Positions 1 to 64,000 of a DNA stretch of 64,000 bases are shown piece after piece; the first letter of the stretch is position 1; each line of letters starts with the position of its first letter. The stretch is taken from contig OZ076409.1 in assembly GCA_964187785.1 (NCBI GenBank), positions 58,964,001-59,028,000 on the forward strand, written 5' to 3'. The translations under genes were made by a program, and so were the position numbers. The notes beneath the pieces are model-generated. The model had not been told where the DNA came from. It saw only the letters and a list, made by a program, of their open reading frames with translations, and ran no database searches. The stretch is from Amphiscolops sp. MND2022. Lineage: Eukaryota.

Positions 1-3000
1 CGGAACGAAACGAAAAGTGAAAAGAACAGAATACCGGAAGCGCTAATTACGATGAAGAAACGACAAACAATAAAAGACAAATCGATACGAAGAAAGGAGA
101 AACTCGGAGCGAAACTGAAGGGCAGATGTAACGGAAATAACTGGAATACCGGAAACGGACAAGGCAGAATCTTTAACGCAACAAACTGGAGCCACATACT
201 CGAATGTCCCGCATTAGAGTCAAATTGTAACGAATGCGGGGTAGGAAAGGTCACTATGCGAGAGCATGCAGCCAAAGAATTAACAAGAACGGAACGGTGA
301 GAAAGCTTACTGAAGCTGAAGAAACGAATGAATGGAACGAATCAATGAGTGAGTCAGATGAGAGTACAAACCATTTAGAAGAGATAAAGACAATCGAAGA
401 CAGATGAGAACAATACACAGCAGTGGTACGAATAAACGGGATAACAAGAAAGAATTAATATTGGATACTGGATCACCAGTAACAATTATGCCACCAGACA
501 AGCGAATAATGGAAAAAATCAAAATTCGGAAAATAACAAACCAATATCGAAACGTTAACAAGAATGAAGAGACGTTTCGGGAGTAAATACCGGTAAACAT
601 TTAATATGAAAACAACAGGCAAAAGATGGAAATACTGATTCGAACGGATATAAAACCACTACTCGGAATGGACTGGATGAGAAAAATCAAACTGACAATT
701 GGAAGAGTACAATTGGTCGAAAACAACCAATCAGGAAACGAGAAAGTATTTAGAATGTTTCCGGACTTGTTTGAGAACAACCGAACTATAAAAGAAGCAG
801 AAACAAACAGAAAACACAATCCGGGACAGCTATACAGCAAAACAGAAAACCAGAACGAAATCACTACACTTGCAAGATGTGGGGAGATATTTAGAAAAAC
901 TAATCAAAGCAGGACTTTTACAGAAAAGAAATAACGTGGATGAAGACTGTTTCATATCGCCTGTTGTAATTACAGTGCAGAACGATAATTCGCACTAGAT
1001 TCCTGGAAACTGGACGATAGCTGTAAAAACAGAAGATCACAGACCACAAACATGGAGGAACTAGTGAATGAGGTATCGATGGAAATTACAAGAGACCTAA
1101 TAGTACAACTATTTACTTCAAAAATCGATTTGGATTATGCATACAGACAAATGAAGGTGTCCGGAGAAACGACTGCCAACCACGTGTATTCGCAATCATC
1201 GTAGCAGCGGACATTACCGATTCAAAAAAAGTTTCACGGACTTCCCGATTTACCGAGAGTTTTTCAAGAAAAAATCGACTGACATTGGAATACAGTACAC
1301 CGGCCTGGTTAGACGACATGATAATAGTGACACGTGGAAGCCAACAAGATCATGATCAAAAACTATTGGACGTACTGTCTAAACTTGAAATACCCGGATA
1401 CAGAATTGAATTCAATTTGAAGCTCAAACAGAGAAAGTGGCTGGGCCACGAAATCGAAAGACCAAACACAGAATCAAACCGAATGAAGAAAAAGTCAAAA
1501 CGATAGCGAAATTGAAATCACCGAACAACTCAAAAGAACTAAAGTTCTTTTTAGGTGCTATCCAACACTTAGAAAAATTCTTTCTGAAAGTATTGGAGAT
1601 GACAGGCAGACTCAGAAAAATATTGAAAATGAACGAACATTGGGAGTGGGGAGATGATCAAAAAAAAGATTTTAACCGAATCAAACGGATGCTAACCGCA
1701 AAATTTTGCTTAGTCCACTATGCAGAAGATAGAGAAAATATGGATGATTACAACAGACGCAATCAAAACACACTCGGAACTACATTTTGTCAGTAACAAG
1801 ACAACAGGGAAAGTAAACCGATCGCATTCGGTAGCAGATACTAAAACGATACCGAAAAGAAATATTTTATCTGTGGATTGGAATTTTGGCGCTAATTTGG
1901 AGCTTTTAAAAAGTTTAGTTTCTACCTTCACGGAATGAATGTACTGTTAGATACAGATCATCAAACATTAGAACCGCTAACAAAACGAAGATGAAGTAGC
2001 CATCAAAGCAGCGCAAAACTAACAGGATGGTTAGATCAATTAGCACACTTTGACAATGGTGTTCAACACGTGGCCGGCAGTAAGTCAAGATATACCGGTT
2101 TCTTGTGTGAAAATCCAATAGGGGGAGCGACATCAGAAGACAAATACGACGAAGAAAATGTGAATAACATATTAACCATTTTAACCGAAAACGCGGAGTT
2201 GATCGCAAAATATGGAAAGGTTTTAGTCAACCAATCACAACACGAGAAACACAAAACCGAAGACAACAAGAATGCCTCTGAAGAAGAAAATGAGAGAGAA
2301 ACCGATCAATCAAAATCAAGTAAAACATGCCAGAACGAAACCCATGTGAACAAAACACGAAAGAACGAAACAACTACATCCGGGCAGTCTGATATTAGCA
2401 CTGTGACGTAAAGTTTGATCGCAAAAGAAAACTTTATTTCAAATATGAACCGAGAAAGTGTTTACCACTGGCGGACCACCAGAGAAATCATGGACATTAT
2501 CCGCCGGAGATTTGGGAGCCTCAAAACAAATCGACTGGTGGAGAGAAGGGAGACGCTAGCCAGAACCGGAAAAAGGAGAAGATATGACCCCCAATCACAG
2601 AGGACGGTATTCGCATCAGCGAGACCGAACAAAAGAACTGGCGGAGGAAATTTATGCGGACCAATTGCAAAAAGCTAACCGACTGGGGTCTGTGTACCAA
2701 CCACTAAGAAAAGTACCCAAAAAAAAAGAAAGATCCGCAATTTCTTGAGAAAAAGAAATCGATAACGAACAAAATCCTGTTGATACCGACGAAGACAGCA
2801 TCATCAAGAGAGGACACAATCTACCGATAGTGGACTCGAGCAAGTACCACGCAGAACAGGAAAGAGGCCCACTACAAACAAACTAACGACATTGTGAACC
2901 AATTGACGACGAACAATAAAATTACAGAAGACCGGATTGAAAAAACAGAAATGATCATGCTAGATTTGAAGACATTGATATCGCAGACGGCAACCGACTC

Positions 3001-3644
3001 GGAGAGGACGAGAGTCCGGTCAAGCATGAGACGAGAATACCAAGATAGGGCTCCGGAGGGATACAAACCGGTCTTCAAAAAACTATCAATCCGGTGGGGT
3101 CTGTTCTTTGTAGACGACCAAATAGCAAACCCAAACGATTTACGAAGACGACTTTTGGACGTATTGCATTTCGTTCATTCCAGAGTTACAAAGATGATAG
3201 TCGAAGCAAAAATGTTTTGGTGGTCCGAACTCCGGAGAGACTTCGAATAAAATGTCGAAGACTGCACAGCCTGCCTTCCAAAGGGTTAGGGACCTTAATC
3301 ATCAAATTCCAAAAAAAATACGACACGTCCGAGGGAGACGGGAGATATGTCCGTTATCCGAACAGCTCCGGTTAACGACGTCATCCAAATACATACTGAT
3401 GGCCGAACTCAGCAGGGTGAGGAAGTTAATAACATAATATTACGTTCAGACTGAATACCAATAAACCGAATAGACACTGTAACATACCCTATACAAATTG
3501 TTTTGGATAGGAGTAATTAAAAAAGACTGCTACAGCTCCAATGTAGAATAGGGTAAAAAACACTCCACAGCCGGAGGAGACCCAGAAACCTGCAGACTTC
3601 ATGTCGGGAGAATTGACGCCGCCCGGAACTTCGAACATTAAGCA

Positions 3645-3647
<3 letters not shown>

Positions 3648-3690
<43 letters not shown>

Positions 3691-3727
3691 GAGAGAAAGA
3701 AATAGGAGGAGGAGGAGGAGGAGGAGG
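3648..3727. repeat. (GA)n followed by (GGA)n microsatellite forming an expanded polypurine tract
   Basis: Directly visible. Confidence 0.95.
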
Positions 3728-3737
3728 CTGGAGGAAA

Positions 3738-4377
3738 TGTCATACGGTTCATCCAATCAATGTGACTTTTACCGTATATCGGTCATAGACAACCTGTCTA
3801 TTATTGCAAACAAGAACTATAGATATAAAACTGAGTATATCATTTTGAGTTTCATTACGATACGTATGCCGCAACGAACTAGCAAGGTCTTGCTAGTTGG
3901 ATTAACAGCTAATGAAAACGCGTTAGTATTTCCAATCCACGTTACGTGTTTTGCTCGTTACACTGTGTGAATTGGCGTTACGTGTAGTGATCAAAATACA
4001 GTAAATGACTACTTTACACTCTCTACAGTTTCGTACTTTGACTGGTTTCCACTTTACACACGAATGGAAGCATCGTTTGGAGTCATTTTTGCTCAGGGTG
4101 TGTACCAAAATGCTTCAATGGTTTCTACTTTTCTATAATCACGCTTAATGGTCACAATCCGCAATTTGGGATTACACTATGCGTCACAACCTGCGATGAA
4201 CACGATACACTCGTTGACTGAAATACGGTTCGCTCTCGTTTTACGGAAAATACACTTTACACTTGATGATAAATTCCACTTTTGCGGCATATGTATCGTA
4301 ATGTTTGTCTACCATACGTTTTAGTTACAAAGTCTAATTCAAAGTTCTAGAACCTAACTTATTTTGAGAATACAACA
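3738..4377 (+). mobile_element. Probable short 3' LTR (~190 bp without its MITE insertion)
   Basis: Starts TGT right after the polypurine tract, has TATAAAA at ~3825 and ends TACAACA, the same end as the LTR of the second Gypsy element. Interrupted by the MITE at 3853-4303. Confidence 0.55.
3853..4303. mobile_element. MITE with CATTACGATAC..ATGCCGCAA TIRs and 2-bp TSD (CMC/EnSpm-like non-autonomous)
   Basis: Begins CATTACGATACGTATGCCGCAA, ends TTGCGGCATATGTATCGTAATG; TT on both flanks; inverted homologue at 12274-12717. Confidence 0.85.
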
Positions 4378-4833
4378 ACTTTAACGTTCAAAATGTTCAC
4401 AAAAAATGTATGGAAATTTGCCAAAAGCTCGATTTTGTTGAAATTTTTGCTTATTTGTTTTCCACTAAGAGCCCAAAATCGTTCAAGTATATACAGTAAT
4501 AAATTCTGTACAAATCTACTCTCATGGTAGTTGATTTTTGTATTGGGATGGCATGGGAACATGACAAATTCAGGAGAAGAAACGTGTCTCAGTTAATTTG
4601 TTTCACATATGGAAACTTGGGCGGGAAATAATCAATTAAAGTTATATGAAATGGATTTCTGACATGTCATCGAAACGGGCACATTTTGTTAATGCCAGGA
4701 ACTACTGCGAACCTGAAATCAATTTCTTATTTTCAAGTGGTGGGAAAGATTGTTGAATAGGAAAAAGGAAGAAAAATCAGCAGCATTCGAACTACTTTGG
4801 TTTGAATTTTTCCCTAAGTTGGAATCAGTGGTA

Positions 4834-5354
4834 CCCTAGGTTACAAGAATCACAAATGTTGCAAAATTCTTCCGAAGTTTTCGTCAACTTTGCGTTTCTT
4901 ACAAGAATCTTGCAAGTTTGTACAAGAATCGCAAATTTTGCAAATTTGTTACAATGTCCAACATTTCTTACAAGATTCTGATTGTAAAAGAAATTCTTAC
5001 AAAAAATGTGATGTGTTATTTCGACCAAAATTTCAAAAATAATCGAACTACCAGCAACAACAGCCACAGTTGCCGTTTGCAATGCACAAACTGTCCTAGG
5101 ATCCCAGCAAAAGCTTTAGTATGGGCAATTAATCATTTTTCGCGTACAGATCGTTTTCTTACAGATCGTGCAGCTGTTCACTTTTTTTGAGGCAGGAAAT
5201 GCAAAAAATGTTAGATTTATGCATTTTTTGTAACATTCTGAGCAGAAAAATGCAAATTTTGCAGGATTTTTTCAAGAGTTAGATTCTAAAAATGCATTTT
5301 CTTACAAGATCTTACAAGAATTCTTTTTTTGCAAGTGATTTTTGTAACTTAGGG
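4834..5354. mobile_element. MITE with CCC...GGG termini, TA flanks and TTACAAGA subterminal repeats
   Basis: TA|CCCTAGGTTACAAGAATCAC ... GTGATTTTTGTAACTTAGGG|TA. Confidence 0.8.
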
Positions 5355-7378
5355 TATTTTCACAGAAACTTGATGAAAGTATATTTTTTGTAATGAGAGA
5401 GGGAATTTGTAACTTCTTTTCCTTTTGGTAAAATCTAGTTTGCGATGGTGTGTAAAATACGCAATTCCAATGCAATTATAACTTGCACAGTTCCAATGCA
5501 TTTTAATATATACTTATCGACGTCTTATCGGACCTTTTAAACGTGATGTCAAAAAGGGGTGAATTGGATTCCTACTTCTGAAAGTATGTAATTGAGACTC
5601 AATGCGTGAGCAAATTTTTACGGCTATATTTTTGGAGAAATTATGACGCATGTTTTGCTGGAAGTTCTCAAATCTGCGATATGTTTTGGGGACCAAAAGG
5701 ACGCCTCATTCCGGACTGTCATTGAAATGTTCCTAAATGGTCGACGTCCTACCATATGCGAAAGGGTCAGCAATGTATGCCGGTAATAAACGCTACACCG
5801 ATGAACAAACTTTGCAGGGAAATATACTTTAAAATTTCATGAGCAATTGCATAAGTTTTTGTCTCTCCAGAACGTTAAGTTTTCATAACTTTTCAAAAAA
5901 GTTGCACTGCCAAGTTCATTGGCAAAGGTTGCTGTCTATACTCATTGAAGACCTATGCAGCTGAAGAAATTTTTTTCAGGATGTTGTTGGATGTGGGAAG
6001 AACACAACTGGCATCCAAGGAAAGCTTTTGTCAAAATCCTATCTTTTCCCAACTTCTTTTCGTCCCAACAAGATTGTGCGAAATTCCTACTTTTGGTATC
6101 TGTTGTTTTTATTACCATCACATCTTGTTCGGCTATCTCCAAGCCTGTGGATTTTTTCATATACTATCTTTTTCAATTTGCTCAATGAAAAGTTTAATCA
6201 CACCATCATCGAAGTGCACTAGCATCCGAGTGTTTAACGAAACTGCTTTCTGGGATCGCTTGCATTGTTTCTTTGAAAAGAACCCCTGCATCGGTTTATG
6301 TTTCATGACTGCACAGTCTTTGTCCTGTTATGCCACAGTTGCTGAATTCAGTTTCAGTATTTCGCTCCTGCGTTTAGTGCACTAACTGTACGTGAACGTA
6401 GCTATTCGCGATTCTCTAATTCTGGAGATTTTAACCTAAGAAATTTTAGCTTAGGAGGCTTTAACTTCACAGATTTCAACTTCGAGTTTAACCTGATACC
6501 TTCAAGAACACCCAAACTTACTACTTTCGTCATTTCGAAAAGGATTCAGTTTTATGACTGATTAATCGCAGTAATTGCAATTATTTCACTGCCCAAAAAT
6601 CATTAAACAAATTGAATTATTTCCGATCAAAAATTCCATCCATTGATTGTAACTAATTGCAGGGCTAATTTATTTTTGAAAACCCCCAATTCTTCTGTTG
6701 TTTTGTTGCGGAATTGATATAAGTCAGGTTTGGGCTACCAGTACTGCACATAACCGGCAGCCCGGTTCTCGGTGTAATAAGTTTTTCAAAAACGTTTTCA
6801 TTTCTGGATCATGTACACGTGCAAACTATAAATCGATCTCATTCTTCTGATGGAGATTGGCTCCCAAATCTTTGAAGGTTTTGTAATTTTGTTTTACTAT
6901 TCGTAATTTTGTTGGTTTATCAAGACATTGCCAGTAAAGTTAGTCGAAACAAGTTTGTTTTAAAAACACTGAACAGAATTTACATACATGTACTCTGTAG
7001 ATAGCGGCGGAATAAATGTTTTCCAGCAATTTTTTTGCGATCTCTAATTGCTTTGGTTTTCGCAGAGTAGTTCAGGGAAATATTTCGTCAATTAAATTTC
7101 GTGCTCGCGGGTAATGTTATCACCATATGACTCCCAATTACAATAGTTTGTTGTCCTGAACTCAATGTGCTAAGCGGTGGAAAGTCGGCATGAGCTGGCT
7201 AGTTCCTAAAGCAACTCAGCTTGAAATTATTTTACTCTTGTGATGGTAGTCTCACCGAGTTGATCTAAACATTTAGTTCATACAATGTTTCCATATATAG
7301 AAACTAGTTGCATCGAATATAAAACTATATGATGAACAGCAGACATCGGCTAATTGCACGCCAGTTAAGTGCACACTT

Positions 7379-7648
7379 CCCAGCGATCGAAGACATGGTA
7401 CGCTTGACAAGACCCATGGAAGATCTTGCCAAGGATACCATGATTATGCAAGATCGATTATTTTTTCGATAAATAAAGGTTATGTCCGGAGTTATCACAA
7501 CGGCTTGTTCAGAAATTGGAGAGGACAAGAATCTTTTTCGAAAAGAATAAATTATTCAGCTCACACGTGTTACCATGGTTATCTTGCCATGATCTTGCCA
7601 AGATCTTGCCATGATCTTGGCAAGCGTAGCGTGTCTTCAATCGCTGGG
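7379..7648. mobile_element. MITE with CCC...GGG termini, 2-bp TSD (TT) and GATCTTGCCA subterminal repeats
   Basis: CCCAGCGATCGAAGACATGGTACGCTTGACAAGA matches the reverse complement of TCTTGGCAAGCGTAGCGTGTCTTCAATCGCTGGG with few mismatches; TT on both sides. Confidence 0.8.
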
Positions 7649-8147
7649 TTCGCATACTTGCAGTAATTTCTAAGGTCCCAGTCCGTTGTGTACGACTGAA
7701 TCACTGCGGATAATAACACACTTCGGATACTAGCACGAAAATCCTCGACACAAGGCCGTGCGATCAACCGCAGTATACTGTATCTCAGACATTATGATTT
7801 GAGAACCGCGTTTACGTAATTCTTTGAGTGAGCAATTGAGGAGGAAAAGGCCATTGAAAAATGTGTGACAAACGGCCAACAGCAGAACAGCACTAGATTT
7901 AATGACCCCCAATTAATAGCAAATAATTGGATACTTAAAAATCAATTATTTGAAGGAAGGCTTGCAATCAATTAAATGTGCCAAATAATTATAATTACCC
8001 GGGTCGACCCTCCATGGATATCTTAGTAAGATCTTGGCAAGATCTTGCCAAGATCTTGGAAAAATCTTAGCTAAGATCGTGACAAGATATTGCCAAGAAT
8101 TGCAAGATGCCATGGTAAGATCTTATCAAGAGAGCCATGTTTCCAAG

Positions 8148-8248
8148 AAAAATCTTACTAAGATGCCCAATATGGCAAGAAAAATCTTACTAAGAAGCCC
8201 AATATGGCAAGACAAATCTAACTAAGAAGCCGAATATGGCAAGAAAAA
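8148..8248. repeat. ~32-bp tandem repeat x3 (AAAATCTTACTAAGAWGCCCAATATGGCAAGA)
   Basis: Directly visible. Confidence 0.85.
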
Positions 8249-8501
8249 AATTGCTACAAACTGCTCGATATCGAGAAAAAGTAGAATCAGAAAACCATTA
8301 AATTAAGAGTTATGGAAAAATAATCTAGACATCACTCAAAACAAAATTACTGAATGATTTTTACAACGATTTCAATATCGATATTGTTCTTTCAATTGCA
8401 AAACTGTCGCCAACAACGGCGTCAGAAAAGCATTGAGCTGAATCATTACCCAAATTAGAGCAATGACAGCCGAACAATGAATTATTATTTTATAATTATA
8501 A

Positions 8502-8631
8502 AGATTTTTCAATCTGATTCAAGAGATTAGATTTCTACGGTTCCAGCCCTTATGGTTAAAAACCTATAGGTTTTTAACCATAAGGGCTGGAACCGTAGAA
8601 ATCTAATCTCTTGAATCAGATTGAAAAATCT
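8502..8631. repeat. Perfect 130-bp palindrome with no spacer
   Basis: 65-bp arms centred on CCTA|TAGG (8566/8567). Confidence 0.95.
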
Positions 8632-9269
8632 CCAGCTTTATATATGGAGCCAACCAGTCTAGTCAGTCATCTTTCCCCTGCTTCTCTGACTGTATTTTCA
8701 ATTTGGGAATTTGGTTCATTATAAGAACGGCAAACCATCCAAAAAGCATTTTCATGAAGATCTAATTTGTTTTGAAAGAAATGATTAAACGGAATTTTTT
8801 TCGAAGTATTTTTTTCCAAATCACAATTAAGCTGAAAATTGACAGTAATTTCAAAACTCTTAAGAGAAGAATATCAAAAAAATGGCGCTTGGAATCTCAA
8901 CACAAAATAAATAAACGGTATCAAGATGTTCTTCTTGAATGAAGAGATGAAACCATGACCCAAAAATAGGACATGAACAAAGAGGCTGCAAAACGTGATC
9001 ACTTACAACCATTTCGTTGAATTTATTCGTTTTAAATTTTTATTAGTAATTCTAAAACGGATAGAATAAAAGAAATGTAACCTGATTTTATATAAGACGT
9101 TTTCACTAGGGTTCCAAACTGCTAATAACTGTCGATCTGGTTAATGAAAGTTTTCAAAACGCGAAATCTTTTGATATGTTTCCGAACGCAAACGTCATCC
9201 ACGATTTGATAAGAAAAACACAGGTATTTTTCGTTTTCAAATCGAATCAAAACTCAAATAGTTATATCA

Positions 9270-11100
9270 CATCATGTTATGGTACGTATTTAATTTTTAT
9301 ACCTTCAGCAAGGTAAATATTTCGAGAAGGATATGTAGGAAGGTAAAGATAACACTAAGTACTTCAAGTACCTCACAGTATTGTTTAATGTCAATAAAAT
9401 TGTCCTTCGTCCCGTTGCCAACCAAATTAACTATTCTTAGCTGCTATGAAGCGACCACTTAACTTATTAATGCTATACGACCGCCGCGATCACCTAAAAC
9501 TTTGAATTTTAATCGGAAAGAAATGTTGACGTCGAATTTCTCGGCAACAATTGGATATAAAAACATAGGAAAAATTAAAACGAAATAAATGTTCCTACTT
9601 GACCTTACCACGTGTTGACTCAACTTTACAGAACTTTTGAAAACGAATTTCCATATAAATTGAACAAGAAGTCGCATTTACCTATGAACAGAATTGCAGT
9701 CAAGTTTTTGAGGGAGAAAACTTTCACATGTGTTTGAGAGTGGAAACTTCACAGTGAGCAGAAAAAGCACATAATGCAACTCCCCAACGTGTGTAAGAAA
9801 GCAAAAGGAAAAGATCCGAGAACGCGCCGTGACTGGCGCTACGCACAGCTAATACGAAAGCGGCCGCAGCACACTTTGGAATTATCCCCCCCTCTTGGTA
9901 CAAGTTAAAAATCGAAACGCAATTTCTCAAAGATGAAAAAGATATCAGCAAACGGTTTTCAGCATTCAACAGTCCGACCAAAGGAGAGCTTAAGTCGTAA
10001 ATATGAGCCCTGTGCAACAACGAGAACGTAACGTGGCTGGGGGAGGCTTTTAAAATAAGTTCTGTCAGAGTTTCGATGAATTTTCAAAAATGACTTTCTT
10101 CTGAAGTTTTTGTGTGATCGCTACAATTGTGAGTGAAAGTTCGGATTTGGAATAGCTTAAAGATGAATTGTCTATTTTGGGTTAATTGGAAAATGAATAA
10201 TATTCAGTAGTTCTGAGATCTGAGCCAGCAAACTTTAACAAGACGGGAACGTGCAAAGTCGGCGGTATATCTAAGGCTCAAAAAGCGCAAAGTTTTTAAA
10301 CCTGTAAAATGGGGACCCTTCGGACTTTTTGAAAATCCATTTTGTTGCAAATTCCTAAATGAATAAAAAGGGGGACCCTGTGGAGACAATAACAAACTTC
10401 AAATTTTTTTATTTTTTAAGAAAAAACGAAAAATGAGAACTTTGAACAGTCTCATAGTGCCGAAATACATAAAAGGGGATACCAATTGGGCTTTTTGGCA
10501 CTTTAGTTTGTTGCAAAATATCGGAGAAAAACTCGAAGGTGGGACACTTTGAAGGCAAAAAATCTAAAAAAAAGTCGCACAGTGCCGAAAAAAATGAAAG
10601 AGTCGCACAGTGCCGAATGAAATTGCTCGAAAAAATTTTCTGGCTAAAGCAAGGACTCGAGGCCCTGACCGCTGGGTTCACCGTAAACCGAGTACTGACG
10701 AGTACACCTGAACGAGTGAAGTCTGTAAGAAGTGGTACATACGCGATGAGATCTGTGGTCTGACGAAAAAAAAATAGAAAAAACACTAGCCAGTGTAATA
10801 GTCGGGCTTTTTCCCTGAAGAAACTGGCGCCGACCAAAAAAGACCCAAAAACTGCCACACAGCCGTTTTTCACATGTTATCGCCTAGTACTCCACATACA
10901 AGGGCACAATAGCAGCTCGTTTTGCAGCGTACTTGCGACATGAACTGAATGGGTTAAAAAAAGTAGTGAATAGAAAGCTGCGGTGCAGTAGAGAAAAACC
11001 CCCAAGAAACGAAATGTGTATTTTCATTCTGATAATAGGAAGATCAGCCTATAAAAACACTAATCCTGCACGTTTCGGGCGATATAGAGCTGAAATTTTA
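9270..11100. repeat. Dispersed repeat, inverted homologue of ~53140-54335, interrupted by the insertion at 10237-10836
   Basis: Shared blocks on opposite strands, e.g. GTACTTCAAGTACCTC, GAATTTCTCGGCAAC, CAGCATTC and TGTTATCGCCT. Confidence 0.8.
10237..10836 (-). mobile_element. Helentron-associated (DINE-1/HINE-like) non-autonomous element
   Basis: On the minus strand: 5' subTIR GTCGGCG with a nearby inverted CCGAC, and 3' CGCCGAC followed by CTTGTT. Inserted in a T-run with no visible TSD, judged from the empty site in the homologue at ~53395-53420. Internal GGGGACCCT/TTTGTTGCAAA repeats. Confidence 0.6.
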
Positions 11101-12273
11101 AGGGTAGACGCACGAGTGTATGATGCACAGCGTTTAGTGGAGCGTTTTTCCAAAAAGGCCCCCAAATTTCGTTCAGAAAAGATAAAGACCTCATCTAAAA
11201 TGCAAAAGACTCCTACTGGCGTGAGCTAGTGATGTATTAAGAGTTTTGCTAATGTCGTTATGATACTTTTGACTACGTTAGTTTTTCAGCGTTTTTCACC
11301 GTGAACGAGTTGAAATAGAAACAAAACTATGCCCAGCGTTTTTTTAGCCCTTTGATTGTCTTATTTTATATACTGTACTTAAATTTGGCCCCGATGATCA
11401 AAACACTAAGTTTTTGTCTTCAGAAAATGCAACTCGAAAATCGACAGTTTGGGATGTGAATTGAAATGGCTTTTTATGTCATTGTAAATTGTTGGGAACT
11501 ATTTCCTTCAGTCATATTTTGTTGAAGAGAGTTGTCAGGAGTCGTATAGGAAAAACGACTTGACAAAAGTGCAAATACCAATCATTGAGCCGACATTAAA
11601 GTCGAGTTTGTAAAAATGGGAAACATTGAGAAATTGAGTCAGTGATACCTCCCCTTAAATTTTATTGAAAACGAAGTAAAAACCACTAGTCATTATTGAC
11701 ACGAAGGTACAAAGAGGACCGACTAACGATGAGAAATTGTACTTCTGTTAAATTTTTAGTACATAAGTGGGAAAAACTGTATGACTCAACACTTAATGCG
11801 GCACTTAAAAAGGAATGCTGACAAATTACGAATACTTAAGTGATTAAACTGCCGAAAAATTAACTTTGGCCGAAGTGTGCGTCTTCACGACTACACAAAC
11901 AGTGAGTCCATTTCTAGAAGACGGTTTGCAGTTTTTACGGAGTCTTTACGTTCCGCATCACCAATTTATCAAATTTACAGATTCACTTTGATTTGCCGTG
12001 ATGCACGTGCTTTCTTCCAGAAGTTGCCCCTCAGATCGCCGATCCGCCATCTCTTAGTACTAATTTTGACCCAGCAGCAGGGTGTTCTTTGGTCTATCGT
12101 CTCTACATGTAATACAGGATCAGTTGCCCTCAAATTCACTGATTGCTTTCACTCCAAGACCGATAAAAAACAATTACAGAGAGTTGCTTTTTTCAATTTT
12201 ATACTGATATCACACCCCAAACAAATCAATTTTGCTCAAATCCTTGTTTCTTTATTGTTTGTGTTATATGCCT

Positions 12274-12717
12274 CATTACGATACATATGCCGCAAAAGTG
12301 GAATTTATCATCAAGTATAAAATGTATTTTTCTTAAAACGAGAGCGAACCGTACTCTAGTCAAACAGTGCATCGTGTTCATTGCGGATTATGATGCCCAG
12401 TGTAGTCAGAAATTGCGATTCGTGATCATTGAGCGTTATCAGAAAAGTTAAAACTAGTCAAAACAACTTAGTTTTAATGTAAATTTTCGGTAAACACCGT
12501 GAGTAAAATATGTGAAGTCGAAACCAGCCAAAGTACGTAATTATAGAGAGTGTAAAAGAGTCATTCACTGTATTTTGATCATTACGCGTGACGCCAAATC
12601 ATACTGTGTAACAAGCAAACCTCGTAACGCGTATCTGAAATACGAACGCGTTTTTATTGGCTGTTAATCGAAACTAACAAGATCTTGCTAGTGCGTTGCG
12701 GCATATGTGCCGTAATG
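12274..12717. mobile_element. Second copy (inverted) of the CATTACG MITE, 2-bp TSD CT
   Basis: CT|CATTACGATACATATGCCGCAA ... TTGCGGCATATGTGCCGTAATG|CT. Confidence 0.85.
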
Positions 12718-15139
12718 CTTCTATTAATCGTCTCACAATATTATAGTGTATTGATTGACTTTGAAACTGCTCTTTTCATTTTTGAAAGGTACCGCTAAAA
12801 ACAGCTGAAGAGTAGCGAGACAACCCCCGGAATATGGACAGATTACGAAGATCTTGATTTCCTTGTCACTTAGCCCCCCGTCTTGGATTGAGTTGATTCT
12901 TCTTTCTTTCGAAGTGAATGAAATTTTTTGTAGAATCTCAGTCAATTCTTGTCTCGCGCACGGGTTTTATTGAGTTGTAGTGGAGCTATTCTGAACAAAT
13001 AGTTAAAGCTACTGAAAACCAAAAGTCTTACAAACTTTATTAGGCATTATCTCAGAAACTACTGGTCAGAAGATAAACCTTCTCGGATCATTTTTGTAGC
13101 CGTGACACCGTTTAATTACTTTCATTTTCAACAATTTTCTTGAAAATTCTTCTTCAAAGAAGCAAGAGGCAAAAACGGCTAAAATACTTGTAACTTCGTC
13201 AAAACAATATTCTACGTAGGAAAAATTGACAATTTCGTGAATAATTTGTGAAGTAAATCCCCGAGGAGGGCAATTTCAGAAAAGATCTATAGTGAAGGTA
13301 CAAAGTTTGACTGTTTTGTTAAAATCAGCGGTTCTCAAAATTTTGTAGGATAAATTTCAAAAAAGCCATAAATTAGCGAAGACTTTTGTTAGCTACTAAC
13401 TTTTGTAGTTTTTGTGTGAGTTCAAAACAAACAGTACCCCTGTTATCTTGATTGAAATTTGAGAAGGTTTTGCTCCACAATGACTTTTGTGTCTATTTCA
13501 TTACGTACAAATTTACTGCGATTTGAGATTTGAAATGAAATGTTTTCAGCTTTTTGAACCCTAGTTCAAAGAGTTCAAAGTTATAACGTGGACTATTTTT
13601 CAAACGAATTGACCCAATCAATAAGTATTAAATTTGTGTCATCTTTTTATAAACTGTCGCTTTTTAACCAGGTTGACATTCTTTCTAGTATCTTGGAAAG
13701 ATCTTGCACAATTCCTACATCTTGGTGGCTATCTTACCAAGATCTTACTCAGATGCATCATTATTGGATCTACCAAGATAATTGAAAAATTCGAAGTCTC
13801 GCGGCCATATTCGATTTTTCCTCAACGTTTTGAAACATTTTTTGGCCTAGAAAATGGTCTTGTGTAGACTGTCACTGTGGAAATTATGTTTTGACTGACA
13901 AATTTCGGAAAAGGTGCTCTAAGTCACTATCTTTTGGAGTATTAATCTCAAATTATTCTCCTGTGGAAAAAGGACTGAAATCACTGAATCCCAAGGAATA
14001 AGATCAAGAATTACTAAATTCAATAGAGCAAGATAAAAAAAATTTCTATCCTGTGGAATAAGTTTTAAAATCACTGTACTCTGATGAACTTGTGACAGTT
14101 GGGGGATTTAGACTTCGATGGAAACTTAGTTGGGGATCGATGATAAAATTATTGTGCCAGATGAATTTTGACTATCAGATATTTTTCAAATTGTTTTATA
14201 TTTTCGATTATGTCATCATAGTTTACTGCGAAAGAAGATATGGTTCATCGACGCTTTTGATGCAGAGTGATACCAGTGGCGATGACAAGCGTTTGATTTG
14301 ATTGCAGAAGTTGTTTTGGAAGTTAACAGACACAGCTGCTTTAAAGGAAGATGGCAACATGTAGTCTTTCGTAGAGCAAAAAAATTGAAATGCTTAAGCG
14401 TCTGCATAAGCAAGCATTCGTAACGCCCTCTCAAACAGTTTTGAAAGAACCCACCTGAAGTCTTCGTGAAAACGATTGGACACCAAAAAAAAACGAAAAT
14501 ACCACAGCTGAAAAAATCCGAAGCGAGCTAGCTGTGAGCATACAATAGTTTTCCAACTTACTCCAGTTGGAAGTTTACCTATCAAGTGTTATTGGTTGAC
14601 TTACAGCTCAGTATTCCAGTGTTTTCCCCCCTTTTTCTAGTGATATTTAGACATTGTTCCCCTGTCTTCAGATCTTCTTATGGCGGTAAAATTGTTTTAT
14701 TCCAGTTATTTTAAACATTTGAGAGAAATTCAGGTTTACCATCCAATAATTTTCAATTTAATTGTTTGATGCCTTCTTTCTCCTTATCACGTAGTTCTTG
14801 CCAATGTTTTTTAAGCAATCTAGGTTTCTTAGATAATAAGATTTTTCTTACCATTGCAAAATGCCTAGCATGGCAAGATGTTAGCAAGACTGTTTAAAGA
14901 TATTGGCAAGATTTTCCCAAGATCCTAAGATATCCATGGAGGGTACGTAGTAACATGTGCAGCGACATCAAAGCCTGATGTAAGAGTTTTTCCCTTGATA
15001 TTCCGTCACCAGTTACACTTATCACAATACCCTCTAATCTGAAAAACTGAATTTTGTTTCTCCGAAAAAATTTCAACTCCCCCGGGAAAACTTTCCAATT
15101 TTCACTCCTAAAAATTATATCAGAAAAGAAAAAAACAGC

Positions 15140-16639
15140 TGTCCCAGGCGTCCGCCTGTGATGGCAATGTCTATTCAATTTGACACGACTATAAAAAAGT
15201 GCAACCCTACACCCTTCCTCTAAACTAAACTTGCAAGCGAAACTCTTAAAATTATTCTAGAAAGTCATGTAAACCTTATAATTTACTTCATAATATGTTT
15301 TGTATTATGCAATAGCATGTAATATTATTATACTAGCGTTAATATGTAAGTTAATTGGACACCAAGGCGTACAGGTAACGGAAACGCGTTCGAATATTTT
15401 CTCGCCTGTCGCCTTGGTCCGCCAGTCCAATTAACTCGTTAGCCAATCACGGCGCATTATCTTTATTTGTTGCTGTACTATATTACTAGATTAAAGGACT
15501 GGATGGCCATATGCCGCCTGTCAAGGAAGCGCTGGTCCGCTCATGTCTATTGGACACTGAGTCCGTAACTAAATTAAAAGCGCTAGCTAGTGAATATTAT
15601 CAATTACATAATTGTTGGTGCTTAAATTTCCCATACGATGCATTATTAGTCCTCGAAGGACTTATGAACTACGAGAGACAACGTGCTATTAGTGCATTTT
15701 CATATAATTCATGCAATTCTAATGAATGTTGAAATACATGTATCCTGTTTGGTTTTGTACAAATATATCGTTGATTGTCTGTATGGACTCACGGGCTTCC
15801 CGCCATGTTAACTGTCGGAAAGGCCCTTTGATGTATATAACGTCATGATGATGTTAGTTGCTATTTATAGCATTGGCTTTATTTAGAAAGCCCTTAAGGC
15901 TATTTTTAGCTCATGACCGCTAAAATTATGAACGTCATGTAGTTTCAAGTATTTATAGCCGGGACATTTAGCCCCGGGGACAACAACTTTTGTATGATAC
16001 TACATGCTAGTTACTTACCGTTTTAGTAATCTCACACTGAATTTACAAGCTAAAAGATAATGCACTTCTTTATCTTGTAACAATCTCTTATGCCTTCCAC
16101 AAGAAAACAAAAGGCTAAAGCCAGAAAATCTAGAGAAATGGACATGATGTTTGACTTTGAAAACTTAGACGTGATGCTGGGAAATAGTAATAGTAATCCC
16201 ATAGAATGAGAATTAGCTGATGCTATAGATCAGTCGTCGGCCCACGGGGACGCTGATACAAACGTGTACCAAGGAAGTGAATATAGAGATTACCTACATG
16301 AAAATGATTTACTGAGACAAAATGAATTTAGACAGTCCTTTGAAACTTTCTCAAATGAATTCAACCTTAGATTGTCTCAAGAGATGGACTCTATGATGTC
16401 AATGATGCATAGTCAGATAAATAGGGCCATTACGGCAGCTATAGCTGAGAGAGTCGTCCCAGAAATCCAAAACACTGCTAACTCAATGTCCTCTACGGGG
16501 CACAGGGACACTGAGGCCAGTTTGTCCCCCAATAGTCAGGAAAACAGGGAAAGCGCATCTGGGACTAAAATGAAGATTGCACAGAAGGATTCACGATCTG
16601 ATGGTGATTTAAGAGATACCTCGGGTCACGATTCTCACA
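15140..16639 (+). mobile_element. Solo LTR family A copy 1 (1500 bp) containing an ORF
   Basis: TGTCCCAGGC...TCTCACA; TSD ACAGC/ACTGC (1 mismatch). Confidence 0.85.
16090..16639 (+). pseudogene. LTR-embedded ORF (probable gag N-terminus), MPSTRKQKAKARKSREMDMM...RLSQEMDSMMSMMHSQINRAI...PEIQN
   Basis: 183 codons with a single internal TGA and no stop before the LTR end; homologous in all four family A copies. Confidence 0.75.
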
Positions 16640-17244
16640 ACTGCCAAGTTAATACTTCTCGATTTCGCCATGTTCCATATTTTGCCCAAACAGGAGCTGT
16701 CCCATAGAATAAATTAATTGCATATATATCTGAAGATTTCATTTGCAAGACAACAAACACGAAGCGCCTCCGTAATTCCACTATTGAACGTTTCTGGGCA
16801 CTTTTTGTAGTTTTTGAATATTCTTAAAGTCGGAAAACTCACAGTTCAACAGCTAACTCTCCAGAAAAAGCCGATTTTTGTTCAAAAATGCTCAGAAGAG
16901 GCATTAAAATTCAAAAAACTTTTGTACAACAATTGAAAAATTTAGTTAGTATCAATAAAAACAAAGTTCGAAGACGAAACCTTTACCTCTAATGCGATTT
17001 TAAGTATATTAAATAGAGGAGTTTCAAATTCATTTTTGAAAAAAGTCTCAATAAAGAAAAAGTGCAGAAAAATTTCTTTTCTCATTTTCGACAAATTGTG
17101 ATTTTTTTTGTACATTTTTGTGTTGTTTCCTTGTTCTTTAATATGAGAAACCAAGATCCAACTACGCACTTTTTAGCTACTTATATTTACTTTTTAGCTA
17201 GCATAGATTCCTTGAAAAATTATTCAAAAAGGCCAAAGAAACTC

Positions 17245-17250
17245 TACCTC

Positions 17251-17303
<53 letters not shown>

Positions 17304-17311
17304 GCCTCTCT
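17245..17311. repeat. (TC)n microsatellite
   Basis: Directly visible. Confidence 0.95.
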
Positions 17312-17431
17312 CCAAAAAGATCAGAATTGAACTCAAAAGAACCAAGTTTTTCAATTCTCGGACAGTCTGATTTTCAGAGTTCATTTAGGATTTGGATTCA
17401 GATAGTTGGAAGAGATAATTTTATTCATTTC

Positions 17432-17970
17432 CCTTGTTGGAACTGCTTGAACTTTTTGCATGAACTTTAATGTTGCCAGCAACTTTTATTATGATTTTCT
17501 GAAACCCTTACGGAAATTTTCATGCGAAAATATTTATCTGTTGTCTTCGACTTTTATCAAGCTGCTCGAAAGATTCATCAAAGTTTTGGTGGCATTTTTA
17601 AGCATTGAAGTTTTGCAGGTTTTATTAAGAAGCAGTTTTAATTTTGAAAGCAAATACGTCGCTCTCAGTGTAACAGCCATTTCGATGCAAATTAACTTCA
17701 GTGACGTAATAAACTGCAAATTAGCGTCTTTTTAGCGTCCTATTTGAGAAGCGGTGATCACATCAGATGAGTAGTTGAGGAAACATAGTGTAAATACAAA
17801 GTGATCGCGTCGTTGGGCGATGAAGTAGTATTTAGTTTCAAATTTAATTGGAGTTGTGGAAAATGCAGAGTATTTCTTAAAAATATACCCTCGGAATTAT
17901 CACTGAATTTTCTAGGTTTTATAAACGATTACCCTGCATGCAGGCCTGCAGCATGTAAAAAGTTCCTGCA
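17432..17970. repeat. Dispersed repeat, inverted homologue of ~25460-26000
   Basis: TTTAATGTTGCCAGCAACTTTT, CCTATTTGAGAAGCGGTGATCA and TTACCCTGCATGCAGG are found reverse-complemented at 25460-26000; the end motif also occurs at ~55555. Confidence 0.8.
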
Positions 17971-18528
17971 GTCTGAACTAGGATTATCATACGTTTGTTT
18001 GATGCCAATTTTTGGGTTTTTTTACAAACCTGTGTGAATGTAACCAAATCGTGTCAAAGTTTAATTTTGGAGAAACATGGTGGAGTGACTTGGAGTAATT
18101 AGTCTGTTTTGGGGCAGACTAACAAATATGGAACAAAAATTCAACTTTGTTTGAAACAAAGAAATATTTGAAATAAATAAATATGAAACCCCTCTCATTA
18201 TGGTTTTTTGGAACGCAAATATCGAAACAATTCCAAAAACTGCGATGAAATATTGCTTTCTGCCTTCATCTTCTTGCCCAATGGAACTCACATTCTCATA
18301 TTTCACGGAAATGCTTACGGAAGACCGTCAAAGACTTGACATTTTTTATTTCTGTATGTTAATTCATCCAAGTTGATTAGAAGGTTTGAAAAACAGTGTT
18401 TTTTGTGTTTTAGTGTGAAAAATCGTGAATTTGGCTTGATTTTCGTGTTCTTAGCATGACATTTTCAGCGCGAGTTGTGCGAAAAAGTTGCGTGATTAGC
18501 TGACATGCCTGCCCAATACTCAAAGAAT

Positions 18529-19269
18529 TGTAACGACCCGCTAGCGACGCACATCTGGGAAGAGGGACAATGCCTAGTATGCTTAAACAGGAGACCGTTG
18601 TCTTACTACATCCCTAGACACTAATTTTTGTTCCCAAAATGGTCTCCAAGGGGGGCTATTCTTTCATCACAGGAGGCTCCTCTAGTTAGAGCTCCGAGGC
18701 GACGTGCCGGCACTCTCAAAGTCCGGACACGCCCCATAAGCCTGCAAAGAAACGAATCCTAGGTTCTTAACATACATTCCGGCCACCTCCTACATACTTC
18801 CGAGGTCCAAAAAAATATCTAACTGAAATACATTGTATTTGGGGAATTAGTTCTAAAATACAGATCTAGTAGATCAAACATTATTCAAATACTCTGTAAA
18901 CGGTGACAAAACACGGGGATAAGCCGCAATAACATTACAGTTTAGGGTCGGTCGTCAGTCTGGCTTCTGGTATCATTCCTCATCTTTGGGGCACAATGGT
19001 CTTATTTGCCCTTTTTTTGCCGAAACCCTGTCTTTTTCAGCTGGCACAATTCCTGATTCTCTCGCCTTCTGGGTGATGACATCTCGGACATTCACGTTCC
19101 TGGGTGGGGGTGGGGTCTTCTGATGTTGTTTTGCCTTGACTTTGCTTCTTCTACGGTTTTCTTACCTACCGGGTCGGCCATCATGAATGTGCTTGTTTGA
19201 TACCGCACATTTCGAATTTTTTATCGAAATTTTCAAAAACTTCTGCAACGTCGCTTGCCTGAAGTTACA
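18529..19269 (-). mobile_element. Solo LTR family B (741 bp), 3-bp flanking duplication AAT
   Basis: Reverse-complement homologue of the LTRs at 37804 and 42188; AAT|TGTAACG...GTTACA|AAT. Confidence 0.9.
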
Positions 19270-19461
19270 AATGATAGCGTACCGGTAGTGCGAACATTAG
19301 CAAAGCACTTGTAAACAAAATTGTTGCTGGTTTTACAAGTTATTCGTTTTCTTGATACTTTTGATAAGACTCTCACCAATATTTCTATAACGAATTTCAA
19401 GAGTTGTGTGTGAAGCAAGAATAAATAAGATCTTATCAAGGCTTTCAAGAGTAAACGGGAA

Positions 19462-20984
19462 TGTCACAGGCTACCGCCTGTGACTGCAATTACTACCAAA
19501 GTCTATTGGAAGGGGATAACACAAATACCCCTCCCGGAGTTTTGCCAATTTAGACTTATAGGACACTTAGTCCGAACAGCCACAACAAACATTGACTTTA
19601 CCATAATGGAATATGTTATAATTTAATACGCAATCTGTGTCTGTTATACTGAAAAGCTGCTGTAGTATTGTTATACAATGTAAATTTGCAGTAAATTAAT
19701 GTAAGGACAATTAGTACGTATACCGTAGTATGCAATACGGAAGGAAACAAGTTCAAATGAACTCATCCTCTAACCAAACGTACACGCATTACTAGACCTA
19801 TTGATCAATCAAATTGCAGTTTTTTGCTGTAGCTCCGCGGACTGAATGTCTGCCGCGATGGAAATAGTACGCATCTCCGCCAGCACAGTATTTGAATGAA
19901 GCTGCGTGGACCTAACGTCCACTACGGTTAATTATAGTGCTGATATGTAATCTCACATTTAATAAACATGAAACGTTGCAAACTAGTATTAGTTGTGGAA
20001 ATGAAATATTATTACATGTTATTTTATCTTGTCGGCTCAACCGACAAGTATCTCTTTGATGTACTGACGTCACTATGTCACAATTTCAAATCAGTGCTAT
20101 TTTTAGTATTTGCAACTATAAATAGTAACATGACATGCGGAATTTAGGCCGTCATCCCTCTCAGACTATAAATAGGGGGGACTAACGGTTCGAGGATCCT
20201 TTTTCGATATATCTCAATTACAATCAAGTTGCTACTGTTTCATTCTGGTTCAATTTCAACCTTCTGATTATAACTTGAAGCAGTGTTAATTTGTATCGTT
20301 ACTTCCACAATTCACTTTTGAAAAACTAACTTTCCTCCAATGCCATCTTCTAGGAAGAAAAAAAAGGCCAAAGAGAGACGCTTTAGGCAATTGAACATAA
20401 AGTCTGATGTTGAAAACGTAGATATAATATTACGAAGTTATTCGGGAGATGAAGAAAGAAATGACCAAGTGAAAGTGAATTAAATCTGGACCCAGGGTCC
20501 ATAAGGCCTCAGCAAAGTTCTAAGCTAGTTGGAGAAGACTTTAGATCATTACTAAATACAAATAGAAGAGAGAATAGTGAAATGACTATAGAGACAACTG
20601 GGATGATTAGCGAAGAAGTCTCTAATCAGGTACCTAGGAAACTTCATGAGATTAAATCAAGCCTGAATTCTCAGATTCAAGATGCAATTACAACAGCAAT
20701 AACTGAGAAAGTGCTCCCTGCAATCCAAAATACGTTAGATACGCAGGGGAGGGCTAAGTTCACCGTGGTGGACCGAGGGTCCAATGGGCTACATGAGGGC
20801 CCGACGGCGGCCATTTTCACCGCGGTGGACCGAAGGTCCAGTGGGCTACAACGGAATCCCGAAGTTGGAAAAACTAAGAAGACGTGGGAAAACCGCCCCA
20901 AAACGTGTTTTGAACAGGATAATTGTGGACAGATGTCTCGACAAAGTTCAGTAGACTCTTATAATAGTGAACAAAATTGCCACA
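19462..20984 (+). mobile_element. Solo LTR family A copy 2 (divergent subfamily, 1523 bp) containing an ORF from 20340
   Basis: GGGAA|TGTCACAGGC...GCCACA|GGGAA, a perfect 5-bp TSD; ORF MPSSRKKKKAKERR...LNSQIQDAITTAITEKVLPAIQN (frameshifted). Confidence 0.85.
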
Positions 20985-21652
20985 GGGAATAAGTAAGAAT
21001 ATGCGAGATCTTGGCAACAGTTGCCAGATATATACCACTGGTAACAACTCAACAATTGGCAGTTTAGCCTACTTTTAAGAAGAGCTATTTGGAGTTTTCT
21101 GTAGTAAAGAACGTCAATCCTTGCATTTTTGCATGCAATTGGCTAACACTTTTTAATCTTTTCTGTGGTCGTTAGGTGAACAAGAAAAAATTAGCTACTT
21201 AATTCATTTTTGGAGAACCTAGATCAAAAACTGCCAAGTAATCAAAAAGGCCAATTTTCCAATTTTTGAAGTTGCGAGCGTTTCTGCTGGCGAGCGCCTT
21301 TCGGTTACGTTCACACTTTTTCAGATTTTGCAGTTGTCTAAGTAATTCAGCGCTGAAAATGTCCAAGTGCAGAGCGGGTGTCTTTTTTTCCAAAAAAATA
21401 AATCTAGCCCATTTTTAAATAGTTACCAAGGAACATTCGGATAATTTAATTTTCCAAGAAAGCTTTTAGCTCGAACTTTTTGTTTGTTTGAGCGAACTTT
21501 CTTGTCCAAATTTCTAAATTGACCATTAAAGATGTCTTTAATGGTCAATTTAAAAGTTTGACATTTAATTTGTCAATTTAAAAATATGCTCACGCAGTTT
21601 TCATTTTGCAGGAAGCTTTCTAGCTGGTTCAAATGTTTTTATTTTTTAATAG

Positions 21653-21849
21653 GAAACCTTGTGGTCGTGGCAGTTATCATAACAAACAAGGCGATGCACA
21701 ATACTCCCAATATCTACATAGCCAGTGTGGCCATCAGTGACTTTGCTTTCCTCACCGTCTGCGTCCCCCTGAATATCTACGTCACCTTGGCCACAGATGG
21801 GTGGCAGCTTGGGTCCTTCGTGTGTGCGGGTATGCAGTACCTGATGTAT
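21653..21849 (+). CDS. Class A peptide GPCR exon (TM1 end, TM2, ECL1, TM3 start)
   Basis: ttttttaatag acceptor, gtaagt donor; GNLVVVAVIITNKAMHNTPNIYIASVAISDFAFLTVCVP...WQLGSFVCAGMQYLMY (GN, D2.50, WxLG..C motifs). Confidence 0.92.
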
Positions 21850-22167
21850 GTAAGTACCTTTTCATGTCAGCAGTCAATGGGCTACGATAATCAAAGCTAA
21901 GAATCTGCTACTGTTTTGAGCCAATCTAAAACGCCCAGTGAACACTGTCCATTTTTCTGCCCACTGCCATCAAAATGATAGATAATCACACTTTCTATTG
22001 AAGTTCAAAAACAAGCTTTTTGTGCACTCATATTTTCAGAACATCAAATTGCTTGAGTTGAGAGCTTTTGGATAACATTTTAGTACATTTAGAAATTCTG
22101 CAAAATAGACCAATGAGAACATTTTGTTTCCCGTACTTTCTTTCTCAAATAGAATGAACAAAAGATT

Positions 22168-23751
22168 TGTGAGGACTGAGATCCCCAGTGTCCCTAAGAT
22201 CAAATGCAGACCTGGAGTCTTTCTTGGCTATTTTCGTTTCCAATTAATTTGTTTGGCCATCGTTCTCTTAACTATTACCAGACGACCCGGATTCGGTGTC
22301 TCGGTGACTTGAAGACATTGAACCCATGATGTTTTGTATTTCTGGTATGACACTGTCATTGATAGAAGAATTTATAGCCCTATTGATCTGAGAATGCATC
22401 ACTGACATCAGGGAGTCCTTCTCCTGTGAAAGACGCATGTTAATCTCACTTGAGAATATTTCCATAGACTCAAGAAGTATATATCTTGCCTAGGAATTGT
22501 GTTCTCGCCACTAAAATCCCTAATAATATTCTCTTACGGCTTGGGAATGCTTGGGAAAAGGCTTCAGTGTAAGTATTACTGATTGAACCATTGATGGTAT
22601 TCGTAATTCTCTTCCAATGTGATTTGCATTTTCACTACCAAGTAATACGTCCGAATTTTCAAAGTCGGATATCATGTCCAGCTCTCCAGACCTCCTTGCT
22701 TTTGCTTTCTGTCTCCTTGTATATGGCATCAAAATTTTGTGAGAGAGTAATATTTTATTTCTCGAAAGTAACGATTGTGTACTTTCAACTATATTTATCA
22801 AAGTTGTCAAGCAGAATTGAGTCAGGGCCTTGCGTGGCTGTCTATATATACCCCAGGAAGGATGACTTCCCAAATTTAGGGCATCATGTTGCTATAACTA
22901 GACTCGCATCGACTAAAAATATAATCTTTTGATAGTATTAATGCCAATAAGTATTCTATACTCTATCAATAGCCTCGAAACCTAACGAGTATATATTGTT
23001 TACAAGGCCTTCTAGACTTCTCCAACATAACAGTAACTATAGCAACTATATACAAGAATCAAACCATTTACACGTTCATCTACATGCGCGCGCCCCAGTA
23101 CGGTAGATAGAACAAGTGTCTTACCTATGTAAAATGTTCCCATGATTTCACAGTTAAAGGGGTGAAGGGGGATTACATTTTGGCCGTATTTATAATGTAA
23201 TTTCATGGACTAAGTGTAGATTTTGACATGAAATCCATGTATAGGCAAAATCATGTATCATCATTTTTTCAAATGGACCAAAGAGGGGGGAACTCAGTTG
23301 CCTGTCTCAACTGTAATTTATTCAAGTCGCAGATGTTTTCATTCAGACTGCACTCTATTAGAGCACTATATTGTATTACTGTATCATCGCTTCAGTATTC
23401 AGAGAATAAAGCCGCAACTGGCTAATTACCATGGTCTTTTATTACATCACAGCACTAGGCCGTACTCGCCAGGCCGCGCCAGGCAAGAAAATGTTTCAAC
23501 GTGTTTCCTTTGTCTGTACGCTCAGTACGCCTTGGTGTCCAATTTTTATAATATTACCTGTACAAAATGCAACAATTCATCTTATTGTAAAGCAAAATAA
23601 CAATTGTGAATTTAATAACACAAACAAAGTATATGAGAAGTCTATGAATGGGGATTACCCATTCAGTCCAGGGGGACTGTCCCAGGCAGGGCCAGATGGA
23701 AATTGTACGACACAGAGTACCAATTACCATCGCAGGCGGCAGCCTGCGACA
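22168..23751 (-). mobile_element. Solo LTR family A copy 3 (1584 bp) containing an ORF from 22729
   Basis: Minus strand TGTCGCAGGC...CCTCACA; ORF MPYTRRQKAKARRS...RLSQEKDSLMSVMHSQINRAI; TSD degraded (AGATT/GTATT). Confidence 0.85.
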
Positions 23752-25459
23752 GTATTTACTTACACAGAGGAGGGAAATCACTCAAGGTGCATGGTTGTAT
23801 CCAAACATCTGCGGCGTCGAAGCCGAGGGAAGTGAAAAAAAGAAAAAAAATTCCAAGGTTCAAACTCCACATCTATGTCCGGATAACGGGTGCACCTAAC
23901 CAACTCAAACACCGGGAAAAAGTTAGAATACTTTTTGCAGTTGAAGTCACCACATGGAAAAGAAAGCCGCTATTTATTCAAGGTTTTTTATCGACAAATA
24001 AAACAAGTTGGAAAAGAACAAATCATTGTGAACCAATTTCATTATCGAGACTTTCCGTTTTTGCACGCAATTTTATCTGAATCACTACAAAAAAAATATT
24101 CATTATAAAATTACAGCTTCAAATAATGATTTTCAAAAAAAATGTCAGCAGCTCAGAACTTTAACTGAGTTTGGATTTCTGCTTCCATTTGTAACCATAT
24201 TTAGTTCAAAAGATTGATATTTATCAGGTTTGTTCATATGGAAGACTGATGAACCTGATTACTGTGACAAGTAAGTGAAATCGAAATGTAGCTATTTTGT
24301 ACACAAATTTTGAACGAAGCTCGGTTTGCTCTGCTGAAGCTCAAACGCAACTATTTTCTGAGGTCAAAACGTTTATCAAACTTAAATATCTTCATTATAA
24401 TTTTAACACAGTTTTGAACAAATGTCTCTCAAAAAACTATTGAGTCCAAGGGTTGCATTTTACAATCAATTTTCTTTTGCATTACTCATACTATGCTTTT
24501 AAATGAACAACCCTAGTCTTTTCAAAATACTACAGTGTGGTTTTCAAGAAAATTAAGAAAAACCCTCAGCGCCAAACAAAAATAAACAAAAGGAAACCTT
24601 TTGGTCTCATAAACGACTTTTCGTTCTCAAAAAAGACCCAAGAGTCAAAAATCACAAGGGGATCTTCATAGGATATAACAACAAACGAAAATGACTTATT
24701 GCCTGAGGAAAGGTTCAAGGAGGACAACGTTCGGTCTCATACAGCGTTTTATATCAAGCAAAATGGAAAGCTTTCTAAAAAAGCCTCTTCGGTCGCTAAC
24801 AAAACAAAGTCAACACTGAGATACATCACTTTCCGCTGATGACACCTCAGTATTTAACTTAGACTCACAAACCATCGTCAGTTCCAAAAACTGGCAACAG
24901 AAACAAATTATCAAATCAGGTTTTTATATCCACAAAGATGCTTACTGGTGTTTTAAAATTCTTTTGAAACTTTTCTTATTAATTATGAAATTATAACTTT
25001 TGTGGCCGCTATAATACAATTTAGGGACACAACGGGCATCTCAAATAAATTTGAGAATCATTTTTAACGACTTCACTAACGCAATCATGTTCGAATAACA
25101 GAACGGGAAGGTCTCAAGGCGGTGCCCTGTTTTCGGCTCAAAAGGAGCAGAGCTTTCAAAATATGCTTAATGCATTTCTGAATAAAATCTCTTAAATATA
25201 CCGAAAATTACCCAATGGGTACCCTGCGTGCTCAGACAACGCTTTTCTAAAAAAACCAAATTGACTGAAAATATTCTGGAGAAAAACGCATAGTAAAAAA
25301 AGTATTTGGGCCTGAAAACACTTTACACTTTTTTCTATCCAAAAATATCAAACAAACCAGTGCGAGGTCTGTGGTCTTACAAAAGTTTGTATCCGTAAAA
25401 GTCGAGCACTTTTTGTTACAAAACTGCCCGTAGAATATAATAAAAAGTTTAATTTAATT

Positions 25460-26000
25460 GCCCTGGAAATTTTTACATGCAGCAGACCTGCATGCAGGGT
25501 AATTTTTTTTATAAAACCTAGAAAATTCAGAGAGTTTCGGATAGTAAATCATGAACAATTACACTGCATTTTCCAATCCGGCTTATAAATTTGGAAATAA
25601 ATTCCACTACATTACCGACACAATCACTTTGTATTCACACTTTGTTTTCTCAACTCCCATATGATTTGATCACCGCTTCTCAAATAGGACGCTGAAGATG
25701 ACGCTAGTTTGTTGTTTACTTTGTGAATGAAGTTAATCTGCATTAAAATAGGCGGCAAATTTGCTGCTTTGTCTCAACTGCTTTTGAAATTAGAACTGAT
25801 GCATAATGGAACCTGCGAAACTCCGAGGCTTATAATCGCCTTCAAAAGGTTGATGAATCTTTCAAGCAGCTTGATAAAAGATGAATACAACAGAGAAATA
25901 TTTTCGCATGAAACTTTTCCTAAGTGTTTTAGAAAATCCTAACAAAAGTTGCTGGCAACATTAAAGTACATGCAAAAAGTTCAAGCAGATTCAACAAGGA
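25460..26000. repeat. Inverted copy of the 17432-17970 repeat
   Basis: See 17432-17970. Confidence 0.8.
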
Positions 26001-26360
26001 TGGGTATTCAATCGATAATGTCAAAAATTTAATAGCAAAAATTGTTCTGCTCTTCTTGTTCTCTCCCTAGAGAACCAACTTGGCACATTTATTTCCTCGA
26101 TTTTTTCACGTTTTGATTTCATTTTCTCTGTAAAACTAATTGTAAATGTTGCAAATTCAAAACAAAATCATTGTAAAAAGATTTCGATTGTCGATAACAT
26201 ATGAACGGAGTTTCAACTGAAATTTTAAAGCAGGTCAGGAGGTTTTTGCTTTTTCATGTTTTTCAAAACCACGTGATAAGAAAAAAGTCGAGAAAAGATT
26301 AATAGAAAAAAAAATATTATTAATCACAAAAATTTGAACAAAAGTCTATGTAGACGTACA

Positions 26361-26900
26361 AAAAAACCAGGAACGACCAAAGTTGGCGCTATATCTTAGG
26401 CTCAAAAAGCGCAAAAATTTAAAAAATTGTAAAAAGGGCGACACTTTGGGCTTTTTGGAGCTCCAATTTGTTGCAAAACATGAAAAGGGAAAATCATGAA
26501 TTGAAGGGGGATCAGTTGGAGACACCAAAAATCTTCGGTTGAAAAGATCAAAAATCAAGCTTTTTGAAACGTCAAACTGCCGAAAAATGTAAAAAGGGTC
26601 TCCTTTGGGATTTTTCAACAGCTATACAGTTGGAAGTTATCGAAACAATTGAAAGCGGGACCCTTTAGTGCAATCCAAAAATTTTCAAAAAAAGTCTCAT
26701 ACTGCCGAAAAAAGTGGAAACCGCCAAAATGAAAAAAGGCAAAGGGGGATCTTTGGTTTTTTTTCGTGGTTCTGGACGTCGGTTTTGTTTTTTAAGGCGA
26801 CGAGCGAAGCGAGATGCCTTATTGTTTGCGTCGGATTTTTTTTCGCCAAAAAGTGACATCCCTCTGCATTTGTAAAAGTTTCGGCTATTTTTCTCCAAGC
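26361..26900 (-). mobile_element. Second, diverged Helentron-like element, truncated next to the Gypsy fragment
   Basis: Shares CAAAGTYGGCG.TATATCT.AGGCTCAAAAAGCGCAAA and the internal repeats with 10237-10836. Confidence 0.55.
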
Positions 26901-26915
26901 CTATTTCTCCAAGCT

Positions 26916-27951
26916 AATACAGGTTTAGCGTGCCTCTTATTCGCTTTACGATCGACCGCGGCGGCCAAAAAGAATAGCTCCTTCGAACAAATATTTAATA
27001 TTTGGTCGCAAGCCAAATACCGTAAAGGAAATAATAACCGACATACCAAAACACTGTTTACAAAATGACCAAACTCTGAAGCTCTCTCCAGAAGAATTTC
27101 CAAAGGACGATGTCTCCACGATCTTCCTACGAGATCGAACCCGAAATACAAAACTTGAAGGTCATTTCAAGAAAAAGCCAGGGGCTATCGTTGCGGAATC
27201 GAGCCACACCATCACAAGGGAGACAAACAGAGGACAAGTGCTTTCAAAGCGAGACCTTGCCAAAAACGAAAGCGCGTCGCACAGCATAAAAACTAGCACA
27301 AAAAGAGGAAACAGCCATTCATTGGAGAGAAAAGTAGCACCACTAAAAGACGCAGAAGAAAGGAGCGAAATGGAGTTAGACAAATCCTTAAATTTCTTTG
27401 CAGCAAAAGATTACAAAACACGCCAAAACGAAACCGCTTTCCTAGAAGACAGATAAAACCGAGAAAATCCTTGGCGGGCCTACCAGACAATGACCCACCA
27501 AGAAATTGATGAATGGGTTAACAATTAGAAATCATCAGAGTCTGAACCTGAAAGAAAAATTACCATCATTAAATTTGAAACTGAACATAAACTCATACAG
27601 TATATTTAATAATAGTGTCTGTAAACATTCTCCTTTACAATCTTTTGGGCGGTAGCTTTAACCCCACCCAAACATTTCTGTTGGTATTATTTCTACTGTA
27701 ATGTTAATTACAGGCAAATAGTACGAACTTTATTCCGTAGTGAGGCAGGTGTGGCCGAAGCCATTGGCCAAGGTAAAAAACAAAATAGAACGATGCTAAA
27801 ATTTAATTGATAAACATAGTTAAACGTTTGATAAAGTACCTGTTTCATACGTCGTCCAAACAACACAAATGAAAAACAATGCAGCAAGTTGCATACTACA
27901 GTCGATTCGATGAATTCAATTTTTCTTAGCTCAGTGTTTTTGACTACAACA
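26916..27951 (+). mobile_element. Gypsy integrase C-terminus plus LTR end, direct repeat of 32138-33174
   Basis: About 1 kb of high-identity direct repeat ending CTACAACA, immediately followed by PBS-like TGGCGCTGCGAGC. Confidence 0.85.
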
Positions 27952-28476
27952 TGGCGCTGCGAGCTTTTGATCCTGACGTTGGAAAAACCAAAAATAGGGA
28001 TCAGCAGTAGCTGGTTTGGCGCTGTATTGGAATGACCCTCACCAAAATCCAAGCATCGAACGGAAGAAATGGTGCGATTTGTTCGCTGTGGCGATGACTG
28101 CTATATATTCAATCTCTATCGCAGAGGTACTGAGGACTGTGACAAATGAGGCTGATCGAAATAAAACCTTATTGAATAATGTTGATCATCCAGTAGCAGA
28201 GCGTAAGTGAGTCAGTGTACTTTATTGATCTCTGGGGGTTGCGGCACGGAAGTTCTTTACCGACAATTATCCAACAGTCAAAATCTCCGAAACAACACCA
28301 CAAGTATTACTGGATAATTGCAAGAGTACATTCGATACAAAACAGAATAGGACATTAGATCGTTTCAGACTAATGTCCAGAAAATAAATGCCGTCAGAGA
28401 CATTGGAACTGTTCTGGCACTCATTGAACGGAAAGGCCTCAGAATGCGATCTTGGGGCTCAAACTGACAGCCTCGT

Positions 28477-28801
28477 CATTACGATACACATGCCGGTACG
28501 AACTAGCAGGATCCTGCTAGTTCGATTTTTGTCCAATCAGAGCGCGAATATTTTTTTTGGAAGTTTTACACTTTTCTCACATTACGCGCATTGATAGGCC
28601 GTTACACTCGTTGATTTTGCTACGTACGTTGACTAGTTACACTAGTTGCCTACGCCCCGTCACTGGCGTAATGTGCCCTCTTTGTAATTGCAACCCGCAA
28701 TTGCAACATCCAAATCATCTTTCGGGGATGCTTTCGGTAGTGTACGTAGTTTCTCTTGTACAGTCAAATTGTTCATATTGTGGATGAAAATATCGTGTAC
28801 G
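28477..28801. mobile_element. CATTACG-family MITE remnant plus inverted duplication inserted in gag, flanked by GT duplication
   Basis: gag reads CTC GT|insert|GTA CAC GAT (L V H D); the insert starts CATTACGATACACATGCCG. Confidence 0.7.
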
Positions 28802-28940
28802 GTACACGATATTTTCATCCACAATATGAACAATTTGACTGTACAAGAGAAACTACGTACACTACCGAAAGCATCCCCGAAAGATGATTTGGATGTTGCA
28901 ATTGCGGGTTGCAATTACAAAGAGGGCACATTACGCCAGT
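28662..28940. repeat. Perfect palindrome, 139-bp arms with a 1-nt spacer
   Basis: Centre GTGTAC-G-GTACAC at 28801; identical ORFs on both strands in the ORF track. Confidence 0.95.
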
Positions 28941-31900
28941 AATCGTACGGAGAAACCAAAGTTTCGATAAAGAGGGAACGAAAAAGAAGGACTGTTTACG
29001 TTCTGGAAAAGAAGAAAGTTTTCAATAGAGCACCTGAAAGTATGCCCCGCAAAAGGCAAGAAATTCAACAAATGTAGAGTTTTGGGTCACTCTGGTCGTG
29101 TGTGCCGAAAACAGTAAAAACCACAAACTTCGCAGAAACAACCACCGTGACGAGTGAATTGGGTTGATGAGGAAAAAGACAATAATTACGAACAAGAACA
29201 AGAAAAACAATACGTTTTTGGCATCGATGGTGGTGGATCATCACCATAAATGATGAAATTTAAAATTAATGGAAAGAAAATTTCCTAATGATAGATTCGG
29301 GATCACCAGTGAAAATATTAAATCGAGAAGACTACAAAAAATATTGAAGTACCAAGTCTTGTTTGCACCCGCCTACCAAAGGACGAAAAATACGTAGATT
29401 ATAGCAAGAAGACAGTAAATATACTGGGATACAACTATTGTGAATTGTAGGTTGGCGGCAAATACAAAAAAGCGAGAATCTTGGTGGCACGACCGGGAGC
29501 AAAGTCAAATGTCGGCAGAGATTGGTTGAACTATTTACAATATCGCATCCATCCAAAAAGTAAAAAAAGTAGGATTCCCATTTCATCAATTTGTATAACT
29601 AAAACATTGCCACTAGGTCCATATGTAAACGAAATGCAAGCGGAATTTCCCGACCTGTTTGTTAGAAAGGGTAGAATAAAGTACTATTCCATGAAGGAAT
29701 GGTAATGAAACAACAGAAGTGCCGCCGCGTACCGTTCCAACTACAAGAGTCCGTAAAAAAGGGAAATAAATCAGCTATTGCAAGAAGGCCACATTGTTAA
29801 AGTACAAGACATCAAAGTGCATGTCTTCTTACAGCCCACAGTGGTTATGATTACCGTCGAGAAAGATCGGAGCGTCAAAATAGCCCTGGTTGCAAGGGAA
29901 CTGATAAAAAATGTTGTTAAAGATAAATACCCGATGCCGAGTCTTGACAATCTAATGGACATGATTGCAAAAACATGTGGAATAAGGATCAGGCAAGACC
30001 TTTTTCACCTCACTGGATTTGACGTATGCATACGGACCAGTAGAACTTAGCGAAGCCACGTCACCACGTCAAATAACCAGGGGCGTGCGACAGGAATATA
30101 CATATTCATAACAGGGTTCTACGGTCTCACAACCTTGGCTACGGAATTTCAAAGAATATTGGAATTAATATTGGCACGTATTAATCACAAATACATTTGC
30201 TTTTATAGATGATATTTATCAATTCTCACACATGGAATAGAAGATGAACACATCAAGAAAGTAAAGGATATATTGGAAAGACTCGACGAAGCAATCATAA
30301 TTTTGAAACTAGAAAAGTGCGCCTTCGCGGCGGAAAATATTGAGTTGGTCGGATATAAACTGTCACAGCAAGGCGTAGCGCGAATCAATAGTAAAGTACA
30401 AGGAATCCCTGAAAGACTGGAACCAACAATTTTAAAACATTAAAACAACTCTGATCGTTCCTGGCGCCGTTAACCAATTTGACAAATTCATCCCCAACTT
30501 AGCACAGCTGTGCTTTCCGTTCCGAAATTTGATAAAGAAGGATTACGAAAAGAATTGGGGTGGAGAACAGAAAAAGGAATTCAAAACAGTAAACGAAGAA
30601 ATTGAAAAACCAACCATGCTGAATCTCTTCAAACAACAATGCACTTTGAGGATCATTTGCGATGCAAGCAAATCTGGGCTGGGAGCTGTATTACAGCAAA
30701 AATAAAACAAAGGATGGAAACCCATTTCTTCCGCATCACGCTTTTTGACTGAATTAGAATCAAAATATTCCATAAATGAACTTGAATTACTTGCTATAGT
30801 ATCGTCAGCTACGTGTACGGAGTCCCATTCAAAATAACATCAGACCATAAAGCCTTAGCAACAGTGTTAAAGGGATAAGAAGCGAATCAAACATTTTCTA
30901 GCAGACTCACACGGTGGGTAGATCGCCTATTACCCTTTGACTTTGAGGTAATACACGGACCAAGTAGAACATTGGGCACAGCTAATTTTTTGTCTCGAAA
31001 GCCATCACCGATAAACGAAAGTTCCGTAAAATCAAGTACATTATGGGATGAATGGTTCACTGTAATTGTTGTTTCAGAATTAACAAAATCACTTCCTACT
31101 AATCAGACGTCAATCAGCGGCGGCCGTCAGCCAATGAAAAACGAGAGCGATGCGAATGAGAATTTAGCCAACGAAGGTGTGAACGAACCTGACGATACGC
31201 AATCAATAGAGCAAACAGTTAAAGACGCACTCAGCGAACAAACTGCCATGTCAAACAAGCGCGATTGAAGCGAGGCAAGCAAACTGCATGAAATTTCAAT
31301 TAAACCACCGGTCAAGAGACCTCCAACGATCGCATTATTAGACAAAACCTCGACAATTCCCCTCAAATCCAGCATGCAACGGATTGGAGAAAACATCCTG
31401 GCAGGGACGTACGAACACGGCCCACTACTACACTATTACAATCAATTATCGACATTCTAAAACATCACAACCAACAGTCGATAAACAAACTCCCGAAAGT
31501 CTGGCCACAGAGGTTCAACGAATTACGAATGGACGAACACGATTTCATTTCAGTGATGAGAAAATAGGCATCCCAGAAAAGCTCAGAAAACCCATTTTCA
31601 GAAGTTTTCACTGAGGTCATTCAGGACGTGACTCAATGCTACAAGCAGTAGCAGACATTTGGTGGCCACGGATTCACCGTGATATCGTCTCACTGGCACA
31701 GTCCTGCCCAATATGTCGACAAGCAGGTAAAAATTTAAAAACTTTAAAACTATCGGAAGTTGGAAACCTGCCCGCGGTGGATGCTCATAACGACGAATTA
31801 ATAATAGACTTCGGTGGACCTATTCAACTAGCACAAAAAATTAAGAATTACCTACTACTGTCCATAGATCCTAAAACCAATTGGCCGAACGCAGCGTTTG

Positions 31901-34648
31901 TAGCAAAACCTACCGTTGAACGAATCGTAATTTTTCTAAACGCACACATCGCACAATTTGCTGTTCCAAAATGAATTCGCATCGACTCCGCGGCGAAGTG
32001 TTTAAACAATTTTGCCAAGAACATTTCATTCATGATATCGAATTTTTGACCACCGCGGGAATAGCGAAAAAGAACGGTTAATTAGAACCATCAATGAGAG
32101 ATTAAGGTCCGATAAAACAATTATCACCGAAAAAGGAAATACAGGTTTAGCGCGCCTCTTATTCGCTTTACAACCGACCGCGGCGGCCAATAAGAATAGC
32201 CCCTTCGAACAAATATTTGGTCGCAAGCCAAATACCGTAAAGGAAATAATAACCGACATACCAAAACACTGTTTAGAAAATGACCAAACTCTGGAGCTCT
32301 TTCCAGAGAAATTTCCAAAGGACGATGACTCCACGATCTTCCTACGAGGTCGAACCCGAAATACAAAACTTGAAGTCCAATTCAAGAAAAAGCCAGGGGC
32401 TATCGTTGCCGAATCGAGCCACACCATCACAAGGGAGACAAACAGAGGACGACAAGTGCTATCAAAACGAGACCTTGCCAAAAATAAAAGCGCGTCGCAC
32501 AGCCCAAAAACTAGCACAAAAATAGGAAACAGCCATTCATTGGAGAGAAAAGTAGCAGCACTAAAAGACGCAGAAGAAAGGAGCGAAATGGAGTTAGACA
32601 AACCACTAAATTTCTTTGCAGCAAAAGATTACAAAACACGCATCCCACCAAAACGAAACCGCTTTCCTAGAAAACAGATAAAACCGAGAAAATCCTTGGC
32701 GGGCCTACCAGACAAGGACCCATCAAGAAATTGATGAATGGGTTAACAATTAGAAATCATCAGATTCTGAAACTGAAAGAAAAATTACCATCATTAAATC
32801 TGAAACTGAACATAAACTCATACAGTATTTTTAATAATAGTGTCTGTAAACATTCTCCTTTACAATCTTTTGGGCGGTAGCTTTAACCCCACCCAAACAT
32901 TTCTGTTGGTATTATTTCTACTGTAATCTTAATTACAATTAAATAGTACGAACTTTATCCCGTATTGAGGCAGGTGTGGCCGAGGCCATTGGCCAAGGTC
33001 AAAAACAAAAAAGAACGATGCTAACATTTAATTGATAAACATTGTGAAACATTTATTAAAGTACCTGTTTATACGTCGTCGAAACGACACAAATGAAAAA
33101 CATTTCAGTAAGTTGCCTTTACATACTACAGTCGATTCGATCAATTCAATAGCTCAGTGTTTTTGACTACAAGAATGCCTTTTAGGCTCCCTAAACGTTT
33201 TTTTTGCGAACCGAAAAGTTCACAAAACTCGTTCATTTTGTTGATTATAGATTTTTTCTTGGTGTATCTTCTTCCTTTTCCTTCCGCACGCGTTAAATTA
33301 TTGCTAATATTGAAACAAAATTCAAAACTCAGTAGCCGGTTTTATGAGTTATTTTTATCAAAAAAAATGGTCTCAAAAAGTGCTTTGAATTTTACTAAAA
33401 TTAATTGGATAAACGTTCAGTTTTTAAAATGAGTGGGTAAACTTTCAGTTTTAAAATGTGTGGGACTTGGCGAAGGAAAAAGAACTAGTTTTCCAATTAG
33501 GAAAAAAAGGACTTAAATCAACATTTTATGTCGAGTCGACACTTTTAGGCAAATTAGATTTTTATTTTAATTGGATAGAGTTCTTACATAACGCTTGAAC
33601 TATTCAGCTAATTAACAAGTTGACTAAGCAAATTAAATTCATCTTTTTGAATCGTAATTTGCAGTTTTTTCTCAGTTTGAAGAGTCTTAAGTCAAGGAAC
33701 TTTTCAATGCACAACTGACCAACTTTAATCAGAAACTAGATTGAAGTCTCTTTCCAAACGTTTGTTCTAAAATAAAAATTTCTCGATCAAAATTGTGGTT
33801 ACATGTCAGAATAACTAAAGTACCATTCCGTTAATGTTTTCGATAAGTTTTTGCTATTTCGAAACGCTTCGAGCTTTGCGTATTTCCTAATTTCGGTACT
33901 TTCCTAATTGTTTGCAAGAAAGTTTACTGCAAAAATATGGGCGGAAAATACCGATTCATTGAATCTCGAACACTCTCAGAAAGTCTTTTGAAGTCAACTT
34001 GTTGAATCAGATTCATGACGCCTTTTTTCTATAAAACAAAGTTTGGTTCCATTTACATACTCTCTTTTTTAGACGTGAAACGACAAATTCCAGTTCACCG
34101 TGTCTGTATTTCATTGGTGTATAAGAGCATCACGTTCACCAAAAAAATTTAAACGATGGTCTTTTTCATGCGTTTTTATCCATGATCATCCATTGCATGA
34201 TGGCGTTTCATCAATAATCATTCATGAATCATGGATATCTTACTATGATTATGGAATGATTCTCGCCATTGCGAACCCATGAATCAGGGAAAAATCATGG
34301 CCTGTAAATTTGGGAGAATTATGTAAGTTAGCACTTTGTAATTTTAAGTTAGAAAAATCTAAAATAAATTTTTTGAATCTGTGTATCTCATCTAGTTAGC
34401 TATTTCATTGCTAATCTCTGTTGTTACTTCATTGCTAATCTACTGTGCTTCCTCATGAATAGATAAACAAACGTGTCACTCAAAGATTAGAAAGAGCTTG
34501 TCTCAATAATAGACATAAACAAAAAACTGCAATGACGTGATCGTACGATATCTGAAAACCAAAACCGCTGACTTCTCAACGAGAAACTTTTCAGCTAATT
34601 GCATTAAGGTTTGATCAACAGGTCTCATTCGAAAAATTCCTCAAACCC

Positions 34649-35963
34649 TGTAAGGACCTAAGGTCCACCGTGTTTTTCAGGTCGAAAGCAGACCTACAAT
34701 CCTTTTTTTGTAATTTTAGTTCTAAACCCAGTTTTTCCTTTGTTATTCTCCTGATTGTTCGATGACGAACCGGACTCAGTGTCCCTGTTCCCTGAAGATA
34801 ATGAACTTGCCAATTTTTGAATCTCAGGTTACACTCTTCCAGCTATCGCAGAGCTTATGGCCCTGTTGATCTGCGAGCGCATCATGGACATCATTAAGTC
34901 CATTTCCTGGGACAATCTAAAATTGATTTTGTTTGTGTAAGTTTCCTTTGACTCAATCAATCTATCTTGCTTAGGGAGTGCATTTTCGCGGTTGAAACCT
35001 CCAAACTCATCCTCTTGAGAGGAATTCTCCTAGGATGTGAATTGGGCTCAGCGTCATATTGATTAGCTGATCCGTAAATTATATAGCTAGTTCTCTTTCA
35101 ATGGGATTAATAAGTTCATTCCCAATCATCACATCTGTTTTGTCGAAATCAGACATCTTGTCCATCCCTCTAGATATACTAGCTTTCGCCTTTTGTCTTC
35201 TTGTTGCTTGTTGAAGGCAGAAGAAATCGTTACAAGGGAAGAATTCAATTTATACTGTCTGGCAAATCAAAGTTAACGTAACAACGTTTTCGTTTATTAA
35301 TGTATATGAATGGATGACTATATATACAAAACAATACTTATATGTCACATCAATGAACCAATTTCATATCCAGCATTGATCATTGTGTTTTCCAAACGTT
35401 GGTGTGGGATTTCATATGGATGAAATTTTCATTTTTTTTACATTTGCATGATTAGTTGATGCAAGCATAAGCATCAAATTGGAATTAATCAGTTTTATTA
35501 GGTTCAATATTAGACTGAACCTATATTTCAATCTAATACGGGACTAGCTGTCCGCTCGCCTTCGGCGTACAATTCAACAGCATGCATGACCGTACGATGC
35601 CTTTAATTAATAGCACTAAATGAATAGAGCACTGAGCTAAATGGAAGCACCTGATTGGTCAAAATGATTTTTGGACAGCGTGTCCAGGGCGACAGACGAA
35701 CACGTTTCCTCAGCCTGTACGCCTTCGTGTGCAATTATCAGTAATGTAGTAATACAAAGACAATACATCTCTATAAACGCTTTACATGTTCAATTATATA
35801 TTTCTAGTTTGACAAAAGCAGTTTTGTTTGAAGTAAGTTGGTCTCTCCACCCTGCTCGATTGACTGGGAATTCGTAAATTTTATCACAGTGGAAGCGTCC
35901 CTGGTAGTGCACTAGGTCGGCTTGCGTCGATGGTGTAAACGTTGCCATCACATGCCTGGCACA
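34649..35963 (-). mobile_element. Solo LTR family A copy 4 (1315 bp) with a decayed ORF
   Basis: AACCC|TGTAAGG...GGCACA|AACCC, a perfect 5-bp TSD; minus strand encodes RLSQEMDLMMSMMRSQINRAISSAIAGRV.PEIQ. Confidence 0.85.
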
Positions 35964-37803
35964 AACCCAGTGTTGTAATCCATTGTAGGTGCAATTACTT
36001 TCACTTGTGTTCATATATCAAATCATGAATCAGAACCAAAAGGAGCCTTTGAACCAAATTGAATCCAGAAAGAAAATTGTTTGAAAGTACTCTAGTGTGT
36101 GTAGTTTAAACAACATGCTAAGCATTTCGCTCATTTTCCCTTACAAGATTTTTTGGCACTGCATGATATTCAACTTTTCGATTATCAACGAATAGAATGT
36201 TTACACTACGACACATTAAAAAGGGCTGAATTTATTCGCGGAAAAGGGTCCTTATTGAAAAATGATGATGTATTGCATTTAAAAAACCTAGAAAGTTTTG
36301 TTTCATTGGTATAATGATTACTAAATGATCACAGAAATTTTCTATGACAAAAATGGAATTAGACACAGAGATCCACCAACTCTAATCTTTCTCAATTTTC
36401 TCAAAAACTCACGGGACATAAATTCCGAGCCAAGTAAATGATTGGCTTTAGAATTCCGCTCTAAAAAGAGCTACAACAAAAAATAAATTAGAAGACCTGT
36501 TTTAACCTGAGAAAGAGTGATTCAAAAATGTAGTTGCAACTACCGTTGTCGCACAGCTCAAGCGCTATTGTGAAGAGGCTATTCAAAGTACAACGTTTAA
36601 AAAACTCTACTGGTATCTGGTCCCAACTAATCACTGGTGCTGGAGCGTATTAAAATTACCAGAAAAACATGATTTTCAAACAATTCAGGAGACTGTTCGG
36701 CCTGAAACAAAAAACATTCTTTTTTTCCTTTTTGAGAAAAACTGCATGAATGACAATATGATGCTTGAGAATTCAATCCCCAGCGCACTACTAGTCATGC
36801 AGAAAAATTCCAGGGCTTCCAATCATTGAGCAAGATATTGGAAAAAAAAGATATTTTTGGACATTTTCTTCATAGAAAGCAAAGAGGCCCAAAAAGAAGA
36901 AGAGCAAAATGGTACAAGCACAAGGGAAAGTCGTCTTTCGAAAATAAATCTTCTTCGGTAAAAAATTTAAAACAACCACCGCTTCAAAGAAACATTTGAA
37001 CATGGTTGGCTTTGTACACTAATCATCCAGAAACAAGCTTTGCAAAACCTATGAAGCCGACTTTTGGAAACTTTTTTCTACTAGAAAACTAAACCGGTAT
37101 CAGAAATATGTTTGAAGAAATGGCCTTCAAAGATTTTGGCAGATGTGACGAATGATGCGAAAAAAGATATAGAAATCGAAAAGGGCACTAATAGGTAGAG
37201 CTAATAGGACAAATATCTAACAAAACATGGTAAAATGTATAATAAAACATTGGCTTTATTACTGTAACAAAAAACTGCTAAATTATGTGAAAAAGAAACA
37301 AATTAACAATTCAAAGGGAACCAAAAATGTTCGGTTTTCGGTTGCATAGACACTAAAGATTTTCACAACACTGTCTTATTTGAGAGAATGACGTTTGTCA
37401 GGCTCGGAGAGTCCATTTTTGAAAATGATCGCTACACGTCGCAACTCACAATTGGACATTTTTGAGGAAACTCAAGTCCAGAGCTGTCCATTTTGATAAA
37501 AGACCGGAATTTTTTCTTATAGACATTCCCATGCTTCTCGAGCTTGCAAAAAAACTTTATTGGTCGCGATAACTTGTGCAATTTTATCCTGGCCAATTGC
37601 GTAAGTCAGCTGCTGTACAATAGGGTCTTTGATTGAAAGCGATTTAATGCAGGCCCTATATGGTATTCAGTCAAGTTGACCTTGAAACTTGTCTACGGTA
37701 CACCCGCAATTTTTTGAATGTGGACACTTTGCATAAATTTTAGAACAATTCTCAAAAAGTCAGGTGAATATTTAGCCTTTTCCGTTAAATTGATTTCTTT
37801 ATT

Positions 37804-40800
37804 TGTAACGTCAGGCAAAAGACATTGCAGAAGTTTTTGAAAATTTCGATCAAAAATTCGAAATGTGCGACATCAAACAAGCACATTCAAGATGGCCGAC
37901 CCAGCAGGTACGAAAACCGTAGAGGAAGCAAAATAAAGGCAAAACACCACCAGAAGATCCCACCCCACCACCCAGGAACGAGAATGTCCGAGATGTCATC
38001 ACCCAGAAGGCGTGAGAATCAGGAATTCTGCCACCTGACAGCAAAAAGACAGGGTTTTGGCAGAAAAGTGCCAAATGAGACCATTGTGCCCCGAAGATGA
38101 GGAATGATGCCAGAGGCAGGAAGCCGATGATCGCCACCGAAATGTAACTGTATACTTTATTGGGGCCTATCCCCACCTGTTTTGACTGTTTATAGCGTAT
38201 TTGGATAATGTTTGACCTACTAGGTCCTCATTTTAGTCCTTATTCACTCATATAATGTATTTCAGTTAGACACCTTTTTGGACCTCGGAAGTATGTAGGA
38301 GATAGCAGGAACGCATTAGGAACCTAGGATACGTTTTTACAGGCTTGTGGGGCGTGTCCGGACTTTGAGAGTGCCGGCACGTCGCTTCGGAGCTCTAACT
38401 AGAGAAGCCTCCTTAGACGTTAGAAAAGTCCCCCTTGGAGACCATTTTGGGATCAAAAACTAGTGTCTAGGTATGTAAGAAGACAACGGTCTCCTGTTTG
38501 AGCATCCTAGGCATTGTCCCTCTTCCTAGATGTGCGTCGCTAGCCGGTCGTTACATCTGGAATAGTTTTTATGGCGACCACAGAGGGATATTTTTCATAT
38601 TGCGTACAGGTAGGAGCAACTTCTGCTTTCCGGCCCCGAAGGGTCCAGATCTAGGAAAACGTTTTGGGAGGGTCCTAGATTATTTTTATAGCATTTTTCT
38701 GGCCCTCTGGGCTTTGTACTAGTGTTATTCCTGCGTTTTCCCCGTGTTTCTGAGGTCTACTTAGAGAAATTAACCGTTCTTAACAGTGTACCCCCTTTTT
38801 CCTCACTAAAACCTAATAAAAAAGCTTATCCGGCCTATCCGGAACGTGTTTTAAAGGGTTTTCTAGCTTATTTTCAGCTAATTTGCAATGTATGGGGACA
38901 GAGAGGACGAGCGCCGAAGGTTCCCACCAGCTGTGATGACGTGGTGACGTCCTACACAACCATTCCTCCCACGCCCCTGTGATTGCAGTACATCACGTCA
39001 GACGGGTGAAATCGTCTTTTTTCTTAATTTAACGGCCCAAAAAGAGTATTCCCAGGCCTACCACCATTATAACTAACTGAGAAAAATACCCATAGGGTAT
39101 TCCGATCAGTTGTTAAAAAATTTGAGCTCAAAAACCTCGAAAATAACGTTAGTTATAGCTCAATTACCGAAATTTTCAATTTTGAAAATAAATATTTCAT
39201 CAAACAGAGTAAGGCCAGTGGGAATACTAAAAAAACGTTCCAACAGACCCCCTGGGTCAGGAACAAAAAACTTTGCAGGGCCATTTTTCCAAAAATAGCG
39301 AAAAATTAAGCAATTTCTGTTAAAAAATCGTCAAATTTGGCCATTTTGACCCAACTTGACGAGGGCTAAGCCTTGGACACTAGCTCCCAAGCTTCTGAAT
39401 CAGCCCAAAAAACTTTTCCCCCAACTTGGTAGCACGAAACACTACTACCAAGTTGTTTTTTAAGGCCCCCCAATAGAAATTGAAACTTTAATAACTTGTT
39501 TCTTTTGATATACATAGATCTGAGCAGAGGACCCCATAGACCTGAGCGATATAACACCAAAAATAATAATTGAACGAACCCCAACCCCTTAAAATAAGTT
39601 GTCACACTCTCCCACAGTACTATTGGAACAATCCCAAACGCCCAAGAACCGATAAATAAAAATTTCTTGGTGAAAACACGTTATTTCAGTATTGTTCCGA
39701 GAGTGTAAAAAGTGCAACTTGAAAAATTTTTGATAGACCCTATTTGGAACCTACCAGGTTTCGCTTGCTTATTTTCTGTTAGTATATACCGTAACGTTAC
39801 AAACGCAGAAAACCGCGAGTGATTCCAACCAGTGGTTGTCGAGAAATAGCCGAAAACGCGTTATTTTTGCGACATTTTGGGAACCATATAGTAGTGCTTC
39901 CAGCACAAGCCGAAATCTCTCCTAGTAGGAGCAGCCTCAAACGGATTGCACCATTGTGTAGACCATAAAAAGTTACGTTAGTGGTGTAATTTTCGTAGCG
40001 CTAGCACTACTAGTGATTGAGAAATCTTAGCCGCAGTTTTGCTCAAAAATCGTGTGAAAATGTCGAAAAATTCGAATTTTAGTTGAGCATTGTGCAATAC
40101 CTCGCAGGTATCCCAACACTAAAATTCTTGCATTTTTGTGCACACGGCACTGGATCACGACGATTTGTGCAATTTGAGCAGCCGGCTACTAGCCAAAGCT
40201 GAGAAATTGACATTTTTGTGATTTTTGACCCGAAAAAGTGGTACCTCTGGTACATCAAGGTTTTGTCACTTCATATCGCCAGATGTTGATCAAGGCACCT
40301 CGCCGCTCTGTTTTTCTGTTACGTAGGCAAAAGTTACGCTCGCATGCAAAATTTCAGGTGGCTGAGACGCCTCGAAGGCGAATTTGACCACTTTTTGTGA
40401 ATTCCACGACATAGTCAATTTTTCAGTGAACATTGTTAAGTGGCCGTGACACCCACAGGTTCAATTTTGACCCAATCGGAGTATCATTCCCCACGATTCA
40501 GCCACTGTATTAGACGGTGTGAAGTTTTCAGATCGCTAGCAGCGCTAGAAGTGATTTTCACCTTCCCCGGAGGTGCATGTTGACAAGAAAATTGTTGATT
40601 TTGGACATTTTTGCAAAAAATCACATAATTTTTCTCAGACTACGTGCCAGTGAGGGCCAAGACGACCCAATTAGCATACCGAGCGCCCTCAGGACGTCTT
40701 CTTGAATCACTTTGATTAGTGCTAGGCTGACCCTAAGATGTCGGGTCTCTGAGAAAACCGGTCTGCGAGACATAGAGGTGAAAAACCGAAAATGGAAATT

Positions 40801-42939
40801 CGCTTCCTGACTGCTATCAAAGTCACCCAAGTGCAATCTATCCATTGCGAACATGCATGCGCGACGCTTTTTGAACCCCGTGGGTGCAAGAGCACGTTTA
40901 TAGGCACTTTTAGAGGTTCAGACTTTGAACGCAGTGCGTCTCAAAACAGAACAACAAGTACACTGGTGACTGCCATAGTGGAAAAAGAACGCTTTTTCTG
41001 ACCGTACTACGATCGTAAGGCAAGAAACTACTTCAAACTCAGTGTCTCTCCTCCTACTCACCCCAAGGTCTACCCGTAGTCCCTATTTACATTTTGGCTA
41101 TCACTTGTGCTCTCCAGAAACATGGCAACATGAGTGACAAGCGGACATTTCAGACAATCTAACATCTGTAGCCAAGCAGGCTTCTCAAAAAATTAGTCTT
41201 CGCTGCTCAATTCATGCCTAAGGTGTACCTTGGTGCTCGGTACCACAGTTGCGTGAACCATGTCGATGTGAAAACACCGGACAAGAGATTGGCCCGGGGA
41301 GTACCCATACTCTCCCGAGAGAAGTCAACACCAAGCATGATGAAACACCTAGAGCTTCGAAGCTCTGAGAACTGCTTGGCCAGCGGCCGTGCTTTTAGAA
41401 CCCGAATGATTGCTCTGGAACTTGTTTTTAATGCCGAAGACTGTTTTCATGATCTATCATGCCTGATTTTTGACTTTTATTGGTTCTGCTCTATCATCGT
41501 TAGTGACATTGTCCCCTCTTGAGAAGTAGTTTGTTTCCATCTCTTGCATATACGCTGGTGCTTGTACTACCTAGACAATAACTTTAACTGGGCGTACATT
41601 GCGGACACAATAGATTGAATAGTTCCTCATTTTTAGTGATATTTTTGATTTTTTGAGGCCTGTTTCACCATTAGTGCTAGTTATTGTGCAGTTTCTGTTG
41701 GCCCTGAACTACGACACTTTTGCAAGACCAACGACACTTTTGCAAGACCACAGCTGTTACTTTCATTTTTCGCTTTTCAAGTGCTATCGTGCATTTTGTA
41801 AAACCTAACCTATCAGGTGGGCCCCTGGCCAGTGCCAAACCTGTTGTGATGAGTGCTTTTTATGCAGATGCAATAAGGTGCTAAAAATTTTGAAATTTTG
41901 GTGCGAAATTAAAAGTTTGAAATTGTTTTGAATATAAAGCTAAGTGTCTAAAGTTGCTAATATTTTTCCAGTGCAAGAACCCGTTGTTGGTGTGGAATCG
42001 AAGGAAGCCTGCTAGGCTGGCAAAAACTCATGTTTTTGGGCAATAACGTGTTTTTGGGCAATGACTTCCATGTAGATTCCTGACGTACCATGTTGCAACA
42101 GTATCACTGGATCACTGGATGGTGGCAACCAAGATGTGAACGTCCTCTCTCGTTTGTCGAGGACGACAAACTACGGCCCGGGGAGGATGTAACGTCAGGC
42201 AAAAGACGTTGCAGAAGTTTTTGAAAATTTCGATCAAAAATTCGAAATGTGCGACATCAAACAAGCACATTCAAGATGGCCGACCCAGCAGGTACGAAAA
42301 CCGTAGAGGAAGCAAAATAAAGGCAAAACACCACCAGAAGATCCCACCCAACCACCCAGGAACGAGAATGTCCGAGATGTCATCACCCAGAAGGCGTGAG
42401 AATCAGGAATTCTGCCACCTGACAGCAAAAAGACAGGGTTTTGGCAGAAAAGTGCCAAATGAGACCATTGTGCCCCGAAGATGAGGAATGATGCCAGAGG
42501 CTGGAAGCCGATGATCGCCACCGAAATGTAACTGTATACTTTATTGGGGCCTATCCCCACCTGTTTTGACTGTTTATAGCGTATTTGGATAATGTTTGAC
42601 CTACTAGGTCCTCATTTTAGTCCTTATTCACTCATATAATGTATTTCAGTTAGACACCTTTTTGGACCTCGGAAGTATGTAGGAGATAGCAGGAACGCAT
42701 TAGGAACCTAGGATACGTTTTTACAGGCTTGTGGGGCGTGTCCGGACTTTGAGAGTGCCGGCACGTCGCTTCGGAGCTCTAACTAGAGAAGCCTCCTTAG
42801 ACGTTAGAAAAGTCCCCCTTGGAGACCATTTTGGGATCAAAAACTAGTGTCTAGGTATGTAGTAAGACAACGGTCTCCTGTTTAAGCATCCTAGGCATTG
42901 TCCCTCTTCCTAGATGTGCGTCGCTAGCCGGTCGTTACA
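37804..42939 (+). mobile_element. Young non-autonomous two-LTR retroelement (LARD-like), family B
   Basis: 752-bp LTRs at 37804-38555 and 42188-42939 differing at about 6 positions; PBS at 38572; PPT GGGGAGGA before 42188; no ORF longer than ~100 aa in the 3.6 kb interior; ATT on both flanks. Confidence 0.93.
38572..38589 (+). other. Primer binding site, tRNA-Arg-like
   Basis: TGGCGACCACAGAGGGAT resembles the complement of a tRNA-Arg 3' end (recalled as TGGCGACCACGAAGGGAT); it lies 16 nt downstream of the 5' LTR. Confidence 0.6.
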
Positions 42940-43229
42940 ATTAAATTTTTGAATAATTCCCTTTGGGGTTGTGGAAATTGATCGCTTATAATTCACGTAT
43001 TCAAAAATCACGAGTGTAATGAATCACTATAAAAATGAAAAGTGAGAATTGTTGTATTCTAAGCCAATGGTATAAAACAGTGTTATAAAATAATCTCTTT
43101 GTACTCATATGTAGTATACTCAACAAAATCGTGAAATGGTTTGTTAAGGTTTCGGCGAGACCGCCTAAAATGTATCGCAGAATTCTCACCCTAAGCATCC
43201 CTCCGTCTGTATGTATCTGGATCACACAT

Positions 43230-43950
43230 TCTCAACTCTTGAAGGTGTTTGAAAATCGTTTTCGTATACAATTTTTTTACGAATAGACCAAAAATGTTCA
43301 ATAGGTCTCAGCTGGGGAATGTTGTGGATGATTGTTTTCACGTTTGACAAAATCGATGTTTTCCGAAGTTAACCAAGTTTGAATGTCAGTTGCGTAATGA
43401 GATGATGCCAATTCTGGCCAAAAGAGACAGTTATCACGAACGCCACACTGTGTATCAATTAATGGTAAGAGATTAGACTTGAGAATAGACTGGTGCGTTC
43501 TCTGTATATTTTTCTCCTTTTTCTAGCGCGTAAACACAACACACACCGTTGTTGGAAACTGCGCACTGTATCATCACTTTTGACTCAAATTTTCAGAAGG
43601 GTACATCTTGGTTTAACGATGTGTTTGCTCGAGATTTGATTATTAAAATCCTGCATTTGAAGGCATTTTTGATTCCAGAAATACTTCAAAAACTTTCGCC
43701 AGCCATTATCAGTGTGTTTTGAGTGCGTTTTCTGCCAAGTTTTTGATACGTTGGAGTTGATGATCTGGGGCATCATGATGCGGCGCTTTCTTGTTGTACT
43801 TGATATCCAGTTTTCTGAGGTGTCGGTCAATTGTCATGAACGAAACTTCATAAAATTTTTTCGACAATCGTTTCGAAGATTTCGCAGTTTCGTGGTTGAA
43901 TTCCATCTCAATTCAGACCTCATTTCTCACTGATAATTTCATATTGTGGC
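43230..43950 (-). pseudogene. Tc1-like DD37E transposase relic
   Basis: Minus strand gives LIMAGESF (decayed LIMDDESYF), KVMIQCAVSNNG, CLFWPELASSHYATDIQTWL...FVKRENN and PQLRPIEHFWS, matching the FWPDLAS.HY / P.LRPIE.FW signature. Confidence 0.8.
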
Positions 43951-45961
43951 CTCCTCTGCTCACATAACGTAAAAAGAGAATATCTTCATTGATTTGCACG
44001 AGTAAATTGTAAATGCAGGTCTTCGAAACCCCATTTTTAGTGCTTCTACTTTGCCTTTTTTCCTCATTGTTGGAGTTTTTCCATGAAATTCTTGTACAGT
44101 TTTTCTAGTCTCCTCTTCAGAGAATCGGTTGGGAAGATTTCTTTGGTAGAATGAGAGAGGAATAATCGCAGATTGATTCAATGCAGAATTGAAAGTTTTC
44201 CGGAGGCTAGTTTGTTCACAAACGAAGTGAAAAATCCTAATTTTGCTGTTACACACCATAGCATGTTAGACTAATGTATACCCAACCAAAAGAATTCTTC
44301 CACCTCTAAGTTTTTTGATCTGGAAAAGCCGAGTTTGAAGTCCCGAAGTCTTCGGCGCTGTCCCATATTGTTAAACTTTGCGAACTTTTTTCTTGATTTT
44401 TTTCCGGTATTTCCAAATCATGGAGAACAGATGTTTTTAGCGGTTTTTCCCAGTTGGTGTTTCCGATTATCCGGTTAGAATAACATTTTCCAGTTATTTT
44501 AGTTGTTCGAAATATTTCCCTCTCTATCGTAGATGTTCCAAATAACTGTTATATTACTATCCAATTGTGCCGTTCACCATAATCGAAAAATTGTTCGAAC
44601 AGGGGGTTATTATTTAGCAAGAGATGTCTAACGTCTGAAATATTGCGGAAACTTTGAAACAGAGAAGTTGCTGCATTGGGTGGGAATAAAGTCAATGCAA
44701 AATTTTACGGACCGTTCTATTTGGGGATTGATTTTATACTGAAATACGAGCCCCAAATTTTGTATTTTCCGGTGGATTCACTGAGTATAATGGAAATATC
44801 AGGCCAGGTTGTTAATAAACTATGTGGTATATTTATGCAGGCCCTGATGGTAATGAGCACTTATGGTAATGACAAAAGTAAATGATGAAAAACCAACACA
44901 TAAAGGAACCAGGAAGAATTTCCTTGATTTTCAATCGACACAATAGAAACAGATATCTTAAGATGTAACAAGCAATCATTACGTCTTAATACGCTGGTTT
45001 CTATTGAAGAAGGAAGGTTTTGAATATCTATTAGATTCTGGCTGTTATCTTGATTGAACGTATTCTATTTGTGGTCATTTGTTTGTAAGAGGTTCGAGAA
45101 AATGGTTGAAAAATCTTTTGATAAGCAGGAATACACTTCCCGTGTTTGTTAAGACACAACATAATTAGCTAGCAGTACTATTTGTTTCCTGCGTAATATG
45201 TGATTTTAAAAAGTAAGAAGGTTTCCAAAAATACTTTGTTAAAAACTGGAATAGCCGCTTCCGACAAACTTTGCATAAAAAGGCCAAAAACAGGAAGCAA
45301 ATATCTTTTGCCACTTCTTATCTCTGGGAACTTTGTTTTTGAAAAGCTCAAAATTTTTGAGCAAAACCCATGACATTAAACAAAAACCCATCACAAAATT
45401 TCAACGCAATTCAACACTTTTTGCTCTCTTCATACAATTATTTCGACTAGAATTTAGCATTTAAAACTAGAATCAGCTGGGAATCAGAAGTTTATCTCCT
45501 ACAGTAAACCTAAATTGGTGTTACATGCTTTGCCTCGAAACGTACATGGTTCGCGAGTAGTGAAATTGATAAAGCATAAACAAGTGTACAGAGTGCTGAC
45601 AAATTATGTTCAATTTCATTTTTCTTGTTTTGAGTTTTCTAGTGATGATTTTTCTAGTCATCTGGATTTCTGTGTCATTGAACCTCATGGAATTTGTGAG
45701 TAACGAAATTGACTACGGTAAAATTTGTTACGAAAAAGCGGCTACCCGATCAAGTTCCCATCGATGGAAAAAGGGCAGAAATATATATTTTCAAATCTGC
45801 ATCTGCCGAATTTTCCCGTTCCAAAGCCAATCCCAGAAAAAAAAGGTCAAATAACTCAATATATGCTGATTTTCTTAGGTTGGGCACCTTGGCAAAGTAG
45901 AGTTGTAGAATTTCAATTGCACTCTGTTTTATATGTACTAACTTTTTCAAATAATTTGTAG

Positions 45962-46097
45962 ACGACGGTGATGGCGACTTGTCTGACTATGAGCATCCTA
46001 GCTGTGGACAGGTACATGGCTCTCGTGTACCCCCTGAAATTTCTGCAGTTGAGACTGCCCAAGACTGCAATCGTCGTCAATTTCCTTGTGTGGGCAG
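45962..46097 (+). CDS. GPCR exon (TM3 DRY, ICL2, TM4 start)
   Basis: ttgtag acceptor, gtacgt donor; TTVMATCLTMSILAVDRYMALVYPLKFLQLRLPKTAIVVNFLVWA; phase 0 in, matching the previous exon, and phase 1 out. Confidence 0.93.
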
Positions 46098-46850
46098 GTA
46101 CGTTATTTCGTCATCATTCAGAATTTAATCATCTTTTCATATCTTGATCAATCACATAACTGCGCAAACTGCAATCAATTGAACATTATTAATAAACTAT
46201 TCCAAATCCTGGTCTTTGTTGCAAGATGAGTCGAATAATGGGGAAAATGTCAGTCATGGATCGCAACATACCGACCGATGATACTTTTTATGTCTGCCAT
46301 TTTCAAAAAATTCCACAACTTTTCTCAGAATCATCTCGTGCTTGAAAATATAACATCTCAGAAATCCATTGCGATAGATATGTTTTGCAGAAACTTAGGC
46401 TGAATGCTTCATTTTTTGAACCTTATTTCTGAAAAATATACAATAGTGGAAGAAAAGAACTGAACCCTTATTTGTAAGAAATGATTTGTACTGCATGTAA
46501 ACAGAGCTAGCATTTTACATGGTGATTTCGTTCATTCTCTATTTTACCCATAATATTAGGGGACTGGAAGGACAAATTGAATGTCTAAGATAATGGGTAC
46601 AATCGCCTTAATTAGCAGATTCTCTCGATATTAATTGTATCGGTTAAAAATTTAAAACCGAAAACATAATCCCCACTCTTTGTGAAAAATAGCTGTGTCT
46701 AGCGTATTAAGATAGTAAATGAAATGAAATAATAGAAAACCACCTTGGAAAAGTATATAATACCAATTACCTTGATGTAAAGTAGTTGAATTTCCTCAGT
46801 AAACAAAGAAGTACCTGCCAAATAAACAAAAGTTCCAAATTAGGTGCCAA

Positions 46851-47501
46851 CCCAGGTTGACCATCATGGCTAATTCATGGATATTCATCTATGATCATGG
46901 ATTTTTCAACACATTACATACTTATTCATGGAAAAACATCGATGATCCATGTCAGAGTGAGGCTTCATAGATTTTCTTCCATGATTGTCATCCATGATTC
47001 ATCCATGATTTGCGATGTTGAAAAACTCGTTCAAATGTTCGAATTAGGCAAAATTTTTTGTGCGCGTCGGTTCTCATAAAACTGAGGTTTATTTGACTTG
47101 TTTGTTTCGAAAGATGTCAAACCCCATGATATCCGCTTAATTTGTGCTCTTCTAGGCGTTTTCATCATTTTTGAGGGTATTTTCGTAATTTATCAATCCA
47201 AAAACTAGATTTTATGGTATTATTTTTTAAATAAGTCATCTAATCTGGTGTATCCAGTTCAACGTCCAGTTCAAAAACTGGGACTTCGCATTAATTTGCA
47301 TCGATGATCATCCTCGGCGTCAGGGATTAAATCCATGAATCATGGGTTTCCATCCATGAAGCATGGGTTTCCATCCATGAATCATCCATGAATCATGGAT
47401 ATCTTTCCAAGATCATGGAATGATTCATGACATGCCGATCCATGAATCATGGATGAATCATGGATGAATATCCATGAATTAGCCATGATGGTTAACCTGG
47501 G
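46851..47501. mobile_element. MITE with ~39-bp TIRs (CCCAGGTT.ACCATCATGGCTAATTCATGGATATTCATC), 2-bp TSD AA and CATGAAT/CATGGAT repeats
   Basis: TIRs visible at both ends; a related partial copy lies at ~34160-34313. Confidence 0.88.
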
Positions 47502-47803
47502 AAATTATACAAAATTGCCCAAAATGATGTCCCGTATGCCAATTCAGTAAATACAATCAATGAAAAATGAAACTAGGAAGGTTTTTCATTATTTGTAAAC
47601 CTACATTTCAAGTGCCCAACAAAACTCTAGAATGTTTGGATGATAGCAGAAATCAGAGCTAGTTTTGTTTTGGTCCAATTCTTTATTTACAAATAAAAGT
47701 TCGTTCGGTTAATTTCTCACACTATTGTATATTTGTCCGTCAAAATGCAAAAGTCAAAAGGCACAGAAATAACACAAACTTCAATTTCTCCAGGTTGTCA
47801 GTT

Positions 47804-48170
47804 CCTCTTTGTTGAGATTTTTGTCAGAATAAAAGTTAAACTCAAAAGGAAAGAGAATGAAACCAATGAAAAGAAAAATTGATAAAATAAAAACTTGACC
47901 AACCGAGACGAGATTGACGGAGATGCGTATTTGCATAATTATGATATCTGTCTTGGATCCCTTTCAAAACAGGATCTCCAAATATCTTTTCTCAGACCCT
48001 TTTAAGGAGAAACTTTTAAGGAGAATCTATCAATTTGAATTTTGTCAAAGAATATCATCTCGTCACCTTACTCTCACATTATCACCTAGTCAAATCTTCC
48101 GGTTTTTTTAAAAAAAGCGAAGTTGATAAGTTGTCTGCAGTATGTCAACAGATTTCATCATTAGAATTCT
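47804..48170. repeat. ~370-bp direct repeat of 50680-51048
   Basis: Both start CCTCTTTGTTGAGATTTTTGTCAGAATAAAAG and stay highly similar to CAGATTTCATCATTA. Confidence 0.85.
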
Positions 48171-49397
48171 AACTCTTGCCAACGAAAGATGATGAAATAT
48201 CATCTTCCTTGACTGATTCAGTTAATTTTCACTAAGGTGTAGGTTCAACCTGGTCATCGAGTCTATATCGAAGGAATTTAAGGTGTCTCTCGAGACAAAA
48301 TATGAGATACGGAATAACCCACTTGAGACAAAATAGACACCTTTCAAACTATTCAGTTGTTTCCCAGGCCATGTTGATGCAAATTGGGTCTTCCATTTCG
48401 AGCAATAAATCTTTGCACGAAATGCCATATGCTGTCAAGTGGAAATAGTTTGAAGGAAATATGGTCTTCAATGTTTTATGATCGAGGTTTCCAAAGGCTT
48501 GCTTGATCAAAAACTGATGTTACTGAAAAAATTAATTACCTAAATTGCTACAACAAACTTCCATTGAAAACTCTCTTCCCTAAAACATGTCTCGGTGGGT
48601 AGGTGTCAAAAAGACATATTACCGAACAATAATAAAAATATCGGTTTTGCATTAAAAATCGATCATCGACACTGCTAGAAGAAGCAAGTTGAGAGCAATC
48701 GATAACCAGTTTTTAAATGCCTTGCCAAGATGCTGGCAAGATCTAGCCAAGGTCTTGGAATAATCTTGGCTTTTTCCATCAGAAGCATGCTTATATTGAT
48801 AAGATTTTACCATGACAAGTTCGAGACATGCGTGTTCCTGAGAAAAATCTTTTTAACAGGGCCAAGATCGCACCAACTAAATAATCAAATCACCACAAAA
48901 AATACAAAACTGATAACTATGAAAACAAAATTGGAATTTAAAATTTAAAAAAATGAAAATTAGTTCTTTTGAAAACAAAGTTTCTTTGCAAACTCTGCTT
49001 GCAAATCCTATGCAATTCCATGTACGGAACCATTTGATTGCATATATACTACAATATCATGCCGTTTCTGTGCATGGAACTTCAGCATCACAAAGTTGAA
49101 ACCCAAAAAAAATGGAAAAGGCAAGATTTTCATTGAAGATGTCGGACACGGTTTTGTACTTCAAACGCCTTGTATTCAAGTGGAATGAGGCCTAAAATTG
49201 CTATTCCGTGGCATAAGGCCTGAACTCGCTGATAAAAACACTGGAACAAGATCTCAAACTGGTTAAGAACAGTGGAACAAGGTTTAGAATAACCGGTCAA
49301 AATGCTGGAAAAAGACCTGAAGTCACTGGTTATTTATCTTGATTTAACTGTTATCTACCTTTTTTAGTTAAAAGGATTAAATTTTGCGTAATTTTAG

Positions 49398-49489
49398 TTT
49401 CGATGCTGGTCTCTGTACCCGTGTTTGTTGCGACATGGCCTCTACCCACAGAAGAGAACCCCGATTGCGACTGGGATACAACTCCAAAG
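49398..49489 (+). CDS. GPCR exon (TM4 end, ECL2 with conserved Cys)
   Basis: attttag acceptor, gtttga donor; (V)SMLVSVPVFVATWPLPTEENPDCDWDTTPK; phases 1 in and 0 out fit the neighbouring exons. Confidence 0.85.
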
Positions 49490-50041
49490 GTTTGAAAATG
49501 AAAAAATCGTTAGATTGGAGAGACACCTAACTTAGCCTAGTTTAGAGAAACAAAGCATATTCGAACTCAGACTTCTACCAGGATTGGAAAGAAGCCTACG
49601 CATTTGACACCAAGCAATCGATTGCTTGATGATCATCAAATTCGTAAATGTCAAAACGGAATATGACCGAATCTATTAATAGAATGACTAAATATTCCAA
49701 AAAAGCTTGACTTTCCCAACTGCAGTGTTGTTTTACAGTCGAAAACTTTGGCAAAAATTACAATGAATGACAGTAAAACTGCAGTGGATCGCATCAAACT
49801 TTTGCAAAGACTACTAAATTCAGTAAGTGCGGATGATGAATGATTTTTTTATTCCATTTCGACACGTAGATTTTGGACGGAAAATAGTTCTGCCCAACCC
49901 TGAATTTCAATAAGAACAATATTACAAAAAATCTGGTATTTGCTATTTTTCTTTGCAATAAAATTATTGATAATATATCTATCGAAAGGTTGTAATCAAG
50001 TATTTTGTTAATATTAAAATTTGACATTATAATTTTTGAAG

Positions 50042-50198
50042 GTAACGTTCTACTTGTACCTGGCTTTCTTCTCCCTGTCTTTTGTGGTCCCAATGGCCGT
50101 GATCTCGCTCTGTTACGGGAGGATCGCCATAAAGATGCTCAGTAGCCAACCAAATCAGCGCAACAATAACGACAACAATGACTATCCCCAACTGCACA
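50042..50198 (+). CDS. GPCR exon (TM5, ICL3 start)
   Basis: ttttgaag acceptor, gttagt donor; VTFYLYLAFFSLSFVVPMAVISLCYGRIAIKMLSSQPNQ (F..P..I..CY..I motif). Confidence 0.88.
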
Positions 50199-50679
50199 GT
50201 TAGTCAGACAATCTGCGCAATTCTTTACCATCTCAAACTGTCCCCACCCTCTGTCAATGATATCCAAAAATTCATTTTTTGGAAGTTCAAAAAATTTGAT
50301 CTTTTTTAAACTCATGCAGCCTTTTTCAAAACTAAAACTTATGTATTCTAAGAGTTTTCTAATAAAAACACAGTTTAAAAGTACTCTGAATTTTGTATGT
50401 ATGATTTGTACTATGTTTGTTACAAACTATAGTGTATCTCTCTACAAAATATAATGGCAGTACAAATGTCTTTTTAATTCAAGATTGTTGGTAAACAACT
50501 TGCTAAGTATGCACCGAAACTCGGTAAGGTTCATTCGGGATCAACCGTATTACAAGGACTTTTTTAGAAATGCTTCGAGTTCTCATAATTACAGAAGTTA
50601 CTTCTAGGGCGTTAAAGTCTGTGTTTTAAATTCTATCTTCGATGCAAAAAAAATTATAGTGTTGACTTTTATAGTATCA

Positions 50680-51048
50680 CCTCTTTGTTGAGATTTTTGT
50701 CAGAATAAAAGTTAAACTCAAAAGGAAAGAGAATAAAACCAATGAAAAGAAAAAATGATGAAATAAAAACTTGACCAAACGAGACGAGATTGCCGGAGAC
50801 GCGTATTTGCATAATTATGATATTTGTCTTGGATCCCCTTGTAAACAGGATCTCCAAACATCTTTTCTCAGACCCTTTTAAGGAGAAACTTTTAAGGAGA
50901 ATCTATCAATTTGAATTTTGTCAAAGAAAATCTCGTTACCTTACTCTCACATTATATCACCTAGTCAAATCTTCTGGCTATTTTTTTAAAGAGCGAAGTT
51001 TATAAGTTGTCTTCAGTATGTCAACAGATTTCATCATTAAATTCTGAA
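50680..51048. repeat. Direct repeat copy of 47804-48170
   Basis: See 47804-48170. Confidence 0.85.
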
Positions 51049-51769
51049 CCTAGTGAGAAAACCCTCTGAGTGTGAAATTTTTTACTGGAACATGGACTAT
51101 TTGTGGAAACCTTGGTAAGAATCTTCACAAGATTCTTTTCGAGAGGGGCAAAAATTATAATGATCCTGCAAGGCCTTGCCAAGATTTTCGAAGGAAAAGC
51201 TAACAATAAAAACCCATCCCAACAGTAAGATTTTTAGTTTTCCAGTAGCTTTAACTATTTGTTGAGAATAGCCCAACTGCAGCTCAATTAAACCCTTGGG
51301 CATGCAGGCCGAGTATCTCCATACATTTTTATTTACTCCGAAGAATTAACTACGAATCAACCTAATCGCAGACGGTGGGGGTAAGTGTGACAAGGAAATC
51401 AAGGTCTTCATAACTTTGCAATCTTGCCCTCTTTCGAGTTTGTCTCACAACTCTTTAGCTGTTTTAGGGGGTCTTTTCACAGGTGAAAAGAAGCGGTTTG
51501 AAAATTAATTAATACACATCAAATAAATGAGGCGAATAAAAGCCACGAACACAATTCCACAACCACGAATAAAAGAATGAATAATAAGATAACACCGATC
51601 ATAGCGAAGAATAGTACGGGTTATATGAGGAGGCATATAACACAAGGAAACAAAAAACAGGGGTTTCAACAAGGTTTGGTTGTGTATCCGTGAGGATGCG
51701 AGTGATATCCAAAATATGGAAAGAAGTAACTCGCAGCAAAATCTCTATCGGTCTTGGAGTGGGAGCAAA

Positions 51770-52053
51770 TCCGTGTATTCTAGAGCCACTTAACCCGTTC
51801 CGTGTATTAGAAGGACACTTAACCTTTTCCGTGTAATCTAGGGCCACTTAACCCGTTCAGTGTCTTAGAAGGCCACTTAACCTTTTCCGTGTATTCTAAG
51901 GCCACAGCTTGTTCCGTGAATTCTGATGCCATTTAGCCTGTTCCGTGTATTAGAGGGCCACTTAACCTTTTCCGTGTATTCTAAGGCCGAGCCTGTTCCA
52001 TGAATTCTGATGCCATTTAGCCTGTTCCGCGTATTAGAGTGCCACTTAACCCG
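51770..52053. repeat. ~29-bp minisatellite, about 10 units (TTCCGTGTATTAGAAGGCCACTTAACCYK)
   Basis: Contiguous tandem units with alternating variants. Confidence 0.9.
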
Positions 52054-53139
52054 TATTACATGTGATACGACAGAGCAGCTGTCAACCCTGCTACCGGGTC
52101 GAAATTCGTACTAGGGTATGGCGGAGTAGCAACAACTCTGGCAGCTTCATGTTGTTAGGCTGAGGGCACTGGCTAAACGGCCAATCGAAGTAAATCCGCA
52201 GTTTCGATAATCCGGTGCCTGATCCGGTATGCTATGGGACGCAAAGAACTACACCGTTCTCTTGATTTCAACTCACTTTGTGTGTGGCAAAAACTGCGCA
52301 CACTTCGGCCAAAGTTACTTTTTCAGCGGTTTAGTCATTTCATTATTCTTTTTTTGCCATCTTTCTTTTTTTGTCAGAAGTACACGTTCTCATCCTGACC
52401 TGGTTCCACCTTCTTGTCAATCATGACTAGTGGTTTTACTTCGTTTTCAATAGAATTTAAAGGGAGTTATCACTGACTCAATTTTTTCCCCTTTTGCAAC
52501 CACGACTTCAACTTCAGTTCTTTGATTGACATTTGCGTTTTTTGTCAGGTCACTTTTTCTCACACGACTCCTGAGAACACTCTTCAGCAGAATATGGCTG
52601 AAGGAAAAACGTTCTCAACAATTTACAATGACCTAAATGGCGAGTTTAATTCACATTACATTCCAAAAAGTCAATTTTTGAGATTCACATTCGAAAAGCA
52701 AAAACTAAATTATCAGATTACGGGGGCTAGAATCAAGTATATCATTCAACAGTACTTTTAAAGGGCTACAAAGGTACACTCATAATCAACATTGTTTGTT
52801 GACTCCTTCATGGTGAAAAACGCCCTTGAAATTTGGTAGTCAAAAATGACATATCCTAATTTGGGAAAAGCTCAATTTTAGAAGGCTCGAACTCTTGAAA
52901 GACACAGCGTGGGGGATTTTATACATCGGTAGCCCAAGCCATTAGAAGTATTTGGCGCTTTAGATGAGGTCTCTGTTTTGTTTGAACAAAATTTGGTAGC
53001 ACTTTTTTCTGGAAACTACCGTTTTTCGAATTTTGATGACCTGACCTTCAACTTCAGAGGTCAATATCTCAAAACGAGGTCATTTTCCGGATACACGCTG
53101 CCACTAAACGCTACAAGCTAGACTCTTGTGCGTCAAGCC

Positions 53140-54335
53140 TGAAAATTTAAGCTCGATGTCGCCCAAAACGTTCGGGGGGTTCGCATTTTGGTAGATCGAA
53201 CTTCCTATTAGCCAAATGGAAACACAACTTTCAATTCTTGGGGGTTTCTCGCTAGCGCGCCGCAGCGCTCTGTTTATTATTTCAAAAACTCATCCACTTC
53301 AATTTTCGAGTACGCTGCAAAGGAGGCGTCTATTGTGCGCTTGAACGTGAAGTACAGGCGATAACATGCGAAAAACAGCTAATATGACTATTTTGGGGCC
53401 TTTTTGAACGTTTGCTGGCTCAGATCTCGAAAACTAATGAATAATATTTGTTTTCCAACTACCACAAGGTTAGTACATTCATTTATCTTTAATTTAAGAT
53501 ATAACCGAACACTTTTTTCGACAACTGTAGCGAATCACAGGAAACTCATTTTCGGAAAGTCGACGAAATTTTTGAGAACTTATTTTCAAAGCTCCCCCCA
53601 ATATGTTCTCGTTGTTGCAAATAACTCATATTTGAACCTAAGGTCTCCTTTGGATTGGCTATCGAATGCTGAAAACCGTTTGTTGATATTTAATTTCATT
53701 CCCGAGAAATCGCGTTTTGATTTTATGCATTAAGAGGGTGGCGATGGCCGTTTTCTTGTTAGCTACACGTACAGCCACTCACAGCGCGTTCTCAATTTCA
53801 TTCTTTTTGCTTTCTGATACGCTTTGGTGAGTGCATTCTATGCTTATGACTCGCACTGTGAAGTTTTCACTCTCAAACACATGTACTAACATAGCAATTT
53901 GAATGAAATTCTGTTCCTAGGTACAAGTGACTTCTAGTTCAATGTCTGTAAAAAATCGCTTCAGGAAAGTTTTGTGAAGTTTACTCAACACGTAGTCAGT
54001 AGTCAGGTAAAAAAAAGACTTTTACGTGGTTTAATTTTTCATACATTCACAATAGTTGCCGAGAAATTCGATATCAAACTTTCCTTCCGATTAAATTTTT
54101 CATACATAGTTCTAGGTGATGGCGGCGGCCGAATAGCATTATTACGTTGCGCGGTTGCTTCATAGCAGCTGAGAAAGCTTATTTTGGTTGTCAACGGAAG
54201 TAAAGACGTGATTATTGACATTAAACGATAGTGCGAGGTACTTGAAGTACTTACTGCCATCTTTACTTTCGCAGATATCACCTTCGAACAATCTACATTG
54301 CTGAACGTACAAAATTTAAATATACATCATAGCAT
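53140..54335. repeat. Inverted, uninterrupted homologue of 9270-11100
   Basis: See 9270-11100. Confidence 0.8.
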
Positions 54336-55789
54336 AGTCAAAAGTCAAAAATTTTACACCAAATGCGGCTTGATCAACATTTTGCAGCGATGACCTCTCT
54401 TGGATGATGATGGTTGAAAAACTTGTTCAATGACAAGGGAACTATGATTTACAATCAGTTGCCTCAGATCGCCACTGCGCCAGTAAAAAGACTGTCCGGA
54501 GAATTGGAAAGGCCCAAAATTATATCGGGTCCAACGACGCGAACCAAAAGAATACAGATCTATACAAGAAGACCCAAATAGAAAATTGCTAGCTTCACTG
54601 AGACCGACTGTGATCAGAACTTGCGCTTTCGTTAGCAAAATGCTACTCATTGTAATGATTTGATTGCATAAAATTAGTATCTCTGCTTATTCAAGCATAC
54701 AGTGCTTGTGGTCCCGTAAAATTACTAATTACCGTAAAATGTCAATATTGCAGTAATTTATTGTGTTTTCTCGATGTACTAGCTAATGTCCTGTGATTAT
54801 TTGGAGAATACTACCTTTGGCACCACCATCATCTTCGTTTTTAACAGCTGTCTAGGAGGTGATTCTGAGGAGAAACAGCATAATTTACGTAACTGGCTGC
54901 AATTACAGCCTGGAACATACCCATCGGCGAAGTTACATTGCCGGTACATGTTATACCGCAGCTGTGCGCACTACCAACCAAGCTGTCCCGTTCTGAGTTT
55001 CAATATGTGAACATATGTAAAGCAATTGTGAATCAGAGTTGTTGTTTGTTTTGCAAAGTAATTTTTATTTTTTTAAAGTCTAGATAAGACTGTTATCAAG
55101 AAAGAAAAAAATTCAAGATATTTGTGAGAAAAAAGACCGTGGCAGGAGTTCACAAGATATTTTGCACTGTTTTTTTTTGTAATTCTCGAAAAACCTTTTT
55201 GGCATTTCTGATAGTTTTAATTAGTAAAGAGTGTTTCTCGAGTCTTAAGAGTCCATTTTTAGCATTTTGGGAAAGACTTTTAGGAGAATATTGTAAGCGC
55301 ATGATCATGAGAATTGTTAAGGGACTGTTTTTCACGAGCTTGAACGGGTCGCCGGATTGGCTACTCGCGGTTTGTTACCACGTTTCCTCGATGAAAAAGT
55401 TTCAGCTGCAAAAAATTTTCGCCAAAGTTCTTGTCAGATTCTGTTTTCAGGGTTCTGTTTCGAATTTTCAGATACAAAGCAGTAATTAAAGTAATTGAGC
55501 AACCAGGAGCGGGGGGTCTGATCTTGATTGTCGGGAAATGAGTTTAAATACAATTACCTTACATGCAGGCCTGTAGCATGTAAAAAATTCAGCTGTCCCA
55601 AATAGGGTTTGATCCCTATGTTACCTCTATTTTATTATTGTAGCAGCAATTTTAGGCAGGTACTTGAAAAAATAAAATGACAATTCAATTACTTCAGTTT
55701 TCTTTTCAAAATCAAACCAGAATTCATATTTTGGTTGAAATTTAGCTCAAACTTGGTCATCGTTTGCCAAATGCGGTAATAGATATATT

Positions 55790-56256
55790 CAGGGGTGTGA
55801 AATATTGTATTTAAATATATTTTTTCAACAAAAAACTCAATATATTGCTTGGGTCAATTTCAGCAATAAATATATTGTATTTATTGTCCTGCAATATTTT
55901 GGAAAAACAATAGATTGTGAAATATTTTATTGGGCAGAGAAACATTCATTTACACGGCAAACATCCCAATGTTGTTTATTTGTATAAAGAAAGACGATCT
56001 TCTCAGAATTAATAGGAAGCGAAAAGCTTAGTGAATTTCTCCCTTAGTCTTTCACTTCTATAGTCCGTTTAAAATGCATATTAAATGAAATTTTATTTCT
56101 ATTCTGCAATAATTTTTTTGCGCAAAATATTGTAGAGCTCTGACAATATTTGCCTTATTTCAATAAATGTATTGTATTTTTGCTCCAACTAAATAAATAT
56201 ATTAGTTGTATTTAATTGCAATATATTGCAATACAATATTAAGTTTTACACCTCTG
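55790..56256. mobile_element. hAT-type MITE with 8-bp TSD
   Basis: GATATATT|CAGGGGTGTGAAA...TTTTACACCTCTG|GATATATT. Confidence 0.9.
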
Positions 56257-56692
56257 GATATATTGAGACGAGAGAGTCAATGTATCGAAATGTTGGTCAC
56301 AGATGAACAAACATAGTTTTCTGCGCGCCATAGTTTTCACGTAAATGACAACCTGAAGAAACGGAAACGTTATTTTAGTTTACCTGAAATAGTTGTTTCC
56401 GTTCTTCTGTTTTTTGATAGCCATGCCAAGGTATGACTCGCTGTTCGATTTTTCACTTTTTTTTATTCGCCAATTGCTATCTTTCTTTTTCAAGACCAAA
56501 CAACTAAGCTATGAATTGATAGCTTAGTCGAAGCAAAAATGCTGAAATAGAAGGAATTCTAACCTGAATTCGCGCTATATATGCCTAATGCTTCAACCAC
56601 CACTTCAACTTCCGTTCCTTTTACACAAATATCCATGAAAAGACTCTATTTGCTCAAGTGCAAAAGGAAATGTATACACCTAAAATGACTAT

Positions 56693-56916
56693 AAAGTCAG
56701 AAAAACCATACTTCGAACGTTTTTTCTTCACAATTTTGCAATGAAACTGGGTTGTTTCTGTATGTGGGAAGATCCAAAGATTTGAATAACAAAACTATTA
56801 GCTATAGCTAATAGTTTTGTTATTCAAATCTTTGGATCTTCCCACATACAGAAACAACCCAGTTTCAATGCAAAATTGTGAAGAAAAAAGGTTCGAAGTA
56901 TGGTTTTTCTGACTTT
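56693..56916. repeat. Near-perfect 224-bp palindrome (112-bp arms, 2 mismatches, no spacer)
   Basis: Centre AGCTA|TAGCT at 56804/56805. Confidence 0.95.
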
Positions 56917-57138
56917 GGTTCATTCCACCAAACGTACCAAAAATTTGAATCGATGCGGTTGTGTTCCATATCCCTGGTGGGAACTGCTTGATCTTTTTAC
57001 ATGTTTTTAGTCGGTGCCTTTTCCACTTTTCCATTAAAGAAACGACTATTAAAGTGTGTACTTTTTTCATTTTTCAGTTCACTCTGAATGGTCCACTTTT
57101 TTGTTCATTTGTTCAACTTTTTAGCCGAGATAATTTAG

Positions 57139-57288
57139 TTCGGATATAACGTTTCAAAGTTCGAAAATACCGTTTTCAAAGTTTGGACGTAACGTTCTCG
57201 AAGTTCGGATATGACGTTTTCAAAGATCGGATATGAAGTTTTCAAAGTTCGGATGAACCGTTTTCAAAGTTCGGATATAACGTTTTCA
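57139..57288. repeat. 22-bp tandem repeat x~7 (TTCGGATATAACGTTTTCAAAG)
   Basis: Directly visible. Confidence 0.9.
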
Positions 57289-58657
57289 TCCCCCCCCCAA
57301 TTTTCCCCCAAAATTTTGATAATTTGTTGAGTCCTAGCTTGTTGAAGGTTACCAAGCTAACTTTCCATGATTTTATAAAATTCTCAAAGAAACGTCCATG
57401 CATTAAAATGTAACGTCCAGTTAGTAGCGTACATCTTAGAAGTGGGACAATGCCTAGATTGCTTGAACAGGAGACCAGAGTCTTACTACAATCTAGACAT
57501 TAGTTTTTAATCCTAAAATGGTTTCCTGAGGGGACTTTTCATACGTCTAAGGAGGCTCCTCAATTAGAGCTCCGAGGCGATGGGCCGGCGGCACTCGCAA
57601 AGTCCGGCCACGTCCCACAAGCCTGTAAAAACGAATCCTAAGGTTCCGGCGCGTTCCTTCATACTCCCGAGGTCCAAAAACACTGTCGAGCTGAAATACA
57701 TATTATTTAGGGAATAACGTCTGAATTCACCAAAATAGGGATCTGATAGAACCACTATCATTGCAAATTTGCTAAACAACATTACCAAGGATGAAACAAA
57801 CATGAATTAGTGTCTTTTGAGTTTTTCATCCAGTTTCCAGAGTTTTGGGGATAACCCACTAGAGTATCATATGCTCTTTCTGGGTCATCTGAGACATTTT
57901 CTAGAGATGGATTGCCCAACACAGTGTTTTGTCATTCTTTGACGTTCTTTTTCCCCGATTCAGGATATTCTTTTGAGTTCGGGATCGGTAGGATCGACTT
58001 TTTGCATTCTCATTTGCCTCTTTTTTGAATTCAGGGACCTGCCAGGACGGCCATATTGAATCGCACACTTTTTGACTTTTCATGGAATTTTTGTTATCAA
58101 CTTGTTGACGTTACATCCTCCCCGGGCCGTTGTTTCTCGTCCTCGGCAAACGAGAGAGGATGCAAAATACATACCCAGTTGGTTTTAGAAACGTCATTAC
58201 AGCTTATTGCTTTCTTTGATTCGTCCAAAAATGTCAAAAAGATTTAGTAGCATCGTTCGAAATCCTGTTTTGATGGTTCTTTTGAGTACAAGTATAGGAT
58301 CTTTTTGAAGTAAAATCAATTTGCTTAAAATTTTCCAATTTTTTTTTATTTCAGTTTTGGTTATAATATATTCTTTGCAGTGGTACCTCGCGCGGCAAAG
58401 ACAAAAAACCACAATAACGTGGTAAGACTTTTTAATTTTCGAATTCCAGCAGGGAGGCACCCAATTGGGACCTACCTACTAGGTAGTATTTAGATCAACT
58501 AATAATTGAGTAACAAAGGGTTCTAGAACAAAAACAAAAATAGCACCAAAAACGAATTTACATTGTTCCATAGCACCACAACCAAAGTTGCACTTAAAAA
58601 GGCAATAGTTTTAATTATCTTGGGTTTCTTCGTTTAATCAATAGCTGATAGTTATAT

Positions 58658-61600
58658 TTATTCCACTGCTTGAGTACCCTGTGGGTTCTGAGAGGTATCC
58701 GTCGTTGCCTGTGGCTCAGTGTTCAAACATTGAATCGCCACTTCTGAATGCAGTGAGCGCGGTTGTCCCGGGCTTGGGAGGTCATTTAGCTCCGGTTATA
58801 TAGCTGCCGCAACCATTTGCGATATTTCTCCGGTAAGTTCAGCCCTCAAGGGCGTACCATTACCTGATAAAGTCAAGGGTCACTTACCGCTGACTCATCC
58901 GGGGGAACTTCTTCGCTCATCTCCACATTGGAAACTACCTGAACCTGAGTCGAATCTGTTTGGCGACTGATGGGTAGGAACTGCCAGTGGGAGCTATTTC
59001 CTTGTCATTGGTTTCATCGGTTAGAATTTCAAGTGACACTTCGGGTAGGATATTAGCAAATTGCTGGTATCCATACTGCACAAACCAATCCTTGTATGCC
59101 TTATTTGCTTTGGCGTAGCCCTCGCCCCCTGGATTTCCGCGCTGTCGCTGTGGACATTATAAATCCAGAAAGGTTTCCAGAACCATCTGCTTGGGATATC
59201 TTTGCTAACAGGCAACGCTTTAACCGTAGGCTCTGGTGCTACCAAAGGTAAAGTGGTTTTCAATTTCTGATATTGCTGATGGATGGCTTGATCTACTAGC
59301 TCTGGCTCTGTCCAGTAGGTGCTCTTCCTCAATATGGTGGCAGTCTTTAAACGAAGTTCCCCCTAGCGCAGTACATCTTTAATGTATCACACGCAGAGGG
59401 ATATTGCAGCCCACTGGCCCATCTCTGCATAATCTGCCGCCTAGTCGCTGTATCGCTGCAGTTAGAATCCGCAGGATCTCAGTTACATCCCAATCAGTGA
59501 AATTGTCTACTGCACCTGTTTTTTGGTCGAGAAGAATATGCATGGGTAGAGCGCACGGCGCTCGTGCTCTTATCAGCGTCGAGTAATTTTGTTCTACTTG
59601 TTTTTTGTCATCAATGACTGTGTTGGCCATTGGAGGCCGCAATTTAGCGAAGTTGCGAACTATGGCTTGGTAAGTAGGTGCTCGTCTTGAGTTGTCAGAA
59701 CTTAAAAATGGTACGATTGCGAAGGTGCGGGCGTTGGCAGCAACCTTCAAATGTTGTCTGGGGTATCTGAGAGCCATCACAGCACCAAAGCTGGGCCAAT
59801 CTATTGGAGCAATCAGCGGGAGCATGTCCTCTGTCTCCACTAGCCTGAGATTGGCCACCTGGGAGGGGACCAAGAGGCCTGGAAATTCCTCCGGCTGCGC
59901 ATCGTATCGCCGGGGATCATCCAATGGATGCAATATTCCCGAAACATTGACCCGTGTTGATTAAATCCACGCAAGCAGGGCTTCTACATTGTTGTCCAAC
60001 TGAGTTTTCAAGTGCAAGGATCCCGATGGGTCCATGGAATTGATAAGTGCATATAGCCAATTTTTCTGGTTTCTCGTTCAATACCATACTCTTGATCAAC
60101 TGAGTTGGGCCTTGGTACACGGCACTGAGGCCTGCTGACACCAAATATACCAAAATTTAACTCACGCTTGCTTCCCCCATAGCCTCTTGGGACAATTGTC
60201 GTCAGGTGGTTGTCCCAGTTTCCTTCTAGTTGTGCCAAGTTGGGAAGCCAAAAGCGGGAGATGTTATAAAGGATAATCGGGAACGCTATATTGTGTCGCT
60301 CTGTGACCTGAGCCAGTGGCTCTTCCAGTAGTAGATGTGTGGTACGTCTGCCTCGGGTCTTCCGATTTTCTACGTACAACGTCTCGTGTCATTTTTGCCA
60401 GTAGCGCCAATATGGGGAAAACTATGTCCGTTTTTGCATTTACTGCTAGTGCAGCCATGGGAAAAACGGTTGTGTCTAACATATCCTGTCGTATTCTTTC
60501 GGGTTTCCTGAAAAGGGCTAAAAGCTCTTTATAGAATTTGGCTTCGTGAGTCCTTTCGTCCACTGTAGAATCCTCTCTTCGTTCCTTTCAGAGATTTTCC
60601 AGCATAATCATTTCTGCGGTTGCAGTTGGATCACTGACCTGGCGATCTCCATTCTCATGGAGCGTTTTGGAGTTGCCCCTGTATCCTGTTAATCCTGCAA
60701 GGCCTTAGATACTTCTGCCAAGAATGCTGGATAAGATGTTTCACTGGGACGCCTTGTATTTGCGCTATTGATGAGGTTTGGCCCCACTATATGAATGCAT
60801 TGGTCGCCTGCAAACACTGCCTCTGTTGCTAGATACTGGAACTGTTGCAGGGGCCTGGGCAAGTAAATTTGGCCGGGTGGAGAGACAAAATCGACTCCAG
60901 CCGTTGCTCGTTTGTTTTTTACGGAAAGTGTAACGTTCTTCATGGCTTCGACATATGCAGTTATTTCATCTGTCATAAAACTTTCAGCAAGTCTTGGGTG
61001 TCCAGGCTCAAAATACCTCAATGTGCCCCGCAGTGCGAGGTGGCCTATCACATTGCAGTCGATTAGGAGTGGGGGAAAGGGGATGGTCTCGGCTGCTGCT
61101 CCAGGGCCAAAAATCTGACACGTTCTCCAGTCATATCTTCCAGCGAAGAACAAGGCATATTCATCACACTCACGTCCATGAGAGAGTAATTTATTTTGCT
61201 GGAGGACTTCATTGTCGAGTCCACAAACAAAACGATCCTGGCTTTCTGTAGCACTTCTTTTCCCATAGGGAGCAGAGTAACTGGATCTCTCTTGAGGTCT
61301 GTCTTGCGGAGCAGGTTTCCTCAAATCGGCCAGTTTGTTACTTGCTCAACTTGAGGTGTGAGGGTAATGGCTTCACTTAAGGAGAGTCATCCTTTCGTAG
61401 CTCACCGCGCATCCTTTCAAACCATGGCGTGTAACGATCTAGCTGGAAAACTCTCTTTTTGACCGAAGGTAGTGATTATCAATTGTGGCTTTCTCTAGGT
61501 TCCTCCAGGATTCTCGATCCCCTTTACTTGTTACTGTCTCAAACCTCAACAACCTTGGGTCAGTTTTCTCAGCAGTAGCAGGAATCACTCGCTTCAGACG

Positions 61601-62494
61601 CACTGCGTCTCTGGCTGTGATATCTAACTGCTCTACTTCGGATGACGAAAGTAATTCGCTCCCTAACCTAACTCTTCTAGCCTCTGGATTTTGCGTAGGG
61701 GAGGGGCCCGGAGTTCGATTTGCATTGACATGCTCTCTTGCTGGTGTTCATCATGGTTGTTAGGTCTATAAGAGCCTTGGTTGCCAGTCTCTCAGCACAT
61801 TGATGTTGCCGTTGGCGCTCCTTTAGGGTGAAGGCTCTGGATCACCTCTAGGGACATCGTCTTTAGACGTGGATGCTGTCAACGCGTCGTACGAGTCTTG
61901 AAATGTCACTGTCTCAGAAGGTGGATCATTCACTGCAACTTGCAAAGGTTGATAAGTATCTTGTGGATATTCGGTATTTTGGTCTGTCTGTACAATGTTA
62001 ACCTGCACCCCTGAAAAGGGGAAGGAAGCATGAATTTTGAGCTTGGTTGCATCAATAGGCGAATGCCAGTGGATGCTTGTGGAAGTGGTGGAGAGAGTAT
62101 CGGAGATGGGATACGGGCAAAGTACAGCTAAAGTGTGGCAAGTCCTGAGTTGGAGGTTTGGACAAAATGCCCTTGTGGATAAAATCAAGTTGGGGAATTA
62201 AGGGCGGTGGCACAGTCATTGGTTGCATCCTTAAAAACGTTCTTGATCCATGGGAGGCCTAGCCTAACTAAATCGGGGTATGCTAATTTGTGCTATGAGC
62301 ACGGCAATGCCAGCAACTAGGGTAGACGTAGCACCATTCGGAAGGGTGTTTTGCACAAGCGCCAATTGATCAACTCTGCCATTTATTTCTCCCTGAGACG
62401 TTGTGGCAGACGAAATACCTGGTTCAAGTAGCTACCGACGATTGGTATTCTGATTGCAAGGTGCGGGCTTGCGTTGGCGAAAAGAATTATCCAT
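58658..62494 (-). pseudogene. Large (~1250 codon) accessory ORF with Pro/Ser/Thr-rich N-terminus and SGNH-hydrolase-like domain (~61240-60690)
   Basis: Chain of overlapping minus-strand ORF fragments. RIVLFVDSTM...VSVMNMPCSSLEDM resembles SGNH block I/II, followed by PLLIDCNVIGHL, VDFVSPPG and RPSETSYPAFLAEVSKAL. Confidence 0.6.
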
Positions 62495-62794
62495 GTTTGA
62501 TAGTAGCAGCGATGATGGTAGCACTTGTGGTGATTGATTATGACTGTTTTAAGTTAGAGCAGTGAGGCGCGAAGGGATTGAAACAGGACTAAGCTGAAAA
62601 ACAGGCTGCAATTGAGTTGAAAACCTTTTTACACGGGCAGACTTGAACGAAATGGAACTAACACTATGGGTATGAAAACACGATAGGTGAACTCAGCGAA
62701 GAGTAAAAAGAGGAAATATTCAGTTTATGGATAAAAAATGGAGTTTAAAAGAGAGGCCAATGGACTCGCAAGGAGCTCGGACTGACTCTATCTG

Positions 62795-63290
62795 TTACCT
62801 ACCATGTGTCACTTTTACTGATGCTATTGATACGTAAACGCGGTCGTGAAGCACTACTTCGATGTTTGATTCGGTGAAATGATCTCTAATCATTGCATAA
62901 CAGGTAGGAAGTATGTTGATGAAACGTTCGGAATCATAAATGGGAAAGTGGATTTGTGTAATGCACTTTTGACCGAGTTGTCGTATCAGGTCGATTCAAC
63001 GTAGATGTAAAACCTTATGTAGCATGGGATGGTTGTTAAAAGCTCTCGTGAATAACAAAACAATGTCGTTATCCAAGGTGCAGTTAGTTATTTAGCCAAG
63101 TGGACAGCTCTCCCTTTGACTGGACGGAGCTGAAAAATCTCCTCTTATCCATATTCTTGGAGTACCTACCGCGTCATTGCCGAGTAGCGCGTTATTGCCG
63201 AGACGTAAGTTCCGCAGGACAACACAAAACTAGCGTGGCAGGTGCCTGTAATATGTCCGTGTTGGCGTAGGATATCCATGGGAAATAGTG
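62795..63290 (-). pseudogene. Divergent OARD1/TARG1 (Poa1p-like) macrodomain at the end of the upstream ORF
   Basis: Manual translation across frameshifts: ISYANTDILQAPATLVLCCPAEL..SAMTR.VLQEYG.EEIFQLRPVKGRAVHL...DIVLLFTRAFNNHPMLHKVLHLR.IDLIRQLGQKCITQIHFPIYDSERFINILPTCYAMIRDHFTESNIEVVLH. Confidence 0.6.
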
Positions 63291-64000
63291 TGGTCTAGTC
63301 TTGGGTTGTGTGGTCAACCATTTACCTGTGATGTTGCTGAAGTCATCGGCTGAAGTTGGTGTTAAGTGCTCAAAAATTGCTCTGCACTCCTGCCATTCAG
63401 TTCGGCGCAAGAGTCGGTCGCCCATGTTGGTGCAGGACAAGTCATGAATCATGGAGAGTGCTTCATGCACCGTAATTGGCTTCTCTAGGGTGAAGGTGTG
63501 CTGGTTCAGTAAACATAGGAACTTATTAAAAATGTCGGCTTAAGAACTTTCCGCGATAGATGTCCGCTTGGGGAAGTTTTCCAGACAAATCCACAGCGTG
63601 GTCGGTGATACAGGTGATATGTCATCCAAGGAAATGACTAGAAGCCACCAACCGTGGGTAGGCTGGTATACGTCTTCTGGGGCTGGAGAAATGTGGCATC
63701 TTTCCCACAAATGGTGTGCAGTGATGCGACGAACCATTTCTGTATCCCTGTCTTCTGGATCGATTTTTCCAAACACCATTGAGGGTGGTAGCGGAGGTAG
63801 CACAGCGGCTAATGTGGATCCTAGACCGCTCTGGTCATGCTGCGTCGATTCTTCAAAGAGGTAGTTAGGACAAGCGGAGGTAGAGATGTTGTGCATCGCT
63901 TTCAGTGTGGTCTCTAGTGGTGGTACCACTCCTTGTTCTATGCTTGTGTACGTTTTCTCCACGGTTTTTAAAACGCTATGCACTATTGGAGGAACGTTAT

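Follow-up and report, generated by a model that had tools for sequence, protein, structure and literature searches.

Among the closest described systems is Ty1, in which gag starts in the LTR-derived leader, the primer site at RNA nt 94–104 lies inside the GAG ORF and a +1 frameshift is used (PMC4974528, excerpts). Since the leader is 53 nt long (PMC3592414, excerpts), about 13 gag codons precede the Ty1 primer site. Ty1 copy number is controlled by p22/p18, a truncated Gag comprising the C-terminal half and produced from an internal transcript (PMC4599808, excerpts). Coding sequence also occurs within the LTR of MMTV, where sag is an ORF in U3 (PMC9412291, excerpts), and the rice elements Retrosat2 and RIRE3 have long LTRs and an ORF0 that is separate and upstream of gag-pol, neither its location relative to the LTR nor its frame relative to gag being given in the passages of that source (PMC3485330, excerpts).

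We have compared with these systems four LTR units in a 64,000-nt stretch of Amphiscolops DNA, here called the window, in which the last 550–645 nt of each LTR encode the N-terminus of Gag. LTRs are usually treated as regulatory, whereas this clade keeps 22–43% of the LTR as gag. Judged from the sequences, the architecture is an overlap of gag with the LTR like that of Ty1, extended to 114–223 codons and accompanied by a second, apparently coding segment at the other LTR end. As in Ty1, gag starts upstream of the predicted primer site, which lies inside the coding sequence; unlike Ty1, the codons preceding it include a whole predicted helix domain, and a -1 slip is proposed instead of a +1 frameshift. 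Shared with Ty3/Gypsy elements, and with their Gag-derived capsids PNMA2, Arc and PEG10, are TG..CA LTRs, a purine tract and a primer-like site in the metagenome contig L002, a capsid fold of two lobes, CCHC knuckles, a protease that follows gag and RNase H before integrase. The clade differs from known Ty3/Gypsy elements in that gag takes up between one fifth and two fifths of the LTR, that a putative internal ORF ends in U3 and that L002 has some 5.9 kb of additional 3' sequence containing unassigned long ORFs. HIV nef, like MMTV sag, is an ORF in U3; here the internal ORF would run through the purine tract into U3 for 25–30 codons, whereas the large LTR ORF is part of gag and sits at the U5 end. 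With Retrosat2/RIRE3 the clade shares long LTRs and additional, rapidly evolving coding sequence that precedes the conserved gag-pol core, as far as the excerpts of that source go. An exact-phrase search of the open-access literature, Repbase and GyDB being outside its scope, returned no report of this architecture, and the passages of PMC2238898, PMC10974842 and PMC9040795 held nothing relevant.

The four LTR units and their ends

Table 1. Positions of the LTR units and their coding segments in the window.
Feature	Position	Strand	Remarks
Solo LTR 1, 1500 bp, 562-aa-Gag subfamily	15140..16639	+	TGT..ACA; duplication with 1 mismatch; no TGG after
gag codons 1–183 and first base of codon 184, LTR 1	16090..16639	+	stop at codon 40
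U3-end frame, unit 1	15142..15228	+	conserved SQxxACDGNxY...LP; one internal stop; same geometry in L002
Solo LTR 2, 1523 bp, 588-aa-Gag subfamily	19462..20984	+	perfect 5-bp duplication
gag N-terminal part, LTR 2, about 215 codons	20340..20984	+	frameshifted near start
U3-end frame, unit 2	19464..19553	+	conserved frame, tail of inferred internal ORF
Solo LTR 3, 1584 bp	22168..23751	-	TGT..ACA; duplication with 2 mismatches
gag N-terminal part, LTR 3, 187 codons and one base	22168..22729	-	5 in-frame stops
U3-end frame, unit 3	23663..23749	-	conserved frame, tail of inferred internal ORF
Solo LTR 4, 1315 bp	34649..35963	-	perfect 5-bp duplication
gag N-terminal part, LTR 4	34649..35213	-	start codon lost; frameshifts and stops
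U3-end frame, unit 4	35884..35961	-	conserved frame, tail of inferred internal ORF

The coordinates, strands, TGT...ACA termini (4/4 units) and target duplications given in the preliminary description were re-checked and are correct. Flanking 5-mers match by chance with a probability of 0.0013 if perfect, 0.019 with at most one mismatch and 0.12 with at most two. TGG follows none of the four units, which indicates that all are solo LTRs, and no internal region adjoins any of them within the window. Rfam and tRNA searches yielded no matches. A rhodopsin-type GPCR exon of the host (Pfam 7tm_1, E 4e-16) lies between units 2 and 3 at 21652..21849 (+) and is not part of the element.

The coding part occupies 550, 645, 562 and about 565 nt in units 1 to 4, or 35–43% of each, in keeping with the earlier estimate of about a third. 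The peptide of LTR 1 is ~85% identical to the N-termini of full-length Gags and that of LTR 2 ~70% identical to Gags of 587–588 aa. The preliminary description was right that the ORF is cut at the equivalent codon in units 1, 3 and 4, and too narrow in limiting this to those three, as unit 2 also ends on the same H/Y codon followed by one A; unit 4 reaches this codon only after a frameshift near its end. The gag ORF is broken in all four units, and the continuation of unit 1 to 16707 that had been proposed is not reached from the gag ATG because of the stop at codon 40.

A second coding frame, missed in the preliminary description and new relative to it, is indicated at the opposite end. The U3-end frame has a summed score of 248 as compared with at most 9 for the other five frames, and 50 of the 78 residues that are identical are encoded by different codons. 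An internal ORF thus appears to cross the purine tract and to have its conserved tail in the first ~90 nt of each LTR; together with gag at the other end it would make both LTR ends coding.

Continuation of gag across the LTR end

Among the best 120 of 207 long homologues, 117 read through the junction as H/Y followed by MVTG (CA/TGG), with capsid and nucleocapsid following, whereas among the best 120 of 860 short homologues 99 diverge immediately after residue 183. In 97 of these 99 the next residue is T, R, I, S, N, K or M, all of which can be encoded by a codon starting with A, against a background of 43%; this fits an LTR ending in the A with which the junction ATG begins. The unit-2 family behaves likewise, the frame continuing in 68/76 and the A-starting-codon rule being obeyed by 31/34 diverging cluster members. 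MVTG is preceded by Y, D, H or N in 223/229 proteins and followed by A, V, D or E in 264/269, the pattern that a constant nACA/TGGTGACAGGAG junction would give. The junction is present on deep branches of a capsid tree, which includes the mis-cut rows P0410, P0401 and P0421 and was used solely for this point, and in-frame duplications of the LTR-end/primer junction occur in 3 of 29 representatives and in L002. At the level of the sequences, these data demonstrate the coding frame, the LTR boundary one base into the junction ATG and the continuation of the frame into capsid and knuckles.

Full-length and truncated proteins presumed to share a contig, a pairing deduced only from equal contig size, are 96–100% identical in 14/16 and 11/11 scored pairs (25/27 in all) as compared with medians of 66–84% otherwise. 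This suggests, indirectly, that two-LTR elements exist, as had been supposed; the anatomy was read in L002 and in proteins rather than in two-LTR DNA of the window's own subfamilies. Units 1, 3 and 4 have a pN/pS of ~0.40 (95% range 0.30–0.54) and a Jukes-Cantor dN/dS of 0.18–0.20, with synonymous sites near saturation, and their LTR gag ORF is, on this comparison, under purifying selection. Units 1 and 2 are too diverged for a clean value, dN/dS being 0.85 in a DNA-guided alignment and pN/pS 0.68 over 68 codons in a protein-guided one. Lack of two-LTR elements, a stop of the frame at the primer site or a dN/dS of ~1 had been named beforehand as results that would speak against the coding LTR; none of the three was found.

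Gag of full-length relatives is 560–595 aa long, with a capsid fold at about residues 256–426 and two CCHC zinc knuckles, while the LTR-borne part ends at residue 183. In a VIA structure search with the capsid, the top 18 rows are all retroelement capsids, the best match being PNMA2 (Z 9.8, rmsd 9.9, 150 aligned) and the best folds PNMA2 and Arc. Foldseek gave no match at E ≤0.001 (best 1.9e-3), and Pfam capsid matches of the 562-aa Gags are below cut-off; zf-CCHC is matched in 13/56 aligned members. Atlas neighbours of the whole protein are Gag-like at 0.92–0.94, with families that are not consistent, and nothing exceeds 0.76 for residues 1–183. This N-terminal part alone has no family match. 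It is modelled with a 64-residue helix (pLDDT about 90) whose structure search returns only generic coiled coils (Z about 6), matches that do not make the predicted helix a new fold; a predicted complex of two copies of helix 64–142 scored 0.02, which gives no verdict.

Pol of the relatives and classification

In L002, which has a single LTR in permuted order with ends placed from the purine tract, the termini and the primer-like site, a 1.8-kb LTR (8173–9964) contains the gag ATG at 9577 and 129 gag codons. A purine tract precedes its TG, a conserved 12-mer starting with TGG follows its CA, and the primer-like site lies in frame inside gag, bearing out the earlier placement of the primer site within the coding sequence; a second junction-like motif occurs 42 nt downstream. 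A slippery heptamer is found at 11193 with protease in the -1 frame, and within 1–2292 RNase H is followed by integrase, an order repeated in P0004, which is 51% identical. Pol of the relatives contains RT_RNaseH, H2C2, rve and a weak p58_C, and its integrase matches those of Ty3 and foamy virus. In P0640 a unit-2-type Gag is joined to protease, and in the relatives compared it is clear that pol follows gag in the -1 frame. In Gag, L002 is 41% identical, its LTR peptide being barely or not homologous to the window's. Antisense ORFs of L002 match nothing in Pfam or the PDB, and modelling them gave a poor result (pLDDT 45). A scan with alignment A3 covered 596 metagenome stretches, where it revealed 2 loci, and viral and genome contigs, where it revealed none; the P0013 locus scan found nothing in metagenome or viral contigs, and the L002 pol scan nothing in viral contigs.

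A capsid-fold Gag with CCHC knuckles and, in the relatives, integrase after RNase H make Ty3/Gypsy (Metaviridae) the likely assignment, the pol evidence coming from relatives in which RT itself, which falls in the gap of the L002 contig, was not seen. In Ty1/Copia elements, Ty1 included, integrase is located upstream of RT and RNase H, and this class was rejected as RNase H precedes integrase here. DUF1759, a BEL-associated domain, is the best Pfam match in 36/56 aligned proteins, and together with the 5-bp duplications it could point to LTRs of a BEL/Pao element. BEL/Pao elements have a single gag-pol ORF and a three-knuckle Gag; the separate gag with pol in the -1 frame, the two knuckles, the pol domains and integrase matches and the PNMA2 and Arc folds render this origin very improbable. 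It is scarcely credible that the units are DNA elements with terminal inverted repeats, or LTRs with an independent accessory gene that has nothing to do with gag. The TGT..ACA ends, the lack of an adjoining internal region in the window and the N-terminal part without family match would suit such elements, but inverted similarity is confined to the 3 terminal bases, the long relatives continue into capsid and L002 has the anatomy described; a DNA transposon was rejected because the encoded protein is Gag.

Proposed replication and fate of the leftover LTR peptides

The four units are thus very probably decayed solo LTRs, likely of a Ty3/Gypsy clade in which gag extends from the LTR through the predicted primer site to the capsid. 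Transcription would start after a TATA-like box 110–260 nt upstream of the gag ATG, and translation starting in the LTR would yield a Gag of 540–595 aa in which a basic N-terminus and the helix are followed by disordered linkers, the capsid and the knuckles; slippage by -1 at AAAAAAC or UUUAAAC would give Gag-Pol. As a tRNA would prime at TGG within codon 184, strong-stop DNA would have to copy the whole LTR-borne gag, at least 550–650 nt plus leader, several times longer than the about 93 nt of Ty1. The internal ORF would run through the purine tract into U3, and with gag at the other LTR end both ends recognised by integrase, as well as the primer site and purine tract, would also be codons. 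Residence in the LTR would double the 5' part of gag at each integration; LTR-LTR recombination would leave it fused to random flank, and such orphan copies would then decay neutrally. The most likely reason why the LTR peptide is conserved is its role as part of Gag in replication.

Gag may be made in two forms, one long and starting at the LTR ATG, the other comprising only capsid and nucleocapsid and starting at the ATG of the CA/TGG junction, in which case the LTR part would be an optional leader domain. The Met at the junction is nearly always kept, an ATG is also present at the junction of a different Gypsy family in the window (27951), and the LTR segments of distant subfamilies, 114–223 aa long, are hardly homologous. 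The CA and TGG signals by themselves dictate this Met, however, which makes its conservation uninformative on initiation, and a single open frame crosses the junction in 78/81 562-aa proteins; we consider two forms unlikely. Similarly improbable is expression of solo and 3' LTRs as cassettes, with the truncated Gag N-terminus serving as a trans-dominant brake on particle assembly or as a starting point for host fusion genes. Open frames are many (860 matches of 100–321 aa; clusters of 82–94 members), the peptide has a confidently predicted helix, P0012 is an in-frame fusion to another ORF, truncated Gag restricts Ty1, and element-level selection on a 3'-LTR product would look the same as selection on Gag. 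Against this, the window copies are all broken, and in 94 solo/3'-type peptides private substitutions number 1.03 per 100 at fixed and 1.04 at variable columns and thus look neutral; tails, with a median length of 17.5 as compared with 14 for random read-through, resemble the latter. A few copies under selection could nonetheless be masked by the majority. Doubtful to a similar degree is the wider proposal of the LTR as a portable gene module coding at both ends, in which a solo or 3' LTR supplies a promoter and a basic helical Gag domain of 114–223 codons fused to the following DNA, hundreds of intact copies express it and restrain assembly or seed host fusion genes, and in-frame junction duplications act as a ratchet moving gag into the LTR.

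With gag passing from the LTR into the capsid, each insertion and solo LTR would leave an open frame that is picked up by gene callers, and LTR remnants would account for hundreds of seeming orphan genes in genomes of this kind. The clade offers a natural test bed for whether N-terminal Gag fragments act against the element that encodes them or are co-opted by the host, to which the bulk sequence data answer mostly no, the leftover peptides giving no sign of selection for a role. The broken copies, the neutral private mutations and the composition of the peptide leave unsupported the earlier idea that the LTR peptide exerts dominant-negative control of copy number or supplies new genes: a truncated Gag could be encoded here as in Ty1, but p22 is a C-terminal half with capsid whereas the LTR peptide is the N-terminal third and lacks the capsid half that p22 shares with Gag. 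Some LTRs may, moreover, have a polyadenylation signal ahead of the gag start: in units 3 and 4 and in L002 an AATAAA precedes the ATG by 30–85 nt, whereas units 1 and 2 have none there.

Coding sequence at each end of the LTR

The preliminary description had recognised four TGT...ACA units with 5-bp duplications in the window, each coding in its 3' part for a homologous protein, and both observations are upheld: the flanking 5-mers are identical or nearly so, and the terminal 550–645 nt of each unit (35–43% of its length) encode homologous peptides. The units are solo LTRs, since TGG directly follows none of the four and no internal gag sequence adjoins them in the window. A rhodopsin-type GPCR exon (Pfam 7tm_1) lies amid them, pointing to an animal host. 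In a comparison of units 1, 3 and 4, third codon positions are the most divergent, pN/pS is ~0.40 (95% range 0.30–0.54) and the upstream parts align barely above shuffles; unit 1 and unit 2 are too divergent for a clean pN/pS value. The conservation attributed earlier to the LTR reading frame is also evident in a JC dN/dS of 0.18–0.20 among the same three units, a rough value as synonymous sites are near saturation. The gag ORF is broken in every unit, by a stop at codon 40 in unit 1, five in-frame stops in unit 3 and frameshifts in units 2 and 4, the last of which has also lost its gag ATG, and all four copies in the window are defunct remnants. Units 1, 3 and 4 have a 15-nt motif in common, ~210–250 nt from the LTR 5' end amid diverged U3 sequence, which is a possible cis signal.

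Features of the window and of L002, a metagenome contig from a relative within the window's retrotransposon clade
Sequence	Position	Feature	Remarks
Window	1-3400	degraded pol-like region	clade pol matched weakly at 1818-2108
Window	15140-16639 (+)	unit 1, 1500 bp	TGT...ACA; flanking 5-mers differ at 1 position
Window	18529-~19270	related copy (85%)	strand opposite to 37804-42939
Window	19462-20984 (+)	unit 2, 1523 bp	TGT...ACA; 0 positions differ
Window	22168-23751 (-)	unit 3, 1584 bp	TGT...ACA; 2 positions differ
Window	26916-33172	degraded Gypsy-like element	ATG at 27951
Window	34649-35963 (-)	unit 4, 1315 bp	TGT...ACA; 0 positions differ
Window	37804-42939	two 752-bp LTRs around 3.6 kb	LTRs 99.2% identical
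Window	~58700-64000	GC-richer region (45–47%)
L002	1-2295	RNase H + integrase
L002	between pol part and purine tract	extra sequence, ~5.9 kb
L002	2296-7517	extra 3' region	four long antisense frames: 236, 284, 236, 284 aa
L002	2304-2427 and 8399-8922	recurring CACGTG-rich palindromic 28-mers	just past pol stop and in U3
L002	7518-8252	internal ORF, 244 codons	low complexity
L002	8173-9964	1792-bp LTR, preceded by purine tract	LTR ends inferred
L002	9577	gag ATG	129 codons + one base within LTR
L002	9961 and 10003	junction-like motif	duplicated in frame

The LTR codes at both ends. The preliminary description missed the frame at the U3 end, where conservation in all four units follows a single frame over the first 26–30 codons and where an L002 ORF also ends. 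The summed score of this frame is 248, compared with ≤9 in the remaining five frames, and omission of the terminal 11 bases leaves 186 versus -61 and -108. Identical residues are specified by different codons in 50 of 78 cases, and stops are in register. The internal L002 ORF runs over the purine tract and stops 26 codons inside U3, in the same frame as in the window units; it has no Pfam match, and contains short motifs that may resemble SUMO-binding and nuclear-localisation signals.

Continuation of the LTR frame into gag in relatives

With X at its stop, the unit 1 peptide matched 860 proteins of similar length and 207 longer ones; every match among the best 120 of each group came from an ENA assembly. 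In 117 of the best 120 of 207 longer matches the sequence continues past residue 183 as H/Y|MVTG, the reading in gag of the LTR end and predicted primer site, supporting the suggestion that the frame passes through CA|TGG into gag; a 560–570-aa protein is the product of most of these. The unit 1 LTR peptide is thus the N-terminal front of Gag. In the 560–570-aa protein the DUF1759/Retrotrans_gag signal is weak and there are two CCHC knuckles; its structure model predicts a single long helix (72–135, pLDDT ~90) and a two-lobe helical domain (~267–426). Foldseek returned no match to the model at E ≤ 0.001, the best being the PNMA2 capsid (1.9e-3), and the top 18 rows from VIA were all retroelement capsids, including PNMA2 (Z 9.8, rmsd 9.9, 150 aligned) and dArc1 (Z 9.7). 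Mean pairwise identity among 78 full-length 562-aa proteins is 78% in the LTR part versus 97% in the capsid.

Among the best 120 of 860 similar-length matches, 99 diverge directly after residue 183, 13 run into gag and 8 are unanchorable. The first residue after divergence is T/R/I/S/N/K/M, encoded by A-starting codons, in 97 of 99 (background 43%), as expected of an LTR whose last base is the first of codon 184. In the unit 2 family (587–595 aa), 68 of 76 long matches continue through the junction, and a cluster of 95 members comprises 48 that continue, 34 that diverge, 31 of them with an A-starting-codon residue, and 13 unanchored. MVTG is preceded by Y/D/H/N in 223 of 229 proteins and followed by A/V/D/E in 264 of 269, a pattern that fits a fixed junction sequence. 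Complete and truncated Gags from contigs of equal length, presumed to be the same contig, are 96–100% identical in 14 of the 16 pairs scored among 18 tried, and in 11 of 11 scored among 12 tried in a second set, versus medians of 66–84%; this would be expected of the 5' and 3' LTRs of one insertion.

The part ahead of the junction is 114–223 aa long in ten representatives and invariably has a basic start (5–8 K/R among the first 20), with only partial homology between subfamilies. The gag-in-LTR architecture looks clade-wide, as judged in distant families other than L002 from the junction motif only. In P0406, P0427 and P0507, three of 29 representatives, the junction is duplicated in tandem with the frame kept, as is a similar motif in L002; such duplication is possibly, and speculatively, a ratchet shifting the boundary along gag.

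A search with a closer alignment gave two metagenome loci and was the source of L002 (11.8 kb), whose LTR start resembles those of the window units. The junction CA|TGGTGACAGGAG is in frame with gag, placing the candidate primer site inside the coding sequence as had been proposed. L002 Gag is 541 aa long and ends at the heptamer UUUAAAC; the ORF with the protease lies in the -1 frame relative to gag. The order is permuted, which points to a collapsed assembly, a tandem or a one-LTR circle. From the junction onward, L002 Gag is 41% identical to the homologous protein P0013. L002 pol shares 51% identity with the pol part of P0004, in which a unit-1-type LTR peptide is joined to clade pol, likely through internal deletion; in P0640 a unit-2-type Gag runs into protease. 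The placing of integrase behind RNase H, gag as an ORF of its own and the presence of two knuckles favour Ty3/Gypsy over Copia or BEL/Pao. The antisense frames of L002, one with a CxxC...H...H motif, gave no Pfam match above noise and no PDB match (two tested), and the structure model of one was poor; a nested element or an accessory gene with splicing could explain them. A further protein, P0012 (913 aa), has the LTR peptide fused in frame to a gag-like ORF of another element.

Probable replication route and fate of LTR peptides

The frame, the boundary and the continuation are established, as is the -1 arrangement in relatives. Transcription would start from a TATA-like box 110–260 nt upstream of the gag ATG, translation would begin at the LTR ATG and a tRNA would prime inside codon 184; strong-stop DNA would have to span the entire LTR-borne gag stretch, each integration would double it, and solo LTRs would arise by recombination. 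AATAAA occurs 30–85 nt upstream of the ATG in L002 and in two window units, 3 and 4, and is absent in units 1 and 2, a position suggesting that the gag part of the LTR is U5; placing the U3/R/U5 borders requires RNA data, according to PMC3601003.

The Ty1 primer site lies within GAG (RNA nt 94–104; PMC4974528) after a 53-nt leader (PMC3592414), giving ~13 gag codons before it, in contrast to 114–223 aa in the window clade; MMTV has an ORF in U3 (PMC9412291) and Retrosat2 a separate ORF0 (PMC3485330). Phrase searches of the open-access literature found no element with >100 LTR gag codons or with both LTR ends coding. The architecture is well supported as a real variant of a known element kind.

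The preliminary description had further proposed that solo and 3' LTRs are promoter-plus-ORF cassettes whose truncated Gag might serve as a copy-number brake or a source of new genes. Across 94 gap-free solo/3'-type peptides (183 columns), shared variation avoids 89 columns, but private substitutions strike these fixed columns (86) and the 94 variable columns (92) at the same rate, and the median length of peptide tails is 17.5 residues versus 14 for random read-through. This pattern fits selection in replication and drift after insertion. A functional cassette is quite unlikely, though a small number of copies may be under selection or the element itself may benefit.

Other elements in the window

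The element with two 752-bp LTRs looks like a young non-autonomous element. Its interior has no open frame above ~115 codons and its flanks no clear target duplication; a purine tract precedes the second LTR and a primer-like site lies ~15 nt past the first. Five minus-strand frames scanned in the GC-richer region, which has several of 115–218 aa, gave no Pfam match. Ahead of the degraded Gypsy-like element lies a 1050-bp stretch that repeats the element's integrase tail and LTR at 92%, likely a tandem remnant, and an ATG straddles the LTR/primer junction of this element.

Follow-up and report, generated by a model that had tools for sequence, protein, structure and literature searches.

We propose that family B, an LTR retrotransposon family in the 64-kb window (the whole stretch of DNA that was analysed), is probably a Gypsy lineage with TG…CA termini whose integrase would, independently of Troyka, act on A/T-rich target sites with a stagger of 3 bp. 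The 3-bp stagger is favoured because 3 bp is the only length at which the flanks match at both sites, across two subfamilies. The 3-bp observation itself is real and is unlikely to be a product of chance.

Family B LTRs and their putative flanking duplications

A profile search of the 64-kb window recovered four family B LTRs and no further significant match, all four (4/4) bearing TGTAAC..GTTACA termini. Two of them, each of 752 bp and running TGTAAC...GTTACA, bound a young non-autonomous element of 5.1 kb at 37804-42939 (+), with the 5' LTR at 37804..38555 (+) and the 3' LTR at 42188..42939 (+); they are 99.2% identical, with six substitutions and no indel. The third is a solo LTR of 741 bp at 18529..19269 (-) from a sister subfamily, 85.5% identical to the young LTR. 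The fourth, of 707 bp at 57409..58115 (-), is a 3' LTR and belongs to an older, third copy (copy 3), which the sequence-only reading had left unused; its 5' LTR lies beyond the window, and its identity to the other family B LTRs is 79-83% in the 3' half and 41-60% in the 5' half. Since the young and solo insertions come from different subfamilies (85.5%), they are independent events, and the span 18529..42939 under which the sequence-only reading gathered its evidence does take in both, but as two separate insertions (solo LTR and young element) and not as one element.

The boundaries of the young element were set by its inner junctions, where the polypurine tract (PPT) is followed by TGTAAC at 42188 and GTTACA is followed by the leader at 38555. 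Because these junctions fix the boundaries, the LTR ends are known independently of the flanks, and a longer target-site duplication (TSD) masked by shifted LTR boundaries is ruled out. A homopolymer assembly error behind the 3-bp flanks was also rejected, as several errors would be needed and yet the young LTRs differ by no indel.

The young element is flanked by two copies of ATT, the left at 37801..37803 (+) and the right at 42940..42942 (+), which form a putative 3-bp TSD; its flanks read TTTATT / ATTAAA, with 0, 3, 4 and 3 mismatches at k = 3, 4, 5 and 6. The solo LTR, which lies on the minus strand, has AAT on the plus strand on both sides (3' flank 18526..18528, 5' flank 19270..19272), which is ATT in element orientation; its flanks in that orientation read ATCATT / ATTCTT, with 0, 3, 4 and 2 mismatches at the same lengths. 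A 3-bp match is thus present at 2/2 sites with both flanks, ATT each time in element orientation, and a 4-6-bp match at 0/2. Copy 3 offers a 3' flank alone, which begins TTT. These comparisons bear out what had been read by eye, namely ATT/TGT...ACA/ATT around a young element whose 4-, 5- and 6-bp flanks fail to match at an LTR identity of ~99%, and AAT/.../AAT around the solo LTR; the tabulation of family B TSDs that had been recommended, carried out within the window on four LTRs, likewise gave two sites with both flanks, both of 3 bp only.

How far chance could produce such flanks depends on the model. Under the local composition of the 500-bp flanks a random 3-mer match has p = 0.021 at each site, and among 200,000 random position pairs a match at 3 bp only occurred with a frequency of 0.018, or 3.4e-4 for both sites; in the least favourable case, in which each trimer is constrained to A/T letters only, p is 0.14 and 0.13, or ~0.018 jointly, giving a joint chance for two sites of 3e-4 to 0.018. 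These values refer to n = 2 sites, both A/T-rich, in a window chosen on account of the 3-bp match itself. A rough Bayes sketch returned a posterior of 0.36-0.999 for a 3-bp rule, given inputs that we assumed (priors of 1e-4 to 1e-2, backgrounds of 0.25-1%).

It is unlikely that family B is instead an ordinary 4-6-bp Gypsy family in which both true duplications were lost, by inter-copy recombination, junction deletion or mis-joined assembly, and in which the 3-bp matches arose by chance in A/T-rich DNA. Such losses would agree with the lack of any recovered flank continuity at either site within the window, with the appreciable chance of an all-A/T trimer match (0.13-0.14), with the coincidences that are selected when many windows are scanned, and with the 6-bp flanks of the solo LTR, which differ at two positions only. 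They would nevertheless require two lost duplications as well as two chance matches, both ATT in element orientation, at a young element with near-identical LTRs and exact termini. Decay of a 4-6-bp TSD at 3-4 positions by point mutation is untenable for the young element because its LTRs have diverged by only 0.8%. In maize, furthermore, apparent 3-bp TSDs make up a background of 0.25% (108/43,226 intact elements, in the accessible part of the source; 10.1101/137141). We consider it quite improbable, too, that the family has a mixed or relaxed stagger, with 3-bp duplications alongside 4- or 5-bp ones and two 3-bp cases drawn. Two sites only are compatible with such a mixture, RSV/ASLV mixes 5 and 6 bp according to an excerpt (PMC9410886), and one Troyka insertion has a 4-bp TSD (PMC12440569); against it, TSD length has been called invariant for each retrovirus in the available portion of another study (PMC2857682), and the two sites here agree in length across two subfamilies.

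Among the flank paralogues within the window, neither insertion yielded an empty site or left-right flank continuity; the right-flank paralogue of the solo LTR at ~55006-55137 aligns only from 19 bp past the junction, with the left flank unmatched. The suggestion that a host Tc1 relic could supply the empty site of the young element did not hold within the window, where we found neither a paralogue nor a terminal inverted repeat that extends across the insertion site. The relic itself was read by eye, from the right flank alone, and Pfam lends it no support: a decayed Tc1/IS630-like transposase can be discerned at 43200-44100 (-), the young element lying ~0.3 kb past its last recognisable codons, and an inverted repeat closing this relic scored 33 vs a shuffled mean of 35. 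No further family B relatives were found in metagenome, viral and prokaryote-genome scans, and no TSD control from another family was measurable within the window. The candidate for such a control is family A at 26.9-33.2 kb, but its LTR 5' ends are not delimited. Family A is a decayed Gypsy element with ~1,050-bp LTRs at 92% identity and remnants of RT, RNase H and H2C2; an additional Gypsy RT/RNase H remnant lies at 1410-2090.

The window contains several other features. A rhodopsin-family GPCR exon at 21562-21897 (+), most like peptide receptors, marks the host as an animal. A MITE-like family at 3853-4303, 12274-12717 and 28476-28546 has CATTACG..CGTAATG ends, and its flanks (TTT/..../TTT and CCT/..../CTT) suggest a DNA transposon with a 3-bp TSD. 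Self-BLAST revealed near-perfect long palindromes (98-100%) at 8502-8631, 28662-28940 and 56693-56916 (130, 279 and 224 bp). A dispersed repeat of ~3.5 kb occurs in inverted orientation at 9274-13031 and 51225-54335 (~70% identity), a 370-bp direct repeat pair (93%) at 47804-48170 and 50680-51045, and tandem arrays of 29- and 22-bp units at 51769-52072 and 57152-57305.

Interior of the young element, copy 3 and their coding relatives

The internal region of the young element (38556..42187, +; 3,632 bp) is LARD-like, a deletion derivative without gag, RT or IN, and its ORFs of at least 75 aa contain no Pfam domain. Profile and tblastn searches located a 33-codon trace of the C-terminal tail of Gag-Pol at 41232..41330 (+), in element orientation. 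The trace has a profile score of 17.7 bits (E 3e-7; the best of 50 shuffles scored -0.7 bits), and it was the sole match when nine family proteins were compared with the interior by tblastn, with 14/24 residues identical to positions 2501-2524 of P0129, one of the full-length relatives described below. Because this trace is kept in an interior that has no gag, RT or IN, the young element is, judged from its sequence, a non-coding deletion derivative of the Gypsy lineage of copy 3.

An 18-nt primer-binding site (PBS) lies at 38572..38589 (+) and begins 16 nt past the 5' LTR instead of about 2 nt. Its complement terminates in CCA and fits the geometry of a tRNA 3' end; it is the only tRNA-like 18-nt PBS, and we take it to be a putative tRNA-Arg site. 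A self-priming PBS was discarded, as it matches just 7-8 nt of low complexity. Immediately beyond the LTR ends the first 2 nt are symmetric (GA/TGT, ACA/TC). The unprocessed right end of the element may be unusually long, because the PBS begins 16 nt past the LTR despite this 2-nt symmetry. At the other end of the interior, a hairpin with the polypurine tract at ~42140..42187 (+) is conserved in copy 3 at ~58116..58164 (-), with 93% identity over 45 bp; in both copies the stem-loop pairs over the polypurine tract, and the folding z-scores are -3.0 and -3.7.

Copy 3 retains two decayed coding regions. The first, at 62813..63989 (-), is the C-terminal tail of a Ty3/Gypsy Gag-Pol, 53-57% identical to P0129 and P0144, with RT and IN past the window edge. 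P0129 and P0144 are intact single-frame Gag-Pol proteins of ~2,970 aa with the domain order protease, RT, RNase H, H2C2 and rve; after the integrase, P0129 continues with a tail of ~770 aa (2200-2974) that includes RGRP repeats and a cysteine cluster. At its C-terminus this tail probably carries a degenerate macro domain, which we regard as a lead only: a Pfam Macro match lies past the integrase in 2/8 other relatives scanned, and the protein atlas returned a 0.86 lead for the Pol tail, with Macro on 15% of members. The second region, at 58977..62494 (-), is an extra ORF in an env-like position, interrupted by stops and frameshifts, of ~1,360-1,430 aa and without Pfam domains. Its intact relatives fall into clusters of 342, 118, 51 and 240 members (the four largest of seven looked up). 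The extra ORF of ~1,370 aa has a single hydrophobic stretch, and its relatives P0009-P0012 gave no Pfam, protein-atlas or fold match; an SGNH-like stretch can be seen by eye at about 455-620 of P0010. Structure models of the Pol tail and the extra ORF were poor (mean pLDDT 36 and 32), and Foldseek returned nothing at E <= 0.001: the Pol tail drew weak, recurring macro/TARG1 rows, and the extra ORF drew noise. The autonomous partner is predicted to be ~15 kb long and to consist of an LTR, the single ~2,970-aa Gag-Pol, the ~1,370-aa extra ORF and a second LTR, and it would have moved the young element in trans.

Copy 3, together with the trace kept by the young element, places family B in a Ty3/Gypsy lineage. 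The Ty3/Gypsy hallmarks found are the PR-RT-RH-IN order in P0129/P0144 and TG..CA LTRs with PBS and PPT; the 4-6-bp TSD, a typical but not a defining feature, was seen at 0/2 sites. The RT-RH region has Ty3 as its best solved-structure match (E 1e-106), followed by a caulimovirus (9e-49) and a foamy virus (1e-32), in a set of comparators that did not include Troyka. No chromodomain match was obtained in P0129/P0144, and no tether domain was seen in them. Among named database entries, the closest are Gypsy polyproteins from Cordylochernes scorpioides and Globodera rostochiensis (27-33% across the stretches that match), and in a tree of 49 integrase cores with few named rows the family falls into a clade separate from the named database matches (branch 100/99). 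A BEL/Pao affiliation, guessed from the PPT and the displaced PBS, was rejected since the models that match P0129/P0144 at E <= 0.01 are all of the Gypsy type (RT, RNase H and H2C2), with no BEL-type Pol or Gag domain among them.

Integrase loop and the proposed 3-bp stagger

The cDNA ends are first trimmed by integrase to CA-3' and then attached to phosphates of the target in staggered positions, and this stagger equals the TSD length. We propose that, at A/T-rich sites (ATT, ATT and the 3' flank starting TTT), the family B integrase would attach the processed TG...CA ends to phosphates of the target spaced by 3 bp, that gap repair would then yield the 3-bp duplication, and that 3 bp would be the rule for the whole family. 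A 3-bp stagger might require the target to be bent more sharply than it is by foamy virus with its 4 bp, and such a bend would fit the all-A/T targets, as far as three trimers suggest. In the accessible parts of two studies, the retroviral stagger is 4-6 bp and TSD length tracks target bending, a shorter TSD going with a sharper bend and more central flexibility (PMC4422553, PMC9410886).

Two candidate contributors to this geometry may be named, a lineage-specific 2-residue insertion in an integrase loop before helix α1 and the AT-hook-like RGRP motifs in the Pol tail. The integrases in question belong to relatives whose Pol tails share just 53-57% identity with that of copy 3, and are not those of family B itself. 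The integrase core was covered by 126/155 candidate proteins, and with the reference, 118/127 rows with both aspartates were counted. The loop that links strand 3 to helix α1 is eight residues long in all ten rows at or above 60% identity (10/10) and six in 108/108 more distant rows, and the D-35-E spacing is identical in the 8- and 6-residue-loop rows. In the integrase tree, whose 49 cores are the 45 closest after removal of four near-copies plus four named ones, the five long-loop rows make up one side of a 99/92 branch inside the unnamed clade. The 8-residue loop counts as one evolutionary event, because the ten rows include five near-identical proteins. Alignment with the foamy-virus integrase puts the 2-residue insertion just before the start of helix α1. 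This position presumably contacts the target backbone, an assumption we base on residue numbering and on the MMTV contacts cited next. There, so far as the excerpts go, the target is proposed to be levered by backbone contacts that include MMTV Gly96 and Thr99 (PMC4422553, PMC9410886). As for the second candidate, RGRP motifs occur in 33/45 family proteins and look AT-hook-like by eye, with no Pfam match to an AT-hook in the Pol tail.

Taken as a whole chain, it is a tentative and rather doubtful idea that a large, recently active, apparently undescribed Gypsy clade with a giant Gag-Pol, a macro-like tail and a 1,370-aa orphan ORF gained a 3-bp stagger independently of Troyka while keeping TG..CA ends, and that this change maps to the 2-residue integrase loop insertion marking the clade. 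If the chain were true, sister lineages with and without the insertion would constitute a natural experiment on TSD length. The 3-bp stagger, if true, would give an integrase with a shorter stagger than any retroviral intasome studied, for which 4 bp is the minimum, and the close sister lineages with a 6-residue loop would make the stagger question testable. Structure-based LTR finders that demand a 4-6-bp TSD would tend to drop the family, whose relatives amount to hundreds of database members.

Comparison with Troyka and other known systems

The sequence-only reading had stated that Troyka elements make 3-bp TSDs, which is correct (PMC12440569). According to the same source, Troyka elements have CG..CG ends, LTRs of 100-400 bp, a CX2CX8-10HX4C knuckle and no GPF/Y motif, and other LTR retrotransposons are said to yield TSDs of 4-6 bp; this 2025 survey uses the 3-bp TSD as part of its case for Troyka as a separate superfamily. 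Kuafuorterviruses take in the Troyka elements, as stated in the portion of the work available (PMC11673190). Of five testable Troyka features family B shows one, the 3-bp TSD (2/2 sites, provisional), and lacks four. The CG..CG termini (CGCCA / TGGCG) are absent, as 4/4 LTRs have TGTAAC..GTTACA, and LTR lengths of 752, 752, 741 and 707 bp fall outside 100-400 bp. The Troyka knuckle is absent in 2/2 full-length relatives, which have the canonical CX2CX4.X4C spacing with the His replaced (gag itself lies outside the window). Finally, a GPH at P0129 2170 aligns to the GPF of Ty3, a motif of the GPF/Y type that Troyka is without.

It is accordingly extremely improbable that family B represents a Troyka element whose ends are atypical. 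The 3-bp flanks would suit such an element, and numerous non-autonomous derivatives are known in Troyka (PMC12440569), but TGT..ACA termini stand against CG..CG ends in a group in which 573/603 LTRs start with CGCCA (PMC12440569), LTRs of 707-752 bp stand against 100-400 bp, and the relatives have a GPF/Y-type motif and no Troyka knuckle. The link to Troyka that had been drawn for family B is thus not borne out, termini, LTR length, Gag knuckle and integrase motif all being wrong for it; of the suggested "unusual integration geometry or lineage", the geometry remains the best reading, on two sites, and the Troyka lineage falls away. The likeness to Troyka and the Kuafuorterviruses is confined to the 3-bp TSD, the animal host and the non-autonomous derivatives, and the differences extend over termini, LTR length, Gag knuckle spacing, GPF/Y motif and element size. 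On the preferred reading of an independent 3-bp stagger, the resemblance to Troyka would be convergent, and a TG..CA Gypsy family with a 3-bp TSD would make the trait a weaker classifier. We came across no LTR family other than Troyka with 3-bp TSDs in our literature search, which in part reached sources as excerpts and did not extend to Repbase or subscription journals, so a prior description is possible.

Other systems share single features with family B. In having an additional, non-envelope ORF that follows pol and precedes the 3' LTR, family B recalls the bdelloid elements Juno and Vesta, as described in the part of the source available (PMC5408684), although no sequence or fold match was found between Juno/Vesta ORF3 and the extra ORF here. 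Like LARD-type elements, the young element has an extended non-coding interior enclosed by intact LTRs, a PBS and a PPT; it differs in its size of 5.1 kb, compared with 5.5-9 kb in the accessible part of the maize study (10.1101/137141), and in the short pol trace it has kept. The closest likeness is to Ty3/Gypsy elements (Metaviridae, such as yeast Ty3), with which family B and its relatives share TG..CA LTRs, a tRNA-type PBS, a PPT, the order PR-RT-RH-IN and, in the integrase of the relatives, H2C2, D,D-35-E and a GPF/Y-type motif. Unlike typical Ty3/Gypsy elements, family B has an apparent 3-bp TSD and a PBS 16 nt from the LTR, and its relatives have a ~2,970-aa Gag-Pol with a ~770-aa tail, a ~1,370-aa extra ORF and a 2-residue insertion in the integrase loop.

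Follow-up and report, generated by a model that had tools for sequence, protein, structure and literature searches.

Within the window, by which we mean the whole 64,000-nucleotide stretch of DNA analysed here, a decayed LTR retroelement carries in its gag region an insert that joins the left part of a MITE to an inverted copy of the gag sequence next to it (Table 1). The window is animal DNA, as indicated by a rhodopsin-family GPCR exon at 21562-21900 (7tm_1, E 1.4e-16). By the order of its domains between direct repeats, the host element is consistent with a Ty3/gypsy element, although the same order is found in BEL/Pao; in Pfam searches Integrase_H2C2 scored above the cut-off, RVT_1 and the protease (the latter via homologue P0001) scored below it, and Rfam gave no matches in the 26-34 kb interval. 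Its direct repeats (26916-27949 and 32138-33172) take in the 3' end of pol besides an LTR-like part, so that they look more like a tandem unit than like simple LTRs.

Other repeats are scattered through the window. A 750-bp family is present at 37804-38555, 42188-42939, 18526-19272 and 57402-57725, with two copies 99.2% identical and 4.4 kb apart, like a young LTR pair, and further TIR-bounded elements with many short subterminal repeats occupy 46862-47490 and 7381-7646. The stretch 59000-64000 is GC-richer (45-47%) and holds minus-strand ORF pieces of 113-218 aa, three of which were scanned against Pfam with no match.

The junction of the two gag pieces was examined with 25 homologous proteins (2 + 23), of which 11 matched both pieces and the other 14 did not. 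In all 11, 0 residues separate the left piece, which ends at 28474, from the right piece, which starts at 28802. Because the pieces abut, the 325 bp at 28477-28801 are foreign and the two GTs (28475-76 and 28802-03) are duplicates of each other, in agreement with a preliminary description of this DNA that saw gag split at a GT duplication. Since both GT copies occupy codon positions 1-2, the G at 28801 could conceivably be native gag and part of an extra valine codon, a reading ruled out by the 0 intervening residues in the same 11 homologues.

Table 1. Features of the gag locus, the MITE family and the long palindromes in the 64-kb window.
Feature	Position	Strand	Details	Basis
Full MITE copy M1	3853-4303	+	451 bp; flanks TTT/TTT	Repeat and flank comparison
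Palindrome	8502-8631		65-nt arms, perfect, no spacer; axis CCTA/TAGG; TATA just outside left arm; alternatively a 76-nt arm that has lost 6 bp	
Full MITE copy M2	12274-12717	-	444 bp; flanks AAG/AGG in element orientation	Repeat and flank comparison
Decayed host LTR retroelement	26916-33172	+	Direct repeats 91.8% identical	Gag, protease, RT and integrase fragments in order
Decayed gag, piece left of insert	28229-28476	+	Internal stop at 28385-87	Gag homologues
Left target-site copy	28474-28476	+	GT (28475-76) if 2-bp TSD, CGT if 3-bp	Flank comparison, gag homologues
Left part of diverged CA..TG MITE	28477-28661	+	Remainder, including right TIR, missing	Profile and pairwise matches
Left TIR of inserted MITE	28477-28498	+	Begins CATTACG	18/19 first nt equal to family right TIR
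Internal hairpin of MITE left end	28499-28524	.	13 bp, perfect; imperfect in M1 and M2	Palindrome scan
Five subterminal repeat units CGTTACnnnCGTTG	28580-28671	+	Starts at 28580, 28600, 28618, 28635 and 28658; the fifth spans the outer joint	
Probable microhomology, fifth repeat unit/arm end	28662-28669	+	2 to about 8-10 nt	Predicted
Extra arm	28662-28800	-	Inverted copy of 28802-28940; long P-nucleotide-like tract	Palindrome and repeat scan
Centre G	28801	+	1 nt	Complement of C at 28474 (3-bp TSD reading); also equal to MITE terminal base (2-bp TSD reading)
Native arm	28802-28940	+	Gag resuming from right target-site copy; contains heptamer CATTACG at 28929-35	Gag homologues
Palindrome	56693-56916		112-nt arms, 2 mismatches, no spacer; axis GCTA/TAGC; TATA at outer left joint	

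The MITE family and the truncated insert

Two full copies of the MITE, M1 and M2, are found in the window; they are 77.6% identical and have TIRs of ~22 bp that start with CATTACG. The TSD is exact at 2 bp in both copies and exact at 3 bp in one of them, the other differing by one transition, so that the two copies give only a rough likelihood ratio of ~1.9 in favour of 2 bp (M1 0.32, M2 5.9). In a paralogous repeat of the M2 site (51.2-52.4 kb), 88 bp separate the two flank matches. M2 itself sits inside the first copy of a ~3-kb repeat that is present twice in opposite orientation with 67-73% identity (9274-13031 and 51225-54335).

Positions 1-131 of the MITE profile match 28477-28624 (E 5e-12), a match to the left end only, and positions 1-172 of the insert match 3853-4007 in M1 (E 6.7e-10); the first ~175-190 bp of the 325-bp insert correspond to the MITE left end. 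Identity to the family is 84% over the first 51 nt and weaker beyond. Judged from its sequence, the insert is a diverged sister subfamily of the M1/M2 MITE.

M1 and M2 have 5'-CA..TG-3' termini with TIRs and a TSD within 2-5 bp, and the family likely belongs to the CMCT clade, which comprises EnSpm/CACTA, Mirage, Chapaev, Transib, Plavaka and ESTA and is characterised by CA..TG ends and 2-5 bp TSDs (PMC12730594). The non-autonomous CMCT elements described there share with the present family the CA..TG termini, a 2-3 bp TSD and subterminal repeats; they differ in the tip, which is CACTA or CAC there and CATTACG in this MITE. The TSD of 2-3 bp disagrees with the 8 bp (or 5-8 bp) of the hAT superfamily. 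Within the 64-kb window we saw no transposase of the MITE's family, such as the DDE enzyme with C(2)C and H(3-4)H motifs expected of an autonomous CMCT partner, and no other element with these ends. A search of metagenome contigs with the exact 20-nt left-end pattern returned one match, in bacterial-looking coding DNA with no wider likeness, which we take to be chance, and the 22-nt TIR had no match in viral contigs.

The right TIR of the inserted MITE is lost: at the outer joint nothing matches it beyond a 7-bp tip (7 of 22 bases). One could take the insert to start with a complete 197-bp MITE variant (28477-28673), having that 7-bp tip as its right TIR and followed by a flipped 127-bp spacer, and the segment does begin with CATTACG and finish with CGTAATG. 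Such a variant would, however, hold only those 7 TIR bases of the 22, the five additional bases that match gag would be a coincidence of about 1 in 1000, and no such short copy was found within the window, which leaves this variant very improbable in our view.

The palindrome, its axis and its outer joint

The palindrome scan of the 64-kb assembly window found arms of 139 nt at 28662-28800 and 28802-28940 that are 100% complementary and have a single nucleotide (G, 28801) between them, compared with a longest arm of 7-10 nt across 20 base-shuffled windows. The predicted fold of the region is the expected long stem (-207 kcal/mol) and adds no further evidence. The palindrome is genuine in the assembly, and the earlier statement that the insert consists of the left part of a MITE and a perfect inverted copy of the following 139 bp of gag holds on both counts. 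Both arms carry a short tandem duplication in gag (28891-28914, three residues more than in the homologues), which makes the palindrome younger than that lesion. The arms are identical inside a host element whose own repeats differ by 8%, for which the chance would be 0.918^139 = 7e-6 if all were equally old; the palindrome event is therefore young, or the arms have been homogenised. Lying in dead repeat DNA, the palindrome at this single locus is taken for a scar; we propose no function for it and no effect on a working gene.

Perfectly identical arms within an 8%-decayed element, together with the presence of three long palindromes in 64 kb, are also what an assembly or library artefact might leave, either as an inverted chimera of whole-genome amplification or as a fold-back read. 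An artefact would nevertheless have to make two switches, one at most 1 nt from the TSD and the other within a repeat unit of the MITE, and restore collinear gag, and a 1-nt turn is atypical of polymerase chimeras. The 2 mismatches between the arms of the palindrome at 56.8 kb argue that such palindromes are genomic, since at least that one looks aged. We consider an artefactual origin improbable.

The axis had been described as lying exactly at the insertion junction. It does lie within 1 nt of the right TSD, although it is not flush, having a 1-nt centre: position 28801 is at the junction of element and flank, and the right TSD copy begins at 28802, as expected for the footprint of a flank hairpin. 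We compared five cleavage geometries with the observed 17 nt around the axis. Nicks made by RAG and Transib are flush, and the resulting hairpin yields an even palindrome without a centre base; models of this type fail under both a 2-bp and a 3-bp TSD, and the Transib/RAG-type hairpin invoked earlier is not supported, as it does not produce the observed centre with either TSD length. The Hermes/Ac offset combined with a 2-bp TSD also fails. Two offset-hairpin models match the 17 nt exactly, and only when read as a 3' overhang: in (a) the TSD is 3 bp and the first nick falls in the flank, 1 nt from its border with the element, so that the centre is the complement of the element-adjacent base; in (b) the TSD is 2 bp and the first nick falls in the element, 1 nt from its end. 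We know of no hairpinning transposase that cuts as in (b). Because the models fit only with the hairpin strand as the bottom strand, the opening nick would have been on the top strand and would have turned the hairpin into a 3' overhang. Palindromes in Ac/Ds footprints centre on the complement of the base beside the element (PMC5873905), a rule that holds at 28801 with a 3-bp TSD and fails with a 2-bp TSD, and hairpin-capped flanks are left by Hermes and Kat1 (PMC4763223). By itself the centre G is weak, as it would fit by chance about 1 in 4-5 times and allows two readings.

The axis at the TSD, the lack of a loop and the fitting centre base are together a product that is hard to get by polymerase fold-back. 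Fold-back starts from an existing stem, and its product carries a loop of several bases, yet the centre here is 1 nt. A template switch in replication, or fold-back priming, in which a fork or broken end halted at the MITE right end, copied 139 nt of flank in reverse and returned to the MITE left part by microhomology, would predict the same layout of deletion, inverted duplication and outer-joint microhomology with no transposase hairpin. Palindromic duplication by fold-back is moreover a known repair error (PMC5795780). Against such a switch, the turn and the return both fall at most 1 nt from the TSD, and priming on short self-complementary words at the junction would by our reasoning, rather than by computation, give different axes. 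We rate this origin as unlikely.

At the outer joint, the first four bases of the fifth CGTTACnnnCGTTG unit belong to the element, and AC-nnn-CGT is added in register by the end of the arm. The 8-mer pattern with AC-nnn-CGT occurs at 22 of the 64,000 window positions, a comparison made post hoc. Units related to CGTTACnnnCGTTG are found in M1 and M2 as well, one M2 unit being CGTCACG-CGTAATG. On this post hoc comparison of sequences, the most likely annealing site of the overhang is a subterminal repeat inside the MITE that resembles the TIR.

The heptamer CGTAATG/CATTACG, which the preliminary description placed at the outer end of the arm and equated with the TIR tip, is present at 28667-73 and 28929-35, but 5 nt inside the arm end, and the copy at 28929-35 is native gag coding sequence (T-L-R), found also in homologues P0001 and P0002. 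The chance of finding it is 4e-4 for its position 12 nt from the arm end and 0.017 for anywhere in the arm. Joining through this heptamer does not agree with the joint itself: the right TIR would have survived and is absent, and the joint lies in an internal subterminal repeat unit. Annealing at a TIR-like repeat would explain why the heptamer is near the arm end, and makes the TIR tip needless. That a copy of the TIR-tip heptamer should by chance lie only 12 nt from the arm end is improbable, which also speaks for alternative transposition (reversed-end or sister-chromatid) with gag 28929-35 as a cryptic end, or for local re-insertion of the right end, and alternative transposition yields inverted duplications in maize (bioRxiv 10.1101/2020.01.07.897926). 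It predicts, however, that the outer joint has an intact 22-bp right TIR and a new TSD. Both are absent, and the arm extends 12 nt beyond the cryptic cut point; of the origins weighed here, we give this one the least credence.

A repair scenario and its counterparts in known systems

We suggest that the palindrome is probably a repair scar of DNA-transposon cleavage, produced through a hairpin on the flank, opening of that hairpin far from its tip and joining by microhomology. The state from which it started, a CMCT-like MITE in a dead gag with a 2-3 bp TSD, can be seen in the layout, the TSD, the element kinship and the axis geometry; each chemical step that follows we infer from these. A transposase acting in trans would have cut the right end of the MITE, leaving the flank closed by a hairpin whose tip has one unpaired base, as the axis suggests. 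The hairpin would then have been opened away from the tip by a top-strand nick 139 nt off (28940/28941), and unwinding would have left a 140-nt 3' overhang. The nicked top strand would be the 5'-terminated strand, the kind nicked by Mre11-type resection, which may be the source of the 139-nt arm; in yeast, MRX-Sae2 makes its cuts on the 5' strand in steps of ~100 nt and next to nucleosomes (PMC5795780). The overhang would have annealed by short microhomology to the fifth subterminal repeat in the MITE left part, and fill-in would have fixed the palindrome with the loss of the rest of the MITE. The earlier proposal of a hairpinned flank that was reopened and rejoined through microhomology thus fits the centre base, the absence of a loop and the place of the axis, and needs correction in its choice of the TIR-tip heptamer as the microhomology.

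Two routes could account for the left part of the MITE: (i) it may never have been excised, a one-ended cut having been followed by resection, or (ii) the element may have been fully excised, after which gap repair on the sister chromatid restored its left part before being aborted, a process known for P and Ac elements. The same product is expected from both, and we consider them about evenly balanced; single-end cleavage, which had been assumed earlier, is accordingly not a required step.

The scar works like a hairpin footprint of Ac or Tam3, although it is neither from a hAT element nor a flush RAG/Transib joint. In V(D)J coding joints, as with Transib, the flank hairpin is opened off-centre and P tracts are normally a few nt; the off-centre opening is shared with the present locus, whereas the even palindrome of a flush nick is not matched by the 1-nt centre. 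Long inverted duplications derived from the flank are already known at hairpinning transposons of plants. In the niv-525 allele of Antirrhinum, Coen and Carpenter in 1988 reportedly described an inverted flank duplication of ~200 bp after Tam3 excision, from which the hairpin model is said to have originated. That allele resembles the scar in its long inverted duplication of the flank with the axis at the transposon site, and differs in that a plant hAT element was reportedly fully excised, while here a CMCT-like MITE has kept its left part.

Footprints of Ac/Ds (hAT; PMC5873905) follow the same centre rule (if the TSD is 3 bp) and show microhomology at the joint, which is probable here too. 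Their P tracts reach at most 20 nt in budding yeast and 3 nt in Candida, as opposed to the arm of 139 nt here, which moreover belongs to an animal, has half an element retained and a TSD of 2-3 bp, not 8 bp. In ET500 (PMC1978519), a 598-bp inverted repeat of donor flank is likewise tied to one end of a hairpinning transposon, Ds, and accounted for by a hairpin joined through microhomology; that insertion has kept its TIR, and its repeat travelled with Ds to a new site inside the TSD, whereas here the TIR is lost and the flank is local.

What sets the present single case apart is that it comes from an animal, involves a CMCT-like MITE of which half has been kept, and has an arm as long as 139 nt. 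Hairpinning of the flank by CACTA-type transposases, which the preliminary description listed as known, was not found stated in the literature searched; it is an inference from footprints and shared motifs, and to our knowledge the cleavage mode of CACTA/CMC-type elements has been inferred, not shown. No report of long P-type palindromes at animal DNA-transposon ends, or of CACTA cleavage chemistry, was found in the open-licence PMC and bioRxiv literature (main texts, with older plant papers mostly outside its range).

Further palindromes in the window

Among the six palindromes of the window with a score of 13 or more, three have arms longer than 60 nt: the one at 28662-28940 and two at 8502-8631 and 56693-56916. 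The chance of both of the latter having a TA/TA axis is about 0.004 (TA frequency 0.063), calculated post hoc. No element remnant, TSD pair or arm paralogue was found for either within the window, none of the 10 ORFs around them reached the Pfam cut-off, and the one ORF tested in Atlas gave no usable match. A 91-aa minus-strand open frame traverses the right arm of 56693-56916.

These TA-axis palindromes cut both ways. Being free of remnants, they suggest that a general palindrome-making process may act in the window, which would lend weight to the template switch weighed above; equally, they may be further scars like 28662-28940, as both match what could be expected from full excision of an element with a TA TSD and flush flank hairpins.

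Returning to the proposed scar of transposon cleavage, it is conceivable, though we regard it as doubtful, that this animal routinely opens transposase hairpins 65-140 nt from the tip, resulting in dense giant P-nucleotide palindromes (three in 64 kb) whose centre bases would be a record of cleavage chemistry, with an Ac/Hermes-like offset in a CMCT-like family, unlike its flush Transib/RAG relatives. Taken as a single locus, the scar is a natural example of a known process. If the genome were indeed full of such scars, their centre bases would give the nick geometry for each transposon family; the germline would be capable of opening a hairpin at roughly one nucleosome length from its tip, and transposon excision would be a steady source of perfect palindromes of 100 bp, the raw material for hairpin RNAs and for instability.
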